From the NCBI GenBank assembly GCA_032718475.1, contig JAUCBJ010007727.1, positions 1,988 to 65,987 of the forward strand: a stretch of DNA of 64,000 bases. Reading direction: 5' to 3'. Positions 1 to 64,000 of the stretch are shown here, one piece after another. A program made the translations under genes and the position numbers. Below the pieces are notes generated by a model that did no database searches, had not been told where the DNA came from, and saw nothing but the letters and a program-made list of their open reading frames with translations. Position 1 is the first letter of the stretch. Each line of letters starts with the position of its first letter. This stretch comes from Nemertoderma westbladi (lineage: Eukaryota; Animalia; Xenacoelomorpha).

Positions 1-855
1 ATAGAATACATTGCATTTTACTGTTATAATTACTGTATTGAATAAAATAATTAATTTATTGTTTATTAAACCGTGCTAAGCACGTTGAACTGGAGCTCTA
101 ACAATTCCCCACTAGCGGCAGACAGGAACTGTAAAAGTCTCTGTAGAATTTCTAATTAAGCAATGCTCTTAGGTAACTACTACTAAATTTCAGATGAATC
201 TGATCGTTGGTTCTATAATTACAGCTATTTTTACGTTTCTGTTAATTCGCCCCCTAGCGGCAGACAGGGGAACTGTAGAAGTCTGTCTGTGTGTAGAATT
301 TCAAAATTTTTTATAGACTACATGTGTACCAAGTTTGGTTCCATTTCATCCTTGATTGACTGACTTATAAGCGTTCAAACATTCCTGCCACAAACATAGC
401 CAGAGGCAGCCACAAACAAATAAAAGCTGCAGGAACTCTAGCGATAATTAATTAATTAATTATTAAATACTGTTTCAATTAAATTACTTACGAAAATCTA
501 GTCATCTTCTTTTAAATATGGACCCTGCATTCGTGGAAAATATAATATTTGATAATTCAGCAGTCAGCCTACGCTAATTTCACAGCAAAGTCCTTGTCAT
601 GGCCTGTGTGTAGTAGGCCATGGTACCACCCTACTACCGGTACCGGCTGACCGGTGGCAACTAGCACTTCAGCACTTGCACAGCAACAGCACTACCGGCG
701 ATACACAGGTTGGAATTTATGTAGAGTTTGCTCAACAGTACAGATATAAAATAGTTATCTAAATTATATATATTACTATTGACAAGTATTGAAATATATA
801 CCGTTATTCGTGTTATCAGTATTTGCAACATCTGACATTGAAGAGGTGAGAGAAG

Positions 856-1190
856 ATGAATACCGGCACTCAACAAAACCAACGCTTATCACAGGTCGGT
901 ATGGTTACCTCGAAACCGGCGCGACTGTCCACTCGAATACAACTTCAAAACACAAACGCCAACAATAAACTGAAAGCGAATCGAACGTCTTCAGAAGAAT
1001 CTGTCATTGGGACGAAGAAAAGGAAGCCGAAACCACGGGAATGGACCACAGCTAAGATTGAATGCTCCCATTGTCAGAGTTCCTGGACCGAAATTGAAAC
1101 ACCAATTGCCGATGGGCTTGATCTCTCAAACCAAAACTTCCTCTGCGGGGTTTGCGCGGCAGTAAAGATTGAAAGTCTGGAAGCTGGCAT
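856..1190 (+). pseudogene. Possible LINE ORF1 fragment with PHD-like Cys motif
   Basis: ORF 856-1314 contains CSHC...W...FLCGVC followed by a helical stretch. The frame runs into a Helentron-type repeat after ~1215. Family assignment is by resemblance only. Confidence 0.3.
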
Positions 1191-1214
1191 CCCTAGGTAT
1201 TATTATTATAAAGA

Positions 1215-1605
1215 GCGTCAGCCTGCGTTTAATAAATATATTTTAATACAAAACAGGTCGAACGCAAAGAGGCTTATAATGAAGACGAGTACTGCATTGA
1301 TTATATTCCTATAAACCACCTGGCTTTGCATATTGAACGTGCGTTTGGAAATAAGTTCGTGCTACCCTTCCGTGGGTGGTAGATGTCGCGGTTATGTATT
1401 GGTGGGTGGGGGGAGGGGGGGGGGGGGGTGCAGATTAAAAGGGGTGAACACGTACTGTCCCCCTTTCTTTGATTAATTGGTGGTGTGGGTTAATCTCTCA
1501 TAACCTGATTTTGTGATACAGTCGCACAATTTTAATTTGTATCTCATAACTGGGCCTCGTGCTGCGCGAAGGCCCCACGAACGTGTTCGTAGGACCTCGT
1601 TTAGT
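1215..1605 (+). mobile_element. 3' part of a Helentron-associated (HINE/DINE-1-like) repeat
   Basis: Close match to 48340-48707. Ends with subterminal GCCCCAC, hairpin ACGAAC-GT-GTTCGT and ...TAGTT. Confidence 0.55.
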
Positions 1606-2422
1606 TACGGGTTGTTTGTCTGTTTTGTTAAACTTGTTCTTATTATTAGGTCAATAAACACATACATACATAATAAATAATTATTTTTAAACCACCTTAT
1701 GTTATCGATCGACCCATATACCAAATATTATTTAATTCGGACATAGCCTTCCCTCCTGTTACCTTTGATTTTCATTGAATGTGTTGAAGTAGCGCTACCC
1801 CCCCCCCACCCCCCCACCCCCCCCCCCCCCCCTTAAAATTGAAAAATAAATTTACTTTTGTCTAATTTTAAAGATTTAATTTCGAACTCCAATGATATTA
1901 ATACAACTGTCGTTTAATTCATAATTAAAGCACCATATTTATACAGTACGTACTAATTGAACAATATATGCGTATAGTACATTATGTATCTTGCAACTAA
2001 ATTAATTTGTTTCATGTTATAACCATTTCTGCACAGGATAACGGTGGTACTAATATTATGGTAACACTAAAGAGATTTATATTAAATAAAAATAGGTAAT
2101 AATTATATTAGATAAAATATATTATTATTTTTAAGAAATTATTGATTTAATCAATTGATATATTGATTTAAATTATTGATTAAATAAAACCATTGCGCTC
2201 AAATTCGACTGTTCCTATGCGCTGAAATTAATCTCTCACTAGTTCAACTTGTGCACACAGTAGAAATGTTCCCACAAGATATGTGATTCCACGACCTATT
2301 AATACATTAAGGTAGTATAGTAGGAGCATATAAATTGCTAATAAGAAAGTAGACAGGGATTTGCTGCACGTACTTTACCTAAGAAACCTAAGTCTAAATT
2401 AGTGTAAACAATAATTATATTG

Positions 2423-2584
2423 TAAAATAATGTGCATACAGTTAACAGTATGCATGTTAACCAAAGTTATCAACTATAAAATAATGTGCATACAGTTAAC
2501 AGTATGCATGTTAACCAAAGTTATCAACTATAAAATAATGTGCATACAGTTAACAGTATGCATGTTAACCAAAGTTATCAACTA
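2423..2584. repeat. 54-bp tandem repeat, 3 copies
   Basis: TAAAATAATGTGCATACAGTTAACAGTATGCATGTTAACCAAAGTTATCAACTA starts at 2423, 2477 and 2531. Confidence 0.95.
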
Positions 2585-3139
2585 AATAAATAACTATTTA
2601 CGTCATTATGTGAAATATAGCATGGAGCGTCACGATCTGAGTGTATTTATGTACCGAGCGAGCAAAGCGAGTCGAAGGTTTACATAAATTAACAAGTGAA
2701 CGCAACGCCTTTTATATACTAACACTCGTCATTGTTCATAAAATAGCACTTTATAGCGTTACGGCACGAGTGATAACAAAAAATGACGAATCTAATTTTA
2801 TTTATTTGAGGGGAATTATTTGTAACTATGCACTTAAACTTTCTAGAACAACCTTGTAACAGGAAAGCATTACATGTTAATTATACACACTTTCAACTAG
2901 TACCAAATATCCTTAAATAAAGACAAGGAGGGATCAAATCAAAATTCATCCTTATCAGGGGCAAATCGACGCAAATAACCGATGATTACTCTCCTATATT
3001 GGACTGTAACCTGTGTTATTAACATTAGTGTATTATTTTGGTTATATTAACGTGCCACTGTAACTTGCTACTTTCCCTTAAATTGATATCTAACATTGAG
3101 ATCAGATATTGGTGAAACTGAGACCTGGTCTCAATCCTA

Positions 3140-4046
3140 GCTGAGTGCTGCAAGGTGACACATTGGCGCCATTACTATTTGTATTTGTACTGGATTATGC
3201 CTGAGGACGGCTACAAAGCATCTGGGATTCACACTACAACAACGCAGAAGTAGTAGATATCCGGCAACTACAGTCACAGACACCGACTTTGCGGATGACA
3301 TCGCCCTGCTCTCTAATACGCTAGCAGATGCACAGCTTCTACTAAATAAAGTGGAGAGGGCTGCTAAGGAGGTTGGATTGCATATAAATGCTACCGAGAC
3401 CGAATTCATGACCTTTAATGTTGATGGGAACTTGACAACCATTGATAATAATCAACTAAGGAAGGTCGTCGACTTCCAGTACCTTGGATCATGGATAGAG
3501 AGTAGCAAAAAGGACATAGAAGTTAGGAAAGCAAAGGCTTGGGTAGCTTTATCAAAAATGGATACCATCTGGAAATCAGATCTCTCCAGGCACCTGAAGA
3601 TTAAGTTCTTTCGAGCCACAATGGAAAGTGTATTTTTATATGGGGGTGAGACCTGGACACTGACGAAATCACTTGAACAACGAATTGATGGTTGCTACAC
3701 AAGACTACTAAGGGCAGTCCTAAACATCAGCTGGAGACAACACATGACAAACGCCGAGCTTTATGGTACAATACCACCTGTATCAACCACCCTCCGTGAA
3801 CGCAGATTAAGATTCAGTGGGCACTGCTGGCGAAGTAAAGACGAGGTCATACCAGATCTACTTTTCTGGCAACCAACTCATGGAAAGCGTAGTCGTGGAC
3901 GACCGGCCATAACATATATAGATCAACTTGAAAGGGATACTGAACTTGGGAGAAACGAAATTGCGACAACTATGGAGAATCGGGAAGCCTGGAAGGATCT
4001 CATTTCCACTGCCCGAGTTCGCTCGACCTAGTAGTAGTAGAAGTAG
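3140..4046 (+). mobile_element. 5'-truncated RTE-clade LINE (RT C-terminus) with (TAG)n tail
   Basis: DFADDIALL, FQYLGS, LYGGETWTLTK and RGRPAITYID motifs. ORF 3351-4031 stops at the first TAG of the tail. Confidence 0.92.
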
Positions 4047-4140
4047 TTCGTCCCGGATAGGCAATTTTTTTCAGAAGAATCACTTAGACTTGTCCATGAC
4101 TAAGTTATAAACGTTACAACTATTAACTAAACATTTTTAG

Positions 4141-4556
4141 TGCGTATAGCGCTGGTTCAACCCCCGGTGACGCGCTCCCATTTTTTCCACTTCTGAACAA
4201 ACCCACAATATTACACCTTTAATTACAGTTGCAACAGCTCATCTCCAATTTATTTAATTAATATCACCTGGCAGCAATACCGAGCTGAATATTTATTTAT
4301 TTGTACTTCCCTCCTGTTTCACTCTAGCATACTTGAGGCCGTTAGGTCCGCTGTTAGAGATAGAATATTTGCAACTTAAGACTGCCCGTTCAATAGAAGT
4401 GGATTAGGTGGGACTGCGAGTGTCAGGGGCTAGTGGCTGAGCTGGTTAGCGCTACTGATGAGGCCTGTTAGGCCGAAACGTGCGTATAGCGCTGGTTCAA
4501 CCCCCGGTGACGCGCTCCCATTTTTTCCACTTCTGAACAAACCCACAATATTACAC
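4141..4556 (+). mobile_element. Hammerhead-bearing retrozyme / Penelope-like non-autonomous unit (340-bp monomer plus ~78-bp repeat)
   Basis: Direct repeat 4140-4218 = 4480-4558. Flanked by CTAAACATTTTTAG (4127-4140) and CTAAACATATTTAG (4557-4570), a TSD with 1 mismatch. Contains a hammerhead core. Confidence 0.75.
4446..4495 (+). ncRNA. Minimal type I hammerhead ribozyme
   Basis: Stem I AGCGCTA/TAGCGCT, core CTGATGA, stem II GGCCT/AGGCC, GAAA, very short stem III, GTA cleavage triplet ending at 4486. Confidence 0.85.
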
Positions 4557-4762
4557 CTAAACATATTTAGACCGTCACCCTACAACAATTAATTAGTAGT
4601 CTGACAGTACCTACACTTAGTAATTAATCCACTCTTAGTTGCTATCTGGCTAATTACTTAATTATTAAATAATAATTAATAATCAGTCTCTAATTAACAG
4701 CCTGAACCGTATTACGATTGCACCAAAAAGTGTTTCTTATTGACATTTAAAACTAACTAACT

Positions 4763-5027
4763 TCAGAAATGGTCAACTAATATAGGATTATCTTTCAAAG
4801 TTTCATCGATATTCGATAAGTTAGTAAACGTGTCTGTTATGCGTCCAATATCGGACACATTCGATTTGGACTTGGTAGTTACTGCCTTTGATAGTTTACG
4901 CTTCCCATTGTTTAATGACCAATCATATTCGTTATAAATTATAGTTACTCCGCCCTCGTCTTCCCATTGGTCCAATAAAAATTTCAATCCGTAAAGTTTA
5001 TCTTCGCAAACGTAAGGTAAAACCCAC
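4763..5027 (-). CDS. DUF547-family protein, exon 6 (last coding exon)
   Basis: AG acceptor at 5029-5028, phase 2. Encodes WVLPYVCEDKLYGLKFLLDQWEDEGGVTIIYNEYDWSLN..., with the typical YDWSLN end motif. Stop at 4765-4763. Confidence 0.88.
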
Positions 5028-5469
5028 CTAAAATAAATACAAGAAGAATTTAAATATAAACCTCTAAATTCGTCTTTACATCACATACGCACCAAGTCAA
5101 AAGGAAATGTATTCAGTTCAGATAGTGTGGGGGGGGGGGGGGGGATTTTCTGGCACGAAGGAAGCACAACACAGCTAGAATTATCATTACGGGTTTTTAG
5201 GGGTCGTTGATATAATTACCGACGTCGATAACTCGAGAACTTAAAGAGATCTCGCCAAGTCGTTTTAGATTTGAAATCCTCCATAATTTATGCTCAAGGT
5301 GAAATCAAAAAAATAAAGTACGTAATTTAGAAAAAGTGTCATTTAAAAGTAGTAAAAAGTATTTCAATATTGGACATAAATAAACAGGCCCACCAATTTG
5401 CAATTTGGCAGAAAATGGACCATTACAAATAAATATGCTATTATTGAAACTAAAACTCTATTACCAACA

Positions 5470-5657
5470 TACTACTACTACTACTAGGTCGAGCGAACTC
5501 GGACAGTGGAACTGAGATCCTTCCAGGCTTCCCGATTCTCCAACTACTACTAGGTCGAGCGAACTCGGACAGTGGAAATGAGATCCTTCCAGGCTTCCCG
5601 ATTCTCCATAGTTGTCGCAATTTCGTTTCTCCCAAGTTCAGTATCCCTTTCAAGTTA
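5470..5657 (-). mobile_element. Short RTE 3' fragment with a duplicated 3' end and two (TAG)n tails
   Basis: Reverse-complement match to 3930-4040; the terminal ~65 bp and CTACTA tail occur twice. Confidence 0.85.
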
Positions 5658-5888
5658 CCAACATTACCAACATATGGTGTATAAATGGAACAGGAACATG
5701 AAATCAAGTTAATGTAGGTATATGGTAGGAATCACACATATAAAATATTGTAAATATAATGTTATGTAATTGTAAATATACGTGTAAAGTGCTATTAGTT
5801 GAGTTAAATTAAATTATCGTTGTAAAATTTAAAAAAAAAGTTTTAAAAGGGTGGTGCAATGTAATGAAATAAAAGAGAAAATATGTAT

Positions 5889-6592
5889 ATTTTTTTTTTT
5901 ATTAAAATAGATATCGATTCAGTTAAAAGTCGTTTAGGGCGTAAAGGAACAGGGAACGTTTAAATGTTGTTGAGAGAGTTGGGATGCCAGTACAACTGAG
6001 GCCGTGGTCCTTGTCTGTCGCCGGACCGTCGCAGAGACGGCAGATACATGTGGGCGTCGGTCTCCAGCACCCTTTGTTGCGGCATAGCTTGTGGTGCGAG
6101 CCGTTAGAAATGAATTGGGCTTCCGCACGGCGTCTGTAGCCGGTGAGTTCGAGGAGGGAGAGCTCGCCGTTCTCTGAAGGGTGATCGACCGCGTTTAGTA
6201 TTGCCGTGGTGGAGGCGTATTTACTTACCCCACACCACAGTTTCCAATAGAATGCTCGAACCGCTACGACGTGGTTCAGTGAGTCAGCATTCGATGGAAC
6301 TACGCCGAAGACCGCGCAGCCGTAGGTCGCCGCTGGTAGAATAACGAGCTTCCATAGACGCTGGGCTGTTGTCATGGAGATCAACTTGAAATTGACCTTA
6401 GTTGCCAATCGCATACAGGCTGATATCCCACGCTTGTGTAGGTGTTTGTAGTGACCTGTGGCGCAGTTCTTTGTCGTGAGGACAACCCCGAGGTACTCGA
6501 AGGAGTTGACGAACTCCAGGGGGGATCCATCGTATACTTGGACGTCGGTTCTGCAGAGGCGGCCACCACGGCGGAATTTCATCGCCTTCGTT
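5889..6592 (-). mobile_element. 5'-truncated non-LTR retrotransposon (ORF2 C-terminus with CCHC motif and poly-A tail)
   Basis: ORF 5923-6582: KFRRGG...LEFVNSFEYLG (RT end), ILPAATYGC, C-terminal CRLC-x8-H-x3-C. AATAAA plus A-run on minus strand at ~5889-5903. Clade not determined. Confidence 0.8.
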
Positions 6593-7802
6593 ATTATCCA
6601 TATTATCGTTATATATGTTATTATCCAATTTACATCAATAATAATAAATTACATTTGAAAAATAATTAAATATTATCCATTGTTATTTTATGTACCGGTA
6701 CTAAAATTATCCTAACATATCTTTTTTTTACAATTAACTTACGTGCCCAGTATAATTAATAGTTGAGACCTGTTTTTATTAATTAACCGGAAACCTACCC
6801 AGATAATTATTATGAAAAATACCGGAGACCAGAGCCGGAGATCAGAGACTTTGCTTATTTTTTAACTTACAATAATTTATTATAGCACAAACGTCGAACA
6901 GGTACGTATGAACTGAGAACGGAAAAACTGAGCGCAAATACAGTTTGGATTATTGTTGAAGTTACATTAAATTTGTTTTTGACTACATCTAGAAAATTTT
7001 TTAATTAAAAAAGGCGTACTTATTTTACAATTGTTCAAATAAATTACATTTCAATGTACTATTTAAATCTTTATCACTTATGAATAGTTGGTGCATAGGT
7101 GTTAGTAGTACTCTACTCGACTCCTTCACAAGCCTCGTTACCCTCGTTCTCATCATTTGTTCGACGTAATATATAGTAATTTTCAATACCCCGGAACCGG
7201 AGACCTATCCAGAGACCAACAAATTTCCCGATGAACCCAGAGATCACAGATCAGTAACAAGTCTCTGTTTCAAGCTTTCAACTCTAGTGTCCTCTTTACA
7301 TACAGATACAGGTTGTACAATGCAAAAACACCCGGAAGTCAAAATATTAATGGAAAGATAAAAATAATCACGTAGAAACATTTCCCACCCCCAATTGCGT
7401 TGGTTATAAACAAATTTTAAACCAACAATCTGAAGGCAAACACTAATTTGCGTTTTACTCAAATGACTTTTTGTGACTTGCGGTCTTTTTACATTGCACG
7501 GCAGAGTTCCGGTAACAGAACTATCACACTTCCACTGTTTCTCAGAGATTTCAACGGTTCCGTAGCTTTTTAGATCCTATTGCTGCTGTAGGAGATATAA
7601 TAATAGATGATTGGTGGTAATTTTTCGCCAACACGGAAATTATTTATTAATTTGGCTAGAAACACTATCAATTTTGACAAGCTTTTCCCTTTTCTAATGT
7701 ACTAAAATTATGTGTCATATTTTAGGGGGTTCTTTCCATTTCCCTTTCCGAGAAGCATACAACCCTTACCTGGGTTCGAACCCGCGGACTACCCGGACTT
7801 AC

Positions 7803-7981
7803 CTAACGACATCAAGCGGATTATTTCCGAAATCCAAACGGTACCAGTTGAATATTTTACTCAACCAAATCTTCCTGGTTGTCATATTAACGGCGACCCC
7901 ATCCAAACAGAAGCTTTTAGTTGCGCCATCTAGTGCCGCGTTAAGGTTACTAGCTCGGTACACACGTATAGCCGGACACGA
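7803..7981 (-). CDS. DUF547-family protein, exon 5
   Basis: TTTTGCAG acceptor and GTAAGT donor. Encodes SCPAIRVY...LSKIFNWYRLDFG, conserved in DUF547 proteins. Phases 0/2 fit neighbours. Confidence 0.92.
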
Positions 7982-8017
7982 CTGCAAAATATGAAAGTAG
8001 ATAACATATAGTCTACA

Positions 8018-8350
8018 GTACCTTGGCGTATTAGGTAAATCACATCTTATCATAGGTCGTGGGTTCGATCCCAGCACGCGGGCCAGTGCAGTTTTCGTTT
8101 CGGTACAAATGCTTTAAAGGAACTAGCTGTCTTATTTGCATCCTTAAATGGTAACTAAATGAGTACAAGTTTCCGCTGGGGAGTATAGTTCTGGGGGGGG
8201 GGGGGGGGCAATCGCAATGGAAATAAGTTATAGGACTTAATTGGCATAATCGCTGGCCTGATGGCTGAAGAAAACTGCTTTATTAATAAGTAGCGCCGTT
8301 CGAGTTCGGAATATTAAAACAAGAGCTATAAGCGAAATACTTATTTTTAA
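8018..8350 (+). mobile_element. Probable degenerate tRNA-derived SINE
   Basis: A-box-like TGGCGTATTAGG, B box GGTTCGATCCC, central GTAACTAAATGAGTAC block resembling SINE core domains, LINE-like AT-rich tail. Confidence 0.45.
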
Positions 8351-9271
8351 ATTGATGATATGTTGTAAGCGACTTCCCAGTATACTTATCAGAGGGTCTT
8401 AGTGAGGCGCCCCCGTTAAAATTCATTTATGATGGATCGTGACAATTCCCCACAGCAAACTTTATCTCCAGGGTTTTCCCAAGTTAGACATAGACAGTCT
8501 AAACAATATAACCGGATATTGAGGACCCCCCTCCCTCCCCCCCTCTGACTCGGACGTCCTTTATGGACGACCCATTTCCCAATAGGATCTCTCAATAGGA
8601 TTTCCAATCAATAAATATCAGATAACTTAATATGGTACAAATAAAGTGTAAGAATGATGTTGTAATCCATCTCTGTACTTGTTAAGATAATGCACACAAA
8701 TACATTAATGAAAATGCTGATAAAGTGTATTTTTAATTTTTTGCTCAAACAATTATTTGTAACTTCTCACATACAATATATAGACATAGATGTACCACGT
8801 CGATATTTCAACGCGCGAAAGGTTCTTTCCACCCGCTTCATTGTTGTGGGGCGAGCCACGAATTAAGGTGAGTCTTAGAGTAGGTGTATCATTAAATCAA
8901 CCTGTCGATCTGTTGGTGTGTCGAGTCCAATATTTAATCGTTAATAACTCGATTAATCTATCTCGATAACTAACCAAATTTGGTACACACGTTGTCTGGC
9001 AAAAGTTTTGGAATTTTCAAAGTAAAATTTACGTGTGGCCTTCGAGAAGCTAAGATAAAAACAGTTATTTAGGTAATAGGTTGATTTCGGTAAAAAACGG
9101 CATTTTCAGGGTGCCTTTCATGGAAATAAATTATTTTCAACTATAAAATTTAAATAATAGTACTTAAATAAAACTCATACAGCTTGAATCCCCATACCCC
9201 ATTCCTTAAAAGTTTATTAATTTAAGAAATGTGTTTTTAATTGATACTGTTGTTAATATTTGATTGCTTAG

Positions 9272-10194
9272 TAGTCGAGTCAATCTAGCAAAAAACCCGT
9301 AAGAAATTCGCAATCAACCAAAACCAAATTTTTTAGGTTCTATATTATCTTGTTATTGCCCAAAAAAAGTCTATAAAAATATATGTTGCGTAACACATTA
9401 AATTTCATGCAAACATATGACCTATTTTTGCAATACCCAAAAATTGCTCTTTTTTGATAATTGAGCTATTTGTTTGCTTTATATTATAACAAGTTGCTTG
9501 GTAACTGCTCTCTGCTCAATAGAACAATTTCCTATTGTTAGTGATGTACAGCAGCTAGCTACTTTTTAGACTAACTTGCTACAACCATTTTAATATTATG
9601 TAGCATTTTTAACCTTCAGTTCTGTTTATAAAATAATTTGCAGGTACTTTCAAAATTAAAATATATTCTAATCTTTTATGATGGCTTTACAATTTTACAA
9701 TATGGGTAGTTGGTGTGATTTAGGAAAAAATTGTAAAGCCATCACAAAAGATTAGGATATCTTTTAAAGTACCTTCAAATTATTTTATAAACAGCACTGA
9801 ACGGTCAAAAAAGTCGCATTGCTAATACAAACCCATAAAAAGTGTTTAAAGAAAAATACTACATAATATTAAAGTGGTTGTAGTGATTTGTCTATAAAAA
9901 GTAGTTAGCTGCTGTACATCACTAGCAATAGGAAATAGTTCTATTGAGCAGTTACCAAGCAACTTGTGTTATAATTAAGCAAACAAATAGCTCCATTATC
10001 AGAAAGAGCCAATTTTTGGTATTGCAAAAATAGGTCATATGTTTGCATGAAATTTAATGTGTTCCGCAACATATTTTTTTATAGACTTTTATTTGGGCAA
10101 TAACAAGATAATATAGAACCTAAAAAATTTGGTTTTGGTTGATTGCGAATTTCTTATGGGTTGACCCCCTTTTTTGGCTAGATTGACTGGACTA
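9272..10194. mobile_element. Foldback MITE with ~400-bp TIRs, Academ-like ends
   Basis: Starts TAGTCGAGTCAATCTAGC and ends GCTAGATTGACTGGACTA. 3-bp TSD TAG at 9269-9271 and 10195-10197. Arms are reverse-complementary over most of the length. Confidence 0.85.
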
Positions 10195-10352
10195 TAGGTT
10201 CACAGGTAAAAGACAGAATATTGTCAATAACATTACCACTAGAGAAGGTTTATATCCAAAATAGTTATTCCTCAAAATATTGGGCTGATTTTTTTATGGG
10301 ATTTCTGTGATATATTCTTAAAAATTATATTATTATTTTTGTATGTCCTTTT

Positions 10353-11724
10353 TAGGGATGTCCCGGAATTCCGGCGGTTTTTGCCCGATTCCGGTTCCGG
10401 CCGGAATTGTCGGAATGGGGTCAATTCCGGCCGGAATTTTACCGGAATTACAAGGTTCATATCTAGTTTAATAGCTGCAATTAGTTTGTTAAATTATTAT
10501 CAACATTTATATATTTTTTAAACAATATTACCAATTAGTTTAAGATAGTTTAAGATTTGTCGTTCTGAAGATATTTTATGAAATGCATCGTTAGGCCCGT
10601 GCTACACTGTTAAGTCGCTTAGTCAGAATGTCAAAATGAATGGCTCCTGGCTCCATTGGTAACATAAGTCATTTGTATAAGTCATAAAAATATGGTGCGA
10701 CTCACATTTACTGCATATTTATTATACCCAAAGTAACCAATCAGGGGCATCTTGCCGGATATTACACATGATTCATATGTCAAAAGATGGAACATGGGAC
10801 ATAATCACAGTCGTAACTTACGATTTACCATTGGAGACGCTAACATTGAAACCAATGTGTTCCATAATTTATTCTGACTAAGACTTTATAAGACTTACCA
10901 GTGGAGCACGGGCCTTAGCGGGTGGTTTTTCCAATTTGCTTATAAAATGGCGTTTTTTAGATTGATTTTACATTATTTTACATTGATCTTACATATTGTT
11001 GAATTATGTTTACATTGAATTTAAATTATTTTACATTGATTTTATATTATTTTACTTTGCATTAATTATTAAATAATATGATAATTACAGGAGGCTAAAT
11101 AAATTGCTAACCTTCTAAAAGTTAGCAATGAAACTCGATTAACGATTAACACAATTACAATTACTACTTTAACCTAAAACTAATATAAATATATAACGTT
11201 ATTAATACGTACAGGTCCTGAGAGTGGTCGTTAGTTTAGTCCTGCGTCGTAGGTGCTGCATAATATAGTAGTTTAATTTCTATTTACAGCAAATCCATTT
11301 CTTACCATAAATATAATTATTCCCAGCGATAATTAAACTGTAACATGTACTATTGGCCTCGTTTATTGTTTTGGTTCGAATAACATGTCACTGTAACATG
11401 CTCCTTTTCCTTAAAGACACCAGGATATTGCACCAAAGGACCTAATGACGCGATAGGCCGTAACAAACAGCTCAGGTCATTCTCCACTCCACCCACCTTA
11501 ATTCCCCCAAGGTTCTGATTCATCTCATTAACAAACTTACTGTAGAAATTAAAAAAATTCATTTGTTTCATAAAAAATTATAAAATTTCCTAGGTCATTT
11601 AGTGTATTTCACTAATTATAGAAAATTCCGGTTCCGGCCGGAATTCCGGCCGGAATATTCCGGCATGTTGAATTCCGGTTCCGGTTCCGGCCGGAATCAA
11701 AATATCGATTCCGGGACATCCCTA
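10353..11724. mobile_element. hAT-type MITE
   Basis: TIR TAGGGATGTCCCGGAAT / ATTCCGGGACATCCCTA, perfect 8-bp TSD GTCCTTTT (10345-10352, 11725-11732), subterminal CCGGAA arrays. Confidence 0.92.
10594..10914. mobile_element. PIF/Harbinger (Tourist-like) MITE nested in the hAT MITE
   Basis: TIR GGCCCGTGCTACACTG / CAGTGGAGCACGGGCC with TTA TSD on both sides. Confidence 0.85.
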
Positions 11725-12019
11725 GTCCTTTTAATTGTCTAAATTTTTACACCGAGGCATAACAGGATAAATTAACTTAATTACATTTCAATATCATTAT
11801 TATAATATCGTATATGATAATTTTTAATATTTCTGACGAATTGAGTCGCCCACAATCTTTAACTATATAACACAAATTCAATGTGAACACCTAAACCCTA
11901 CCTGCGGTCATCAATCTTGTAGATTAAAAAAAAAGGGGGGGGGGGCTGTTCCTATGTGGCAACTGTAATAAGTATAAGTAAGTTATTGCACATAATGTTT
12001 ACACAGGATACCCACTAAC

Positions 12020-12138
12020 CTTAGCTCCACACACCAAGGCAAAGTGAATGCGAGGGTCAAATCGACTGCAACTGTAAGCAAGCCGGGGGTCCGATGCAGA
12101 AAACGGTCGCTGGGAGGAGGACGGATGGTGGCGGTTAC
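12020..12138 (-). CDS. DUF547-family protein, exon 4
   Basis: TTTCCAG acceptor and GTTAGT donor. Encodes GNRHHPSSSQRPFSASDPRLAYSCSRFDPRIHFALVCGAK, including the DPRIHFALVC signature. Phases 1/0. Confidence 0.93.
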
Positions 12139-12277
12139 CTGGAAACAATGTAAACAAAGAGCTGTGTTAATTAATCTAGTACAGTAGTAATGATGGTTTA
12201 ACAAGTCGTCGAAGGTTAACGTAAGAAGCCGTAAGCAGGATTGATATCACGGGGGTTCCATAGATTGGCCGTACGGT

Positions 12278-12700
12278 AAGGGCCGTGCATAAATTATGTC
12301 ACGGTCGAAGGGGGTGGAGGGGGTTTGTAATTTTATGACATGGGGGGGAGGGGGGGGGGGGGGAGTAGCTATACTTGTGACGCCACAATAGCACTTTGGT
12401 GGCACAATAGTCGGTCGTGTACCTGGTCCACTTCAGGTGATCGATGTCGAAACTCAGATGTCGTCATTCCCATGGGAGTGAATATGTGGGGAGTCTTCCT
12501 TGTTTAGTCATTGTAAACAGCTGAATTAATGAGTATTAACATGTAATTTTAATAACATAATAATTTCAAATTTAACATTTTTTATTAACTATACAGGGTA
12601 TTTTTTGTGACGTGACGATAAAGGGGGGAGTTGGGTTACAAAATTCGTGACAGATTGTGACAGAGGGAGGATAGGGGGGGGGGGGGGGGGGGGGGGGGGT
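12278..12700. mobile_element. G-run-rich MITE fragment, probably Harbinger-type
   Basis: TAAGGGCCGTGCATAAAT start and internal TTTTGTGACGTGA / AAAATTCGTGACAGATTGTGA blocks are shared with 37390-37855. Confidence 0.5.
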
Positions 12701-13349
12701 TTCAATAATTTCCACATTAGAGTTTGCTGAAATGCTTTGGTATTTCGTAGTGCTACCTCCTTTAAAAACCGAGACCTTTTAATGAGCGTTGGGAATGGAC
12801 ATAAAGCTAAGCTGTTAATGGTGAGTTGCTAACACCAGAGAGTATGTTCTAGTAAGGTGGCTAAGGGATGCAACTGATCAAAGAATATATTTCGCAAGGG
12901 ATTTAATTACTTTGATCCTCACAGAGTGATGGCAACAAAGCATTTATCTTATAAGTAGCATATGGCTTGGTTTTGGTAGTTCGATACGTTATAACTATTC
13001 CCAACAACAACTTTGAAGTACCTTGGATTTCAGCAGCAAGACTTTCTAAAATGTAATAACTTGTGTCCAGGGCAGTCCACAATGCGCAATAATGCGTCCA
13101 CATTCAGCGTTACTGAAACACCAGGACTAAAACCCCTATGATTTGATTTTGATCAAATTACAAAAAACCAGACGGGGACAGTATATTTTGATCCATTTCT
13201 CTATACGAGGTAGGAAATGAGAGATTTACGAGAATTATATTGTATTTTATGATAAAATGAACATCCTGCGAACAAGAAATGAGTAACCAAACCACTAAAC
13301 TAATTAACTTATAATTTGTATTCTTCCTTAATTAGAAGCTTCTATATAA

Positions 13350-15430
13350 CTACTACTACTACTGTACTACTAGGTCGAGCGAACTCGGACAGTGGAAATG
13401 AGATCCTTCCAGGCTTCCCTGTTCCCCATAGTTGTCGCAATTTCGTTTCTCCCAAGTTCAGTATCCCTTTCAAGTTGATCTATATATGTTATGGCTGGTC
13501 GTCCACGACTACGCTTTCCATGAGTTGGTTGCCAGAGAAGTTGATCTGGTATGACCTCGTCTTTACTTCGCCAGCAGTGCTCACTGAATCTTAATCTGCG
13601 TTCATGGAGGGTGGTTGATACAGGTGGTATTGTACCATAAAGCTCGGCGTTTGTCATGTGTTGTCTCTAGCTGATATTTAGGGCTGCCCTTAGTAGTCTT
13701 GTGTAGCAACCATCAATTCGTTGTTCAAGTGATTTAGTCAGTGTCCAGGTCTCACCCCCGTATAAAAATACACTTTCCAATGTGGCTCGAAAGAACTTAG
13801 TCTTCAGGTGCCTGGAGAGATCTGATTTCCAGATGGTATCCATTTTTGATAGAGCTATCCATCCAAGCCTTTGCTTTCCTAACTTCTATGTCCTTTTTGC
13901 TACTCTCTATCCATGATCCAAGGTACTGGAAGTCGTCGACCTTCCTTAGTTGATTATTCTAAATTGTTGTCAAGTTTCCATCAACATTAAAGGTCATGAA
14001 TTCGGTCTTGGTAGCATTTATATGCAATCCCACCTCCTTAGCAGCCCTCTCCACTTTATTTAGTAGAAGTTGTGCATCTGCTAGTGTATTAGAGAGCAAG
14101 TCGATGTCATCCGCAAAGTCGGTGTCTGTGACTGTAGTTGCCGGATATCTACTACTTCTGCGTTCTTGACGTGTGAATCCCAGATCTTCACCCTTTGTGG
14201 CCGTCCTCATTGCGCAATCCAGCACAATTACAAATAGTAATGGTGCTAATGTGTCATCTTGCAGTACGCCAGCCAGGATTGAGAAAAACTCAGTTTCACC
14301 ATCTGGTGAGAGTACCTGCGCTTCTGTGTCACAATATAACAATCCAATGCCAGCAACAATTACTTCTGGTATTCCATAAGCTCTTAGGATTTCAAGCATT
14401 TTACCTCTATTGATGGAGTCGAATGCCTTCTTGAAGTCCACAAAAGTCATGACTGCTGGGAGATTCTTTGACTTAATTCCTTCAATCAGTCTCCGTAGTG
14501 CAAGTATCTGAGCTATTGATGACCTATTTGGTCGAAATCCGTTTTGGTTCTTACGCAGTAGTTTCTCTATGTGAGGCCTAATCCTATATAGAATCATTTT
14601 ATTGTATATTTTGGCAGCTACCACAAGCAGACAGATCCCACGATAGTTAGTTGGTATACCGAGGTCTCCTTTCTTGGGGAGAGGCTTTAGTTGACCTTTA
14701 GTTCAAATTGGTGGTGGCTTAACCCCTTTTAACATCCGGTTGCAAACATTCAATAATGGTCTGTTTAGCACTCCTGTTTTCCATACCTCCGCTGGGATTT
14801 CATCTAATCCACTCGCATTATTATTGGACATGCTTTTAATGCTTCTTTGGAGTTCGGCAGGTGTGAAGTCCCCTGTTTCTATAAGTAGTGTCTTGTCATA
14901 TATTTTCCTTGTAGGGCTGACCTCGATGTTTGGTGGCTGCCCAAGCAAGTTGCTGAAGTGATTTTTCCACTTCCCAACACGTTCTTCAGGACTATCGGCT
15001 TAGAGGCGCCCCTTTGCACAACTTTTCCGACCAGATACCACATTTACAGTTTGCCAGGTTAGTCTTGATTGTTGCTGTATGTGAGCAGTTGTAATTGCTT
15101 CAATTTTATCCTGTATGTACTTTCCTGGCTGATGTTGTAGGCCAATTTAAGATCGTCCTTAGCTTTCTCAACCTTGTTAATGATTTCGGTTGTTGGTTAT
15201 TCGGATTTTACTTTGTAGGCTATCTTAAGATCTTCTCTCTTACAAGTAACCTCGGAGTTTTGCCATGGCACATACTGTTTTCGTTTGGGTTTCTGGGGGA
15301 TATGCCTCTTAGCTGATTCCTTGTGGGCTTTTATTATATTCTGGTATATTGAATCGGTAGAATGGTCTTCATCTTCATCCATTGACTGAAGTGCTTCAAA
15401 GCGGCTTTGAACTTCTACTGTGCAAGCATC
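13350..15430 (-). mobile_element. Degenerate 5'-truncated RTE-clade LINE (~2.1 kb)
   Basis: Frameshifted RT pieces: ASGLDEIPAEVWK, QNGFRPNRS, FVDFKKAFDSI, GVLQDDTLAP, DFADDI. (CTA)n tail at 13350-13372. Confidence 0.93.
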
Positions 15431-16171
15431 CTACAGTGAAATGTTAATCTACAGTGACTAGGGTGACTACATATACAGAAATGTTACTCTGCCGAAAACA
15501 ATAAACTAAAGTCAATAGAACAGGTTACTCAGATGTTATTTAACTGGGATGAATTTTTATTGCGTCGAGATTATATCCTATATATGCAATTAATTGCAGT
15601 TACTGTAACAACTGCACGGTAAATGATCTTACACTTACCCTACTACAATGGCTATCATTATTGGAGAATTCGCCACCAGCGGTGGCGAATTCATTTTTTC
15701 CGCTCCATTTGCTATAGAGTTGGATCATCCTTAGTCCTGTTTAATTACTTAATAATTTATACAATCTATGAATGTTAAACACATATAAAATACAAATCAT
15801 TGTTTTGTATTAATAAAATCCACTACCTCAGGATAATAAACGTAGCAGTGCAAATAATAATTAGAAGTACAACCATGAATTAAATATTAATTATTAATGA
15901 ATTTGCATGAAATGGAATCCAATTACCAACAACGTAACACGGCAGTTTATTGCAGTCGTTTACGAGTGCAATCTTCCATGTACCAGCTGAATTCGCACAT
16001 CAGTATATTTATTGTTCGTATAAATCTGGATTTTTATGTTGTTACCACTAAAGAGATAACAGCAGCCCAATGGCTACATTCTCACACCAGGAGATCTCGT
16101 ATCTTTATGGCGTAGTAGTTAGTGAAACTTTGGTGTGCAAACAAATTATTTGCATTGAAAAATATTTCATA

Positions 16172-16296
16172 CCTTTAGTAAACAGAGTGGAAGGGTTTAA
16201 TGTGGAAGATCACCCATGGTGGTGAAGAGGCATTCCTTTAGTAAACAGAGTGGAGGGGTTTAATGTGGAAGATCACCCATGGTGGTGAACAGGCAT
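16172..16296. repeat. 63-bp satellite, left remnant (~2 units)
   Basis: Same unit as 33184-36370, interrupted at GGCAT by the LTR element. Confidence 0.9.
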
Positions 16297-18180
16297 TATT
16301 GGAAGAGACGGTAACAATACCTGCAATATCCTACTGTAAAGTTTGTAAATCAAATCATAAATCCGACCTTCTCACCAAAACAGTAAACTCTAAGTAAGCG
16401 AATATATTGCAGTATCGATCTCTTATAACCGGTGAGGCAGAAAACAGTCTACGAGCAGACAAACTTCGATAAAACAAAATCCCGCGCAGCGAATCCTAAA
16501 ATCAGGCTGACTCACTGACGGACTAAGGGGCTCGTATACTTTGCCGCGGTGTGATTTATATGGTTTGGGCAAAGGGACGCTAGCTAGGTACAGAGGCAGA
16601 TATTTGGAGATGTCTAACTAGCGGGCAAAGCACAGTACGGACAAAGTTAATTTTATATATTTCGAGGTGTAAATAATTTCTAACGCGCGTGTGTTAATTC
16701 TGAATGGTCAAAACAGTTTTGCTCCTTCACATATATAATTACTGGGTACGGTGTGCATTTTACGAATATTCTAATTTTGTAACTTGTAGGTCCAATACTC
16801 ACGAATGATAAGGTTCCTTCCCCTCTTGCGTATTTCCAGGACTCAAATTCAGGCATAAGGTTAATACTACGCCCAGAATTCGGCAATTTTAGGTACCAGG
16901 TCCCTGATACTAAGAAGAGATGTGTTAGTTTACTACTGTAGGCGTACAGGTACTAATAGCTATCCTAGCTCCTATCTAGAATTTTAGTCACCCAGGTAGT
17001 CCGGGTAACTTCCTATTAGGGCGTTGGCGGGGACACGGTAGATGTTAGTATATCCCTGATAGCCTCAATTTATTTGCGCCTAGTGTAAACTGCCCTACCG
17101 CCCGAACGGTACAATCCCAATTCAGGTGAAAACACAGCAACCCCCCTAGCCTACAAGTTCTGATGTAATGGACACCGTTGTACGGCAAATAGTCGCACAC
17201 ACACCTGTACTTAGCAAGAGTTAAGCGTACAGTTTGCTGCACCCTAACCAATGTGTATGCCTTGTACCGGTGTGCCTACGTCCTATCTGCGTACTAGTAT
17301 CTCTGCTCTCTCTCCCTCCCCCCGTAGGAATGTGAAGGTCTACTGTGGGTTTTCCTGAATCAAGACAGTACAGTCCCTATGATGTAATTTTAGGCTTGCA
17401 GCGTGTCACTACGTCTACCTTTTGATCTTTTGGTCTTACACTTAGGTAGCAAGGATCGAACGCTGTCTAACCTTTCAGGCGATGGGCGAATAACTCCAAA
17501 TGGTATTGCGGGTTGTCTCTCGTCTACATTCCCGTGATGTTCCCGTTCATTGCTGCGGCCCGATCTCTAGCCGGCCATCCTGTCCCTGAGTTTGTTCACC
17601 GTAGTGAATCCATAGTAAAACAGATAGAAAAGCTGAGAGAATATTCTGACTTTATTACAGAAGATACAATACAATGTAATCTGAGAATAAACTAAGCACG
17701 GAATAAACAAATATCAGATAACTGAATAACTGAGAGAATAATAACTAATGAACAAATCGCACCCTTTTATAGCCAATTTGTGCCGCAATCAATCGAGAAA
17801 ATTCTCGATTGTTCTATGGGTTCTAACAAGGTTTTAAAGATAGCTATTGGTCCAGCTAATATATAACTTGCACGACATTGGTTACAATCAAATAACTACA
17901 GCCTCATTGGTACAGACAAATGCAATTAATTTGTAGCGGTTAATTTAAATGAGTTGAAATTCTGCACAAAAAATAATTCGCACTTACTAGGATTCGAACT
18001 CGATACCTACTACACATATAATTTCCAACGCTCTACCAACTGAGCTACTGAACCACTTGACCGATAGATGTACAAATGATAGAACCAATACGAATGAGAA
18101 CTCAAAGCAATCTTTACAAAGTTAATTCGAATAAAATAAAATTTTGAAAATCCACGGCATTTAGGGAATATAATTCTATA
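16297..18180 (-). repeat. 3' LTR (1884 bp)
   Basis: Direct repeat of 31300-33183 at offset 15003. One mismatch noticed (16320 C vs 31323 A). AATAAA on minus strand at 17069-17074. Confidence 0.97.
17968..18054 (-). ncRNA. tRNA-derived Pol III cassette in U3 of the 3' LTR (not a functional tRNA)
   Basis: GGTTCAG-TAGCTCAGTTGGTAGAGC (A box with intact D arm), GAGTTCGAATCC (B box), T6 run. Acceptor, anticodon and T stems do not pair. Confidence 0.7.
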
Positions 18181-18664
18181 CCGCTCCATGAAAACAGGAT
18201 ATTATCGTGCATAAAATATACGGTTTTCACCAATAATCAATCAAACTATAGAATACTTAGGGCGTACTTACATATTTACAATTAAATTTCAAACGATACT
18301 TCCTTTCTACGTAATGATTCGATACAAAAATAATTACAAATTCAAACTTTACGTATTTAAGGCTTTACTAAGTAAGTACAATATAAATCTAAATTAAATT
18401 CACCAATATAAATCTATTGCATCTCAGATATTGCATAAATTCAAACAATTACAAATACAAATAAATGAAAACAATAAGAAAGGCTCGCGAGTCTTCCATC
18501 TACTATTGCATCCCAAATATTGCATAAATTCAAGTAATTACAAATACTTTCGTACCTAAATGTAGATTGCATAAGTTTGGAATAATTACAAATATGAGTC
18601 TTTCTGAGCACAAAATTTTCTATCTATAAAACTTTCTATTTCACTGTAAATACAAATACTGCTT

Positions 18665-19000
18665 ATAAAATATAAATTGCATAATATTCGGAACAATATA
18701 AATTGCATAAGTTCGGAATAATATAAATTGCATAAGTTCGGAATAATATAAATTGCATAAGATCGGAATAATCACAAGTATAAAATATAAATTCTTACAA
18801 ATATAAGTCTTACTAAATATAGATATAAACTGCATAAGTTTAGAATAATATAAACTCCTTTGCATCTTCAAATATGAAACATAAATCTTTCAAATATAAG
18901 TTCCTTCTAAATATAAACTCTCTAAATTTCATAAATTCGGAACAATACAAATTGCATAAGTTCGGAATAATATAAATTGCATAAGTTCGGAATAAACACA
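18665..19000. repeat. Degenerate 25-bp tandem repeats in the element 3' UTR
   Basis: Unit TATAAATTGCATAAGTTCGGAATAA, about 4 tandem copies at 18670-18770 and further copies to 18995. Confidence 0.85.
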
Positions 19001-19077
19001 AATATAAATATAAATTCAAATAAATCACAAATCATAAGAAAGGCCCACGAGTCTTCCGTCCACCCTTGCCCTCCCCT

Positions 19078-20592
19078 TTATCGCTTAGTGGATCGAGCCC
19101 TGCCGCGTCCTCGAAAACTGCGCACAGGTGACTTTGCTCGCGATATGGGACTAATGGGGCGAGTCACTGATTTACTTGGGACGTTGAGGGACGGTGCGAC
19201 TATTTCCTCGCAAATTCGTCTGTTTGGCATCCCAAAACCTCGACCGATTCCTCGTGACCGATCAGTCGTCACTACAGTTGGTAGAACGTCTGGGAACGCG
19301 CGAGAAGTGGACGACGCAGACCCAAGAGTAGCTTGCGCCCCCTGTTGATCAGCTGGTGTATGTCCCGATCCTCCTACCGGTTCTCTTGGAAGTGATACCG
19401 TATCCCGAGTAACTCGAATAGTCGGCTCAACTCCCTTGCGTTCTTCTACATTAATAATTTTCTTCAATTGTTGGCCCACCTTCTGGACCCGTATGATCCT
19501 ACCCTGCCCGTCCTCCCGAGGGTGACGTGCAGACGGCGCAACCGGAGTGGCTGGTATATTCGTCGCCTCTAGGACCTCTTCTTCCTCGAATACGCTCGCT
19601 CGTATACGTTTGTGGTAAAACGCGGCTCGGTACGCCCATGCGACGGTTAACCAAGCTCCCTTGTTCCGCTTTTCAGTTCGGAAACGATCGAATTCACCAT
19701 ACGTAATCCGATTAACGACTTTCTGAAAATTCCACGTGTTTTTGTTATCCGGGTGAATTTGTAACAGATACTCGCGCACCACTCGGAATCCGCTGTCGTG
19801 GGGCAAAATATCGACAACCTCGATAAGTTCGTCATATTGGGGCATAGCGGAGATATATCCTTCTGACATCATCGTCTGAGGATTTACCGCCCAAAATCCA
19901 AGATGCGCTCTCATCGGAAACCGTCTTCTCTGTGCTGATACATGTTCGTCGGCTAAATCTTCCCACTCATCAAATAACTTCCTCACGAGTTTTACAGATT
20001 CGTGTTCATAAGGTATGTCTCTTAGTTGGCATTCAGATGCTCGATGTCCCTTTATATTGCAGTAAGTACATTGAGCCATAAATCTCCAGCAAGTATAAAA
20101 GGTATGAGACCCTTGATCCCCACACCATCCACAGATTAGCTGAGTCGTAGTAATGTGCTTTCCACTGCACTTTGCCATATGATGTCCAGCGACGCCACAT
20201 TTACTACACATCGTATTGGCAGGGTACCACACTCGTTCGTATATAAGATCTCCAATCGGTCGAGCGCTTCCTCCCACACTATAATCGTAATCATCTGGGT
20301 CTATGGGTTGGTAGGTTTCTGAAGGTTGTATACAAACTATAGCATCTGTTGCTTCAAGTTGTCGAATCTCCGTCTGAGATTTCTTCGGGAGGTTCCTTTC
20401 TATCTCAAGAAGTTCCTCTAAAGGATCGTCGGCGATCGTAGTAGTTACTTCGAATTCATCACCAAGGTGACCGATAGGCGCGCGCGTCTGCCGTGATTCA
20501 TCCGTAATTTCCACGATACGTTCTCCTTCATAGGGTAACAATGTAAACATAGATGGTCTTTCGATAAGAGATCCCGCACAGCGAAGATACAC
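19078..20592 (-). CDS. Extra ORF downstream of pol with three CCHC zinc knuckles (504 aa)
   Basis: CSKCGVAGHHMAKC, CGWCGDQGSHTFYTC, CTYCNIKGHRASEC. Acidic N-terminus and Arg/Ser/Gly-rich C-terminus. The ORF track starts at GTG; true start uncertain. Confidence 0.75.
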   Translation of the reverse strand: MYLRCAGSLIERPSMFTLLPYEGERIVEITDESRQTRAPIGHLGDEFEVTTTIADDPLEELLEIERNLPKKSQTEIRQLEATDAIVCIQPSETYQPIDPDDYDYSVGGSARPIGDLIYERVWYPANTMCSKCGVAGHHMAKCSGKHITTTQLICGWCGDQGSHTFYTCWRFMAQCTYCNIKGHRASECQLRDIPYEHESVKLVRKLFDEWEDLADEHVSAQRRRFPMRAHLGFWAVNPQTMMSEGYISAMPQYDELIEVVDILPHDSGFRVVREYLLQIHPDNKNTWNFQKVVNRITYGEFDRFRTEKRNKGAWLTVAWAYRAAFYHKRIRASVFEEEEVLEATNIPATPVAPSARHPREDGQGRIIRVQKVGQQLKKIINVEERKGVEPTIRVTRDTVSLPREPVGGSGHTPADQQGAQATLGSASSTSRAFPDVLPTVVTTDRSRGIGRGFGMPNRRICEEIVAPSLNVPSKSVTRPISPISRAKSPVRSFRGRGRARSTKR

Positions 20593-20888
20593 GTCTCGAA
20601 ATATGCTAAATCCTGCTCGAGTAAAGGCATTGCTGTCTTTGCGAGCTTCGCTGTACTTTCTGATAATTCCTTTATACCAAATATAGTGTAGTCTTTTGCT
20701 CCAAATCGTTCGAATGAAGCTGCCGCCTCCTCTTGGATATCATATCCCCATCTCGGCTCTCCTTGTATCCCTTTCTCCATAATTAGAGGTGTAGTTACAT
20801 AATCATTACTACTAGAGGGAATACAACAGAGTTTGTGGTTAGTTGTGAGGAGACGTGAGAGTTTCGTCTGCCTTTTGGGCTTCGACAA
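20445..20888 (-). CDS. Small ORF overlapping the 5' end of the zinc-knuckle ORF
   Basis: 147-codon open frame with internal ATG (MEKGIQGEPRW) and an HLCLHC motif. May be the frameshifted N-terminus of the next ORF. Confidence 0.4.
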   Translation of the reverse strand: MSKPKRQTKLSRLLTTNHKLCCIPSSSNDYVTTPLIMEKGIQGEPRWGYDIQEEAAASFERFGAKDYTIFGIKELSESTAKLAKTAMPLLEQDLAYFETCIFAVRDLLSKDHLCLHCYPMKENVSWKLRMNHGRRARLSVTLVMNSK

Positions 20889-21442
20889 CGCTCTAACCTC
20901 CTACCCATAGCCTAAGATCTAGGGTTTCTTTAATGACACGCTGCTTCTTATCTAAAATTTTTTGCCGAAATAAAAACGAATTTGGGCTAAACTGGCCGTG
21001 AGTCTAAAATACTCACTTTTTGATCCCAAACTATTATCAGAAAATAAGCAGTCAAGAATTAGTAATAAATATAGGGGAGTCTATTTATTGACGTAACTTA
21101 TTGAAACAAGACCGTGTAAAATTTAATTAAAAATTTTAAGAAAGGCTCGCAAGTCTTCCTCTCTTATTTCTCTAATTTTAAGTTCCACCCGACTGTACCC
21201 TGAAATCTATTCACTGGAGAAAATTTTAAAAATTTTCAAATCCAAATGGATTGTCTAAAATTTCGAAAATGTCTCAATATTGTGAGTTCCAAGTAGAATT
21301 CCATTTCTTATACCTACAAATCCCGCTCCTATGTGACACATAAGGGTACCACCCTCAATGTTCACATATAAAGACAATGGAATTCTACCGCTGTCCTTAC
21401 TACGGTGTACAGGTACGTGGAAATCTATTTTTAAACTCCTAA

Positions 21443-24400
21443 TTATTTACTAGTATTAGGTGGAGATTTGTAGTCTCCAGACTCGTTACGAGTCTCTTCA
21501 AGGAGTACGAGACGTTGAGTCGGTCTGTCTACTGTACGACCGTCAATTGTCCGTACCGTCACAGTTCTTGTCGCTCCATCCATAGATGGATGTGTGGCTA
21601 AAATGACACCTGTTATCCAGAAGCGTCTTTTTAGATTCACTTCTGCCAACAGCACGTGATCTCCCGGCTTTAATGCGCGGGTGTTATTATACCAAGTTGT
21701 TCTGGCAGAAATAGAGGGCAAATAATGGTTTTGCCATATTTCCCAGAATTTGTTAGCCAGTAGTTGCGTGATTTTCCACGCTTTTCTACCGTAGCTGTCG
21801 CTTTCTATTGGAATAGAAATCGGCGTTAATGTCGTCGGTGCCTGCATAAGCAGGTGTGCCGGTGTTAAAGCAAACTGGGATTGTTTGTCATCGGGTACTA
21901 ATACTATTGGTCTAGTATTTAGTATTGCCTCGATTTCAACAAACAATGTTGTCAGTTGGTCGTCTGTTAATATGTGGTTTACTGGAATGACCTTTGCCAT
22001 GGCTGTCTTTATAGATCTAATCAGTCTCTCCCAGACTCCGCCTCTCCAAGGACTATCTGGAGGATTAAACTTCCAAACAATCTTGTGAGGTTGTAGTTCG
22101 TTCGAGATTTGATCATGATCTAATTTCTTAAAGGCTCTAGCAATCTCATTCCGAGCACCAACGAAGTTTGTCCCTTGGTCTGAGTACAAGCATTTTACTA
22201 GTCCGCGTCTAGCGATAAATCGCCGCAGTGCTAGTATAAACGCGTTGGTGGAAAGATCCATCACACGTTCAATGTGAACTGCCCTACTGGACATACATGT
22301 GAAAATCAGTCCCCAGCGTTTTACTAGTATACGTCCACGTTTCGTATGTATGGGACCAAAGCAATCAATTCCAGTCTCTGTAAAAGGTGGTCTGAATGCT
22401 TGAAGTCGTGCTTGTGGTAGTTCACTCATTTCTTGGGTACCTATTCTAGAATGTACCTTTTTACAAATAATACACGTACGTGTCACTGAACTTAATGCTT
22501 TACTGGGTCTAATTAATACAAATCTAGTACGTAAGTAGGAAAGACAGTGGTGTCTTCCAGCGTGTTTCAGATGTAGATGTGCGTCCAGTATCATTGCACG
22601 TTGTAGTTCGTGGTGTTGCGGTATTATTATTGGGTACCTAAAGTTCGTGTTAAAGTCAATGTTTTGAAGCCGAGATTTATGACAAATTAAGCCATTATAA
22701 ATAATCGGACTCCAACTCAGTATTGGTGACGACTTGATTGGTTGACCTTGATTTATAGATGTGAATTCGCGCGCGAAATATCGCAGTTGGTAATGGCGAA
22801 TTAATTTAATCTCACACCTGTCAATCTCAGCCAATGTAAGTCGACGTGTAAAGTAACGTTTGCCTTTAACGTATTGTACAAAACGTACAATCCACGCTAG
22901 TTTTCGGCAAGCGTTCGACCAAGAATCTGTTAGGTTTACAATACGGTCGACATGAGTATTTGTGACGTCATCAGGTAAGTCAATGGAGAACTTGGAAGGT
23001 TTTGATTTACTAGAAGGGCCCACGGGTCCGCCGGTAGGTATTCCCTTGTTGACTGTTGATCCGTCCGGGTCTACAAGTAATTTGTCCTTCTTTGTCTTCT
23101 TACCTTGATTGTCAGTACTTTGTAAGTCGATCGTCAATGGTGGTTTGAACTCTATGGGATCAGTGGGTTTCGGTAAACTTATTTTTCTGCCGACATTAAT
23201 CCCAGGTCTCACCATAGGTTGCAAGTTCGGTATGTCTCTTGAGCGCAGAGTAACACCTGTATTTACATTAGCGTAGGTACTACCCACATCTGTAATACAT
23301 GAGGTTTCACCGTGCTTATGGTTGCTCAAGTGTGTCAAAATTGGTAGTTTGTCAATACAAGGCCGCTCCAATAGGGAAACTGCGGCTTTATCGTTAGTCA
23401 ATACATTACTAGTGTCTAGTCGACTGTCTAGTAATGTGTCTGGCGATACGTCTGGTAACGTATCTGGTTGTTTGTCAATAGAAGGCCGCTCCAATAGGGA
23501 AACTGCGGCTTTACTGTTTGTCAGTGTGTTACTAGCGTCTGGTGGAACATTTTGTGATATGTCTGGCAAAATGTCTGGTTGGCTGTCTAGTAACATGTCT
23601 GGTTGACCGTCTGGTAACGTGTCTGGTTGACCGTCTGGCGATATGTCTGGTGTAGAAAGGCTCGCAAGTCTTCCTCTCTTGACCTTTGAAGTTATATCTT
23701 TCCATTTCGCCTTCGGTTTTTTCTTGAGTTTCGCCGCCGTCGTCTTTTTCTTTGTCTTCCCCTTTTTTGGTTTCTTGATTTCGGCGTCCTTGGGAATGGT
23801 GTTGGACTTGTTGTCGTATAACGGAGGCCAATCTTGTGTCGATTTCTGCAAGAATTGGGGTCCGTGTTGCCAAAATTCTTTGTTCTCCGGTTTACAGAAT
23901 TCCTCAGGCATCATTCCTCGCGACGCAATATCAGCTGGGTTTTGTGGTCCGGGACAATGTCGCCAATCCCCTTTTATTGAACGGTCTAGAATTTCCGCGC
24001 GACGGTTAGCAACGAATGTCTTGAATTCGAGTGTGTCGTTGTTTATGTAAAATAAAACCAACGTCGCGTCAGTCCAATAAAATATCTGTAAACTCGACTG
24101 TAGTTCTGTCTGTATGAGGTTCACGATGGTGGTTGACAGGGTTGCGGCTTGTAGCTCGGCTCGTGGTGTCGTCATATACTTAGTAGGCATGGTCTTAGCC
24201 TTAGAAGTAATGAGCGAAACATCGAACTCGTCTGATTCTACTTGTCTGCGCAAGTACGCTGCCACACCAAAACCGTTGTCACTGGCGTCAGAAAAGCAGT
24301 GTAGTTCCAAGTTGTCAGGAAATGTACTTTGTAATGGAAAGTAAACCCTGGGTATGAAATAATCCTCTAGCGAAGATAATTCCGCCTCCCAGGTCTTCCA

Positions 24401-25893
24401 TAAGTCCACTTGGTCTGATGAGATCGGCTCGTCCCATGTTAGTCCATCCTTCCATATACTGCGCATATAAATGCGGGCTTGCAGTATCACTGGACTGATG
24501 AATCCTAACGGATCGAACAATCGGCTCAATTTTGACAAGCATGATCTCTTGGTCAGTGTGTTCTCTTGACTGTCCAGTCTCACTTTCACTCGAAAGTTGT
24601 CTGTGTTTGGGTCCCAAAAGAGCCCCAACACCTTAGTCGTCGGTAGTGGTTCGAACTCTAGGTCTATGTCACCACCTCCACGCTCAGTAGTTCCGAATGA
24701 GTCTACTAATTCGGCACTGTTTGAGGCGAATTTGGTGAGGTTAAAACCTCCGCCCGCCAAGCAGTCCCGTAATTGATGTGCTACTGTTGTAGCACGTTCT
24801 ACTGTGTCGCAACTCTGTAATCCGTCATCAACGTAAAAGTCACGCTCCACAATTCTAATTATCTCTGGGTCATATAGATGTTTCTGATCTCTAGCGGCCT
24901 GCTTTAGGGCGTACATCGTACAATTTGGGCTGTCTCTGGCACCGAAAACGCGAACTTGCATTTGGTAAGTCGCCGGTGGTAGACTTAAATCTCCTTCCGG
25001 GTACCAGAGGAACCGCAAACTGTCTCTGTCTCGCTCTAACGCCTTTACTTGGTGAAACATCGCTTCAACGTCACAAGTAAAAGCTACTTGACGCTGACGG
25101 AAGCGCATAATCACCCCCATAAGATAATTATTCATGTTCGGTCCATCCATCAACTCACTATTGAGGGACATTCCCTCAAACAGAGCCGCACAGTCATTGA
25201 CTACACGTACTTTGTCTGGTTTGTCGGGGTGTCTCACGTAGTGATGTGGCAAGTAATACGTTTGGTCGGTCACTCGCTCCGGGTTAGTCATTCGGATAGC
25301 GTATCCCTTTGTCAAATACGTCTCCATCTGAGTGTTATACTGCAGATGGGCTTTCTCGTCTTTTAATAGACGTTGTCGGATTGAGTGTAGACGTCTTAAA
25401 GCCAGTGGATAGTTGTTTATAAGTTTAGGACTTTGGCTACGCCATAACATCCCTACCTCATAATGTCCGTCTTTCGTCTGGTGGATAGTATCTTCCATGA
25501 TCTTCAGAGATTGTTTCTCCTGTTCCGACATACAAGGTTCATAGCTACCAGGTTCAGCTGTATCTTGTTCTAACCACCTGATAGTCTTCTCCGTTAATTC
25601 TTTGTCCAAGGCGGCTTGTTCCAACTGATGATTTCTCAACGCGTCATCATCGATATCGACGGGCACTGTTGAGGTTATTGGGGTAGGTAGACTCGCAAGC
25701 CTATCATCTGTCGTCGATGGAATCTCTAGCTGACTCGTCTTCCCCCCAAGTTCTAAACTCACCTTGTGGGTTAGCTGCTCCTTGTGACTTATCATACTAG
25801 TTACACGTCTGTCATGTTTTGTCGACTGTAGTGTAGTATGGTTCACGTCGTGTGAAAAGGAATGAATTGAATTTGTAGTTAATAAACTACATG
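21443..25893 (-). CDS. pol: BEL/Pao Pol: RT, RNase H, integrase, C-terminal DUF5641-like domain
   Basis: YYLPHH, DVEAMFHQV, FYVDD; LHCFSDAS, PRAELQAA, NPADIASRG; H..H..CxxC, GIDCFGP, SDQGTNF, GGVWERL. The frame stays open upstream of the 25846 ORF call up to the insertion boundary. Confidence 0.96.
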
Positions 25894-26096
25894 CAGGGCC
25901 GGATTAACCAGTAGGCTAATAAGGCTGAAGCCTTAGGGCCATTGAAAAAAGCGGTCACTTTCCTACAAAAATGTTGAATTGTAATGAGTTGAATGTAATG
26001 AGAGTTAATAGGAAGCCTATAAAATAGTCTGTAAAAGGGGCACTTTACATCATTAGTTTCTTAGTATATGGACCCGTCCGCGTCCGTCCATGTAGT
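25894..26096. mobile_element. One-ended hAT-MITE remnant interrupting gag-pol
   Basis: Begins CAGGGCCGGATTAAC (hAT-like TIR) and is flanked by CTACATG at 25887-25893 and 26097-26103. Removing 210 bp restores one continuous frame. Confidence 0.75.
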
Positions 26097-29000
26097 CTAC
26101 ATGTACTCTGTACATCGTCTTCCTCGTCACTTACGTCTAGTGTGCGCACAGGCGCTCGAGTATACCACCCTATCGGCGTTCTGCAGGCGTATGCGTTTCC
26201 CGCTACAACTGCCGATGGTCTGGTTTCCCACACCTGATGTAGGTTGAATTGGTCCGTCCCGATCAGCATTGCTACCGATCTATAATTGACAGGACATTCT
26301 GGTACACCAAGGTGTCTGAAATACTTACGGTCCTCTAGAGATTGTTCCGGCACTGGACCTAGTAGGTTACTAAAGTCCTTCGTGGCCGCAAAGGTTAGAT
26401 CTCTAAAAGGTAACAAAGACCTCTCCCTCTCGCTGTGCTGCGATTTCGGAAGAAGAGAGTCTAAGTCCAACTTAACTCGTGTCACTGGTATTGCACGCTG
26501 TCCGTGCATACTACTTACTGTATAACTGACGTGCTTACCTTGTTTTAGATCCGTCACGACGTCAGCTATCTTTTCGTCCACGTAGCTATGAGATGAGGCT
26601 GAATCTAGAATCGCATAGATCCTCTTGCTCCCCTTTGTGCCAGTAACCTTAATCGGGATTACACTGAATCCCTTCAGTTGATCAGTGGTCAGAAGCGCGA
26701 TCGACGGTTGTTCGTCTCCATTAGAATATTCGTCGTCGTCTTCTGATTCTTCGTCCGACGATCCGGATTGTTCTGAGAAGCAATCCTCAATATGGGTCAC
26801 GAAGGTTGGAGTCGTTTTTGATTCTCGTTTTCTATAGGCCGCATCACATCTCGCTGCTGCTTCCGGGTGTTCCCTGGCGAAGCGTTTCGTCGGCGTGTGG
26901 CTGTCTGTGTGGAGCAGACCGTCGTGGTTGCGTCCACAGGATGGACAAGTGTCAGTATTTGGGCAATCCTTACGCACGTGTCCGTGTCGCGTACACCGCC
27001 AACAAGAGTCCAGTGGCCGTATTTGCAGCCGTCGTTCTTCCGAGTTCAACTCGCGAAATTGTCGACAACCTCGTAACTTGTGACCGATATACCGCTTACC
27101 TAGATGCTCGCAGTATTGGCAGCCACTGAAGTCGGTACCAAGTTGCTGTCTCGTTTGTTTTGTCCCAATGGGCGCAGATACCCTACCTCCGTCCGAGAAT
27201 TGTCGTGATTCCGTCGGTGTGGTGTAAGTGGCCGTCTTAGTGGATGTTGTCTGGGGTTTTTGTCGGTTGGAGGATGGCAATGTGATCCCTTCTGCCACGA
27301 TGTGCTGGTCGGTGTAGTTAGATCGAGTTTCTACTACCGCCTCCCTGGATATTAAAAGGTACACATCTTCTAATTTTAAGAATCCTCCCCGCTCTTCTCG
27401 CTGGTATTCGACCTTCCTCCACTCCCGACGAAGTCGATGGTGGAGTCGTCCTATGATCTTTAATAGGACTGTAGGGGTATTCCCGTAATCAAGTTGTCCA
27501 ATTGATCTTAAGGTAGTGATAGCGTTCTTGATCTCGTCAGCTAGTTTTAGTAAGTCGACGGGTTTAGTGATAGCCCCTCCCTTACAGAGTTCCTCTATTA
27601 CTGACCTGGCCATGCTCACTGTACCTCCGTATATCGAAGTTAAACGATCGTACGCTAGTTCGAAAGCGTCCGGTACACCGACGAAAGTCTCCGCCAAACG
27701 TTTAGGTTCTCCTGACAACGTTTGAAGCAGGTAATTGAACTTCTCCCGTGATGTAAAGGCGCACACGGCGATCTGGGATTCGATATAGTCTACGAAGGTA
27801 TGCCAGTGTTTTGAGCTACCGGAAAACTTCGGTGGTTGTTGTACCGGCAATCCTTGTCTGGCTGCGAATTTCGCTATCTCCTCGGCAACGTCCAGAGTTT
27901 CGCGTCCTTGGTTGGTAGTCTGGTTGATGTTCTCCCTTCTTGGCGCTTTTCCCTGATACGATGTGTGTTTTGAAGGTACCGGTCTTTGTGGTTCCTTCGG
28001 GTGTCTATTGTGTTCGAATTCGGAATTTCTCGAACTGTCGGTGTAACCTTCCTCCAGACGTTCCTCGATCTGAGCCAACTTATTGACAACTGGTCGCAGG
28101 ATGTCGGCGAACTGTTGTGTACTAATTGCGTCCGTTGGTTGTAACGCCTTCTGTGTTGGTGTATTCTGTGGAGGATTGTCTGCAAAGGAGTTGTCTGAAC
28201 GCTCGCGTTTGTATTCATCGGCCGCCCCTGTTCTAAATACCTCGCGTTTCGGGTAATCCGATTCGCTCGAAGTACTACTATCATCCGGATATGGTGGTCG
28301 ACGTGCTCGCGTTCGTTGCGTCGTACGAATTCTAACGGTTCGTTTCGGAACATCGTCCACTGATCTCCGTTGTTCGGTAGGCTCACAAGTCTTCCTCGAA
28401 GTCGTAGATTGCGATGTAAATTGGTTGAATGGTCGCGTCTCCACTGTTCTCCGTTGTTCGGTAGGCTCACAAGTCTTCCTCGAAGTCGTAGATTGCGATG
28501 TAAATTGGTTGAATGGTCGCGTCTCCACTGTTCTCCATTGTTCGGTAGGCTCACAAGTCTTCCTCGAAGTCGTAGATTGCGATGTAAATTGGTTGAATGG
28601 TCGCGTCTCCACTGTTCTCCGTTGTTCGGTAGGCTCACAAGTCTTCCTCGAAGTCGTAGATTGCGATGTAAACTGAATCGGTGGTCGGACGACCGCGTTT
28701 GAATCCAAAGGCCTTGTAGGCCGAAATGTCATTGGGTATTCGTAGTGCGTAACGGGTTTAGGTGTCAAAGGTGGACTCACCTGTTTTGTCGTCAGTAGTG
28801 CAGGTCCGACTAATAAACTACTACGATCTGTAATCGGTGGGTTACTTACCTTGACTTTCGGAATAGGCGACGACGTTGCTCTTGGCGGTGTAAACTTGTC
28901 CGGAATAACAAACCTGTGCTCCGTCACACCATGGATAGGAGAGATATCGCTGCTACCAGCAATCGAAACAGGTTCCTTAGTCGTAACCGGTGCAAACATA

Positions 29001-30487
29001 TGAGTCACCTGTGGGAATCGTTGACACAAGTCCTTTACTAATTGTCGTTCCCGTCCGGGTGCTCCCACGCTTCCTTCTTTCTTTCGTTCCTGAATTTGGC
29101 GATGTCTTACCTCTATCTGGTCCAAGTCATGTCCGTCTCGAGATCTCATTGATCGATCGCGGGCCCTTTGATCCAGATCTTCCTCAGCGTTCGCTAATTC
29201 TCTCGCCTTCTTCTCAAGTTCGAAATGAAGTTTAGCTGTCTTCTCTCGTTGTTCCGTTTGTCGTTGTTGCGCCTCAAATTCTGCTTGTCGTATAGCGGAT
29301 TGAGCCTTTATTTGCCGTGTTTTCATTTCGGCCCGTGCTTCCGAAACTAACCTGTCTCGTTCTAATTCCGCCGCTGCCGCTGCCGCTGCCGCTTGTCGCT
29401 CTGACTCTGCCGCTTGTCGCTCTGACTCGGCCGCTGCCGCTGCCGCTTGTCGCTCTGACTCTGCCGCTGCCGCTGCCGCTTGTCGGGCAATGTCTACCTC
29501 TAACCTTTCTACTTCAGCTGCTTCTAATTCAGCTTGTTCCTGTAGATGAGAGATTCTCGCTTTATTCGCAACGCGTAGCTTCTCTTCCTCTACTGCTGCC
29601 TGCATCACTAGAAGTTGAGCTTGTTCCTCCATTTCTCGTCGTTGTCGGTAGAATTCTTGCTGTTGTCGAGCAACTTCTGACGTAACCATACTTCCCTCGC
29701 CAATTTCGCTACGAATACTTACCAACGATTGATCCAATATTCCTGGTGCCGATTCGATTTGTGCGAGCGAAGTTTCCCTCGTAGCCTCCGGCACGGTTTC
29801 CCAATCTCCGACGTCCTCGCCGCACATGCGTAAGTGATCCGTCAGGTGTTTCAATTGTCCATCCAGTCGGTACAGTTCCTGTTCTTCTTCGGGTTGTAAT
29901 AATTCGTCCGAAACTGACTCACCTAACAACTGATCCGCTTGTTCCTGTTGTATCTGTCTAATCGTCGACTTAAACTGAATCAGTTTCTCTCTAGCGATCA
30001 TTAGTTTCTCGAGGATTCTAAGTTGAGCATCCATGTCCTGTCTCTGTCTAGCTAGATCTTGTAGACCAATTAGGTTATCGACGGACTTGTGTACTCTACT
30101 TTGTACTCTAACCTGGAGGGTGTAGAACTCGAATCGAGACATCGGAGCGGTCAACTCGTCTAATATGCGATGACCTTCTCCAATACTCCTGGTTATATGC
30201 GCCATATATCCTCCGACGCTTCTAACCACACTTTCTGTGCTTCCTGCTGAACTTACCATTTCCGTTTCCCTATATCTAGGTTGCGGAACAGTTAGAAAGT
30301 CCTCGGTCCTGCCGTCGCCTCGTACTACGGCATCCGGTACTCCCGTTGGATGTACTGGTGACGCACACGGTGTAGGTTCGGTAGGCTCGCGAGTCTTCCC
30401 CTGTTGTTCCTCCGCTGCTGACTTATCCGCGTCACACGAGTCATAGTCGGTAGGTGTATTCTTCGTATAGTCTTGTTTGTCACTCAT
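26045..30487 (-). CDS. gag: BEL/Pao Gag and aspartic protease
   Basis: DUF1759-like PKFSG...W..F...EKFNYL, BEL-type triple Cys/His cluster (CQYC..H..C, CWRC..H..C, CPSCGRNHDGLLH), protease AILDSAS, TPIGW. The stop at 26045 lies inside the insertion. Confidence 0.95.
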   Translation of the reverse strand: MSDKQDYTKNTPTDYDSCDADKSAAEEQQGKTREPTEPTPCASPVHPTGVPDAVVRGDGRTEDFLTVPQPRYRETEMVSSAGSTESVVRSVGGYMAHITRSIGEGHRILDELTAPMSRFEFYTLQVRVQSRVHKSVDNLIGLQDLARQRQDMDAQLRILEKLMIAREKLIQFKSTIRQIQQEQADQLLGESVSDELLQPEEEQELYRLDGQLKHLTDHLRMCGEDVGDWETVPEATRETSLAQIESAPGILDQSLVSIRSEIGEGSMVTSEVARQQQEFYRQRREMEEQAQLLVMQAAVEEEKLRVANKARISHLQEQAELEAAEVERLEVDIARQAAAAAAESERQAAAAAAESERQAAESERQAAAAAAAAELERDRLVSEARAEMKTRQIKAQSAIRQAEFEAQQRQTEQREKTAKLHFELEKKARELANAEEDLDQRARDRSMRSRDGHDLDQIEVRHRQIQERKKEGSVGAPGRERQLVKDLCQRFPQVTHMFAPVTTKEPVSIAGSSDISPIHGVTEHRFVIPDKFTPPRATSSPIPKVKVSNPPITDRSSLLVGPALLTTKQVSPPLTPKPVTHYEYPMTFRPTRPLDSNAVVRPPIQFTSQSTTSRKTCEPTEQRRTVETRPFNQFTSQSTTSRKTCEPTEQWRTVETRPFNQFTSQSTTSRKTCEPTEQRRTVETRPFNQFTSQSTTSRKTCEPTEQRRSVDDVPKRTVRIRTTQRTRARRPPYPDDSSTSSESDYPKREVFRTGAADEYKRERSDNSFADNPPQNTPTQKALQPTDAISTQQFADILRPVVNKLAQIEERLEEGYTDSSRNSEFEHNRHPKEPQRPVPSKHTSYQGKAPRRENINQTTNQGRETLDVAEEIAKFAARQGLPVQQPPKFSGSSKHWHTFVDYIESQIAVCAFTSREKFNYLLQTLSGEPKRLAETFVGVPDAFELAYDRLTSIYGGTVSMARSVIEELCKGGAITKPVDLLKLADEIKNAITTLRSIGQLDYGNTPTVLLKIIGRLHHRLRREWRKVEYQREERGGFLKLEDVYLLISREAVVETRSNYTDQHIVAEGITLPSSNRQKPQTTSTKTATYTTPTESRQFSDGGRVSAPIGTKQTRQQLGTDFSGCQYCEHLGKRYIGHKLRGCRQFRELNSEERRLQIRPLDSCWRCTRHGHVRKDCPNTDTCPSCGRNHDGLLHTDSHTPTKRFAREHPEAAARCDAAYRKRESKTTPTFVTHIEDCFSEQSGSSDEESEDDDEYSNGDEQPSIALLTTDQLKGFSVIPIKVTGTKGSKRIYAILDSASSHSYVDEKIADVVTDLKQGKHVSYTVSSMHGQRAIPVTRVKLDLDSLLPKSQHSERERSLLPFRDLTFAATKDFSNLLGPVPEQSLEDRKYFRHLGVPECPVNYRSVAMLIGTDQFNLHQVWETRPSAVVAGNAYACRTPIGWYTRAPVRTLDVSDEEDDVQSTCRLHGRTRTGPYTKKLMM
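28358..28680 (-). repeat. 84-bp in-frame tandem repeat in gag (~3.7 copies)
   Basis: Encodes QFTSQSTTSRKTCEPTEQRRTVETRPFN repeats. Confidence 0.95.
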
Positions 30488-31288
30488 TTCGGTAGTTGTA
30501 AGTCAAGTAAAGTGAGTGTCAAAGTATCGGGTTTACCGTATTTATATCTAAACGGTACTAATTACAGTCTTATAAAATTAGCCTACCGGCCGATTTTATA
30601 GCAGATGGATAAAATTAGCCTAAACGGCCAATTTTACAGCAAATGAATGTCACGGAATAAGTATATAATAAAATTAGCCTAGCGGCCAATTTTATAACAA
30701 ATAAATCGGATAATGATATGCGTTATCAAAAGGTAAATTAAATACAATAATACGGACTAATTCAGCAATGAACAAAGAAATCATACGGAATGCATAAATA
30801 CTTGAGACAGTGGAACCCACAATAATTTTTAACTAATACGGTAATGCCTAACTTATTTATGCAACTTTTCGAACTCACCCACTCCAATAATTCTCCAGAA
30901 AAACAGATTCCCAGATACAAACCGAACGTGAACCTTTCCGTTTTTAACGTTGCGGACGAAACGCGATTTTCCCAACCAAAGTTGTTGAGTTATCTATCTC
31001 CCAAACTTGCTAAACACGGTCTTGCTCCCGTTACAGTCTAGAAATGAGTTCTGAATCCTGAAAAAACAAAAGAGTTAGGTTTTACTTTACGAAAATTTTG
31101 TACCGGTACAATATGGTATTTAAACCCTTTTTAAACACCGGTATTCAATTCCAAAAATATTTTACACGCGGTTCAAATCAAATTTTATTTCAAAATATTA
31201 GCACTTAGCTAATCAAATACAAAATTTTTACCTCAAAATACAAAATTTTCAAATAACTTTAGTCCTACCGAACCGTAGTTCAGTAAAA

Positions 31289-31299
31289 CACATTCCTAC
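31289..31299 (-). promoter_or_regulatory. Primer-binding-site position, non-tRNA type (GTAGGAATGTG)
   Basis: Directly abuts the 5' LTR, lacks TGG, and is the exact complement of minus-strand LTR sequence at 32327-32337. Confidence 0.65.
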
Positions 31300-32733
31300 T
31301 ATTGGAAGAGACGGTAACAATAACTGCAATATCCTACTGTAAAGTTTGTAAATCAAATCATAAATCCGACCTTCTCACCAAAACAGTAAACTCTAAGTAA
31401 GCGAATATATTGCAGTATCGATCTCTTATAACCGGTGAGGCAGAAAACAGTCTACGAGCAGACAAACTTCGATAAAACAAAATCCCGCGCAGCGAATCCT
31501 AAAATCAGGCTGACTCACTGACGGACTAAGGGGCTCGTATACTTTGCCGCGGTGTGATTTATATGGTTTGGGCAAAGGGACGCTAGCTAGGTACAGAGGC
31601 AGATATTTGGAGATGTCTAACTAGCGGGCAAAGCACAGTACGGACAAAGTTAATTTTATATATTTCGAGGTGTAAATAATTTCTAACGCGCGTGTGTTAA
31701 TTCTGAATGGTCAAAACAGTTTTGCTCCTTCACATATATAATTACTGGGTACGGTGTGCATTTTACGAATATTCTAATTTTGTAACTTGTAGGTCCAATA
31801 CTCACGAATGATAAGGTTCCTTCCCCTCTTGCGTATTTCCAGGACTCAAATTCAGGCATAAGGTTAATACTACGCCCAGAATTCGGCAATTTTAGGTACC
31901 AGGTCCCTGATACTAAGAAGAGATGTGTTAGTTTACTACTGTAGGCGTACAGGTACTAATAGCTATCCTAGCTCCTATCTAGAATTTTAGTCACCCAGGT
32001 AGTCCGGGTAACTTCCTATTAGGGCGTTGGCGGGGACACGGTAGATGTTAGTATATCCCTGATAGCCTCAATTTATTTGCGCCTAGTGTAAACTGCCCTA
32101 CCGCCCGAACGGTACAATCCCAATTCAGGTGAAAACACAGCAACCCCCCTAGCCTACAAGTTCTGATGTAATGGACACCGTTGTACGGCAAATAGTCGCA
32201 CACACACCTGTACTTAGCAAGAGTTAAGCGTACAGTTTGCTGCACCCTAACCAATGTGTATGCCTTGTACCGGTGTGCCTACGTCCTATCTGCGTACTAG
32301 TATCTCTGCTCTCTCTCCCTCCCCCCGTAGGAATGTGAAGGTCTACTGTGGGTTTTCCTGAATCAAGACAGTACAGTCCCTATGATGTAATTTTAGGCTT
32401 GCAGCGTGTCACTACGTCTACCTTTTGATCTTTTGGTCTTACACTTAGGTAGCAAGGATCGAACGCTGTCTAACCTTTCAGGCGATGGGCGAATAACTCC
32501 AAATGGTATTGCGGGTTGTCTCTCGTCTACATTCCCGTGATGTTCCCGTTCATTGCTGCGGCCCGATCTCTAGCCGGCCATCCTGTCCCTGAGTTTGTTC
32601 ACCGTAGTGAATCCATAGTAAAACAGATAGAAAAGCTGAGAGAATATTCTGACTTTATTACAGAAGATACAATACAATGTAATCTGAGAATAAACTAAGC
32701 ACGGAATAAACAAATATCAGATAACTGAATAAC

Positions 32734-32913
32734 TGAGAGAATAATAACTAATGAACAAATCGCACCCTTTTATAGCCAATTTGTGCCGCAATCAATCGAG
32801 AAAATTCTCGATTGTTCTATGGGTTCTAACAAGGTTTTAAAGATAGCTATTGGTCCAGCTAATATATAACTTGCACGACATTGGTTACAATCAAATAACT
32901 ACAGCCTCATTGG
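32734..32913 (-). promoter_or_regulatory. Putative LTR Pol II promoter
   Basis: Three CCAAT boxes (32909-13, 32880-84, 32849-53) spaced ~30 bp, TATAAAAG at 32774-32767, and Inr-like TTAGTT/TCAGTT at ~32749 and ~32734. Confidence 0.65.
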
Positions 32914-32970
32914 TACAGACAAATGCAATTAATTTGTAGCGGTTAATTTAAATGAGTTGAAATTCTGCAC

Positions 32971-33057
32971 AAAAAATAATTCGCACTTACTAGGATTCGA
33001 ACTCGATACCTACTACACATATAATTTCCAACGCTCTACCAACTGAGCTACTGAACC
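32971..33057 (-). ncRNA. tRNA-derived Pol III cassette in U3 of the 5' LTR
   Basis: Copy of 17968-18054. Confidence 0.7.
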
Positions 33058-33183
33058 ACTTGACCGATAGATGTACAAATGATAGAACCAATACGAATGA
33101 GAACTCAAAGCAATCTTTACAAAGTTAATTCGAATAAAATAAAATTTTGAAAATCCACGGCATTTAGGGAATATAATTCTATA

Positions 33184-36100
33184 GGCATTCCTTTAGGAAA
33201 CAGAGTGGAAGGGTTTATTGTGGAAGATCACCCATGGTGGTGAACAGGCATTCCTTTAGGAAACAGAGTGGAAGGGTTTACTGTGGAAGATCACCCATGG
33301 TGCTGAACAGGCATTCCTTTAGGAAACAGAGTGGAAGGGTTTACTGTGGAAGATCACCCATGGTGGTGAAGAGGTATTCCTTTAGGAAACAGAGTGGAAT
33401 GGTTTACTGTGGAAGATCACCCATGGTGGTGAACAGGCATTCCTTTAGGAAACAGAGTGGAAGGGTTTACTGTGGAAGATCACCCATGGTGGTGAAGAGG
33501 TATTCCTTTAGGAAACAGAGTGGAATGGTTTACTGTGGAAGATCACCCATGGTGGCGAACAGGCATTCCTTTAGGAAACAGAGTGGAAGGGTTTATTGTG
33601 GAAGATCACCCATGGTGGTGAACAGGCATTCCTTTAGGAAACAGAGTGGAAGGGTTTACTGTGGAAGATCACCCATGGTGCTGAACAGGCATTCCTTTAG
33701 GAAACAGAGTGGAAGGGTTTACTGTGGAAGATCACCCATGGTGGTGAAGGGTATTCCTTTAGGAAACAGAGTGGAATGGTTTACTGTGGAAGATCACCCA
33801 TGGTGGCGAACAGGCATTCCTTTAGGAAACAGAGTGGAGGGGTTTACTGTGAAAGATCACCCATGGTGGTGAACAGGCATTCCTTTAGGAAACAGAGTGG
33901 AGGGGTTTACTGTGAAAGATCACCCATGGTGGCGAACAGGCATTCCTTTAGGAAACAGAGTGGAAGGGTTTACTGTGGAAGATCACCCATGGTGGTGAAC
34001 AGGCATTCCTTTAGGAAACAGAGTGGAGGGGTTTACTGTGAAAGATCACCCATGGTGGTGAACAGGCATTCCTTTAGGAAACAGAGTGGAAGGGTTTAAT
34101 GTGGAAGATCACCCATAGTGCTGAACAGTCATTCCTTTTGGAAACAGAGTGGAAGGGTTTACTGTGGAAGATCACCCATGGTGGTGAACAGGCATTCCTT
34201 TAGGAAACAGAGTGGAGGGGTTTACTGTGAAAGATCACCCATGGTGGTGAACAGGCATTCCTTTAGGAAACAGAGTGGAAGGGTTTACTGTGAAAGATCA
34301 CCCATGGTGGTGAACATGCATTCTTTTAGGAAACAGAGTGGAGGGGTTTACTGTGAAAGATCACCCATGGTGGTGAACAGGCATTCCTTTAGGAAACAGA
34401 GTGGAAGGGTTTACTGTGAAAGATCACCCATGGTGGTGAACATGCATTCTTTTAGGAAACAGAGTGGAGGGGTTTACTGTGAAAGATCACCCATGGTGGT
34501 GAACAGGCATTCCTTTAGGAAACAGAGTGGAAGGGTTTACTGTGAAAGATCACCCATGGTGGTGAACATGCATTCTTTTAGGAAACAGAGTGGAGGGGTT
34601 TACTGTGGAAGATCACCCATGGTGGTGAACAGGCATTCCTTTAGGAAACAGAGTGGAGGGGTTTACTGTGAAAGATCACCCATGGTGGTGAACAGGCATT
34701 CCTTTAGGAAACAGAGTGGAAGGGTTTACTGTGAAAGATCACCCATGGTGGTGAACATGCATTCTTTTAGGAAACAGAGTGGAGGGGTTTACTGTGAAAG
34801 ATCACCCATGGTGGTGAACAGGCATTCCTTTAGGAAACAGAGTGGAAGGGTTTAATGTGGAAGATCACCCATGGTGGTGAACAGGCATTCCTTTAGGAAA
34901 CAGAGTGGAGGGGTTTACTGTGAAAGATCACCCATGGTGGCGAACAGGCATTCCTTTAGGAAACAGAGTGGAAGGGTTTAATGTGGAAGATCACCCATAG
35001 TGCTGAACAGTCATTCCTTTTGGAAACAGAGTGGAAGGGTTTACTGTGGAAGATCACCCATGGTGGTGAACAGGCATTCCTTTAGGAAACAGAGTGGAGG
35101 GGTTTACTGTGAAAGATCACCCATGGTGGTGAACAGGCATTCCTTTAGGAAACAGAGTGGAAGGGTTTACTGTGAAAGATCACCCATGGTGGTGAACATG
35201 CATTCTTTTAGGAAACAGAGTGGAGGGGTTTACTGTGAAAGATCACCCATGGTGGTGAACAGGCATTCCTTTAGGAAACAGAGTGGAAGGGTTTAATGTG
35301 GAAGATCACCCATGGTGGTGAACAGGCATTCCTTTAGGAAACAGAGTGGAGGGGTTTACTGTGAAAGATCACCCATGGTGGCGAACAGGCATTCCTTTAG
35401 GAAACAGAGTGGAAGGGTTTACTGTGGAAGATCACCCATGGTGGTGAACAAGCATTCCTTTAGGAAACAGAGTGGAAGGGTTTAATGTGGAAGATCACCC
35501 ATAGTGCTGAACAGTCATTCCTTTTGGAAACAGAGTGGAAGGGTTTACTGTGGAAGATCACCCATGGTGGTGAACAGGCATTCCTTTAGGAAACAGAGTG
35601 GAAGGGTTTAATGTGGAAGATCACCCATAGTGCTGAACAGTCATTCCTTTTGGAAACAGAGTGGATGGGTTTACTGTGAAAGATCACCCATGGTGGCGAA
35701 CAGGCATTCCTTTAGGAAACAGAGTGGAAGGGTTTACTGTGGAAGATCACCCATTGTGGTGAACAGGCATTCCTTTAGGAAACAGAGTGGAAGGGTTTAC
35801 TGTGGAAGATCACCCATGGTGGTGAACAGGCATTCCTTTAGGAAACAGAGTGGAGGGGTTTACTGTGAAAGATCACCCATGGTGGTGAACAGGCATTCCT
35901 TTAGGAAACAGAGTGGAGGGGTTTACTGTGGAAGATCACCCATGGTGGTGAACAGGCATTCCTTTAGGAAACAGAGTGGAAGGGTTTAATGTGGAAGATC
36001 ACCCATAGTGCTGAACAGTCATTCCTTTTGGAAACAGAGTGGAAGGGTTTACTGTGGAAGATCACCCATGGTGGTGAACAGGCATTCCTTTAGGAAACAG

Positions 36101-36370
36101 AGTGGAGGGGTTTACTGTGAAAGATCACCCATGGTGGTGAACAGGCATTCCTTTAGGAAACAAAGTGGAGGGGTTTACTGTGAAAGATCACCCATGGTGG
36201 CGAACAGGCATTCCTTTAGGAAACAGAGTGGAGGGGTTTACTGTGAAAGATCACCCATGGTGGAGAACAGGCATTCCTTTAGGAAACAGAGTGGAAGGGT
36301 TTAATGTGGAAGATCACCCATGGTGGTGAACAGGCATTCCTTTAGGAAACAGAGTGGAAGGGTTTACTGT
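33184..36370. repeat. 63-bp satellite, ~50 units with recurring variants
   Basis: Unit GGCATTCCTTTAGGAAACAGAGTGGAAGGGTTTACTGTGGAAGATCACCCATGGTGGTGAACA. Confidence 0.97.
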
Positions 36371-36701
36371 TGAAGATTTTTACTGTTATTATTTATTTAA
36401 TGAAAATCGGTTGCGATAAACTTATGTATATTCGTGTACCTTTACCTTTATATTCGTGTACTTTTAGAGAAAAAAACATACTTCTATCAAAATACACTAT
36501 AAAAATATACGGGACAATAGTAAAGTGTAAAGAAGAAAAAAAAAGGGGGGGGGGGGGGGGGGGGGTGAAAGTTCACTCTTTAGTATGCGTAATACCTTTT
36601 TAGAAAAAATGTATCATGAAAAAAAGTGAAAAAGAAACACTATGAAATAAAGTGAAAGTGACATAGTTTAGTTGCAAGGTGATGCTGAGTCTTAATCTCA
36701 C

Positions 36702-36854
36702 CTCTTAAAATACCGTGTTCTATGTCATCTAAAGTGAAGACCATGCCGCCGATATTGTAAGCGTTACATCTCCAGAACTGTTTAATATCGAGTACAGACT
36801 TGGGAAGACTTTGTTGGCGAACCAGACTATGTAAAGTTAAACTATTATAGATAT
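36702..36854 (-). CDS. DUF547-family protein, exon 3
   Basis: Encodes (N)IYNSLTLHSLV...YNIGGMVFTLDDIEHGILR(G). AG acceptor, GTGAGA donor, phases 1/1. Confidence 0.93.
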
Positions 36855-38690
36855 CTATAAAAAATATTAGTAAAATAATGTTAAGGAAAATATTAGCAAG
36901 ATATAACAATAATTGGAATGAACACATATCATATGACGTCACAGGAATAAATACCCCCAGTCACAAAGAGTTACTGAAGCTCGAGATTTACAACCACTAT
37001 TTCTAGATTCGCGTTACTTTATTTTATCCACGATTGTTGTCGTGCATGAACTGCATAACGTTTAGGAAGAAATCTCATTAATCATAAGAAATTCGAGGGA
37101 TTATGAAACCCATAGAGTAGAAGGTTAGTAATTATTACCGAAGCCTCAAACGACTACTACTATAACTGTACAAGATACCAACCAAGGCCACTATAATAAT
37201 CATCTCGCAGAGATAGCACAGCTTGTAGTCGGTTTTCTATCTGGAATTTTCTTCTCAGATTCCCAGAATAAAATAAATTATTATAAGTCAGTATGATTTA
37301 TTCGCCTAATTATATTGGGTTAATTTAGATTTTTATAATTTACAACTGACATTGTTCGTTGGTATATATAGAGGTTGGTGGATTCGATATAAGGGCCGTG
37401 CACAAATAGTGATGTCACGGTTGGGGGGGGGGGGGGGGGGGGGGTGGTTTTGCCAACACTTTTCACTTTTTAGCTGATAGTTCATCGTTATAATAGCGAA
37501 TTTATCGCATCTTTGAGTTTAACTCATATTAATTTAATATCCATTTTGTGTTTTAAAATCCTCCAGAACTAATAGAAAGAATATAATTTTATAATATAAT
37601 ATTTATAATACTAAATACTGTATATAAATATATATTATAAATTATAATAAAATATTACTAAATAATACCGGCACCAGAATTAACATATACGGTATTAACT
37701 TAATAATTTCAAATTTAACACTTTTTATACCGATTATTTTTGTGACGTGATGTTCAAAGGGGGAGGGGGTGTTACAAAATTCGTGACAGATTGTGAAAGA
37801 GAGGGGCGGGGCGGGGGGGGGGGGGGGGGTTCGTCAAAAATAGCGTGACATCCTTAACGCATTTAATTTGACGCATTTAATTACAGTTGCTATTGTTACA
37901 TTATTAAGAGGAGATTGAACGAAAGCACCAATTTAATTGAATTAAAAGGTCACCATCACGGCTCACTCTATAACTAAACTCCAAAGTTGCGAAGAACTCC
38001 AGAAAATAATCGATAATACAATAAGTACCACAGAGAAAGGAAGTGGAGAGCCATGCAAAGGTAATAAATAATTTATAATGCACCTGTTAAATAAGAATTG
38101 GTTGTACAGGCGATCGATTACCTAAAAGGAATGGAATTAACAACTAAGTAACCTTCAGTGTAGTTGGGGATGCAGATGCAGGGTACGCCTTGCGATGCGA
38201 ATAAGGTATCGGAAAACAGAGGGTGTAGAAAGCATTGAGCTCTGTGTAGCGCTCTGCTACCAGGTATTACCATAAGGCCAATGGGACATGGGTTGCACGC
38301 CGCAGTATCTTCAAACAAACTGCTAGTTCTAAGAGTAGAAACTAATTACATTTCACAAAGAAATCGCATAAAGGGCGAATTAACCTGTTACAGGGATTCC
38401 ATTAGATCAATCATGCAGAAGCGGACAGTTACTTATAATCCCGAAGGAAATTAAGCAATATAAAAAAGGAAGTCATTAGCTTTAACTTTATTGGCGTCTC
38501 AGCTCGGTACATTTCCGTAACAGTCAGTGTCTATACTGTCTATAGTCACATAGAAACAAACGATTAAAGTGAAAGAAACCGGGTAGTGAAAAACAAGTAA
38601 ATTCTGTCGAGGAAAATAATTTTAAAATCAAAACGACATAGAAACTACGTAGAACAGCGCAGACCGCGGCAGTTGCCGATAAAAGGATAC
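36855..38690 (-). other. U12-type (minor spliceosome) GT-AG intron
   Basis: Donor GTATCCTTT at 38690-38682 and branch site TTCCTTAAC at 36888-36880. Splicing rebuilds the conserved FFINIYN motif. Confidence 0.9.
37390..37855. mobile_element. G-run-rich MITE, same family as 12278-12700
   Basis: Shared terminus TAAGGGCCGTGCA and shared internal blocks. Confidence 0.5.
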
Positions 38691-38848
38691 TAATAAAGAA
38701 AGCGACTCGTTCATCTTCCTTCATATCGGCGAGATTGACGCGTCGCAAGTCGCCACAGAGATTCACGTAGGAAGCGTACTCGCGACTCGCTGCCATGGCA
38801 ACGTAGTCCACACTGACGCCATCCGAGCCGATAAACGACCCATCCAAC
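38691..38848 (-). CDS. DUF547-family protein, exon 2
   Basis: Encodes LDGSFIGSDGVSVDYVAMAAS...DERVAFFI, with the VDY and AFxIN motifs. Phases 2/1. Confidence 0.92.
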
Positions 38849-39214
38849 CTATATAGGGCGATAATGATAAGTAAATATATCAATATAATATAATAAAGAA
38901 AATTAAATCTATATAGTAACAAATCACAATCAGCACATAACAAACTGTTCTATTAATTAATATTATATTATATTATAATTATATTATATCTATTAATTAT
39001 CTATTAAATATATTACATATTCAAAATTATCTAATACATGTACGTACATTTGTTTGCGGTGTTAATACGAAGTAAAGTAAATCTATTAGTTAATATAATA
39101 AAGTAAAGAAAGATATAAAGTAAACCATAAAATTGACCTGGGAACCAGAACAATTGCACCAAATATACAACAAAATTAGCATAGAACATAGTAAGTAAGG
39201 CCCTTAAACATAGA

Positions 39215-40392
39215 GTAAATCAAATTGCTGCGAAAGAACCAAAATGGACTTCTACCAAAAATAGATCAATAATAGCTCAGATACTTGCGTTACGGAGACT
39301 GGTTGAGGGAAATAAATCAAAGAATTTCCCCGCAGTCCCGACATTCGACTCCATCCATAGAGGTAAAATGCTGGAAATCCTAAGAGCTTATGGAATACCA
39401 GAAGTAATTGTTGCTGGCATTGGATTGTTATATTGCGACACAGAAGCGCAGGTACTCTCACCAGATGGTGAAACTGAGTTCGTCTGAATCCTGGCTGGCG
39501 TACTGCAAGGTGATACATTGGCGCCATTACTATTCGTAATTATACTGGATTACGCAATGAGGACGGCCACAAAGGGTGAAGATGTGGGATTCACACTTCA
39601 AGAACGCAGAAGTAGTAGATATCCGGCAACTACAGTCACAGACACCGACTTTGCGGATGACATCGACTTGCTCTCTAATACGCTTGCAGATGCACAGCTT
39701 CTACTAAATAAAGTGGAGAGGGCTGCTAAGGAGGTTGGATTGCATATTAATGCTACAAAGACCGAATTCATGACCTTTAATGTTGATGGAAACTTGACAA
39801 CAATTTATAATAATCAACCAAGGAAGGTCGACGATTTCCAGTACCTAGGATCATGGATAGAGAGTAGCAAAAAGGACATAGAAGTTAGGAAAGCAAAGGC
39901 TTGGGTAGCTCATGAAAAATACATACCATCTGGAAATCAGACCTCTCCAGGCACCTAAAGACTAAGTTCTTTCGAGCCACAGTGGAAAGTGTATTTTTAT
40001 ACGGGGGTGAGACCTGGACACTGACGAAATCACTTGAACACCGAATTGATGGTTGCTACACAATTATACTAAAGGGCAACCCTAAACATCAATTGGAACA
40101 ATACATGTTAAACGCGTTTATGCCTTAGGGTATTACTTACTATTTTCCGTGAACGTAGAGGGCACAAAAGGAGAAGTAAACAAGAGGTCCGTTATACCGG
40201 CAGTCATCTACATTTCTGGCCACCAACACAAGGAAAGCGTAGTCGTGGACGACCGGCCATAACATATAGACCAGCTTGAAAAATATACTGGACTTGGGAG
40301 AAACGAAATTGCGACAACTATGGAGAATTGGGAAGCCTGGAAGGATCTCATTTACACTGTCTGAGTTCGCTCGACCTAGTAGTAGTAGTAGA
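39215..40392 (+). mobile_element. Degenerate RTE-clade LINE fragment with (TAG)n tail
   Basis: Same family as 3140-4046 and 13350-15430; DFADDI and FQYLGS motifs; tail at 40377-40391. Confidence 0.9.
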
Positions 40393-40848
40393 TGCAGATG
40401 GTAGTAATAAGTACAGTAGAAAATCAAACCTTGCAGCCTTGTGGCTGTGGGCGTGGGTATGTCTTTGAGCACTGTGAAGAATGAAAATGAGGTGAAGATG
40501 AATTGCCTGCCATGCACATGCAGCCATGCCGCAACTTTCACTGGCGGTGGCGCCAGATCTGCGATTGGTGTCCTGATTGACAACCTGATTATCTGAGTAA
40601 ACCTTTGATACAGCCTTTAATGTATCCTTGTCGCAGTCCCAATGGAGGGAATGATGTAATATTTCATCTTTGAACAGAGATGAACGGTCGCACAGTCTCA
40701 TAAATGTATATATAACAATTTAATTTATAATTTAATTTAATTATAAATAATGGTAGGCAGAGGCACTATGAGCATAGCTCAATCTACAAAGCGTCCGAGT
40801 GCGTACACATTCAACATTCATATCATTAATTTCCTACTTTAAACTTAC

Positions 40849-40976
40849 AGCAAGGCGACACAGTTTAGCCTCTCAGAGAGACGAGGGGCGCTTGTTGGCT
40901 GTTCTAGAACACCAGAACGTCCACCTTCATCGTCAGAGTTTTGGTTTAATATCTGGACTTCTTCGAGCGGAAACAT
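40849..40976 (-). CDS. DUF547-family protein, probable first coding exon
   Basis: ATG at 40976 gives MFPLEEVQILNQNSDDEGGRSGVLEQPTSAPRLSERLNCVAL, then a GTAAGT donor in phase 2 matching exon 2. The six exons total 1002 bp (333 aa plus stop). Confidence 0.72.
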
Positions 40977-43900
40977 TAGTCGAAATTGGACAAAGTTAAG
41001 CTGTTGCTGCGTTCAGCGTTGGTTGTAGTTGAGCAGTCTGACAGTATCAGTGTATTATTTATATTGTAGGCCTACCATTTGCTGATTTGTACATGTACTG
41101 TAAGGTTCAGGACAGCCTCAACTACTTAAGCACTTGGCTATCTGGCTATCGCCGTTCCTTCTCCAATTCTCTATACCCAGATACCTGGATACCCACACGC
41201 GTTATTTTAATTCAAATAGGCCTAGGCCTACACCCTACAGTGCAGGAGTGGAAATCATGCAAAGCAGGTGTTTTCGCTATATCTGTATATAGCAGTAACA
41301 TAGCCTATAAATACACTAAAGAATAAGAATACACGTCTGACTGACTGAGACTGACAACCCTCCTACTCCTGCACTCAGACAGGTACAGTGAGGTGAGAGT
41401 GACAGTTACGTTTCGGGTGGGCTACCTACTGACCTACAAATGCAATTGGCAGATAGGCAGATAGGTACAGCAGAAATACAGCAATAGGCACCATAGGCCT
41501 ACAAATTACTATATAGGCCTATTTATTAATTTACGAGTTCTGGAGTTTGTACAGTGAATTTGTTGAGGATAGATGGAGGATTGTAGGCCTATATTAGGTC
41601 TATAAGCCTATGGGTATATATTTGATTAATTATTTTGGTTAGGGTTACAGCTTACAGGCAGACTGGCAGAGGCAGACAGGGTTACCTTAGGGTTTAGGAA
41701 GCCACTACTGCATACAGGCATACTGCTGTAAATTGTATTGAATTTGCAGGTACCACACTACCCAGCCAGCCAGCTACCATTGACAGATGATGACTGCTGG
41801 ACTGGCAGACTGGTTTATCTTTTTATGAGCATGCACACGTGGAGGTGGACTGGACACTGGACAGATGTAGTGCTAGTGCAAGTGCAGTGGTGTAGTATGC
41901 TACCTACAGACCTACCACCTACACTACGCGTCTGCCAGTACCGTCGCAGTGAAAAATTACTAAAATACCTTGCTGCCTTGCAAGTCAGCAAGTTGCCTTG
42001 CAAAATACAAGTGGCCTACCACCTGGCAGCCTGGCTGCCTGGCACCTCCGGTCCACAAACTGACAAAGAAATAAAATCTACAGGCCTATCTGCCGATCCG
42101 CCTAGGCCTATATATATATACACATACCTGCATACAACTGTACAACATACAGCGATACAGGTTCCGACTGTCTGATGCCAGGATGCCGGCAATAATACTG
42201 CAAGCAAGGCATGGCAGCATGGCTACAGGCTACATCCAGACATCTGTACATTGTCAGACTGTCAGATTGTCATTGTCAGACTGTCATTCTGACAGTTCAG
42301 CAGTTTCTGACATGGTCTGATGGTAACAGTGACATAACAGTACAGCCGTAGTAGGCAGCGGCAGCCAGCAGCGCAGCCGCAACACACAGCAGACATCAGG
42401 ACATGTAGGTCAGTTCAGTTCACTGTAGGATGGGATGGGCTTAGCGCTTAGACAGGCACTTGGTGCTTGCAGGTGGCAGGCTTGGCTGGCCCTGTCAAGC
42501 TGTCACTGGCAATACACTGACAGACTGATACACGACAATACTGCAATAGGCCATTGGCCTACTCAGATACCAGGATACTGCCATAGGCAGATCGGCCTAC
42601 ATCTGTATGTACATGCTGTCATTCTGATACAGTGATATGGAGAACATAGCACATGGGGCTGTGCCTGTCTGCCTGTGGGGTGTGATTTCCGGCAGTCCGG
42701 GTATTCGGGTATTACTGTATGTAAGTTTGTTTTGTACGGGCAACAGGTTACAGGGTTTCCTGGTTGGTTACAGCTACCGGTAGACCTACTCACGCTACTA
42801 CCTGACTACAGGCAGACAGGACTAGTCTACGGATCAGCTGTTTCAGGCCAGGACTGCATCGGTACCGGTACCGGTAGCATATTACTGTATTCCCAATTGG
42901 AGTGTCGTTTCAGCTTATTTTAACATATTAACTTAATTTCGCGAATATTTAATTTCGATATTCACCATTTAAACGCACCTTTTAAAGGAAAGTAGCAGGT
43001 TATAATAGCAGGCTTTTCTAACCAAAACAATAAACTAAATTTGGGAACACAGTTTACAGTAAAATTGTTACTTCTAGGCACAAATTTTTCAATATTAATT
43101 TAACATTAACCCTATAAGAAGGCTGAAACGACACCCCAATTGGTTTTTTGCGTACCGGTATGCGACGTATTAATACCTGAATTATGTATTGGATACAATG
43201 GCAGTTGGCATATTCCCCTACTTAACAAAAGCTTTGAGTAGGTAGGGAGTAGGGCGGCGGGAGTGCGTATCGACAGTAGTTTTATTAGTTGTCCGTTGAT
43301 GCTGGTTTGATGGCGTGTCACTTACAATTTTCTATCATGTTACAGTAACACAGTTTCTAGGGCAGTTTGTAGGCGTGACAACTTTACTTGTTCAGGGAAA
43401 GCACTGAGGGAAAACAGGGATTAGAGTAGCTCACACTTCCTTATTTTATTGCGGCGATCGCATCGTCTGGTATAAATATCCCAAAATGAATAGCGACATG
43501 GAAAATTATTAACCAATCATTGACGAGTGCGAGGTTACGGTATCGAATCCACACAAATGATACTATGTTAGTGGCAACATCATTCATACCTTGCTAGCAT
43601 ATACCCAGGATCATTATTACACGGAAATTCATCGTATCATGTTAGAGATTACAATTGAATTTTACCATTATTTTGGAAATGAAACAACCGTAATAGAAAC
43701 AGTTGAAACATCGACTCGTGAAATATATTAGTGCGACTGTTTGAGGCCCCTTTTCCTTTTTTGTGGGGCGGTCAAAACTGCGATATCAGAGCGAACCTTT
43801 ATCTGTTTATAGACGAGCCGTTATACTACATAGCTGTTTTATATATTTATTCTGTGTGTGACGGAAGCCAATAAAACTACGTAGAAACAGCGCTAGTAAT

Positions 43901-45584
43901 CATAACGTTTGCAGCAGCCAGCAGATAATGTAGGGGGTGGGGGTCAAGAAAAATCGAGGCGAGATTTGTTTCCAGTCCAGTCCAGTTGTTTTTGAACGAA
44001 CTCGAATAAATAACACATCGTTTGAATGTTTACCCAAGTAATTGAAGAATCATTAATTTATTAAAGTAACATTGCAGCATTGATCAATAAAGAATGGCTA
44101 AAGTGCATTACTGTGTTGTAGCTTAAATGACAAATAAACAAACAAGCTTGCCAGTGGAGAGCTGGCAAATCATAAAAAACAATTCTTCAAATTACATTCG
44201 ATAATTTAGAACAGACTCATTCGACCTGCAATGATCTGAAAAGTTTGTGTAAAGTGAAAACGCCTTCAAAAAAGGTGCTTGTGGTACCTTAGATGTCAAT
44301 TAATTTTTCCAAAATTTGTCATGATCCACTTGTTTAGCGATAAAGGAACAATGTGTAACTTATATACAAATCTGAGAGAAAAAATGTTTGCCTATATTTT
44401 TGGCCGTCTACCTCTAATAGGCCTACCGCATACAATGACAGGAAGACACATTGACGTATGACATCTCTCCTTTGTAACTCCTACTGTATTTATTCGACCG
44501 ACAACTATGATTAACTTTTTACCGAATACTTGATAATAATAAATTCTAACATTCTTTAATCAACATTCACGTTATTGCTATTATGTTATCACAATGTTTT
44601 TGGTCATTAAGATTAAATCACGCATAACTTACAGAATCAGAGCGATTTAAGGAAAAAACGCTCACACGGGGCAGCATAATACGAAACATTGGGCAAAGTA
44701 CCGGCTGTACAATATACACAAAGTACAGTAGTATACTGTATTGTATGATAAAAAACCATTGTTTGTAGGAAATGTACAGTAACTTCTCCTACAAAACGAA
44801 ATGAAGCGAAATTTTGCAGAAAGCATGTCCATTACAGTAGATGTTCCCCATGGGGTGTCGATAGAATTTTGATTGAGTGAATTCTACAATTATTATCGGT
44901 TATTCTAGTATTAATTTCACTGTTGCTAGGCAACCAACATGTCCCTCGCAACCAAAACCTTGCATACACAACTACAGTACTGAAGGTCCGACAATGAATC
45001 CATCATCAATGTTTCATCCAATTCCATCACCATTAAGTGTAAGAAGTTGTGTGTACAAACAGACACACAAGCACCCCCCAAAGATGAGTGAGAAATAAGG
45101 ACATCCAAATATTATTAGAGCTTGGTACTCTAATGTCTACCAATATGATAATAAATACATAGGGGGCCTACTGTGTTCTGGTAAGATTGTAGATGTTAGT
45201 TGGTGGGTTACAGGTCTGCTACACCAAACAACCCCAGACCTGTCTTTTTCTGAAACTGAAATCAGTAGCTACATTACGCCAAATAATAAACTCAAATTCA
45301 ATTGTGAGGCGAGACACTAAGTTGGCGTTAGCTTAGCGAACTGACACTGTTAGGGTTGAGTCGATAATCGCAAATACTGTAGTTGTCGTCGTCGTTGTCT
45401 GCGTTACCATTTTGACATGCTAATAACTTTGTCGCATTTAAAGCTGTCGAGTTGAAAATTTGTAGGCAATAATAAGACAAAGTTGTGATTTTTTAGAGAA
45501 TTCAAGTCTCTATCAGTTCAACAGTCTTCCGCTAGAGGGCTAAAAGACTGAACATTAAATGTCCTCCCATTTCTTCGCCTTTAA

Positions 45585-46363
45585 CCCCTTAGAGCCTATG
45601 ACGTCCACTGCACGTCACCATGGACAGCACTAAGACGTGCAGTGGACGTCATGCTGGAATACATGTTTTATTGGAAGGCTCTTGGTCTAGGTATACTGGT
45701 AGACAGTATTAATGACATTTAGTGCTCTTCATGGCAAAAAAATCCATTCTGAACTGTAGATAGGCTGTATTGTAGACTGTATTATTAGTGTTAGGTATAT
45801 GGCGTAATGCCAACCACAGTACAGTAGTACAGACTGACAGAAAGACCGACAGACAGACAGACTAGATTTATGTAAACGTGTAAACTGACATTAGAATTGA
45901 AATCAGCAACCCTTAAAACCCCCATGGCGAGAATGTTAGTTAGTTTGTATACTTTCTTAAGTTTTGACAGACTGACTGACAGAAAGACCGATAGCCAGAC
46001 TGACTAGATTTTTTTAAACGTGAAAACTGACATCTGAAATTAAATCAGCACCCATTAAAACCCCCATAGCGAGAATGTTAGTCAGTTTGTATTATTTTTT
46101 AAGTTTTGACAGACTGACTGACTGACTGACAGAAAGACCGACAGACCGACGAACAGACAGACTAGTTTTATGTAAACCTGAAAACTGACATCAGAAATGA
46201 AATCAGCACCCCTTACAACCTCCATAGCGAGAATGTTAGTTAGTTTGTATTCTGTTATAAGTTTTGACAGACAAACAGACAGAAAGACTGATAAACTTCA
46301 GATTTGTGATTTTAGTTTAGGAATATGGGGCACAAATAAAATCCTGCTTTAGGTGCTAAAGGG
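45585..46363. mobile_element. piggyBac-like MITE with internal ~120-150-bp repeats
   Basis: TTAA at both ends (45581-84, 46364-67), CCC...GGG termini, repeated GACAGACTGA / GCGAGAATGTTAG blocks. Confidence 0.75.
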
Positions 46364-47039
46364 TTAATCCGTTCAAGCTGAAACTTGGCATATTTATCAT
46401 TAGTATATTACTATTAGTAAATTAGTATATACTGTAGTATAGTATATTAGCATATTTATCACCATTAGCTGTGTCCTACAAAGGAGGTTAGTCCTTTTGC
46501 AGTTCTCCAGTCTGCCGGTAGATGACGAAATATCTGAAAGTGAAATCCATGACGGGACCCTTGGTAGGAATAATTGGGGTATCCCAGTAAAGTGGTTGCC
46601 GGGATATGACCGGGATCATTTTTGATAAAATGGTAACATAGTTTAGGGGATTGCAAATAACTATACAATACAAACCGGGATAATTTATTATGGAAGATTT
46701 ATGAACCTTTGTTATTAGAATAAACTGTAATACTGTAAGATTTGACAAATTCAATGCTTTTGATTTGCTAACGCAGTCGTTATTAACCTAGATCAATCTT
46801 CTTCAACCTTATGATGATTTGGTGGAGAACTGATAGAAAACTGACCATGTTAGAATTCCAAATACATGTATGTAACACAATCGAAATCTCGTCGTAATAC
46901 AGTAATACTGTATGTAGCTGGGATATGAGCGTTCAAATGTTTCATGGTTTTGCACCAGCGCCGCGAGGCTATTTTATTCTATAACCATATTCTGGAACAT
47001 TTTGTTTATGTAGGAATAGCTACGTAATAATATGATTAA

Positions 47040-47290
47040 CCACCGACGGGGTGTGGTGCAAGGAGGCCGAAATCCTTATTCGCCACCTCGCCGAGACCTT
47101 AGTCTCGCGACGGCAAAGTATGACGGAACGCGGCCTCGCCTGTGTCTTGGGTGGAGTTCGAAGGCGCCCCCAGTTTTCCTTACTCCGTTCCAACTCCCTC
47201 TGTCTGCGCGGTGGTCGTCGGCCGTGGCGGGGTCTTGGACTTGGGGACGGCGCAGGTTTGCGGGGATCTGACCTACCGGATCGGTATTGA
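47040..47290 (+). mobile_element. 3' fragment of a CRE-clade non-LTR retrotransposon (restriction-like endonuclease end)
   Basis: TDGVWCKEAEILIRHLAETL...QFSLLRSNSLCLRGGRRPWRGLG resembles the C-terminus of CRE-type ORFs. GC-rich island followed by a C-run. Confidence 0.65.
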
Positions 47291-47352
47291 TCCCCCCCAC
47301 CCCCCCCCCCCCCCCCCCCCCGCTTGGTGTTGGGCCCTTTAGAGTGGTGCAA

Positions 47353-48707
47353 TTTGTGGGGCGAGCCACGAAGTGAGTGAGCCTTAGCGTAGTGGTACCA
47401 TTAATCAACCTGTCGTTCTGTCGTTCTGTCGTGTTCAATTTTAAACATTAATAACTCGGCCAATCTTTGATGAAATTTATCCAAACTTGGTACACATGTT
47501 GTTTGGCAAAAGTTTAGAAATTTTCCAAGTAGAATTTCCGTGTGGCCTTCGAGAAGCTAAGATAATAGCAGTTAATTAGTTAATTAAGTTGATTACGGTA
47601 ATAACACCATTTTCAACCTGCCTTTTAAAGGAAATTAATTGTTTTACAGTATAAGATTTAAATAATTATAATTAAAAATTATACAGATGTAATCCACATA
47701 CGCCATTCTATTATAGTTTTTAATTAGTTCAAGTGATTTGCTTTAATAATTGTGTCTTTAATTGATCTAAAGTAATTAAAACGGCAAAAAAAATTGATTC
47801 TCATTAAATACTGCTCATTTATTGGTTAACATCCAAGTTGGCTCGGTGCTGGTACATAAGATAGGAAGGATGTTTGGTGTGTGTAGAACAGCCAGTGCTC
47901 TTCAATGGGAATGCGAATGTAAGTAACCACATGTGTACAGGCCGGTAGACAGATTGGCCATAGCTAGCTAACGAGATGGAAATCTGAATTCCCTACTATT
48001 CAGTCTATTATTGTGTTATTGTGTGTTAGACAGATCTCATTTAATAAATGTCAGTCAATAACATTTTACCACTGCAGAAGTTTATTTATATCCATACTTG
48101 TTTTTTCCTCATAAATATTGGGCTTATTATTTTTTGATGGGATTTCTTTGTAGTTGAATTGTCTAAGTTTTTACACTGAGGCATTAACAGAGGGTACTGG
48201 TATTAAATTAATTATTTGAATATCATTACTGCATCGACTGCATTTAGTACTGCGTTCTGCATTGATTATATTCCTATAAACCATTCCTGGTTTCGCATAT
48301 TGCACGTATCCATAGTTATAAAGATTGCCAGTCTGCGTTTAGGAAATATATTTAAATACAAAACAGGACGAGCGCAACGACGCTTATAATAATTAAGACG
48401 AGTACGGCGTTGATTATATTCCTATACACCACCTGGCTTTGCATATTGAACGTGCGATTGGAAATAAGTTCGTTCTACCCTTCCGTGGGTGGTAGATGTC
48501 GTGGTTATGTATTGGTGGTTGGGAAGGGTGGGGGGGGGGGGGGGGGGTGGAGAGATTAAAAGGGGTGAACACGTACTGTCCCCCTTTCTTGGATTGATTG
48601 GTGGTGTGGGTAAATTTCTCAAAACCTGATTTTGTGATACAGTCGCTCAATTTTAATTTGTGTCTCATAACTGGGCCTCGTGCTGCGCGAAGGCCCCACG
48701 AACGTGT
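47353..48707 (+). mobile_element. Near-complete Helentron-associated (HINE/DINE-1-like) repeat
   Basis: 5' TGTGGGGC and 3' GCCCCAC subterminal inverted repeats, a TCTGTCG microsatellite-like stretch, and partial copies at 1215-1605 and 8843-11830. Confidence 0.6.
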
Positions 48708-50174
48708 ACTTTGTGCTATAAGGTGTTTTATATCTACTTTATTTTGCTAATATACGGATTTCACTTTCTTCTTTTTTATTAAATAATATGATTAAAGATG
48801 TAATGCATTGTTGCTCAGCTACGTATGGGATAAACAAAATGTTATAGAATGTGATGTATTTATTAAATATAATAAAATAGTCTCGCGCAGATGCAAAACC
48901 ATTCAACTTTCGAACGCCTATGTCTCAGCTATTTTAACGACGAAATTCAGATTGTGTTTCATATTTGGAATCCCGCTTTCCATCAGTAAAACAAATCACA
49001 ATAAGTATAATATGGTTTAAGAATAACTGCGGTGTAACTGGAGCAATATTGACTCCTTTTCTACAGTCTACTCGCTTGTAGCTAAAAAATGAGAGCAAAA
49101 GTAACAATTCTGACTCACCCACCCAGCACCTGGAAGTAGAGTTGCATGAAACTTACTCTGTTTCAACTTTTATGCAATGTCATTATGATTTGCAGACAAA
49201 TTTGGGGGGGGGGGGTGGGTGGGGCTGGGGGTACCTGAATAATGACACTACAGTATATTCCAGGACATGGTGTAAATACAGTAGGTATATATTATATGCA
49301 TTAATTAATGGAAACATTTCGTGATTGAGTTGGGAGCGGGACATTTTCACACAACAATACTTGGTAACCGGGATATGTAGAAGAAATCCCTACCCTGCCT
49401 TGACCCATTCCGTTATTAATGATCCGTTCAAATTGAAACTTGTTAGATACAGTATGTTCTACTATACAGTCGGGATCTCAAAGTGCATCTGTTCTTTGAG
49501 ATTTTCTCAAAGTTTTTCTAAAAGTGTCTAAAAAAGTCATTACATTACTCCCAACGGCCGCTTTGAATTCTTGTAGACACTTTTAGTTGGGAATCTCAAA
49601 GTGATTTCCTGCTTTTAGGCACTTTGAATTCTTTGAGAAATGTCACTTTGAGGTAGTTTGCGGCACTTTTAATTCTTTGAGAAAATAAACTCAGAGGTAT
49701 TCCTGATTGACAGCTCGTGGTAAGTTAACTGAGAGGCAGAGGCATTCTCGGGGAACAATATTATGCGGGCAACAAAGTGATACTTGTGTGCTGGCCAGTT
49801 GTTGCATAGAAGATATATTCCCATTAATTTATCAAATTGAGGTTCCTGAGGTCATTACGGGATGGGTTTTCGGTCGCAAGTACAAATTGAATTTACGGCA
49901 CCCTAAAGTCTTTCTAAAAAACATTCATTCAAATAATACATGAAACATAATTAGTGAAACAAGATTAATGCTTGACAAGATTGATTATTTTAATAACATA
50001 ATACAATATCAGATTAACAATTAATATAAGAGAAACTGCACTGTAGTATCTCTGTGTATATGCAGTTTCATTATAATGACCTAAAGAAGCCCTGTTGGGA
50101 GAAAGCTTGTAATAACATTTGTTATTCATTTCATTAGTCACCTCAGGTCAAACCGTACTACCTTAACTGTTTAA

Positions 50175-51048
50175 GGGGGGGGTATACCCCCCCTCAGGTA
50201 AAATTTTCAAATTGTTGTTTCTTTATTTCATCTAGTGCAGAATTTAATGATGATTACAAATCTGAAAACCGCTTAGTGAGACCTCTTTCAGTTCTCCAGT
50301 TATCACTGTTTTTCCGTATGACGGTCTGTCCGTCAAATTGTAAGAAAGACAGAAGACCGACAGACAGACAGACAGACTAGATTCCACCAAAAATTAAAAC
50401 TGACATCGGAAATGAAATCAGTGACCCCGAAAACCCCCGTAATGAACATTTTAGCTCGTTGGTGTGCATCCTTCGTGCCGGAAATAATTAACCAACCAGA
50501 ACGCAGACAGCCAATTTTGGCGGGACGGTTTAAACTTTGAAGGGCATTTTCTCGGAATGACATTTTTCATTTTCAAATTACTACTCCTCCGTCATTTTTT
50601 AACCAATTTACTTCGTTTATGGCTCATTCGAATGAGCTTTGGAAGCTCTTTAAAAGTTATCTTATGGAATTTTGATAAATATTACAATTTTTTCTAATTA
50701 GCCAATTTTAATTAAAAATATGATAATTAATTAATTAATTTAATTAATTAAAATAAAAATGGCTAATTAAAAATTCTATAAGATAACTTTTGTAGAGTCG
50801 ATCACGCTGAGTCCAAAAAAGTTGGTTTCAAGAAATTTGGACCAAAATTGAGGGACTAGTAGCAATTTTAGTGAAATCTTTAATTCCGCCGCCAGCCGCT
50901 AGGGGGAGGCTATAAATTTTCAAATTTTACTATAAACGCTATTTGGCCTTCCATACAGTGGTTGACCATAACAAAATAGCAGTATTATCATTTAACACAA
51001 ATTGACAGCCATTTTAAAAAAAGGTTCATGGGGGGGTATACCCCCCCC
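50175..51048. mobile_element. TTAA-flanked MITE with palindromic G8-TATA-C7/8 ends (Kolobok-like)
   Basis: TTAA at 50171-74 and 51049-52; both ends read GGGGGGG(G)TATACCCCCCC(C). Confidence 0.7.
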
Positions 51049-51774
51049 TTAATTAATATGATAACTATGTTGACGAGAGCGCGAGAATTCCTTCTTAAAA
51101 ACTAAGAAAGGCTTTCGACTTTCAAGTACGATAGAACGGCCACCACCTTGTGTTGTTTTAGCTTAATAGAGATATTAAAATATCCCCTGCCGCTGGCGTT
51201 TATATTTGAGCATTATTATTTTAAATGTTTGCCTCATATTCAATTGATGTGTACCGCCTTCTGGCAAAGCGGCACCCAGTTTAAACTATCAATCACAGCT
51301 AGTGAGTAGCGACCCACGGACGGCGACCTTCAAACAAACAGGTGCAGAGTCGGAAAGAACTGTCACATGCTTTGCTTGGCTTGTGGTACCATTTGATTAC
51401 ATAATAGATTTTGGCAGACTGGGCGGTCGCTCTGACCATATGCATTGCGCACCAACAATGCCTAAAACATCTATGGGAACAGCCAATTAGTGCGCTTGAA
51501 TCATTTTCTTTATTCCTGCGTTATTCTTTACTTTGTATAACACAATTTACAGTAACCGGAAAAATCTGCAAGAAAAAGTATCTGCAAAGTATGGCTGGTT
51601 GACCATTGAAATGCATTGGTAAAGGTATTCGGCGTTCACGTGGGCTAAACAAATTTAAACAGTACAGTTTTAGCACTATACATTAATATAGATAGGGCAA
51701 CAGACAAACTGTCTATGACACAAATACCAACACATTCCGATAGCCCGCAATTATGGCGTCTCTAAAGAGTCCAA

Positions 51775-52130
51775 ATATAAATTAATAAAATCCTCTATGA
51801 AACAATAAAAATACCTAAAAAAAATACTGCTGTATTAAATATTAGTTACTGCAGTAACATATAACAATTACTGCAGTAACAAATATTTATTACTGCAATA
51901 ATCAATATTAATAAATAATTTAATAAAAATTTATACTGCAGTAATCAATGTTAATAAATAATTGAATAAAAATTTCTACTGCAGTAACAAATTATTTGTT
52001 ACTGCAGAAAAAGACAATTTTTTATTACTGCAGTAAGTTTAATTCTTACTTTCAGTAACAAATATTTATTACTGCAGTATTTTTTGGAGGCATCTTTATT
52101 GTTTCATAGAGGTTTTTATTACTTATATTT
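51775..52130. mobile_element. Foldback MITE with internal TACTGCAGTAA repeats
   Basis: CCTCTATGAAACAATAAA...TTTATTGTTTCATAGAGG inverted arms and many palindromic TACTGCAGTA motifs. Confidence 0.7.
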
Positions 52131-55100
52131 TAATTTTACCCTATAGTCAAAGTCAATATACCCATGACCTACTAGTTACTGTTATAGTAGGTCATGATAT
52201 ACCCCATACCATAGCCAGCTTCAGGCAGGACTGTATGAAATGACTGACAGTACTACTTTGAAATCTTTGAGGACACTTTGTCATTTTCTTGGACCACTTT
52301 TAGAAATTTGAGACACTTTTAGTTCTTTGAGAAAATCTCAAAGAACAGATGCACTTTGAGACCCCGACTGTATAACACATCCTGAATCTTTGGGGGGACG
52401 GTAATCGGTTTGTAGTTCTCCAGTCTGCCGCTAAAGGGCGAAATGAATACAAGGGACAACTTCCCCATTTCCCTGATCTTAATCTATTCAAGCTGAATCT
52501 TGAAATATATGTCCCAGACCACATGCTGCGTCTTTTTGAAGAAGGTGATCCATCTGTAGCTACCGCTACCAGTCTGCTGCTAGAGGGCGAAATGTCTGAA
52601 AGTACAATAGAAACCGTCCACACTATTTAACTGTGATTTGAATCAGTTTAAGATGAAACTTGGCAGATATGAACTAGAAAACTGGCTGCTTCTTTGTGAG
52701 ATGGTACTCCATCTACACTTATTGAGTTTTCCGCTAGACGTCGAAATATCTGAAAGTGAAAACTTTTATCTCAATTCGTTATCCGTTTAAGCTATTACTT
52801 AACTAACCTAAAGATAACTTTGCAGATATACATGATAGACCGCAGGCGCAGACCATCAACAGGCAGCGTCTTTGTTGGGGGAATAATCCCTCGGCAATTC
52901 TCCAGTCTACCACTAGTGGGGTGAAATGAAAATATTTTAAGAATTATCTGAAATGAAAACTTACAGCCCTTTCGTAGTATTCTTTATAATCTTTCATCAT
53001 CTTTCAGACTGAGTTTTTCTGAGGTCTTAAATCGACTGCAGTTACCCAGACTGCCTCTAGGTGGTAGTGATTAGGGGAAATCTGCTTAGATTTTGCTTAT
53101 AATGATTTTGAGTCGATACTACAGTACAGGCCACCAGAAAAAGCAGATTTCATCCAATGTGATCACATGTGAACACATTTGTTCAAGTCATCTGATTGGC
53201 AGGTTATGGCGAGTTATCTTCTAGATCACACAGCAGGAGGCTAACTTGTTGGGACCAACAAAAGCTTTGTGTGCGGTGCGCCTGTACGTCTGACATCAGG
53301 TAGATTAGAGAGCCCCCAGGGCGTTACGTTGCGGACATGGGCCTTATTGGTAGAGAGAGAACTACATACAAGACCACATGGAGGTTCATGGAGTGTATCA
53401 GAGTGGATGGGTATGTGGATGGAGGAGCCTAGACCAGTGAATAATTAATTTTGCAGGGAGATGTCGCGCCATTAGTCTGACACCGAGAGGGCACAGAGAA
53501 ACACCAGAAGATGCCTTAACATCACTAACTATAGGCCTACTAGACACGAGTAACCGCACACTATAAAGGTAAACAAAATCCTTATCGCATTTCTAGCTGC
53601 AATGAGTGACAGTTCGCGGCAAACTACAGAGAGTTTCCAGATTACTAAGCGTTTCAAAAGTATTCAAATGTATCCTTTGGTGAAAAAATTTTGGTTGTTG
53701 CCAATTCAATTATGTTCAATTGTCCCGTTCAACAACATTACATTACACTGGTACACATTTGATAAAATGTGTTCACATTTGTACAAATCTGCGTTTTCTG
53801 GTGGCCTGTACTGTAACATAATGTAAGACACCTTATGCTGCGTGCTGTGCGAAGGAAAAACTCTCAGTTTGTGTATGAGATGCTATGCCAAAGCCAATCA
53901 ATGCCCACGATGGATGAATTAAAGGGAACTCGGATGTCAGAGGAGGTAGGACATGTACTTCCTTTAGCTCTCAACTCGTTTTATTGTGTCCTGCTAACTA
54001 ACTAACTAGCGACGGGCGGCGGAATGTGTTCATAAAGCCACCTCTCATTAAAAACTGTCGTCTATGGTTATGGTTGCATCTAATATGGACTGGCAATGGG
54101 TATACCTATACATGCACACAGTTAGAGGTTTCTTTCTCCAACCCAACATGCGGGCGAATTACATCGGTATTCTTGATAAAGAGCTGTCTAGTTTTCAACT
54201 AATTGCAATTATGTTCTTTTGTACAGTATATCATTCTCGCAGATATTGGGAGACGTAGGATAATATTATTGAGCTAGATCCATTTGACCCCACGATAGAA
54301 AAAGGTAGTTTTCTGCTCTGTATCTTTATTGCGTTCTTGTATTAGTCCATTAATATTGCCAATATGATACTAAAAAAGCCAGCAAGCTGTCTATAATAAG
54401 ACCGTCCATAGGCAAACGTAGTATATTTTGGTCAACCCCGCATTGAACATTTTTGCTTACAGTATGCGAGTGTGTAATTCCAGCCCCCTAAATGTCGTTA
54501 AACCTATAAAACATTTGAACTGCCCAGTGCTTAAAATTCAATCATCTGGCCTCCCACCTAACATAGCAGTGAGTAACCTTATAGATATTCCCATAGGATT
54601 CACTGGGAAGAGCTATTCAGCTGGCTGGGTAATACATTACAAACTAACAGTTGATGTTTGCTTACTGTCTGGGATAGAGTGAGAGAGTAATAAACTTGGC
54701 AAGTAATAGTACTTCTCTGCAGTTTGGGCCTATCCATTCAATCAATAGTTAGTAGCTTACTAGGCCCTCATGAGTACCAGCAGCTGGTGTTCCTATCATT
54801 GAGTCTATGGCAATTTTCGTGTTATGGGGCTATTTTCGAAATAAAAAAAAGACACTTTAATAATTTTTTTCGAAACTTTTTTTCCACATCCTGGGGTTGA
54901 GCTGCGTCGATTGATATAACTTTCATTGACGGACGAGCTATAGTTTCGGAGGAGTTCACCCGATATGATACTACATACATACATACATATACAACATGTC
55001 CCGTAATATAGTGTCATTTTCTGATGACACGGACCCCCCCCCCCCCCCCCCCCCGATTTTTCTACAAATCTTTATCATAATGCTTGGAACACAACTAGTT

Positions 55101-55771
55101 CCATTCACCGTCGATGACCCCTTGAAGCCGGAATTTTGATTTTGCCTTTAAATTTTTTTTATAAGCGTTTTAAAAAAGTGTCTTTTGCGAAATCGAACCC
55201 TCCGTGTCGTGGCCATTCTTCACATTAGTCGTAATTTTATCATATCAATAGAAAGCCTGTGTTGCAAGGATTCTAAATATGTAACCGATCGTTGCAACAA
55301 AGTTTAGTCAATATCGTGATGTCCTTAATCCCAGTCTCTCCGTTCACTCGATATACTTTAATTCCACTAAATACATCCCCGATCTTCTAACGTAGGTCGT
55401 TCACATTCTCTGCGTAGCGAGAAGGGAAGGTGGACTCGTACGCCACCCAGCGACCGAGTATGTTCTTGCGACCTCACCACAGTAGAACACGAGGAACATG
55501 TTTTGGTAAATTGCTGCCCTATAACTAGAAAATTACGCGAAAGGTTCGGTCTCACTAAATTCAGCTCTGTGAACGCCCTTTTCGATGGTGCAGCACATCA
55601 TACTTTATGTTCTTTCTGTTTTGAAGTGGAAAAAATATTTCCGTAGGTAGTAAGTGAGACAATTAAATGTTCATATTTTAAAATTTACATAGACTTTTCT
55701 AAGAAATATAATGGAAGTAATATTATTTTGGACAATTATTGTTATGTCATCGTCATTATTTTGTATTTCGG

Positions 55772-58700
55772 ATTTGTGAGTTACCCTTATTAGTGGACTG
55801 TTATTGTGCCCGTGCTATTTGTGAGTTACCCTTATTAGTGGACTGTTATTGTGCCCGTGCTATTTGTGAGTTACCCTTATTAGTGGATTGTTATTGTGCC
55901 CGTGCTATTTGTGAGTTACCCTTATTAGTGGACTGTTATTGTGCCCGTGCTATTTGTGAGTTACCCTTATTAGTGGACTGTTATTGTGCCCGTGCTATTT
56001 GTGAGTTACCCTTATTAGTGGACTGTTATTGTGCCCGTGCTATTTGTGAGTTACCCTTATTAGTGGACTGTTATTGTGCCCGTGCTATTTGTGAGTTACC
56101 CTTATTAGTGGACTGTTATTGTGCCCGTGCTATTTGTGAGTTACCCTTATTAGTGGACTGTTATTGTGCCCGTGCTATTTGTGAGTTACCCTTATTAGTG
56201 GACTGTTATTGTGCCCGTGCTATTTGTGAGTTACCCTTATTAGTGGACTGTTATTGTGCCCGTGCTATTTGTGAGTTACCCTTATTAGTGGACTGTTATT
56301 GTGCCCGTGCTATTTGTGAGTTACCCTTATTAGTGGACTGTTATTGTGCCCGTGCTATTTGTGAGTTACCCTTATTAGTGGACTGTTATTGTGCCCGTGC
56401 TATTTGTGAGTTACCCTTATTAGTGGACTGTTATTGTGCCCGTGCTATTTGTGAGTTACCCTGATTAGTGGACTGTTATTGTGCCCGTGCTATTTGTGAG
56501 ATACCCTTATTAGTGGACTGTTATTGTGCCCGTGCTATTTGTGAGTTACCCTTATTAGTGGACTGTTATTGTGCCCGTGCTATTTGTGAGTTACCCTTAT
56601 TAGTGGACTGTTATTGTGCCCGTGCTATTTGTGAGTTACCCTTATTAGTGGACTGTTATTGTGCCCGTGCTATTTGTGAGTTACCCTTATTAGTGGACTG
56701 TTATTGTGCCCGTGCTATTTGTGAGTTACCCTTATTAGTGGACTGTTATTGTGCCCGTGCTATTTGTGAGTTACCCTTATTAGTGGACTGTTATTGTGCC
56801 CGTGCTATTTGTGAGTTACCCTTATTAGTGGACTGTTATTGTGCCCGTGCTATTTGTGAGTTACCCTTATTAGTGGACTGTTATTGTGCCCGTGCTATTT
56901 GTGAGTTACCCTTATTAGTGGACTGTTATTGTGCCCGTGCTATTTGTGAGTTACCCTTATTAGTGGACTGTTATTGTGCCCGTGCTATTTGTGAGTTACC
57001 CTTATTAGTGGACTGTTATTGTGCCCGTGCTATTTGTGAGTTACCCTTATTAGTGGACTGTTATTGTGCCCGTGCTATTTGTGAGTTACCCTTATTAGTG
57101 GACTGTTATTGTGCCCGTGCTATTTGTGAGTTACCCTTATTAGTGGACTGTTATTGTGCCCGTGCTATTTGTGAGTTACCCTTATTAGTGGACTGTTATT
57201 GTGCCCGTGCTATTTGTGAGTTACCCTTATTAGTGGACTGTTATTGTGCCCGTGCTATTTGTGAGTTACCCTTATTAGTGGACTGTTATTGTGCCCGTGC
57301 TATTTGTGAGTTACCCTTATTAGTGGACTGTTATTGTGCCCGTGCTATTTGTGAGTTACCCTTATTAGTGGACTGTTATTGTGCCCGTGCTATTTGTGAG
57401 TTACCCTTATTAGTGGACTGTTATTGTGCCCGTGCTATTTGTGAGTTACCCTTATTAGTGGACTGTTATTGTGCCCGTGCTATTTGTGAGTTACCCTTAT
57501 TAGTGGACTGTTATTGTGCCCGTGCTATTTGTGAGTTACCCTTATTAGTGGACTGTTATTGTGCCCGTGCTATTTGTGAGTTACCCTTATTAGTGGACTG
57601 TTATTGTGCCCGTGCTATTTGTGAGTTACCCTTATTAGTGGACTGTTATTGTGCCCGTGCTATTTGTGAGTTACCCTTATTAGTGGACTGTTATTGTGCC
57701 CGTGCTATTTGTGAGTTACCCTTATTAGTGGACTGTTATTGTGCCCGTGCTATTTGTGAGTTACCCTTATTAGTGGACTGTTATTGTGCCCGTGCTATTT
57801 GTGAGTTACCCTTATTAGTGGACTGTTATTGTGCCCGTGCTATTTGTGAGTTACCCTTATTAGTGGACTGTTATTGTGCCCGTGCTATTTGTGAGTTACC
57901 CTTATTAGTGGACTGTTATTGTGCCCGTGCTATTTGTGAGTTACCCTTATTAGTGGACTGTTATTGTGCCCGTGCTATTTGTGAGTTACCCTTATTAGTG
58001 GACTGTTATTGTGCCCGTGCTATTTGTGAGTTACCCTTATTAGTGGACTGTTATTGTGCCCGTGCTATTTGTGAGTTACCCTTATTAGTGGACTGTTATT
58101 GTGCCCGTGCTATTTGTGAGTTACCCTTATTAGTGGACTGTTATTGTGCCCGTGCTATTTGTGAGTTACCCTTATTAGTGGACTGTTATTGTGCCCGTGC
58201 TATTTGTGAGTTACCCTTATTAGTGGACTGTTATTGTGCCCGTGCTATTTGTGAGTTACCCTTATTAGTGGACTGTTATTGTGCCCGTGCTATTTGTGAG
58301 TTACCCTTATTAGTGGACTGTTATTGTGCCCGTGCTATTTGTGAGTTACCCTTATTAGTGGACTGTTATTGTGCCCGTGCTATTTGTGAGTTACCCTTAT
58401 TAGTGGACTGTTATTGTGCCCGTGCTATTTGTGAGTTACCCTTATTAGTGGACTGTTATTGTGCCCGTGCTATTTGTGAGTTACCCTTATTAGTGGACTG
58501 TTATTGTGCCCGTGCTATTTGTGAGTTACCCTTATTAGTGGACTGTTATTGTGCCCGTGCTATTTGTGAGTTACCCTTATTAGTGGACTGTTATTGTGCC
58601 CGTGCTATTTGTGAGTTACCCTTATTAGTGGACTGTTATTGTGCCCGTGCTATTTGTGAGTTACCCTTATTAGTGGACTGTTATTGTGCCCGTGCTATTT

Positions 58701-61179
58701 GTGAGTTACCCTTATTAGTGGACTGTTATTGTGCCCGTGCTATTTGTGAGTTACCCTTATTAGTGGACTGTTATTGTGCCCGTGCTATTTGTGAGTTACC
58801 CTTATTAGTGGACTGTTATTGTGCCCGTGCTATTTGTGAGTTACCCTTATTAGTGGACTGTTATTGTGCCCGTGCTATTTGTGAGTTACCCTTATTAGTG
58901 GACTGTTATTGTGCCCGTGCTATTTGTGAGTTACCCTTATTAGTGGACTGTTATTGTGCCCGTGCTATTTGTGAGTTACCCTTATTAGTGGACTGTTATT
59001 GTGCCCGTGCTATTTGTGAGTTACCCTTATTAGTGGACTGTTATTGTGCCCGTGCTATTTGTGAGTTACCCTTATTAGTGGACTGTTATTGTGCCCGTGC
59101 TATTTGTGAGTTACCCTTATTAGTGGACTGTTATTGTGCCCGTGCTATTTGTGAGTTACCCTTATTAGTGGACTGTTATTGTGCCCGTGCTATTTGTGAG
59201 TTACCCTTATTAGTGGACTGTTATTGTGCCCGTGCTATTTGTGAGTTACCCTTATTAGTGGACTGTTATTGTGCCCGTGCTATTTGTGAGTTGTCCTTAT
59301 TAGTTGATTGTTATTGTGCCCGTGCTATTTGTGAGTTACCCTTATTAGTGGACTGTTATTGTGCCCGTGCTATTTGTGAGTTACCCTTATTAGTGGACTG
59401 TTATTGTGCCCGTGCTATTTGTGAGTTACCCTTATTAGTGGACTGTTATTGTGCCCGTGCTATTTGTGAGTTACCCTTATTAGTGGACTGTTATTGTGCC
59501 CGTGCTATTTGTGAGTTACCCTTATTAGTGGACTGTTATTGTGCCCGTGCTATTTGTGAGTTACCCTTATTAGTGGACTGTTATTGTGCCCGTGCTATTT
59601 GTGAGTTACCCTTATTAGTGGACTGTTATTGTGCCCGTGCTATTTGTGAGTTACCCTTATTAGTGGACTGTTATTGTGCCCGTGCTATTTGTGAGTTACC
59701 CTTATTAGTGGACTGTTATTGTGCCCGTGCTATTTGTGAGTTACCCTTATTAGTGGACTGTTATTGTGCCCGTGCTATTTGTGAGTTACCCTTATTAGTG
59801 GACTGTTATTGTGCCCGTGCTATTTGTGAGTTACCCTTATTAGTGGACTGTTATTGTGCCCGTGCTATTTGTGAGTTACCCTTATTAGTGGACTGTTATT
59901 GTGCCCGTGCTATTTGTGAGTTACCCTTATTAGTGGACTGTTATTGTGCCCGTGCTATTTGTGAGTTACCCTTATTAGTGGACTGTTATTGTGCCCGTGC
60001 TATTTGTGAGTTACCCTTATTAGTGGACTGTTATTGTGCCCGTGCTATTTGTGAGTTACCCTTATTAGTGGACTGTTATTGTGCCCGTGCTATTTGTGAG
60101 TTACCCTTATTAGTGGACTGTTATTGTGCCCGTGCTATTTGTGAGTTACCCTTATTAGTGGACTGTTATTGTGCCCGTGCTATTTGTGAGTTACCCTTAT
60201 TAGTGGACTGTTATTGTGCCCGTGCTATTTGTGAGTTACCCTTATTAGTGGACTGTTATTGTGCCCGTGCTATTTGTGAGTTACCCTTATTAGTGGACTG
60301 TTATTGTGCCCGTGCTATTTGTGAGTTACCCTTATTAGTGGACTGTTATTGTGCCCGTGCTATTTGTGAGTTACCCTTATTAGTGGACTGTTATTGTGCC
60401 CGTGCTATTTGTGAGTTACCCTTATTAGTGGACTGTTATTGTGCCCGTGCTATTTGTGAGTTACCCTTATTAGTGGACTGTTATTGTGCCCGTGCTATTT
60501 GTGAGTTACCCTTATTAGTGGACTGTTATTGTGCCCGTGCTATTTGTGAGTTACCCTTATTAGTGGGCTGTTATTGTGCCCGTGCTATTTGTGAGTTACC
60601 CTTATTAGTGGACTGTTATTGTGCCCGTGCTATTTGTGAGTTACCCTTATTAGTGGACTTTTATTGTGCCCGTGCTATTTGTGAGTTACCCTTATTAGTG
60701 GACTGTTATTGTGCCCGTGCTATTTATGAGTTACCCTTATTAGTGGAGTGTTATTGTGCCCGTGCTATTTGTGAGTTACCCTTATTAGTGGACTGTTATT
60801 GTGCCCGTGCTATTTGTGAGTTACCCTTATTAGTGGACTGTTATTGTGCCCGTGCTATTTGTGAGTTACCCTTATTAGTGGACTGTTATTGTGCCCGTGC
60901 TATTTGTGAGTTACCCTTATTAGTGGACTGTTATTGTGCCCGTGCTATTTGTGAGTTACCCTTATTAGTGGACTGTTATTGTGCCCGTGCTATTTGTGAG
61001 TTACCCTTATTAGTGGACTGTTATTGTGCCCGCGCTATTTGTGAGTTACCCTTATTAGTGGACTGTTATTGTGCCCGTGCTATTTGTGAGTTACCCTTAT
61101 TAGTGGACTGTTATTGTGCCCGTGCTATTTGTGAGTTACCCTTATTAGTGGACTGTTATTGTGCCCGTGCTATTTGTGA
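55772..61179. repeat. 45-bp satellite, ~120 nearly identical units
   Basis: Unit ATTTGTGAGTTACCCTTATTAGTGGACTGTTATTGTGCCCGTGCT, with only scattered point variants. Confidence 0.98.
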
Positions 61180-61309
61180 AATATTTGTCAATAAATTTAT
61201 ATATATATAACAATATCTGAATTTCGTTAAGAAACAGCCTAGATATAGGCGTTCAAAGATTGCAAGAACTATTGTTCCTGAAAAACAATCGTCAAATTAC
61301 TCCCCAAAC

Positions 61310-61764
61310 CAGGGTTTTTTTTTCTAAATATGTTAGTGAAATTTATAAATAAAAATAGTGATTTGTAAATTTTTTAAACTTGTTTAGAAATATTTCTAAA
61401 ATTAAATATTGCAAACAACGAATTGAAAAATATAAACTTTACTACAGCGTTTGAAATAAAAACACCTGTAAATCAAAATAACCATTTTAATTTATTATTA
61501 ATGTTGTTTGTTCGTTATTCATTCACCAGAATCGAATATTTGATCATCTAAATCTGATTCATCTCCATCAGCTTCATTTGTACCAACTTCTATAATATCG
61601 AATAAACTCCCCCATTTCTCGAGGTATTGTTTATTTCTAAGAACATTGACATCGACTGTGTTATTCGGTGTTTTTTGGTTTTCTAAACAAATTAGAGATT
61701 TTCTAAATTTTTACTCGCCGTTTAGAAACTTTTCACAGCGGACATTTTGAAAAAAAAAACCCTG
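61310..61764. mobile_element. hAT-type MITE
   Basis: TIR CAGGGTTTTTTTT / AAAAAAAACCCTG with perfect 8-bp TSD CCCCAAAC (61302-09, 61765-72). Confidence 0.9.
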
Positions 61765-62224
61765 CCCCAAACGTACAATAATAATATGAAAAAATTACAA
61801 GAAATAAATATTATTTCAAAATATTAAATTATAAATTAATATTACCTTTTTGGTCGCTATACTGTTTATCAGTGAAGTAAAATTTTCAAATCTAAATATT
61901 ATATTATTATGAACTGAAATTCATTCATATCTTTAATTACAGGATAGGCGTACACTGTCAAAAGTACCTCAATAACCAAACTGCACAATAATAATACAAA
62001 TTAATTAATAGAAATATAAGTTAATAGCTATACAATTTGAACATATATCCCTAAATTCAGACAGTGAGACAGTGTGTCCTTGCTAATACAAACCTAAAAA
62101 TAAAATAAAATAAAAATGTGTCCGATCATACAGTCATAATACAAACAGAGTGTGTCCGAATATTCATACAGCCTTAATACAGACAGGGTGTCCCTTGGTA
62201 ATGGTCACTGTTAAGTTATAAGTC

Positions 62225-63003
62225 CAGGGATGGCACAACGAAACGAAACGAAGCATATTTGGTAATAACGAAACGGAAAAATAACGTAACGAAATAAAAA
62301 TACAAGCAAATAACGAAATAATAGTGTTTTGTTTCGTTAAATTATAAAGTAATTAATCAATACGATATAAATTTATTAATATATTAAAATAATTGAGAAA
62401 TTATAAATAATAATAATAACGATATTCTTATTAATTGTTGTACTGTAAACAAAGTAAATTATTTCCTTCAATACAGCCAACCTTTTTGCTTAACAGCTAC
62501 AGGTACCATTGCAATGCAACAGCCTAGGGGGGACTACAGTAGAACTGCAATAAGGCGCTAAGGCAATACCGATGGAAATTTAGTAACTATACAGTATACA
62601 ATTAATAGACTAGAGCAACTGGTATCTGACATTAGACCTGACAGGACGTTACATATGGTACCAGTCTATAGTATATAAATATTTGTTCTGGACTAACTGC
62701 CGAAGGCAAATTTACTTTACTTTTATATGGTAAGGCCTACTATAGCCAGTAGCCGCCCCAATGTTGCCTTAGGAAACATACTGGAACATTGAAATAAAAG
62801 TTATTTGCCAATAGCCGCCATTCGCCATTTTTTAAGTAAAAATACAAAATACTTATATTATTTTTATGAACTGTTAAATAAACGATACGAAACTTTTTCG
62901 AATTTCGTATCGTATCTTGGATTTTTCGTATAGTATTTTCAAATATTTGCATTCGTATCGAAATCGTGAAAATTTTGTTCGTATCGAATCTTCGCTGCCC
63001 CTA
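62225..63003. mobile_element. hAT-like MITE ends with subterminal AACGA / TTCGTA repeats
   Basis: CAGGGATGGCA start and GCTGCCCCTA end. No TSD seen, so possibly halves of two elements. Confidence 0.4.
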
Positions 63004-63760
63004 ACCAATGCTACTATTGCTTGTTTACAACGACAAACAATATTATTATACTTAAGGAGGGGAGGGGGGGGGGGGGGGGGGTAGCGCTACTTTAACACAG
63101 TCAATAAAACCAACGCAACAACCGGGCAAGGCTTGACCAAATTGAATAATTTTTAGGGTGCAGCATAAAATGATTACTATCACTAAAAACAATGAATCTT
63201 CCAATATACATTAGCTCTATATATCTAGTTATTTTGTATATATAATTAGGATAGAGTTGAATAAAATTTTTTATATTGATTATTTAGAATTTTATTATCA
63301 AATTGAATATTTTTTTTTGCTAATTTATAAAAAAAACATGAGCATTTTTCACATTCCGTATAGCCAATAAAATGAGTTAGGATCAACATTTTGAAATTCT
63401 GACCAATACTTTTGAAGAGTCCAATCTTGGACCAATCTTACTATGTCCAAATTTCATCAAAAAATATTCAAAATTGGCAAAAATTACCTTTAAAGTTTGA
63501 ACCTTACCGTGAAAAACTGTCTGTTAATATGTGAGAATGTCTGTCAATATATATCTAGCAACAAGAAACCACAAAACCATGCTAAGATTATTGCTATGGG
63601 CGTTTTCCTGGTCGCAGAATTCATTTCGAGTGTCAGTTTTAACATTTGATAGAAAAAAAATTTGAAGAAAAAATTTTAATTAGCGCTACCCCACCACCCC
63701 CTAATAAAAAAATACGATAAGTGAATTAAATTTAACATAATTATTAAAAAATTAAAATTT

Positions 63761-64000
63761 ACACCTTGTACAACATGGGACACCTTGTACAACAGGGGAC
63801 ACCTTGTACAACAGGGGACACCTTGTACAACTGGGGACACCTTGTACAACAGGGGATACCTTGTACAGCATGGGACACCTTGTACAACAGGGGACACCTT
63901 GTACAACAGGGGATACCTTGTACAGCATGGGACACCTTCTACAACATGGGACACCTTGTACATGGGACACCTTGTACAACATGGGGCACCTTGTACAACA
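63761..64000. repeat. 19-bp tandem array running off the window end
   Basis: Unit ACACCTTGTACAACA(T/G)GGG, about 12 copies. Confidence 0.93.

Follow-up and report, generated by a model that had tools for sequence, protein, structure and literature searches.

The window (the whole 64,000-nucleotide stretch of DNA analysed) contains an LTR retrotransposon of 16,887 bp, read on the minus strand and inserted in an array of 63-bp tandem repeats, of which a further 2.1 copies lie at 16168-16297 (Table 1). The LTRs, spaced 15,003 bp apart, are 1884 bp each and differ by a single mismatch (16320 C vs 31323 A). They flank gag and pol in the order protease, reverse transcriptase (RT), RNase H and integrase, as in BEL/Pao elements. 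In addition, DUF1759, Peptidase_A17 and DUF5641 all score above cut-off, the element proteins are BEL/Pao proteins with best matches of 44% identity, and all 120 RT-RNase H matches listed carry PF05380.

Table 1. Positions of the element, its parts and its target site in the window
Feature	Positions	Strand	Remark
Target-site duplication GGCAT, left copy	16292..16296	+	empty array units carry one GGCAT
Target-site duplication GGCAT, right copy	33184..33188	+	
3' LTR, 1884 bp, TATAG...CAATA	16297..18180	-	
Candidate self-primer, 3' LTR copy, 11 nt	17324..17334	-	
Polypurine-tract-like GGAGCGG	18181..18187	-	adjoins 3' LTR
Extra ORF behind pol, three CCHC-like knuckles	19078..20739	-	553 codons stop to stop
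pol ORF: RT (YVDD at 357), Peptidase_A17/RNase H, integrase (H2C2, DDE with E1292), DUF5641	21443..25903	-	
Integrase loop S1284-P1285-W1286	22046..22054	-	
gag-protease ORF: DUF1759, cysteine knuckles, DSAS protease motif	26045..30502	-	
Primer-binding position GTAGGAATGTG	31289..31299	-	directly behind 5' LTR; no TGG
5' LTR, 1884 bp, TATAG...CAATA	31300..33183	-	
11-nt candidate self-primer, LTR positions 847-857	32327..32337	-	exact complement of 31299-31289
TATAAA box	32769..32774 (LTR position 410)	-	motif match only
tRNA-like stretch in U3, A- and B-box-like motifs and T run	32979..33058	-	seen in sequence
63-bp tandem array (50.7 copies), interrupted by element	33183..36377	.	

The gag-protease ORF terminates in a stop 142 nt ahead of the pol ORF. 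The zf-CCHC match of the extra ORF behind pol (E 0.004) falls below cut-off; a search of 7998 candidates returned no homolog of this ORF, and its Atlas matches are all under 0.9. By motif match only, the LTR also carries TCAGT at positions 448 and 456 and AATAAA at 525. ARAGORN and Rfam made no calls, the U3 tRNA-like stretch included.

Termini of the element and of its relatives

Read on the minus strand, both LTRs run TATAG...CAATA between copies of GGCAT, and their terminal inverted repeat is limited to 3 nt (TAT/ATA), in agreement with the initial annotation. That annotation also took the GGCAT target-site duplication (TSD) to fix the ends, which the duplication alone does not do. Specifically, the target unit reads ACAGGCATTCC in 36 of the 39 matching units of the downstream array, with a single GGCAT in each, and AGGCATT is present on either side of the insertion, so that the window site fits a duplication of 6 or 7 bp equally well, the LTR then being one or two bases shorter. 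The ends are fixed at TA...TA because the terminal T and A are retained at both inner LTR junctions and in contigs from other insertions, found in public runs. Foreign DNA begins right at 33183 in two contigs of run X4 and right at 31300 in two; the inner junction at 33183 recurs in run X5; and one record of run X1 (one sample with X2) departs from the LTR at 33184. Positions 31300-31301 and 31289-31299 have no listed change at or above 1% among 210, 209, 115 and 17 contigs, and variants of the TATAG end were read from the best 40 of 136 rows. About six foreign junctions are visible, none with both flanks, so the TSD length, 5 bp, is observed at the window site only; TA at both termini is seen in several copies.

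The TA...TA ends are genuine and common to other copies, unlike the TGT...ACA of the nearest relatives found. Placing the U5 end at the CA that lies three bases further in was rejected, the flank there not matching the target, as was satellite-specific targeting, since other junctions show unrelated flanks. A 23-nt pattern of the LTR end had no matches in metagenome contigs, and viral contigs yielded no relative.

Relatives, labelled Sinbad-type by their integrase loop motif, were examined at 87 loci, of which 14 reveal the 5' LTR end through a repeat pair; the others are too short or cut. Thirteen of the 14 ends read ACA and one ATA. A clear TSD, of 5 bp, is seen in one relative, and none is seen at L068, L070, L082 and L083. 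Locus L046 has identical LTRs, a 5-bp TSD, TGT...ATA ends and an ordinary integrase loop.

The integrase and end recognition

The initial annotation attributed the unusual ends to altered end recognition by the integrase. In a profile search that found a solved structure, loop residue W1286 aligns without gaps to Gln215 of PFV (phmmer, run with just the integrase core, gave no match to a solved structure), and in RSV the equivalent residue, Gln151, stacks on the guanine that faces the C of CA (PMC7955051). Trp occupies this position in none of 154 relatives and none of 117 readable further matches, and both 3' ends of the element read ATA, a matched change at two termini. These observations are what a switch of specificity, with the Trp that stacks opposite the C of CA now selecting TA ends, would have in its favour; we nonetheless regard such a switch as unlikely. 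Tas, Cer7, Mabel, Cer101, Spirobel and Hydra31 have TG...CA ends. Pro-Trp is the usual motif at the loop pair in the integrases of these same elements (PMC8220671 supplement 2). Furthermore, the window integrase departs from its relatives at 42 conserved columns, a background against which a further change carries little weight; the helix residues that correspond to HIV K156 and K159 are retained; and L046 has an ATA end despite its ordinary loop.

Comparison of the end-contacting residues thus sets W1286 apart from the relatives, but Tas-type integrases commonly have this residue too, and altered recognition as originally worded is unsupported. The integrase has likely not switched to the TA end but tolerates it, consistent with the combination of TGT...ATA ends and an ordinary loop in L046; the absence of W1286 from the 154 relatives leaves room for a real switch.

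Primer site and a candidate self-primer

Behind the 5' LTR there is no tRNA primer site: TGG is missing, and so is the 18-nt tRNA-Arg/tRNA-Gly site. The 11 nt at this position have an exact complement in the LTR, and the match starts at offset 0 from the LTR end. An 11-nt match is reached by 13 of 13,078 internal positions and by 10 of 5000 shuffles, and the candidate self-primer is the best duplex site within the LTR (-23.5 vs next -13.2 kcal/mol). The rule of Neumann et al. for self-priming asks for at least 10 nt in the 5' LTR that are complementary to the bases 0-5 nt behind it (PMC6317226); the window element conforms to this rule and lacks a tRNA site.

We consider it probable that the element is a recently inserted, multi-copy BEL/Pao retrotransposon with TAT...ATA ends and a 5-bp TSD, likely self-primed by 11 nt of its own LTR RNA, with an integrase that is likely TA-tolerant. 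In the proposed mechanism, folding of the RNA would bring LTR positions 847-857 into pairing with the 11 nt that follow the LTR. A cut behind position 857, of the kind that RNase H makes in Tf1, would then produce a primer directly adjoining the U5 end. As the purine tract adjoins the U3 end, hardly any trimming, if any, would be required at either DNA end, which, we propose, may weaken selection for CA. Promoter motifs (TATA box, initiator-like) suggest an RNA start near LTR position 440, about 400 nt upstream of the candidate primer, which would therefore not form the 5'-terminal 11 nt of the transcript, unlike the primer of Tf1. An extra helix with the U5 end, general and Tf1-like, was rejected on own-pair ranks of 2-19 of 21 (window element, 3 of 21).

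The purine tract, ATGGAGCGG at 18189-18181 ahead of the 3' LTR, had been described as weak. It is not unusual for the group: relatives carry GGGGCCGG- or GGGGAGCC-type tracts at the equivalent position, and GGAGCGG, a putative polypurine tract vs the roughly 10 nt of the profile of the International Committee on Taxonomy of Viruses (ICTV), resembles them in place and make-up.

In 13 of the 14 relatives with a visible end, a 10-15-nt primer match exists only when a GT-AG intron of the LTR is bridged; in the 14th, L049, the match is 11 nt long and lies in a 3' LTR that lacks the intron, the sequence being joined at the acceptor that the 5' copy shows. Across 10 separate families, the observed match length is reached by 0-5 of 300 shuffles each, and one of 90 cross-family pairs reaches 10 nt. 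Three bases before the shared donor differ between sister loci L082 and L083, as do, in compensation, the three matching bases of the primer site. A blind search of 69 upstream regions (18 of the 87 loci, with under 250 nt upstream, were dropped) gave 15 matches, 10 of them at 0-4 nt behind ACA/ATA, against one on the opposite strand; 4 of the 15 were already known, several come from sister copies, those of L017 and L078 look like chance, and the automatically chosen LTR start of L071 is a guess.

The same pairing, made with different sequences in all 14 relatives, argues against a tRNA fragment or other host RNA as the primer, with the complement in the element arising by chance. Half-tRNA priming exists in other groups, and in an LTR as long as 1884 bp the chance of such a match, about 0.001-0.002, is not zero, but the match starts exactly at the LTR end and has the length seen in the relatives; we judge this explanation improbable.

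In the related Sinbad-type loci, the equivalent primer is predicted to form only after the LTR intron is spliced out, and the window element may be the intron-less form of such a spliced-primer LTR. This leads to a broader reading, which we put forward tentatively and which may well prove wrong: Sinbad-type BEL/Pao elements of marine animals would dispense with tRNA, the spliceosome would build the primer from an exon-exon joint in the LTR, and only spliced RNA would be copied; the window lineage would have fixed the spliced form, gained flush ends by its priming and lost the CA rule, becoming the first BEL/Pao family in which both ends read TA. The candidate primer of the window element shows no intron, and a spliced primer within its LTR was rejected (best 8 nt, inside the 6-11 background of a long LTR). 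Flush-ended relatives retain TG or CA (L019, L049, L077, L022 and L056 at U5; L006 and L015 at U3), so flush ends alone are insufficient to cause TA. The initial annotation had also proposed placing the RT in a BEL/Pao phylogeny; in an RT/RNase H tree of 88 rows, without named references or outgroup, the window branch measures 1.4 changes per site with support of 0.30, and the long branch and weak placement leave its link to the spliced relatives loose.

It is very improbable that the boundaries are off by one, with an AT...AT LTR of 1882 bp and a 7-bp duplication, or that the window copy alone mutated after insertion: AGGCATT on both sides would accommodate the shift, but the T and A found at the two inner junctions and at the foreign ones would then have to be coincidental, the single relative whose TSD is clear has one of 5 bp, TAT/ATA aligns with the relatives' TGT/ACA behind the same purine tract, and neither version yields TG...CA.

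Classification and known systems

The ICTV profile of BEL/Pao describes an 18-nt tRNA-Arg/tRNA-Gly primer site, host-tRNA priming, LTRs of 0.2-1.2 kb and genomes of 4.2-10 kb, and calls the replication of the group poorly understood. With an LTR of 1884 bp, a genome of 16,887 bp and no tRNA site, the window element lies outside this profile; going by its proteins, we file it as a BEL/Pao element that departs from the profile. If true, a splice-built self-primer would be a second route to tRNA-free priming, one linking copying to host splicing, and a family that has amplified with TA at each end is a natural case for testing how strictly LTR integrases obey the CA rule.

The family would be overlooked by annotation tools that depend on a tRNA site or limit LTR spacing to 15 kb. 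Of the earlier expectation that finders based on TG...CA or primer sites would miss it, the first half fails, LTR_retriever already searching TATA; the second holds in that the missing tRNA site could hide the element, as could the LTR spacing, slightly above the -D 15000 setting of a published search.

TA...TA ends are in print for a plant copia element, AtRE1 of Arabidopsis, and are not confined to plant copia as had been stated: PMC8220671 (supplement 1) lists 13 Gypsy elements of the annelid Lamellibrachia luymesi that have a TATA motif together with 5-bp TSDs. Both BEL/Pao elements of that list end TG...CA, and we found no published description of TA...TA ends for BEL/Pao. AtRE1 and the annelid elements share TA at both ends with the window element, the latter also the 5-bp TSD, but they belong to other superfamilies, and the annelid LTRs measure 117-191 bp.

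Among BEL/Pao elements, those of Sinbad type (Sinbad, Kobel, Saci6) have the same order of gag-protease, RT, RNase H and integrase, with DUF1759, Peptidase_A17 and DUF5641, and Sinbad and Kobel have the xASH integrase loop also found in the best matches of the window element. Unlike them, the window element lacks the 18-nt tRNA site, splits gag and pol, carries an extra knuckle ORF and reaches a best identity of 44%; Sinbad ends TGT...TCA. In its probable self-priming it resembles Tf1/Tf2/Tj1, the Tf1/sushi group and the plant Tcn1 and TAR lineages, which likewise have no tRNA site and carry a 5' LTR stretch complementary to the bases right behind the LTR; the Tf1 self-primer is 11 nt, as is the candidate here. 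Tf1/sushi, Tcn1 and TAR are Ty3/gypsy or copia elements, whereas the proteins of the window element are BEL/Pao, so the element likely works like Tf1 without being a member of the Tf1/sushi group.

Termini, target site and other copies

The BEL/Pao element lies on the minus strand, and its two LTRs, each 1884 bp long and differing at a single base, read TATAG...CAATA on the coding strand. GGCAT is present at both element flanks, and the initial annotation had taken it for the target-site duplication (TSD) of an element with TA...TA ends. The insertion site is within a 63-bp tandem array, of whose 39 matching units 36 are ACAGGCATTCC and contain a single GGCAT each; because these units reveal the empty site, the duplication is certain. 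The target has an A before and a T after GGCAT, so that the window site alone fits a 5-, 6- or 7-bp duplication, but the terminal T and A are retained at both inner LTR junctions, which favours the annotated combination of a 5-bp duplication and TA...TA ends.

Contigs from public sequencing runs were used to compare other copies of the family, which is present in runs of organism A (three studies) and in one run labelled organism B (share 0.28). At the TATAG end, among the 22 of 326 loose ends listed, two contigs of run X4 enter foreign DNA exactly at 33183 and one record of run X1 departs at 33184; among the rows listed, the inner junction in run X5 is identical to that of the window. Variants of this end were taken from the best 40 of 136. 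Two X4 contigs enter foreign DNA exactly at 31300, at the CAATA end (among the 22 of 27 loose ends listed), and one listed X1 contig meets foreign DNA via a variant end in which TA is retained. The terminal bases of CAATA and the 11 bases behind them show no change at or above 1% among 210, 209, 115 and 17 contigs, in which changes near contig ends may be hidden. Because of these foreign junctions, and with no terminal change of CAATA at or above 1%, the TA ends are a property of the family, not a single-copy feature; the TSD is read at the window site only. In all four runs, a 27-bp duplication at the 5′ LTR junction, comprising the LTR end and a portion of the primer site, occurs in some copies. 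A single contig of run X2, possibly by chance, continues at 31289 from the LTR end through exactly the 11-nt primer site into other DNA.

Among 87 related BEL/Pao loci, the 5′ LTR end is visible by a repeat pair in 14, and is ACA in 13 and ATA in L046, a complete element (6973-13998) with identical 541-bp LTRs, TGT...ATA termini and a 5-bp TSD. The LTR starts with TGT in 15/15 readable loci, after a GGGGCCGG-, GGGGAGCC- or G-rich tract, and the window GGAGCGG plus TAT aligns with this tract plus TGT. TA at both ends is peculiar to the window family among those seen, and a single ATA end occurs in the otherwise ordinary L046. The contigs of seven of the loci (L081-L087) are assigned to bacterial metagenome-assembled genomes; this DNA most likely stems from animal hosts and was binned along with the bacteria.

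TA...TA termini are thus genuine in this element; they seem to be new for BEL/Pao, although already known among LTR elements and in animals. They are published for AtRE1 (bioRxiv 10.1101/137141) and for 13 annelid Gypsy elements (PMC8220671 supplement 1), the latter contradicting the annotated restriction to plant copia, and TATA is included in the LTR_retriever motif list (10.1101/137141, PMC8220671).

Features of the element and its surroundings
Feature	Coordinates	Strand	Details
5′ LTR	31300-33183	-	
3′ LTR	16297-18180	-	
LTR segment complementary to primer site	32337-32327	-	LTR positions 847-857
Gag-protease ORF	30502-26045	-	DUF1759 match
Pol ORF	25903-21443	-	Peptidase_A17, Integrase_H2C2, DUF5641 matches
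Extra ORF behind pol	19078-20739	-	553 codons, three CCHC-like knuckles, basic tail
151-codon ORF	20445-20900		overlaps start of extra ORF
U3 tRNA-like stretch	32979-33058, 17976-18055	-	A-/B-box-like motifs, T run
Tandem repeats in pol	23342-23651		123 and 24 bp; lengthen element
Tandem repeat in gag	28356-28672		84 bp; lengthens element
Tandem repeat, 3′ non-coding	18669-18995		25 bp; lengthens element
27-bp duplication in other copies	31289-31311		
45-bp tandem array	55772-61179		120 copies, 99% alike
RVT_1 fragments of another reverse-transcriptase element	3159-4031, 13959-14702, 39488-39958	both	91-96% alike

Primer-site complementarity

The 5′ LTR is followed by GTAGGAATGTG, which lacks TGG and is the exact complement of an unbroken LTR segment. 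A complement of length 11 is attained at 13 of 13,078 internal positions and in 10 of 5000 shuffles. An upstream 7-bp helix and a downstream purine run can lengthen the pairing; a downstream helix as a general feature was rejected, as comparison showed that it is not general. The tRNA-like stretch in U3, whose motifs resemble the A- and B-box consensus, gave no call by ARAGORN or Rfam and is perhaps a captured SINE or small Pol III unit.

The tRNA site is also absent from the relatives, with TGG in 1 of 14. In 13 of these 14, a 10-15-nt complement to the bases behind the LTR arises only by joining across an LTR-internal intron with a GTAAG-type donor (in L082, assigned by homology) and a pyrimidine-rich AG acceptor. 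In ten separate families, 300 shuffles and 300 internal 35-mers equalled the observed match length 0-5 and 0-4 times, respectively, and 1 of 90 cross-family pairs attains 10. L082 and L083 covary: three bases preceding their common donor differ between them, and so do the three bases that pair with these. Searched blind, 69 upstream regions returned 15 matches, of which 10 lie behind ACA or ATA at a distance of 0-4 nt; the opposite strand gave 1. In locus L049, the intron-less 3′ LTR (6694-7103) contains an unbroken 11-nt match, is joined at the acceptor found in the 5′ copy, which seems to retain the intron in the same contig, and is possibly a processed copy, the two LTRs being 88% alike and possibly from different insertions.

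Proteins and the integrase loop

The gag-protease and pol ORFs share a frame across a 142-nt gap (25903-26045) with stops in between, and a consensus splice donor lies near the gag end; most relatives have one long ORF. A homolog search with the extra ORF found none. The closest relatives are 43-44% identical, with cnidarians, molluscs, echinoderms, a ribbon worm, crustaceans and fish as named hosts. An RT-RH tree with 88 rows, made up of the window element, 18 named proteins and each locus in which a single ORF covers RT-RH (other matches being left out), places the element on a long, weakly supported branch, without a named reference; the relatives are called Sinbad-type because their integrase loop is that of Sinbad and Kobel.

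Between RNase H and integrase lies a spacer of ~270 residues. The predicted integrase structure (pLDDT 80.8) matches PFV, HIV, RSV and Ty3 integrases. Before the catalytic Glu1292, the window has Ser-Pro-Trp, whereas relatives have x-Ser-His (Ser 95%, His 96%, Trp 0/154; Trp also 0/117 among further matches with a readable motif, of 120). In a gapless profile alignment, Trp1286 is aligned to PFV Gln215, by the PFV residue numbering around Glu221. The RSV equivalent of Gln215 stacks against the guanine that faces the C of CA (PMC7955051), and the integrase loop wedges between the viral DNA strands (PMC3228729).

Trp1286 at this end-contacting position agrees with the altered end recognition proposed in the initial annotation, namely a switch of specificity to TA. 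However, L046 has an ATA end yet keeps His, and the window integrase deviates at 42 conserved columns. Tas-type elements generally end TG...CA. Pro-Trp is the normal motif of their integrases (PMC8220671). Integrase tolerance of TA, rather than a switch, is the simpler and likelier reading of these sequences.

Candidate priming route and known systems

In Tf1, bases 1-11 of the RNA pair with the primer site, and cleavage by RNase H follows behind base 11 (PMC7175516). By analogy, the 11-mer of the LTR RNA would pair with the primer site, the RNA would be cleaved behind it, and first-strand synthesis would begin flush with the U5 end. In the relatives, the intron would be regained, once the strand jump has taken place, from an unspliced 3′ LTR; if that LTR had been spliced as well, the intron would be lost, and L049 suggests such a loss. 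As both putative primers adjoin the LTR, little trimming of the DNA ends would be required, and a drift from CA to TA may thereby have become easier; flush ends are not a sufficient cause, since relatives with flush ends keep TG or CA.

Self-priming is published for Tf1/sushi, Tcn1 and TAR (PMC6317226, PMC4600332); a search of PMC3118150 gave no match for PBS, primer or tRNA. Among openly available papers, judged by title, opening of the abstract or selected passages, we found none that describes self-priming, a splice-built primer or TA...TA ends for BEL/Pao. The candidate tRNA-free primer, tested on independent loci, adds to the weight of the TA ends. BEL/Pao elements are primed by tRNA according to the ICTV profile (PMC8742986), whereas the window element has no tRNA site. 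In Tf1 the primer is the RNA's initial 11 bases, whereas the TATA box (LTR position 410) of the window element suggests a primer inside the leader.

Follow-up and report, generated by a model that had tools for sequence, protein, structure and literature searches.

The window, by which we mean the whole 64,000-nt stretch of DNA that was analysed and within which all positions are counted, harbours a young 16.9-kb BEL/Pao LTR retrotransposon on the minus strand. This element bears the motif discussed here, and its features are the following.

31300..33183, minus strand: 5′ LTR, 1884 nt, 99.95% identical to the 3′ LTR and delimited by its termini and the target duplication
16297..18180, minus strand: 3′ LTR, recognised by LTR identity and termini, sitting within a 63-bp satellite
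31261..31274, minus strand: leader stretch adjoining the primer site
30566..30702, minus strand: three related leader hairpins of 10-13 bp, predicted at -11.6 to -14.0 kcal/mol
26045..30487, minus strand: gag-PR ORF, 1480 aa, with DUF1759, three Cys/His knuckles and a lineage-specific N-terminal extension of ~800 aa
21443..25846, minus strand: pol ORF (RT-RH-IN) with PF05380, PF17921 and PF18701, separate from gag in this copy
20445..20780, minus strand: 111-aa ORF that overlaps the ORF3 start; in the predicted spliced RNA no long ORF precedes it
19078..20550, minus strand: ORF3, 490 aa from its ATG, an orphan with three CCHC knuckles (115-174) and an Arg-rich C-terminus
31058..32474, minus strand: predicted GT-AG intron that starts in the 5′ LTR and ends in the leader, read from one X4 contig (side 26 letters)
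20812..30878, minus strand: predicted 10-kb GT-AG intron with consensus sites, the donor being GTGAGT and the acceptor lying before ORF3

Assignment to BEL/Pao follows from a Pao-type pol, the order PR-RT-RH-IN, the family domains PF05380, DUF1759 and DUF5641, and the paired 1884-nt LTRs with a 5-bp target duplication (ATGCC, at 33184-33188 and 16292-16296). The three Cys/His knuckles characteristic of BEL/Pao Gag are present as well. LTRs of this family usually have TG...CA ends, accompanied by a TGG-type tRNA primer site, neither being strictly defining; here the ends are TA...TA, GTAGG stands at the primer position, and no tRNA-type primer site was seen in the element, for which ARAGORN returned nothing. 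Rfam covariance models gave no match at E up to 5 in the region 16000-33300. The same domain set and order occur in marine-invertebrate BEL/Pao elements (clade names from excerpts of PMC8556966 and PMC2774666), and the best pol homologues share 37-44% identity. Compared with those elements, this one stands apart in its length, LTR ends and primer position, and in adding an extra CCHC ORF and a dispersed palindrome. In gag, tblastn hits of relatives begin at residue 821 or later; in pol, an insertion of ~250 aa (residues 701-950) is missing from 20 homologues by alignment occupancy. The element is also rich in further internal duplications. Its CpG observed/expected ratio is 1.17, against 0.75-0.98 in the flanking DNA, and its sense strand has no TG excess (TG 0.89, CA 1.00).

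ORF3 is probably made from a spliced RNA, like an accessory gene, as far as the sequence indicates. The 10-kb joint was read from one X4 contig (side 30 letters), the run kind being guessed as DNA; each of the two GT-AG joints comes from a single contig, and none of the sequencing runs with matching contigs is listed as RNA. The last 40 aa of ORF3 carry a net charge of +11 (composition only), an Arg-rich stretch as in Rev/Rex-like systems. Searches for homologues returned two generic knuckle matches and nothing further (best Atlas score 0.87, a lead only); there was no PDB match and no similarity to the element's own Gag, and two predicted structures (pLDDT 35 and 38) were too poor for use. 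The 111-aa ORF likewise brought up no homologue. Neither ORF3 nor the 111-aa ORF gave a tblastn hit in 78 distant BEL loci (569 kb), of which 62 reach the pol end and 15 have >1500 nt downstream, so that absence of the ORFs means little for the rest.

Ten copies of a 20-nt pseudo-palindrome

An earlier note had described a sense-strand motif repeated about ten times along the element, and every site was recovered on the minus strand. The ten copies, all in element sense, are 20-nt pseudo-palindromes with seven placements and six distinct sequences, since four of them form one 84-nt tandem repeat.

30380..30399, minus strand: gag-type copy with CGCG centre, at gag codon 30, 88 nt into gag
28376..28647, minus strand: four gag-type copies with UGUG centre in the 84-nt tandem repeat (28628-28647, 28544-28563, 28460-28479 and 28376-28395)
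25686..25705, minus strand: near-inverted variant copy in the PR-RT linker region, 18 of whose 20 bases pair with each other type
23655..23674, minus strand: copy with UGCG centre inside the pol insertion, the palindrome in a predicted 12-nt loop
21140..21159, minus strand: copy with UGCG centre in the pol-ORF3 interval, also in a predicted 12-nt loop
19038..19057, minus strand: copy with CGUG centre and A13>G, directly past the ORF3 stop
18478..18497, minus strand: copy with CGCG centre in the 3′ UTR

Eleven of the 20 positions are invariant, among them G10, G12 and G14, and the core reads CU-YGYG-RG, with four loop variants at the centre (UGCG in three of the ten copies). The variant differs from its nearest type by three changes if inverted and by five if direct. 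All copies lie in non-coding DNA, the gag extension, the pol insertion or the PR-RT linker. The peptides that the note had read across them were correct (GRLASL in pol; KTCEP or KTREP in gag, in a different phase), and the scan it had proposed bore it out: chance is excluded, as 2000 dinucleotide-shuffled versions of the internal region contained no match at all. The motif is absent from the element LTRs, hence from the LTR promoter, and from all remaining parts of the window. Among dispersed gapped 12-letter words, the best forms five clusters, against at most three in 200 shuffles. A symmetric pattern of two GRWAGRCYYR half-sites hits exactly ten sites in the window and none in the 78 relatives.

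Those 78 loci hold no motif match with fewer than three mismatches and no dispersed repeat of their own, save LTR or whole-element duplications and isolated three-cluster words. None of the three motif-frame peptides occurs in 120 pol homologues, RLASL being found in five of them in other contexts. Viral contigs contained no pol relative; motif matches there (11) and in prokaryote genomes (7) were single, one per locus, and were put down to chance. Other identities were also rejected: an m6A site is missing from the variant, inspection by eye showed none of the target duplications of a tiny MITE, the other reading frame of the gag copies contradicts a protease-site peptide, and a CpG decay bias does not suit an element that is not CpG-depleted. 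The motifs of IRE1, Smaug, Roquin, p53, BANP and CTE were set aside as fitting poorly.

The copies share blocks of 24-27 nt (27 identical nt between copies 21159 and 23674), which implies descent by copying. More than 7 nt outside the 20-mer, copy pairs agree at 6-16 of 46 positions, or at 21 of 46 for one cassette-duplicated pair. Similarity that breaks off so near the palindrome edges points to selection, on this comparison of sequences. The copies were probably spread by short-patch template switching and retained by selection. One contig each in runs X3 and X4 holds a 36-nt block with the whole motif, set in a 3′ UTR context that is missing from this copy. Among 40 listed of 1115 variable places, none falls in the ten 20-mers, where ~0.5 would be expected, so that this count is uninformative.

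Predicted hairpin folding and RNA pairing

The earlier note had interpreted the motif as a tetraloop hairpin comparable to that bound by retroviral nucleocapsid. On the sense strand this hairpin is predicted at -0.4 to -2.0 kcal/mol in nine of ten copies and at -4.2 in the variant, with pair probabilities of at most 0.34 when 30-100 nt of flank is included; the antisense strand is predicted to fold better at nine of the ten sites, which have no single common predicted fold. The closing pair is U-A, and half of the loops fit YNMG, a tetraloop class. The GGAAG...CCUUUC fold that had been drawn holds for the four CCUUUC-type copies, the gag-type copies adding an A.A mismatch. An alternative fold with a GG/CC stem and a 12-nt loop was discarded as a general structure, being best at two of eight sites tested and failing at the variant and at 19057. 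Covariation does not exceed that of shuffles, 385 of 500 of which reach its score. By predicted energies and pair probabilities, the motif is not a G-containing tetraloop on a stable stem.

The retroviral precedent itself is accurate: the N-terminal knuckle of RSV NC binds the G residues of a UGCG loop, and replacing UGCG by GAGA left Gag specificity unchanged (excerpt of PMC5035970). The likeness to SL-C of RSV microPsi extends to the three UGCG copies, the invariant G and the availability of knuckle proteins (excerpts of PMC5035970 and PMC7599994). SL-C, however, is a single stem-loop in a three-way structure of the leader, whereas the present motif is dispersed and has a weak predicted stem and four loop variants. 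The three leader hairpins, which lie downstream of the splice donor and ahead of the gag ATG in the classical Psi position, are a family separate from the motif. What stands of the note's proposal is a cis-acting signal: the sharp conservation edge, and core changes that all keep G or give G-U on the sense strand, argue for a selected, frame-independent sense-strand cis-element. The tetraloop as its read-out is weakened.

Two features escaped the earlier reading. The loop is, by its sequence, complementary to itself, and the variant, being nearly inverted, is a partner for every other copy; both favour RNA-RNA pairing over a tetraloop read alone. In an all-against-all comparison of core positions 7-14, 288 of 288 cells pair on the sense strand and 216 of 288 in antisense. 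G-U wobbles make the core of each copy complementary to itself, and they do so on the sense strand alone. A self-complementary core on the genomic RNA is likewise a mark of DIS and PAL elements. The four to six core changes that count as independent consist of C>U and A>G alone, which are wobble-compatible (p ~0.06-0.016 under a transitions-only null). At the centre, changes keep to the orientation of the transcript, the inverted copy included: in sense each is C>T and none G>A. Such retention of G speaks for RNA over double-stranded DNA, but it does not tell whether the RNA is paired or bound by protein; knuckles that bind G on sense RNA predict it equally well.

Isolated duplexes between copies are predicted at -8 to -30 kcal/mol. 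Among 5308 seeded pairs in a 15-kb RNA, the variant with 18497 and the variant with 30399 are the top two accessibility-corrected long-range pairings, and eight of the nine other copies have the variant as their best predicted partner. At 23674 and 21159 the palindrome is predicted to be exposed in its 12-nt loop behind 5′ purines, with accessibility in the top 1-2%; such loops may resemble the HIV-1 DIS loop. Exposure is thus predicted at two of the ten sites, the other eight cores having ordinary predicted accessibility. Further, over 10-11 bp the leader stretch at 31261..31274 complements the five gag-type copies in their 3′ arm (duplexes predicted at -19.7 to -23.0 kcal/mol); leader complements make up 21 of 12297 downstream 10-mers, six of them from gag-type copies.

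Not all of the predictions favour pairing. Self-pairing of the four UGUG copies is poor, at -8.2 kcal/mol (the 40th percentile). Elsewhere in the element, 12 further 20-mers surpass every motif copy in self-pairing. After opening costs the sense edge is small (mean -1.8 versus -0.7 kcal/mol in antisense), with 13 of 55 pairs below -5 kcal/mol in sense and 10 of 55 in antisense. The A6.C15 mismatch is retained in nine of ten copies, the variant having G.U there; pairing alone does not call for this unless the variant is the partner.

Proposed multivalent pairing and its alternatives

The best explanation, to which we give somewhat less than an even chance, is that the ten pseudo-palindromes act as a multivalent RNA-pairing signal through which the genome dimerises and is packaged, with Gag or ORF3 doing the annealing. 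Each palindrome would find a partner copy, either within its own genomic RNA or on a second one. By analogy with known systems, the weak hairpins would be opened and the copies annealed by a zinc-knuckle protein, either Gag NC or ORF3, and the annealed genome would dimerise and compact for packaging. The DIS-1 and DIS-2 pseudopalindromes of MoMuLV are likewise hairpins with an imperfect palindrome, able to convert to extended duplexes between molecules, with zinc-knuckle NC as partner (excerpt of PMC7599994), and PAL1 and PAL2 are self-complementary sequences of an LTR-retrotransposon RNA that are required for the Gag-assisted dimerisation of Ty1 (excerpt of PMC6844567). In contrast to these, the present motif is neither few nor in the leader. 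DIS and PAL elements number one to three in the 5′ leader: MoMuLV has two there, and the PALs of Ty1, a Copia-type element, are short and 5′-terminal. Here ten mutually compatible copies of 20 nt, one near-inverted, are dispersed over 12 kb of a BEL/Pao element. A more elaborate form of multivalent pairing, which we consider unlikely, is a complex retroelement in which a spliced orphan triple-knuckle protein, nine palindromes and one inverted docking copy would form a self-recognition network, restricting RNA dimerisation or condensation to its own kind and deciding between splicing and packaging.

The alternative that survives best, doubtful rather than implausible, is the view of the earlier note: an RNA binding site for ORF3 or Gag, either a protein-stabilised hairpin or a loop with G10, G12 and G14, acting in export, splicing control or packaging in the manner of Rev/RRE or NC/Psi. 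The invariant positions, the retained A.C mismatch, the joint absence of motif and ORF3 from the 78 relatives, and the RSV precedent are consistent with it. Rev/Rex/Rec systems combine an accessory protein with one large response element. The likeness here is a probably spliced accessory ORF with three knuckles and an Arg-rich tail and, in the predicted 10-kb intron, eight of the ten sites; the differences are that searches found no homology and that ten short repeats replace the one large element. A protein site also leaves the near-inverted variant and the leader complement unexplained, while the hairpin is marginal and the ORF3 models are unusable.

Quite unlikely, in our view, is a 20-bp palindromic DNA operator, its two half-sites readable in either orientation, for a dimeric protein of the element or host, for example in anti-silencing of the VANC/VANDAL kind. 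VANC resembles the present case as an extra protein encoded by the element, with an element-specific short motif that multiplies via tandem repeats, although VANDAL is a DNA transposon with demethylation at the DNA level (excerpt of PMC5735166), whereas here a retrotransposon encodes a CCHC protein. The exact count of symmetric sites, the near-inverted copy, the sharp 20-bp edges and the CpG ratio would suit an operator. A symmetric DNA site, however, predicts no transcript-strand bias of the centre changes, the LTR promoter has no site, and high CpG is expected of a young element without protection. CCHC knuckles, moreover, generally bind single strands.

Improbable too is a neutral relic, a small hairpin copied repeatedly by template switching of reverse transcriptase and surviving where insertions are tolerated. 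The placement of all copies, the shared blocks and the many other duplications would be expected of such a relic, but not a loss of similarity a few bases outside the palindrome in the majority of pairs, with flanks at background, nor directional changes, nor a dispersal that no other word shows in the element or the 78 relatives. Finally, competing bridges within one RNA (one docking site, nine selectors), which would steer template jumps or the way the 10-kb intron is spliced and not dimerisation, are highly improbable: the preferred partnership of the variant, and further predicted long-range pairings that flank the predicted splice sites, would fit, but the variant lies mid-intron, with both splice sites far away, a 15-kb RNA contains many 11-mer complements (32 hits), and the splice joints come from single contigs.

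Implications for retroelement RNA recognition

RNA selection and dimerisation are poorly known in LTR retrotransposons outside Ty1/Ty3 (excerpt of PMC6844567), and a literature search of titles and abstract openings found nothing on either process in BEL/Pao. A 20-nt signal in ten natural copies, together with a candidate reader protein, opens these processes to tests with short natural RNAs. Were the DNA operator correct instead, VANC would have a counterpart in an animal retrotransposon. If the pairing signal is real, it would show that signals of a retroelement can be dispersed and not confined to the leader, and the element would offer a natural case of the palindrome-based RNA self-recognition that has so far been argued in silico (excerpt of PMC13079385).

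A dispersed 20-nt palindrome and its host element

The motif is carried by a BEL/Pao LTR retrotransposon (16297-33183, minus strand) with LTRs of 1884 nt that are 99.95% identical and a target duplication of 5 bp, and the insertion is therefore young. Its coding regions are gag-PR, pol and ORF3 (19078-20550, minus strand), the last being an additional ORF with three CCHC knuckles. The closest pol proteins are 37-44% identical, those with names coming from marine invertebrates, and the homologue search for ORF3 returned generic knuckle matches only. Nine motif copies on the sense strand of the element match GGAAGACT-YGYG-RGCCT, and one further copy departs from this pattern:

25686-25705, minus strand: variant motif copy (the tenth)

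The positions claimed by the earlier note are borne out. Because four copies (28376-28647) are part of a single 84-nt tandem repeat, the placements number seven, with six distinct 20-mers. The motif was absent from 2000 dinucleotide shuffles of the internal region, the LTRs gave zero matches at up to 4 mismatches, and the remaining 47 kb of the window held a single match with 3 mismatches. The best dispersed word (12 letters, gapped) formed five clusters as against at most three for any dispersed word in 200 shuffled sequences.

Three copies are non-coding, five lie in an N-terminal extension of gag not shared by relatives, one is within a pol insertion missing in 20 homologues, and the variant sits in the poorly conserved PR-RT linker. 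Copy-to-copy similarity stops a few bases outside the 20-mer; flanks more than 7 nt out match at 6-16 of 46 positions, and at 21 of 46 in one cassette-duplicated pair. Further, in two public sequencing runs (X3 and X4) one contig each has the entire motif, within a 36-nt block, in a 3' UTR context missing from the window copy, so that the position of motif copies varies within the family. The 78 distant BEL loci compared contained neither the motif nor any dispersed repeat of their own. Two of these loci have an ORF downstream of pol, namely L063:5813-7205 (464 aa, two CCHC motifs), which may belong to a neighbouring element, and L050:9370-10261 (297 aa); tblastn found no similarity of either to ORF3.

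Predicted hairpin and pairing between copies

The earlier note drew the motif as a tetraloop hairpin. Its predicted energy is marginal in the gag-type copies (-0.4 kcal/mol; 30380-30399 with a CGCG centre and the four UGUG copies of the tandem repeat) and in the others (-2.0), the variant (-4.2) excepted, and the hairpin is predicted to be scarcely populated in sequence context. At nine of the ten sites the antisense strand is predicted to fold better than the sense strand. For the copies at 23674 and 21159, a different predicted fold dominates (P 0.97-1.0), in which a stem closes a 12-nt loop and exposes the core; the predictions did not uphold it at the other motif sites.

The entire 20-mer is pseudo-palindromic, the four 'loop' bases included. 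When core positions 7-14 are paired all against all, 288/288 cells pair on the sense strand versus 216/288 on the antisense strand, since the only changes are C>U and A>G, with G>A wholly absent (p about 0.06-0.016, assuming 4-6 independent events). No mutational bias able to yield this pattern was found in the element. The variant is a near-inverted copy, with 18 of its 20 bases pairing with each other type, and its predicted duplexes with copies 18497 and 30399 rank top among the RNA's 5308 seeded long-range pairings after accessibility correction. The five gag-type copies complement 10-11 nt of the leader adjoining the primer site.

Other results count against pairing. Covariation did not exceed shuffles. 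Self-pairing is poor in the UGUG copies, and every motif copy is surpassed in this respect by 12 other 20-mers of the element. Eight of the ten cores are predicted to be without unusual accessibility, and the sense-strand pairing advantage is predicted to be small once in context.

Transcripts, LTRs and surrounding repeats

The four public runs contain many diverged family variants (1115 variant places). In X4, a run whose kind is guessed as DNA, GT-AG joints remove 32474-31058 and 30878-20812, each seen in a single contig with one short side, aligned at 80% likeness; both coincide with consensus splice sites in the window sequence. By inference, ORF3 comes from a spliced RNA with two motif copies, as against ten on the genomic RNA. 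On the predicted spliced RNA, ORF3 is preceded and partly overlapped by an orphan ORF of 111 aa (20445-20780, minus strand). The predicted long-range pairings that rank third and fourth in strength (32418 with 20946 and 31031 with 21119, minus strand) join the surroundings of both predicted donors to the region upstream of the ORF3 acceptor and, as modelled, could bridge the predicted introns. The window copy has gag and pol as two distinct ORFs; at the gag/pol boundary, contigs of all four runs depart from it, and the ends of these differences are not GT-AG. Much of the 3' UTR (18559-19025, minus strand) consists of AT-rich repeats of ~25 nt, variable among family contigs.

Both LTRs end in non-canonical TA...TA (33183/31300 and 18180/16297); the 5-bp target duplication is clean, and the insertion site is a 63-bp satellite. 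A tRNA-like cassette in U3 (32975-33060, minus strand, and the equivalent place in the 3' LTR) has a D-arm-like hairpin, a T run and look-alikes of an A-box and a B-box; it gave no ARAGORN call and no Rfam match. The primer-site position (31289-31299, minus strand) is without TGG. Exact complementarity links its first 11 nt to an intra-LTR stretch (32327-32337, minus strand; -20.2 kcal/mol), and a TATA-like word at 32774 lies 437 nt upstream of that stretch. As the Tf1 self-primer is also 11 nt (PMC7175516), self-priming is, by analogy, possible in this BEL/Pao element.

A 63-bp satellite occupies 33060-36400, and a 45-bp tandem array (about 55640-61300, about 120 copies) has an open frame of 1580 codons. 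Fragments of another repeat, 91-96% identical and in both orientations, lie at 3100-4050, 13365-14530 and 39260-40390; one resembles a LINE reverse transcriptase motif.

Possible function of the motif

The motif, whose pattern is observed and whose structures are modelled, is best, if tentatively, read as a multivalent RNA-pairing signal, a function to which we give somewhat less than an even chance. A zinc-knuckle chaperone would open the weak hairpins, the opened copies would form duplexes with one another on two genomic RNAs or inside one, and these would favour dimerisation and packaging of unspliced RNA. That palindromes give RNA self-recognition has been argued in silico (PMC13079385). 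In mode of action the motif would resemble MoMuLV DIS-1/DIS-2 (PMC7599994) and Ty1 PAL1/PAL2 (PMC6844567), but it differs from them in location and copy number and is therefore not filed as a DIS. Three related stable hairpins lie at the classical Psi position (30566-30702, minus strand), with a longer stem at 30788-30866; these structures outrank the motif as a conventional packaging candidate.

A pure protein-binding site on RNA, a reading that overlaps with RNA pairing, is possible if rather unlikely. Retention of the core G fits knuckle binding, and is equally compatible with pairing. The RSV UGCG precedent named by the earlier note is genuine, and in RSV a loop change left Gag specificity intact (PMC5035970). 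Among dispersed, element-specific motifs that come with a protein of their own, the nearest parallel is the VANC targets (PMC5735166). That the motif is a DNA operator is distinctly unlikely; this would account for the inverted variant but leaves the transcript-strand asymmetry unexplained. Neutral relics are improbable and would leave the sharp edges of the 20-mer unexplained; an intramolecular splicing bridge is very improbable.

A title- and abstract-level search of largely open-access literature turned up neither a repeated palindrome nor a spliced CCHC accessory ORF for BEL/Pao elements, which is weak evidence for the novelty of both. Overall, the motif is a real, element-specific cis-signal, probably under selection, in an unusual BEL/Pao element. 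On the boldest reading, which we consider unlikely, this BEL element would be a complex one that combines an orphan knuckle protein with a network of docking-type palindromes.

Follow-up and report, generated by a model that had tools for sequence, protein, structure and literature searches.

The element and its surroundings

The two reading frames described here lie inside a BEL/Pao LTR retroelement of 16.9 kb, which runs on the minus strand from position 33183 to position 16297 of the window (the whole stretch of 64,000 nucleotides that was analysed). It is bounded by a 5' LTR (31300..33183, minus strand) and a 3' LTR (16297..18180, minus strand), each of 1,884 bp, which are 99.95% identical (one mismatch), and by a 5-bp target-site duplication (16292-16296 and 33184-33188) within a 63-bp satellite. 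Because the LTRs are near-identical and the target site is duplicated, the insertion must be considered very recent. The LTRs end in TA..TA instead of TG..CA, and their length exceeds the range of the family, for which the ICTV profile of the Belpaoviridae states a genome size of 4.2-10 kb and an LTR length of 0.2-1.2 kb, with gag and pol as genes and an env-like one in some cases (PMC8742986; PMC3118150, in its accessible part). The size of the whole element is outside this range as well, although the range is descriptive and sets no phylogenetic criterion. Units of the 63-bp satellite surround the element (16165-16296 and 33184 to about 36500), and a second, very homogeneous array of about 120 copies of a 45-bp unit extends from 55637 to about 61200. 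Pieces of a LINE-type element are found in several copies (about 13300-15000, 3100-4050 and 39250-40400, with an RT-like frame at 13959-14702), and nested inverted repeats at about 9290-10160 suggest a foldback or MITE-like DNA element.

Membership in BEL/Pao is borne out by both major genes. The gag-protease frame (26045..30487, minus strand) matches Pfam DUF1759 (E=3e-11) and carries the BEL-type triple Cys-His box that ends in His (knuckles at residues 1123, 1162 and 1181), while the pol frame (21443..25903, minus strand), which codes for reverse transcriptase and RNase H as well as integrase, is of the Pao type with the order PR-RT-RH-IN and matches Peptidase_A17 (E=5e-42), DUF5641 (E=4e-20) and Integrase_H2C2. 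Among 7,985 candidates scored, 897 relatives were found at E<=1e-50. Identity to the nearest database polyproteins does not exceed 43% (those with names belong to sea urchins, fishes, molluscs and other animals), so that the element represents a divergent lineage. Pol is in the same frame as gag, yet four in-frame stops intervene in this copy (25904-26047), and all four sequencing runs compared contain another form of the junction. A consensus splice donor is seen at 26134, just upstream of these stops, and this copy's own changes in pol are mostly silent despite them. Two further peculiarities add to the unusual length of the element: RNase H and integrase are separated by a low-complexity insert, roughly 280 codons long (about 22950-23800), and gag contains four 84-bp repeats (28272-28687).

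The primer-binding position (31289..31299, minus strand) comprises 11 nt with an exact complement inside each LTR (32327-32337 and 17324-17334), and the pairing continues into the LTR end. This pairing is a lead for self-priming, as in the self-priming retrotransposon Tf1, in place of the 18-nt tRNA primer-binding site taken as typical of BEL/Pao. A second strong acceptor-like site is present in the leader at 31058, between the primer position and the splice donor described below; splicing from a donor in the LTR to this candidate acceptor would remove the primer site.

Two overlapping frames downstream of pol

The sequence-only reading described two overlapping sense ORFs after pol and an AT-rich spacer of about 550 bp. 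Both are indeed on the minus strand, and between the stop codon of pol and the point where frame A opens, the spacer measures 542 bp (66% AT). ORF A comprises 151 codons from stop to stop (20445..20900, minus strand) and 111 aa from its first ATG (20445..20780), which has A at -3 and G at +4. ORF B comprises 553 codons from stop to stop (19078..20739, minus strand); the length of 504 aa proposed for it would require a GTG at 20592, whereas the first ATG, in a weak context at 20550, gives 490 aa. The upstream limit proposed for the pair, 20888, is a TTG, and since the only two indels listed among copies fall upstream of the ATG at 20780, the TTG extension of ORF A is not conserved.

In ORF B, an acidic region precedes the three CCHC zinc knuckles already recognized earlier (20029..20208, minus strand), which start at residues 178 (CX2CX4HX4C, 20208-20167), 203 (CX2CX5HX4C, 20133-20089) and 224 (CX2CX4HX4C, 20070-20029) and are separated by linkers of 11 and 6 residues. 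The Pfam zf-CCHC profile matches with E=0.003, short of the family cut-off. Two or more knuckles occurred in none of 20,000 protein shuffles, and the open frames of 1,000 DNA shuffles reached 212 codons at most, so that both the triplet and the length of ORF B are far beyond chance. After the knuckles comes a hydrophobic-rich, structured-looking domain of no known family, probably helical (19564..20022, minus strand), and the protein ends in a basic Arg/Ser/Gly tail (19081..19179, minus strand), of which the last 33 residues have a net charge of +11. The last 60 residues contain five RS/SR and seven RG/GR dipeptides, in keeping with the RS/RG-rich tail described before, the RS content being modest. 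In the AT-rich 3' untranslated region (18181..19077, minus strand), a 21-nt unit is present eight times and a 14-nt near-palindrome discussed below once, another lying at 19054. The AT-rich 21-nt units (18584-18994) occur nowhere else in the window, and the region shows length variants among copies.

Neither an envelope nor a copied gag

The position of the frames is that of env, and so is the splice pattern presented below, hence a very divergent env or a small fusogen has to be considered. The earlier statement that there is no signal peptide or transmembrane segment is borne out by the highest 19-residue hydropathy of ORF B, which is 0.78, and by the lack of a hydrophobic core after either ATG; neither an N-glycosylation sequon nor a furin-type site was found in ORF B, and its cysteines form the CCHC knuckles. 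An env identity was rejected on these grounds, and we regard a disguised envelope as extremely improbable. Roo F-type elements, Tas, Cer7 and the Chuviridae-like glycoproteins of mosquito elements belong to the same family and occupy the same slot, but their products are membrane glycoproteins (PMC8742986, and the available parts of PMC13524379 and PMC554778), while ORF B lacks membrane features.

Triplets of knuckles with a basic tail are also known in Gag and ORF1 proteins (PMC554778 and PMC6431247, both in part), and the ESM Atlas neighbours of ORF B are generic CCHC proteins only (0.75-0.87, under 0.9). ORF B could thus be a captured structural protein, a second gag or one of the LINE-ORF1 type, which would form or coat particles. 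Like the triple Cys-His box of BEL/Pao Gag (PMC554778, in part), it has three tandem knuckles, but in a separate gene with no Gag domain and with a different spacing and last ligand: all 45 triplets found among 120 BEL relatives end in His and have a first linker of 20-21 residues, as against Cys and 11 residues in ORF B. Comparison with the Gag of the element itself (best E=1.4) and with the 120 BEL polyproteins (best E=0.24) showed no similarity, for which reasons a copy of a BEL gag was rejected. Pfam returned no capsid, Gag, ORF1 or esterase family for ORF B, and the sequences of the structure library gave no capsid match either, a very remote capsid fold being conceivable since the structural models are of low confidence. 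The acidic region before the knuckles and the structured-looking domain after them likewise argue against a second structural protein, which we consider improbable.

Other comparisons gave no relative either. No homologue of ORF B was found among 7,998 scored candidates of 304-968 aa in a word-seeded search of the kind that misses distant relatives, nor of residues 165-395 among 27 candidates of 127-405 aa; word-seeded searches of metagenome contigs (with ORF B and integrase) and of viral contigs yielded no homologue, and a search of NCBIfam with the ORF product yielded no match. The domain after the knuckles has no Pfam match under E=0.2 and no match in the ESM Atlas, and single-sequence AlphaFold2 models are too low in confidence for use (pLDDT 34, and 41 for this domain). 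No exonuclease family was found in Pfam at E<=1 for the full protein or at E<=5 for its sub-regions. Sequence matches in the structure library are limited to single knuckles of 14-20 residues, with the nucleocapsid of RSV at E=0.005 and other retroviral nucleocapsids at E 0.05-0.6; the match to Air2 is insignificant (E=1.5). Air1/2-ZCCHC7 and CNBP are multi-knuckle RNA adaptors and SRSF7 is a splicing factor with a knuckle and an RS region. They resemble ORF B in their tandem CCHC knuckles and basic low-complexity tail, but ORF B has no RRM and few RS dipeptides, and its membership in these groups is unsupported. Provisionally, it may be classified as an orphan, with the proviso that word-seeded searches miss distant relatives.

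Presence in other copies and purifying selection

Other copies of the element were studied as pooled contigs of sequencing runs, the stretch being present in five of the nine runs listed, from four studies. When divided into 30 bins, the whole element is covered in all bins by runs X1, X3 and X4 and in 29 by X5, and ORFs A and B are covered in all 30 bins by X1, X2 and X3 (X2 being from the same sample as X1) and in 24 by X5, so that every bin of the ORF region is covered in runs from three studies. Among the indels listed at a share of at least 3%, none falls inside either ATG frame, all being located upstream of the ATG at 20780. In three runs, the knuckles and the domain after them (19840-20350) are matched by contigs with a likeness of only about 80-83%, so that the accessory gene is older than the young subfamily.

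The 40 best-supported of 124 differences in the ORF region were classified by their coding effect, with no codon model, and compared with the same base changes placed at random sites in 20,000 permutations. Of the 33 listed differences in the part covered by ORF B only (20444-19081), 27 are silent, where 9.5 would be expected, and none of the permutations reached 27; the bias is seen in the core (18 of 21 listed; 20444-19560) as well as in the tail (9 of 12 listed, against 3.5 expected; 19559-19081). Read in the two shifted frames, one and six of the same 33 differences are silent, and in the plus-strand frames 8, 25 and 0; the antisense frame with 25 shares its third positions with ORF B and is open there for 125 codons only. 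None of the 12 zinc ligands is changed by a listed difference, and three changes nearby are non-silent. The same test gave 10 of 16 silent differences for gag and 13 of 19 for pol, this control being based on 35 of 40 listed differences (of 1,015 in total), with the five outside gag and pol dropped. Judged by this count from pooled contigs and the best 40 of 124 differences, ORF B is under purifying selection, like gag and pol. At sites where this copy is in the minority, the changes are silent in five of seven cases in ORF B, four of five in pol and seven of ten in gag, so that selection acted on the branch of this copy as well.

These results bear on the possibility that the frames are a decayed passenger fragment without function, such as an inserted gag absent or disrupted in sister elements, which had been named as the finding that would overturn the accessory-gene reading. 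In this copy, ORFs A and B do not share a frame and four stops separate gag from pol; homologues are lacking. On the other hand, the region is present in all bins and in three studies, no listed indel disrupts the frames, a dedicated acceptor is used in a contig (see below), and the silent bias equals that of gag and pol in strength and is seen on the branch of this copy as well. For the family, decay is thus largely refuted, and we hold it to be very improbable. The ratio of summed contig depth over the ORFs to that over gag-pol is 1.0 in X1 and X3, and X4 shows a tenfold higher value; genes cannot be ranked by contig depth, however, and these figures are no evidence of expression.

A splice route from the leader to ORF A

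The splice donor (30873..30881, minus strand; intron start at 30878) is the first GTRAG past the primer site and lies upstream of the gag ATG. The acceptor (20812..20845, minus strand) combines a branch-like CTAAC, a pyrimidine tract and CTAG. Two of the 937 AGs of the internal region show this set of features, with a cut-off taken from this very site. Just past it there is an upstream ORF of three codons (20795..20806, minus strand). A spliced transcript had been proposed as a check, and a joint 30879>20811 is present in one contig of run X4, where 10,067 nt including gag-pol are skipped; the ends of the skipped segment, CT..AC on the plus strand, read GT..AG on the strand of the element. The depth of the joint in X4 is 211, as compared to 201 for the unjoined form at that place, and it is 0 in X1, X3 and X5. 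The joint comes from a single contig of a single run, with 30 letters on its short side, aligned at 80% likeness. Run X4 is labelled 'DNA?', and if it is DNA, the joint represents a reverse-transcribed copy of a spliced form; in either case, the exact use of donor and acceptor points to splicing. In this one contig of one run, the leader is joined to ORFs A and B in an env-like subgenomic RNA, with the layout of a retroviral env mRNA.

Taken with the selection and the comparisons above, these features make it very probable that the locus holds a real, selected and spliced accessory gene, neither a decayed gag nor an env. This much of the sequence-only reading stands, since a gene in the env slot is found family-wide, is under selection and has no env features, while the RNA binding and the choice of a role are matters that we infer.

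One product or two

The relation between the two frames is less clear-cut. Between 20780 and 20551, four of five listed differences are silent in frame A and none of the five in frame B, and codon usage favours frame A above about 20640, while from about 20510 downward frame B is the constrained one. On the spliced RNA, ORF A has the first ATG of strong context, and six ATGs precede the weak ATG of ORF B at 20550. Contigs of other copies leave the sequence of this copy near 20.63-20.65 kb and near 20.52-20.53 kb, so that the overlap zone is the variable part. Because frame A is constrained upstream and frame B downstream, the first strong ATG lies in A and the overlap varies, we somewhat favour a single product, with A and B as its two parts, that starts at ATG 20780, here or at least in related copies.

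Against a single product, the frames differ in this copy, no indel is listed in the overlap among close copies, and codon usage at 20634-20551 slightly favours A too; the lack of listed indels and this codon usage fit two separate proteins. Fusion of the frames in other copies, suggested earlier as a check, therefore has evidence on both sides, with no indel listed inside the frames but with contigs that diverge in the overlap zone. Alternatively, A and B may be joined by a second splice or by recoding; no canonical -1 slippery site or slippery heptamer was found in ORF A's ATG frame, and no second small intron inside A/B appears among the joints listed (15 of 60 for the whole element and five over the ORFs without X4).

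Possible functions of the accessory protein

CCHC knuckles bind mainly single-stranded nucleic acids, and from what is known of this family, the knuckles and tail of ORF B are likely to bind RNA. The element has a good donor ahead of gag and a textbook acceptor past pol, and it would still need to export its unspliced genomic RNA. The HIV factor Rev helps unspliced RNA to leave the nucleus. By analogy, we tentatively propose that the job of the protein is the control of spliced versus unspliced RNA, as for Rev or for CERV. A leader splice that skips gag-pol would make the mRNA of a third, non-envelope gene, translation would begin at ATG 20780 and run from frame A into frame B, and the product would bind the element's own unspliced RNA and promote its export or block its splicing. 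A feedback loop would result, in which a protein made only from the spliced form acts on the intron-retaining RNA of roughly 14 kb. The full mechanism, a Rev/CERV-like regulator of unspliced RNA, has in our estimate a probability of about 0.4.

CERV of the Cer1 element of C. elegans is a tested precedent for an export factor of retroelement RNA (PMC10309623, in its accessible part). Judged by description, ORF B shares with Rev and CERV its origin from a spliced RNA of the same element (in a single contig) and the putative combination of a basic stretch with a metal finger. According to the same part of PMC10309623, Cer1 belongs to the Ty3/gypsy superfamily, unlike the BEL/Pao element studied here; the first half of CERV is spliced from gag exons, whereas here the splice skips all of gag; CERV has one C4-type finger instead of three CCHC knuckles and a basic tail; and its export function has been demonstrated, while that of ORF B would follow by analogy. 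Against a Rev-like role, no homologue or usable fold links the protein to an export factor. Three loose matches to the pattern of a leucine-rich export signal are not convincing. There is no Rfam match at E<=0.5.

A 14-nt near-palindrome occurs in ten copies, in the internal region only (30396, 28644, 28560, 28476, 28392, 25702, 23671, 21156, 19054 and 18494), in two reading frames as well as in non-coding DNA, and was found in none of 200 shuffles, with a pattern fitted post hoc. Four of the copies belong to one tandem repeat, and the copies differ mostly at CpGs. It may be regarded as a candidate site for the ORF B protein or for another factor. Eight of the ten copies are in the intron and two are outside, unlike the Rev-response element. 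Reading it as an RNA hairpin was rejected, since the core pairs are improbable in eight of the ten copies. Conceivably, the element is 'complex', a member of a giant and probably self-priming BEL/Pao lineage whose orphan triple-knuckle regulator would read the ten palindromes and switch between spliced and unspliced RNA, in a Rev-like system of independent origin; we consider this combination unlikely.

The same motif suggests another role. Anti-silencing factors encoded by transposons are exemplified by the VANC proteins of the plant VANDAL transposons, and ORF B could be such a factor or a transcription factor that binds the DNA (or RNA) of the element at the ten near-palindromes and shields it from host silencing. 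Sites that are internal only and mostly unfolded as RNA fit a DNA site of a dimer, and the element is not depleted in CpG (observed/expected 1.0-1.46 in most internal parts, as opposed to 0.56 in a LINE remnant nearby). However, the pattern was fitted after the copies had been seen, the tandem repeat accounts for four of the ten, the preference of CCHC knuckles for single strands speaks against a DNA site, and there is no link between protein and motif, which Gag, integrase or a host factor could read as well. The CpG figures of the element would also agree with its being young, and depletion in the host flanks is only mild (0.76-0.93). A role in anti-silencing thus seems doubtful.

Finally, the protein might be a nucleocapsid-like chaperone or particle cofactor, made in excess from its own mRNA and folding or packaging the long genomic RNA or the structure of the self-primer. 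In the structure library, the knuckle region matches best, though weakly, the retroviral nucleocapsids mentioned above, the element apparently has no tRNA primer site and its LTR pairs with the primer position, and the genome is far longer than the usual 4.2-10 kb (PMC8742986). Those matches span single knuckles only, Gag already carries three knuckles, and the selected domain of 150 residues past the knuckles would be superfluous for chaperoning. Because the element has three knuckles in its own Gag, chaperoning of the primer is the weakest of the roles proposed by the sequence-only reading; in its wider form, the chaperone explanation is not likely either. Among these roles, we prefer the control of unspliced RNA.

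Relation to other third genes, and implications

Third genes other than env are in print for gypsy-type elements (PMC5408684, PMC6431247 and, for CERV, PMC10309623, each in part). In Juno, Vesta and TelKA, gypsy-like elements of bdelloid rotifers, pol is likewise followed by a third gene that is specific to the family and is described as being expressed, as a rule, through spliced messages. Their ORF3 products, however, are enzymes (DEDDy exonucleases and GDSL esterases), coiled-coil proteins or membrane proteins (PMC5408684, in part), and ORFs A and B have no such Pfam match. In BEL/Pao, the extra genes described in the available parts of PMC13524379 and PMC554778 are glycoproteins, and in the ICTV profile the genes given for the Belpaoviridae are limited to gag, pol and env-like ones, the replication of the family being described as poorly understood (PMC8742986). 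No BEL/Pao element with a knuckle-bearing third gene was found in the open literature, including PMC8220671, PMC11952523, PMC6238403 and the accessible part of PMC2774666, with subscription journals, Repbase, GyDB and supplements outside the scope of this search; the sequence files of PMC3118150 could contain such elements unremarked.

A selected and spliced third gene that is not env means that an accessory gene of the retroviral sort, whose protein belongs to no known family, has evolved in the Belpaoviridae too. The splice donor, the acceptor, the protein and the candidate sites are all defined. If the control of export or splicing proves true, this would be the second such case in a retrotransposon, beside CERV, and an independent answer to the problem that HIV solves with Rev.

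Follow-up and report, generated by a model that had tools for sequence, protein, structure and literature searches.

A BEL/Pao retrotransposon in the 64-kb stretch of Nemertoderma westbladi DNA analyzed here (the window) carries, directly behind its 5′ LTR, a primer-binding site complementary to a segment of its own LTR, and such pairing recurs with changing sequences across 36 families of elements, its own included. We consider it highly probable that these elements prime reverse transcription with their own RNA in some form. The comparison of sequences thus supports the self-priming interpretation proposed in a first-pass annotation of this DNA. The sequences also suggest how this is achieved: the element probably primes with an 11-nt LTR segment that would be cut from the body of its own RNA.

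Comparison of the window with itself delimited an element of 16,887 bp on the minus strand, as are all of its parts described below. Its two LTRs of 1884 bp each (5′ LTR, 33183-31300; 3′ LTR, 18180-16297) have TA...TA ends and are 99.95% identical, with a single mismatch at 31323; the 16.9-kb element is young and recently inserted. Its insertion target is a 63-bp satellite, present in 51 copies at 33183-36377 and 16168-16297. The target-site duplication ATGCC is found upstream within the satellite (33184-33188) and downstream (16292-16296), and the flanking satellite also permits 6- or 7-bp readings that would move the LTR ends by one base. A short polypurine tract, GGAGCGG, is located at 18181-18187. 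ORF1 (26045-30487) encodes Gag (DUF1759, zinc knuckle) and a protease-type motif (LDSAS). It is separated by one stop and ∼140 nt of non-coding sequence (25903-26045) from the ORF2 frame (21443-25903), which encodes a reverse transcriptase (RT; YVDD), a Pao-type RNase H (RH; PF05380), and an integrase (zinc finger, D-D-E region, DUF5641). In-frame tandem repeats occur in two places: within ORF1 (28356-28672, 3.8 copies of 84 bp) and in the region that separates RNase H from integrase (23342-23651, 123-bp and 24-bp units). A third open reading frame, ORF3 (19078-20550), encodes ∼490 amino acids from its first ATG, including three zinc knuckles; it matched no Pfam family and had no homologue among 7994 candidates scored. 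ORF3 is not env-like and could encode an RNA chaperone.

These features place the element with some precision. The DUF1759 Gag, the PF05380 RNase H, the DUF5641 integrase tail, and the order PR-RT-RH-IN are those of BEL/Pao proteins, and two LTRs, a 5-bp target duplication (4-6 bp expected), and a polypurine tract agree with the structure of this group. The RT/RH region shows 38-43% identity to BEL/Pao proteins, and the best 120 of 1604 matches all contain PF05380. Named matches stem mostly from molluscs, echinoderms, and corals (aquatic invertebrates, plus one fish); none of the solved structures matched this region. In a quick tree of 36 rows, the RT of the window forms a long branch with at most 44% identity to its relatives. 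Pao families are present and a chromodomain is absent at E 0.001, in contrast to what a Ty3/gypsy chromovirus would show. The ICTV profile of the Belpaoviridae (genus Semotivirus) describes an 18-nt site for host tRNA-Arg or tRNA-Gly, LTRs of 0.2-1.2 kb, and genomes of 4.2-10 kb (PMC8742986). Our element shares with it the LTRs, Gag and the PR-RT-RH-IN order, the polypurine tract, the metazoan host, and the Pao-specific Pfam families (PMC8742986). It differs by an 11-nt site without TGG whose complement lies in its own LTR, by its 1.9-kb LTRs and total size, by the TA...TA ends, and by the additional zinc-knuckle ORF. Judged by its sequence, the element belongs to the BEL/Pao lineage but is not a textbook semotivirus.

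The primer-binding site GTAGGAATGTG (31289-31299) is flush with the LTR end. Its exact complement CACATTCCTAC, the predicted self-primer, is located at 32327-32337 (LTR position 847), with a second copy in the 3′ LTR (17324-17334), and the match ends at exactly 11 nt. The predicted 3′-OH follows 32327, between AC and GG; in relatives, AC is followed by C or G. The non-TGG site and its 11-nt complement were correctly recognized in the first-pass annotation (31299-31289 and 32337-32327), as were all other coordinates given there. In 20,000 dinucleotide shuffles of the LTR, a match of at least 11 nt arose seven times at offset 0 (3.5e-4), in line with the earlier estimate of 4.5e-4, and 26 times at any offset from 0 to 3. 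There are ten perfect 11-nt inverted matches within the 2.9 kb of LTR and leader, which would speak for a chance inverted repeat in a single copy. We give this explanation practically no weight, given the low probability at this particular position and the covariation across families described below, which refutes it.

To collect relatives we aligned the RT/RH region, which yielded 79 metagenome loci, taken from the best 80 of 524, along with 15 loci that had been misbinned in assemblies of prokaryotes; two scans of viral contigs returned no relatives. The latter 15 are animal BEL/Pao contigs inside bacterial metagenome-assembled genomes of GTDB (L080-L094), likely as host contamination. One locus (L029) was excluded as a duplicate of L023, and 14 were left out for having too little 5′ sequence. 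For 17 loci the LTR end could be fixed by the divergence of both LTR copies at the 3′ end; three loci with unreliable ends were set aside. The search for complements permitted either a contiguous match or one split by a GT-AG intron. A complement of 10-15 nt to the own LTR was found in 16/17 fixed-end elements including the window, or 15/16 without it. Among cross-pairs of sites and LTRs from different elements, at least 10 nt were reached in only 15/272 cases, six of which fall among three loci sharing one primer. Using the wrong strand gave 2/17 and sliding the site by 16 nt gave 0/17. The sole miss among the fixed-end elements, L081, has 8 exact nucleotides with one mismatch in the primer, and its splice sites are present. 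Where the whole 5′ LTR was available but the end was free, 12/13 loci reached at least 10 nt, compared to 12/156 cross-pairs; the thirteenth shows 11 nt across a 1022-nt intron. As a raw count, fifty further partial loci divide into 20 with at least 10 nt and 30 below, many of the latter being short of LTR sequence.

Clustering at 80% RT identity, from which L087 was dropped for its short RT segment, left 36 primer-bearing families, among them that of the window. These families share 36-79% RT identity and contain 32 distinct 11-mer primers, so the covariation between primer site and LTR segment that self-priming predicts holds over a considerable range of divergence. Primers of 11 nt are most frequent (21 families), followed by 12 nt (five), 10 nt (four), and 13 or 15 nt (three each), and the paired site starts 0-5 nt from the LTR end. 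The primer ends in AC or AT in 15/16 unfiltered cases; an A at position -2 occurs in 36/36 families, a value that is partly circular since sites starting with GT or AT were required for free-end and partial loci, and we claim only the 15/16. A poly(A) signal is found at most 130 nt below the primer in 25/36 families. These counts are not independent events, the relatives being related to each other and derived from similar aquatic-invertebrate samples. In three of the loci (L021, L027, and L052), the LTRs start with TG, where seen, and end with TA instead of CA, compared to TA...TA in the window.

Could a host tRNA, a tRNA fragment, or a small RNA ending in CACAUUCCUAC serve as primer, with the LTR match as a by-product? 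Internal tRNA fragments prime some copia-type elements, and one related locus, L026, carries TGG at offset 1. Priming by host tRNA is also what the ICTV profile gives for the family (PMC8742986). An ordinary TGG site in sister elements would indeed have spoken against self-priming, but 16/17 related loci with a fixed LTR end lack TGG near that end, and L026 itself also carries a 10-nt complement in its own LTR. Moreover, the 36 families have 32 different sites that match their own LTRs, 27 of them only across a splice junction, which makes a host RNA very improbable as the primer. A tRNA-like segment does occur in U3 (32971-33057), with polymerase III A- and B-boxes and a T run, and is also copied in the 3′ LTR; it might have been captured as a SINE head or might act as an internal promoter. 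Neither ARAGORN nor Rfam called it, and ARAGORN found zero tRNA genes in the 64-kb window. The four Rfam matches within 30500-33200 all scored far under the gathering score and gave no known ribozyme or tRNA family. We rejected this segment as a primer, for it has no complementarity to the primer site.

In 27/36 families a GT-AG intron has to be removed for the primer to form, whereas the primer is contiguous in 9/36; both kinds are interleaved on the quick tree. For these predictions, donors were only required to be GT, and splice sites were not selected for strength. Nevertheless, 10/12 donors read GTRAG, compared to 17/190 in cross-pairs and 29/829 of all GT sites, and the predicted acceptors of relatives carry pyrimidine tracts. 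A further indication comes from a pair of loci that are 90% identical over 7 kb: L052 lacks exactly the 168-nt intron predicted for L049, indicating that this junction has been spliced. We also considered the first step of splicing as the source of the primer 3′-OH and rejected it, since GT follows the primer in only 2/36 families. For the element in the window itself, a splice-built primer was likewise rejected, as the best candidates reach only 8-9 nt and have weak splice sites.

The pairing in the window extends beyond the 11 bp. We found a duplex of three helices, namely the 11-bp core, an 8-bp helix between a purine run and the U5 end, and a third helix of 7 bp on the 5′ side of the core, with a total of about -40 kcal/mol compared to -27 for the next-best LTR region. 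The purine run lies 3′ of the primer (32312-32323) and can pair with the U5 end in two registers. The first-pass annotation had described the one in which GGGAGAGA pairs with TCTCTTCC (31304-31311), by analogy to the R:U5 helix of Tf1. This helix of 8 bp, including one G-U pair, is possible, but the folding program favors the register shifted by 4 nt (32323-32316). As a feature of the group the R:U5 helix did not hold up: across families the own pairing averages -7.3 kcal/mol compared to -7.5 for cross-pairs, and only 3/36 families, the window among them, fall into the top tenth.

The helix on the other side of the primer had been overlooked. Here, the arm CAGTAGA (32342-32348) lies 4 nt before the primer and can pair with TTTACTG in the leader (31281-31287). 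Across families, pairing between the sequence upstream of the primer and the leader reaches -11.0 kcal/mol compared to -8.0 for cross-pairs, with 14/36 families in the top tenth. Relative to own shuffles the mean z is -0.96, and the effect is absent 30-90 nt further away. A helix of at least four pairs occurs in 16/36 families compared to 142/1260 cross-pairs (11%), and one of Watson-Crick pairs only in 12/36 compared to 31/1260; both were counted after a loop of 2-4 nt on the primer strand, loop sizes that we picked after seeing the shuffle result. With a wide range of loops and the unfiltered set, the values are 13/16 and 103/240. The window carries the 7-bp helix, but the score of its 30-nt window alone is not above shuffles. 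On these comparisons, the short helix 5′ of the primer, rather than the R:U5 helix, is the conserved type across families. An A at -13 from the primer 3′ end, in the loop before this helix, is present in 27/36 families and absent in the window. With this difference and with an RT so distant from those of its relatives, details may not transfer between them and the window. The pretzel of Tf1, in which two flanking duplexes involve the LTR downstream of the primer, is not what we observe across families, since R:U5 pairing is at chance and the leader pairs upstream instead.

In folds starting at 32474, 32400, or 32337, the pairing probability of primer and site is 0.93-1.0 for 10 of the 11 pairs. 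When the whole leader from 32745 is folded, the primer instead pairs with 32160-32133. This competing helix is weaker (-27.9 compared to -36.0 kcal/mol) and unremarkable among LTR windows, and we rejected it (32353-32324/32160-32133) as a switch because it is not above background. Its existence is nevertheless a point for the idea that the pairing is selected for packaging, dimerization, or a switch between splicing and translation, with priming by a protein or another RNA, as is the fact that the pairing spans an intron whose removal gives the mRNA (see below). A structural switch of this kind would not need a site placed 0-5 nt from the LTR end, a length that hardly varies, or a 3′ end that stays constant, and we regard this explanation of the pairing as quite improbable.

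If the element primes with its own RNA, the primer could be released from within the transcript or could be its 5′ end; the first-pass annotation had named an internal cut or a second start site as alternatives. A predicted promoter, as judged from motifs, consists of CCAAT at 32913, 32884, and 32853 and of TATAAA (32769-32774), with a start near 32745. The primer is thus ∼410 nt below the TATA-driven start, as had been noted. In the Tf1 manner, a further start without a TATA box, at 32337 or directly adjacent, would place the primer at a capped 5′ end, and the upstream promoter would serve only the spliced mRNA. Several observations fit such a start: complementarity ends abruptly at ∼11 nt in the majority of families, a fold from 32337 yields the duplex, the A at -13 may correspond to a start site 2 nt above it, and TTCACATT at 32339-32332 fits an initiator consensus. 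Tf2 makes its genomic RNA and its translated RNA from alternative start sites (PMC5341516). On the other hand, the leader pairs above chance with sequence on the 5′ side of the primer, in relatives as well as in the window, which requires that this sequence be transcribed. In addition, the 11-mer begins with C or T in 21/36 families, and a TATA box at -30 of the primer occurs in 1/36 and is absent in the other 35. We therefore think a second start at the primer unlikely. The conserved upstream helix, the rarity of TATA at -30, and the splicing of upstream RNA together favor an internal primer.

Evidence for upstream RNA comes from public sequencing runs. We mapped four of them (X1, X3, X4, and X5) to 30500-33183, bearing in mind that the family is multicopy. 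One contig of X4, with a depth of 249.8, joins 32475 to 31057 and thereby removes the primer, U5, and the primer site. The 1417 nt removed (31058-32474) have the signals of a GT-AG intron, with the donor GAAAG/GTTAGA, a CCTAAC branch-site motif, a pyrimidine tract, and CAG. It is absent from X1, X3, and X5 and was seen in one contig of this one run, which is labelled 'DNA?'; its uneven cover suggests that X4 is RNA. Because the joint starts upstream of the primer, RNA that begins above the primer exists, and one of its products skips primer, U5, and primer site. This product, spliced from 32474 to 31058, is the predicted mRNA for translation. X5 has no cover at the primer or the primer site; neither shows a variant among the 40 variants listed, and none of the 10 joints listed changes strand as an over-copied primer would.

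The runs also provided some observations on the LTR. X4 covers 32750-33183 at a depth 10-30-fold above that of most of the stretch. A second X4 contig departs at the donor 32475 into sequence foreign to the window, possibly representing an LTR-driven chimeric transcript. In X1, X3, and X4, loose ends at 31292-31311 suggest that in some sister copies a duplication covers the end of the LTR together with a portion of the primer site; it may represent a plus-strand primer copy that was retained.

For the preferred reading, an internal primer, we propose the following series of steps, for which we infer the cut, the RNA ends, and the enzyme by analogy. RNA would start upstream of the primer, driven by the TATA box at 32774, and fold such that 32337-32327 lies on the primer site, braced by the 5′-side helix across a 4x1 loop. 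The RT/RNase H of the element, whose motifs are present in ORF2, would cut after the AC ending at 32327, as in Tf1, and thereby create the 3′-OH. Minus-strand synthesis would then proceed through U5 and R as far as the cut, and its product would jump to the 3′ R. The latter must reach past the primer, and a poly(A) signal 250 nt below the primer end (AATAAA, 32072-32077) would be needed for this first strand transfer; a further AATAAA upstream of the primer (32654-32659) would break the transfer if its 3′ LTR copy were active. During plus-strand synthesis, copying of the primer would end at the loop and thus regenerate the 11-nt site, which would explain the constant 11-nt sites that co-evolve with the LTR. 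In Tf1, about half of the cDNA retains a DNA copy of the primer site at its 3′ end (PMC11042837); through such a step, primer and site would become coupled. Splicing from 32474 to 31058 would yield an RNA for translation that lacks both the primer and its site. Most relatives would first depend on splicing for assembly of the primer, with the intron passed on via the unspliced copy in the 3′ LTR.

Self-priming itself is known, and the primer duplex of Tf1 comprises ∼11 nt. Like our element, Tf1, Tf2, Tj1, and the sushi group have a site just after the 5′ LTR that is complementary to an LTR segment, use no tRNA, and need a cut to free the primer 3′-OH (PMC5341516, PMC4600332, PMC10085805). These elements are Ty3/gypsy chromoviruses, whereas the proteins encoded by our element are of the BEL/Pao type and we found no chromodomain. 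The Tf1 primer is proximal to the cap, whereas that of our element is likely inside the transcript, and most BEL/Pao relatives, unlike Tf1, assemble theirs across an intron. BEL elements of the Cer7/Cer14 type in C. elegans reportedly encode their own primer as a tRNA-like sequence that lies in the 3′ untranslated region and ends in CCA, with a primer site of the TGG type; the predicted primer in the window is instead an LTR segment that lacks any tRNA form. A canonical tRNA site is also missing from fungal GalEa copia elements and bivalve TRIMs, whose priming is unexplained; their inverted repeats lie within the internal region and not between LTR and primer site (PMC6934838). Full-text searches, with Repbase, GyDB, and subscription journals outside their scope, returned no paper on self-priming, introns, or a missing site in BEL/Pao elements. 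Term counts gave zero mentions of PBS or tRNA in the main text of the Sinbad paper, a metazoan BEL/Pao survey, and a mollusc survey. Within the scope of these searches, probable self-priming appears to be new for the BEL/Pao family, which has been described as tRNA-primed, and its architecture is not that of Tf1.

We lean towards regarding this as a third priming architecture in a large animal branch of BEL/Pao. It would combine an excised internal 11-nt primer, a conserved loop and helix on its 5′ side, a cut site after AC, and assembly mostly by splicing, with the choice of splice sites setting apart genome (primer made or kept) and messenger (primer and site skipped). The results contradict the ICTV statement on host-tRNA priming for a large part of the Belpaoviridae. 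They indicate self-priming outside the sole gypsy group where it has been described, and the primer points to an internal, often splice-built origin. If correct, reverse transcription would be tied to the spliceosome, the elements would be free of tRNA supply and presumably of silencing by tRNA fragments, and RT/RNase H would have to cut RNA-RNA duplexes at a defined site. It would also explain why LTR finders that score tRNA sites would miss or down-rank such elements. Any host of such elements would allow these predictions, which are precise to single bases, to be checked.

Outside the element, the window contains a near-perfect 45-bp array of 120 copies (55772-61179); ORFs and Pfam matches inside this array and the 63-bp satellite are artefacts. 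Two further reverse transcriptase fragments (RVT_1), at 3159-4031 and 13959-14702, are probably derived from non-LTR elements.
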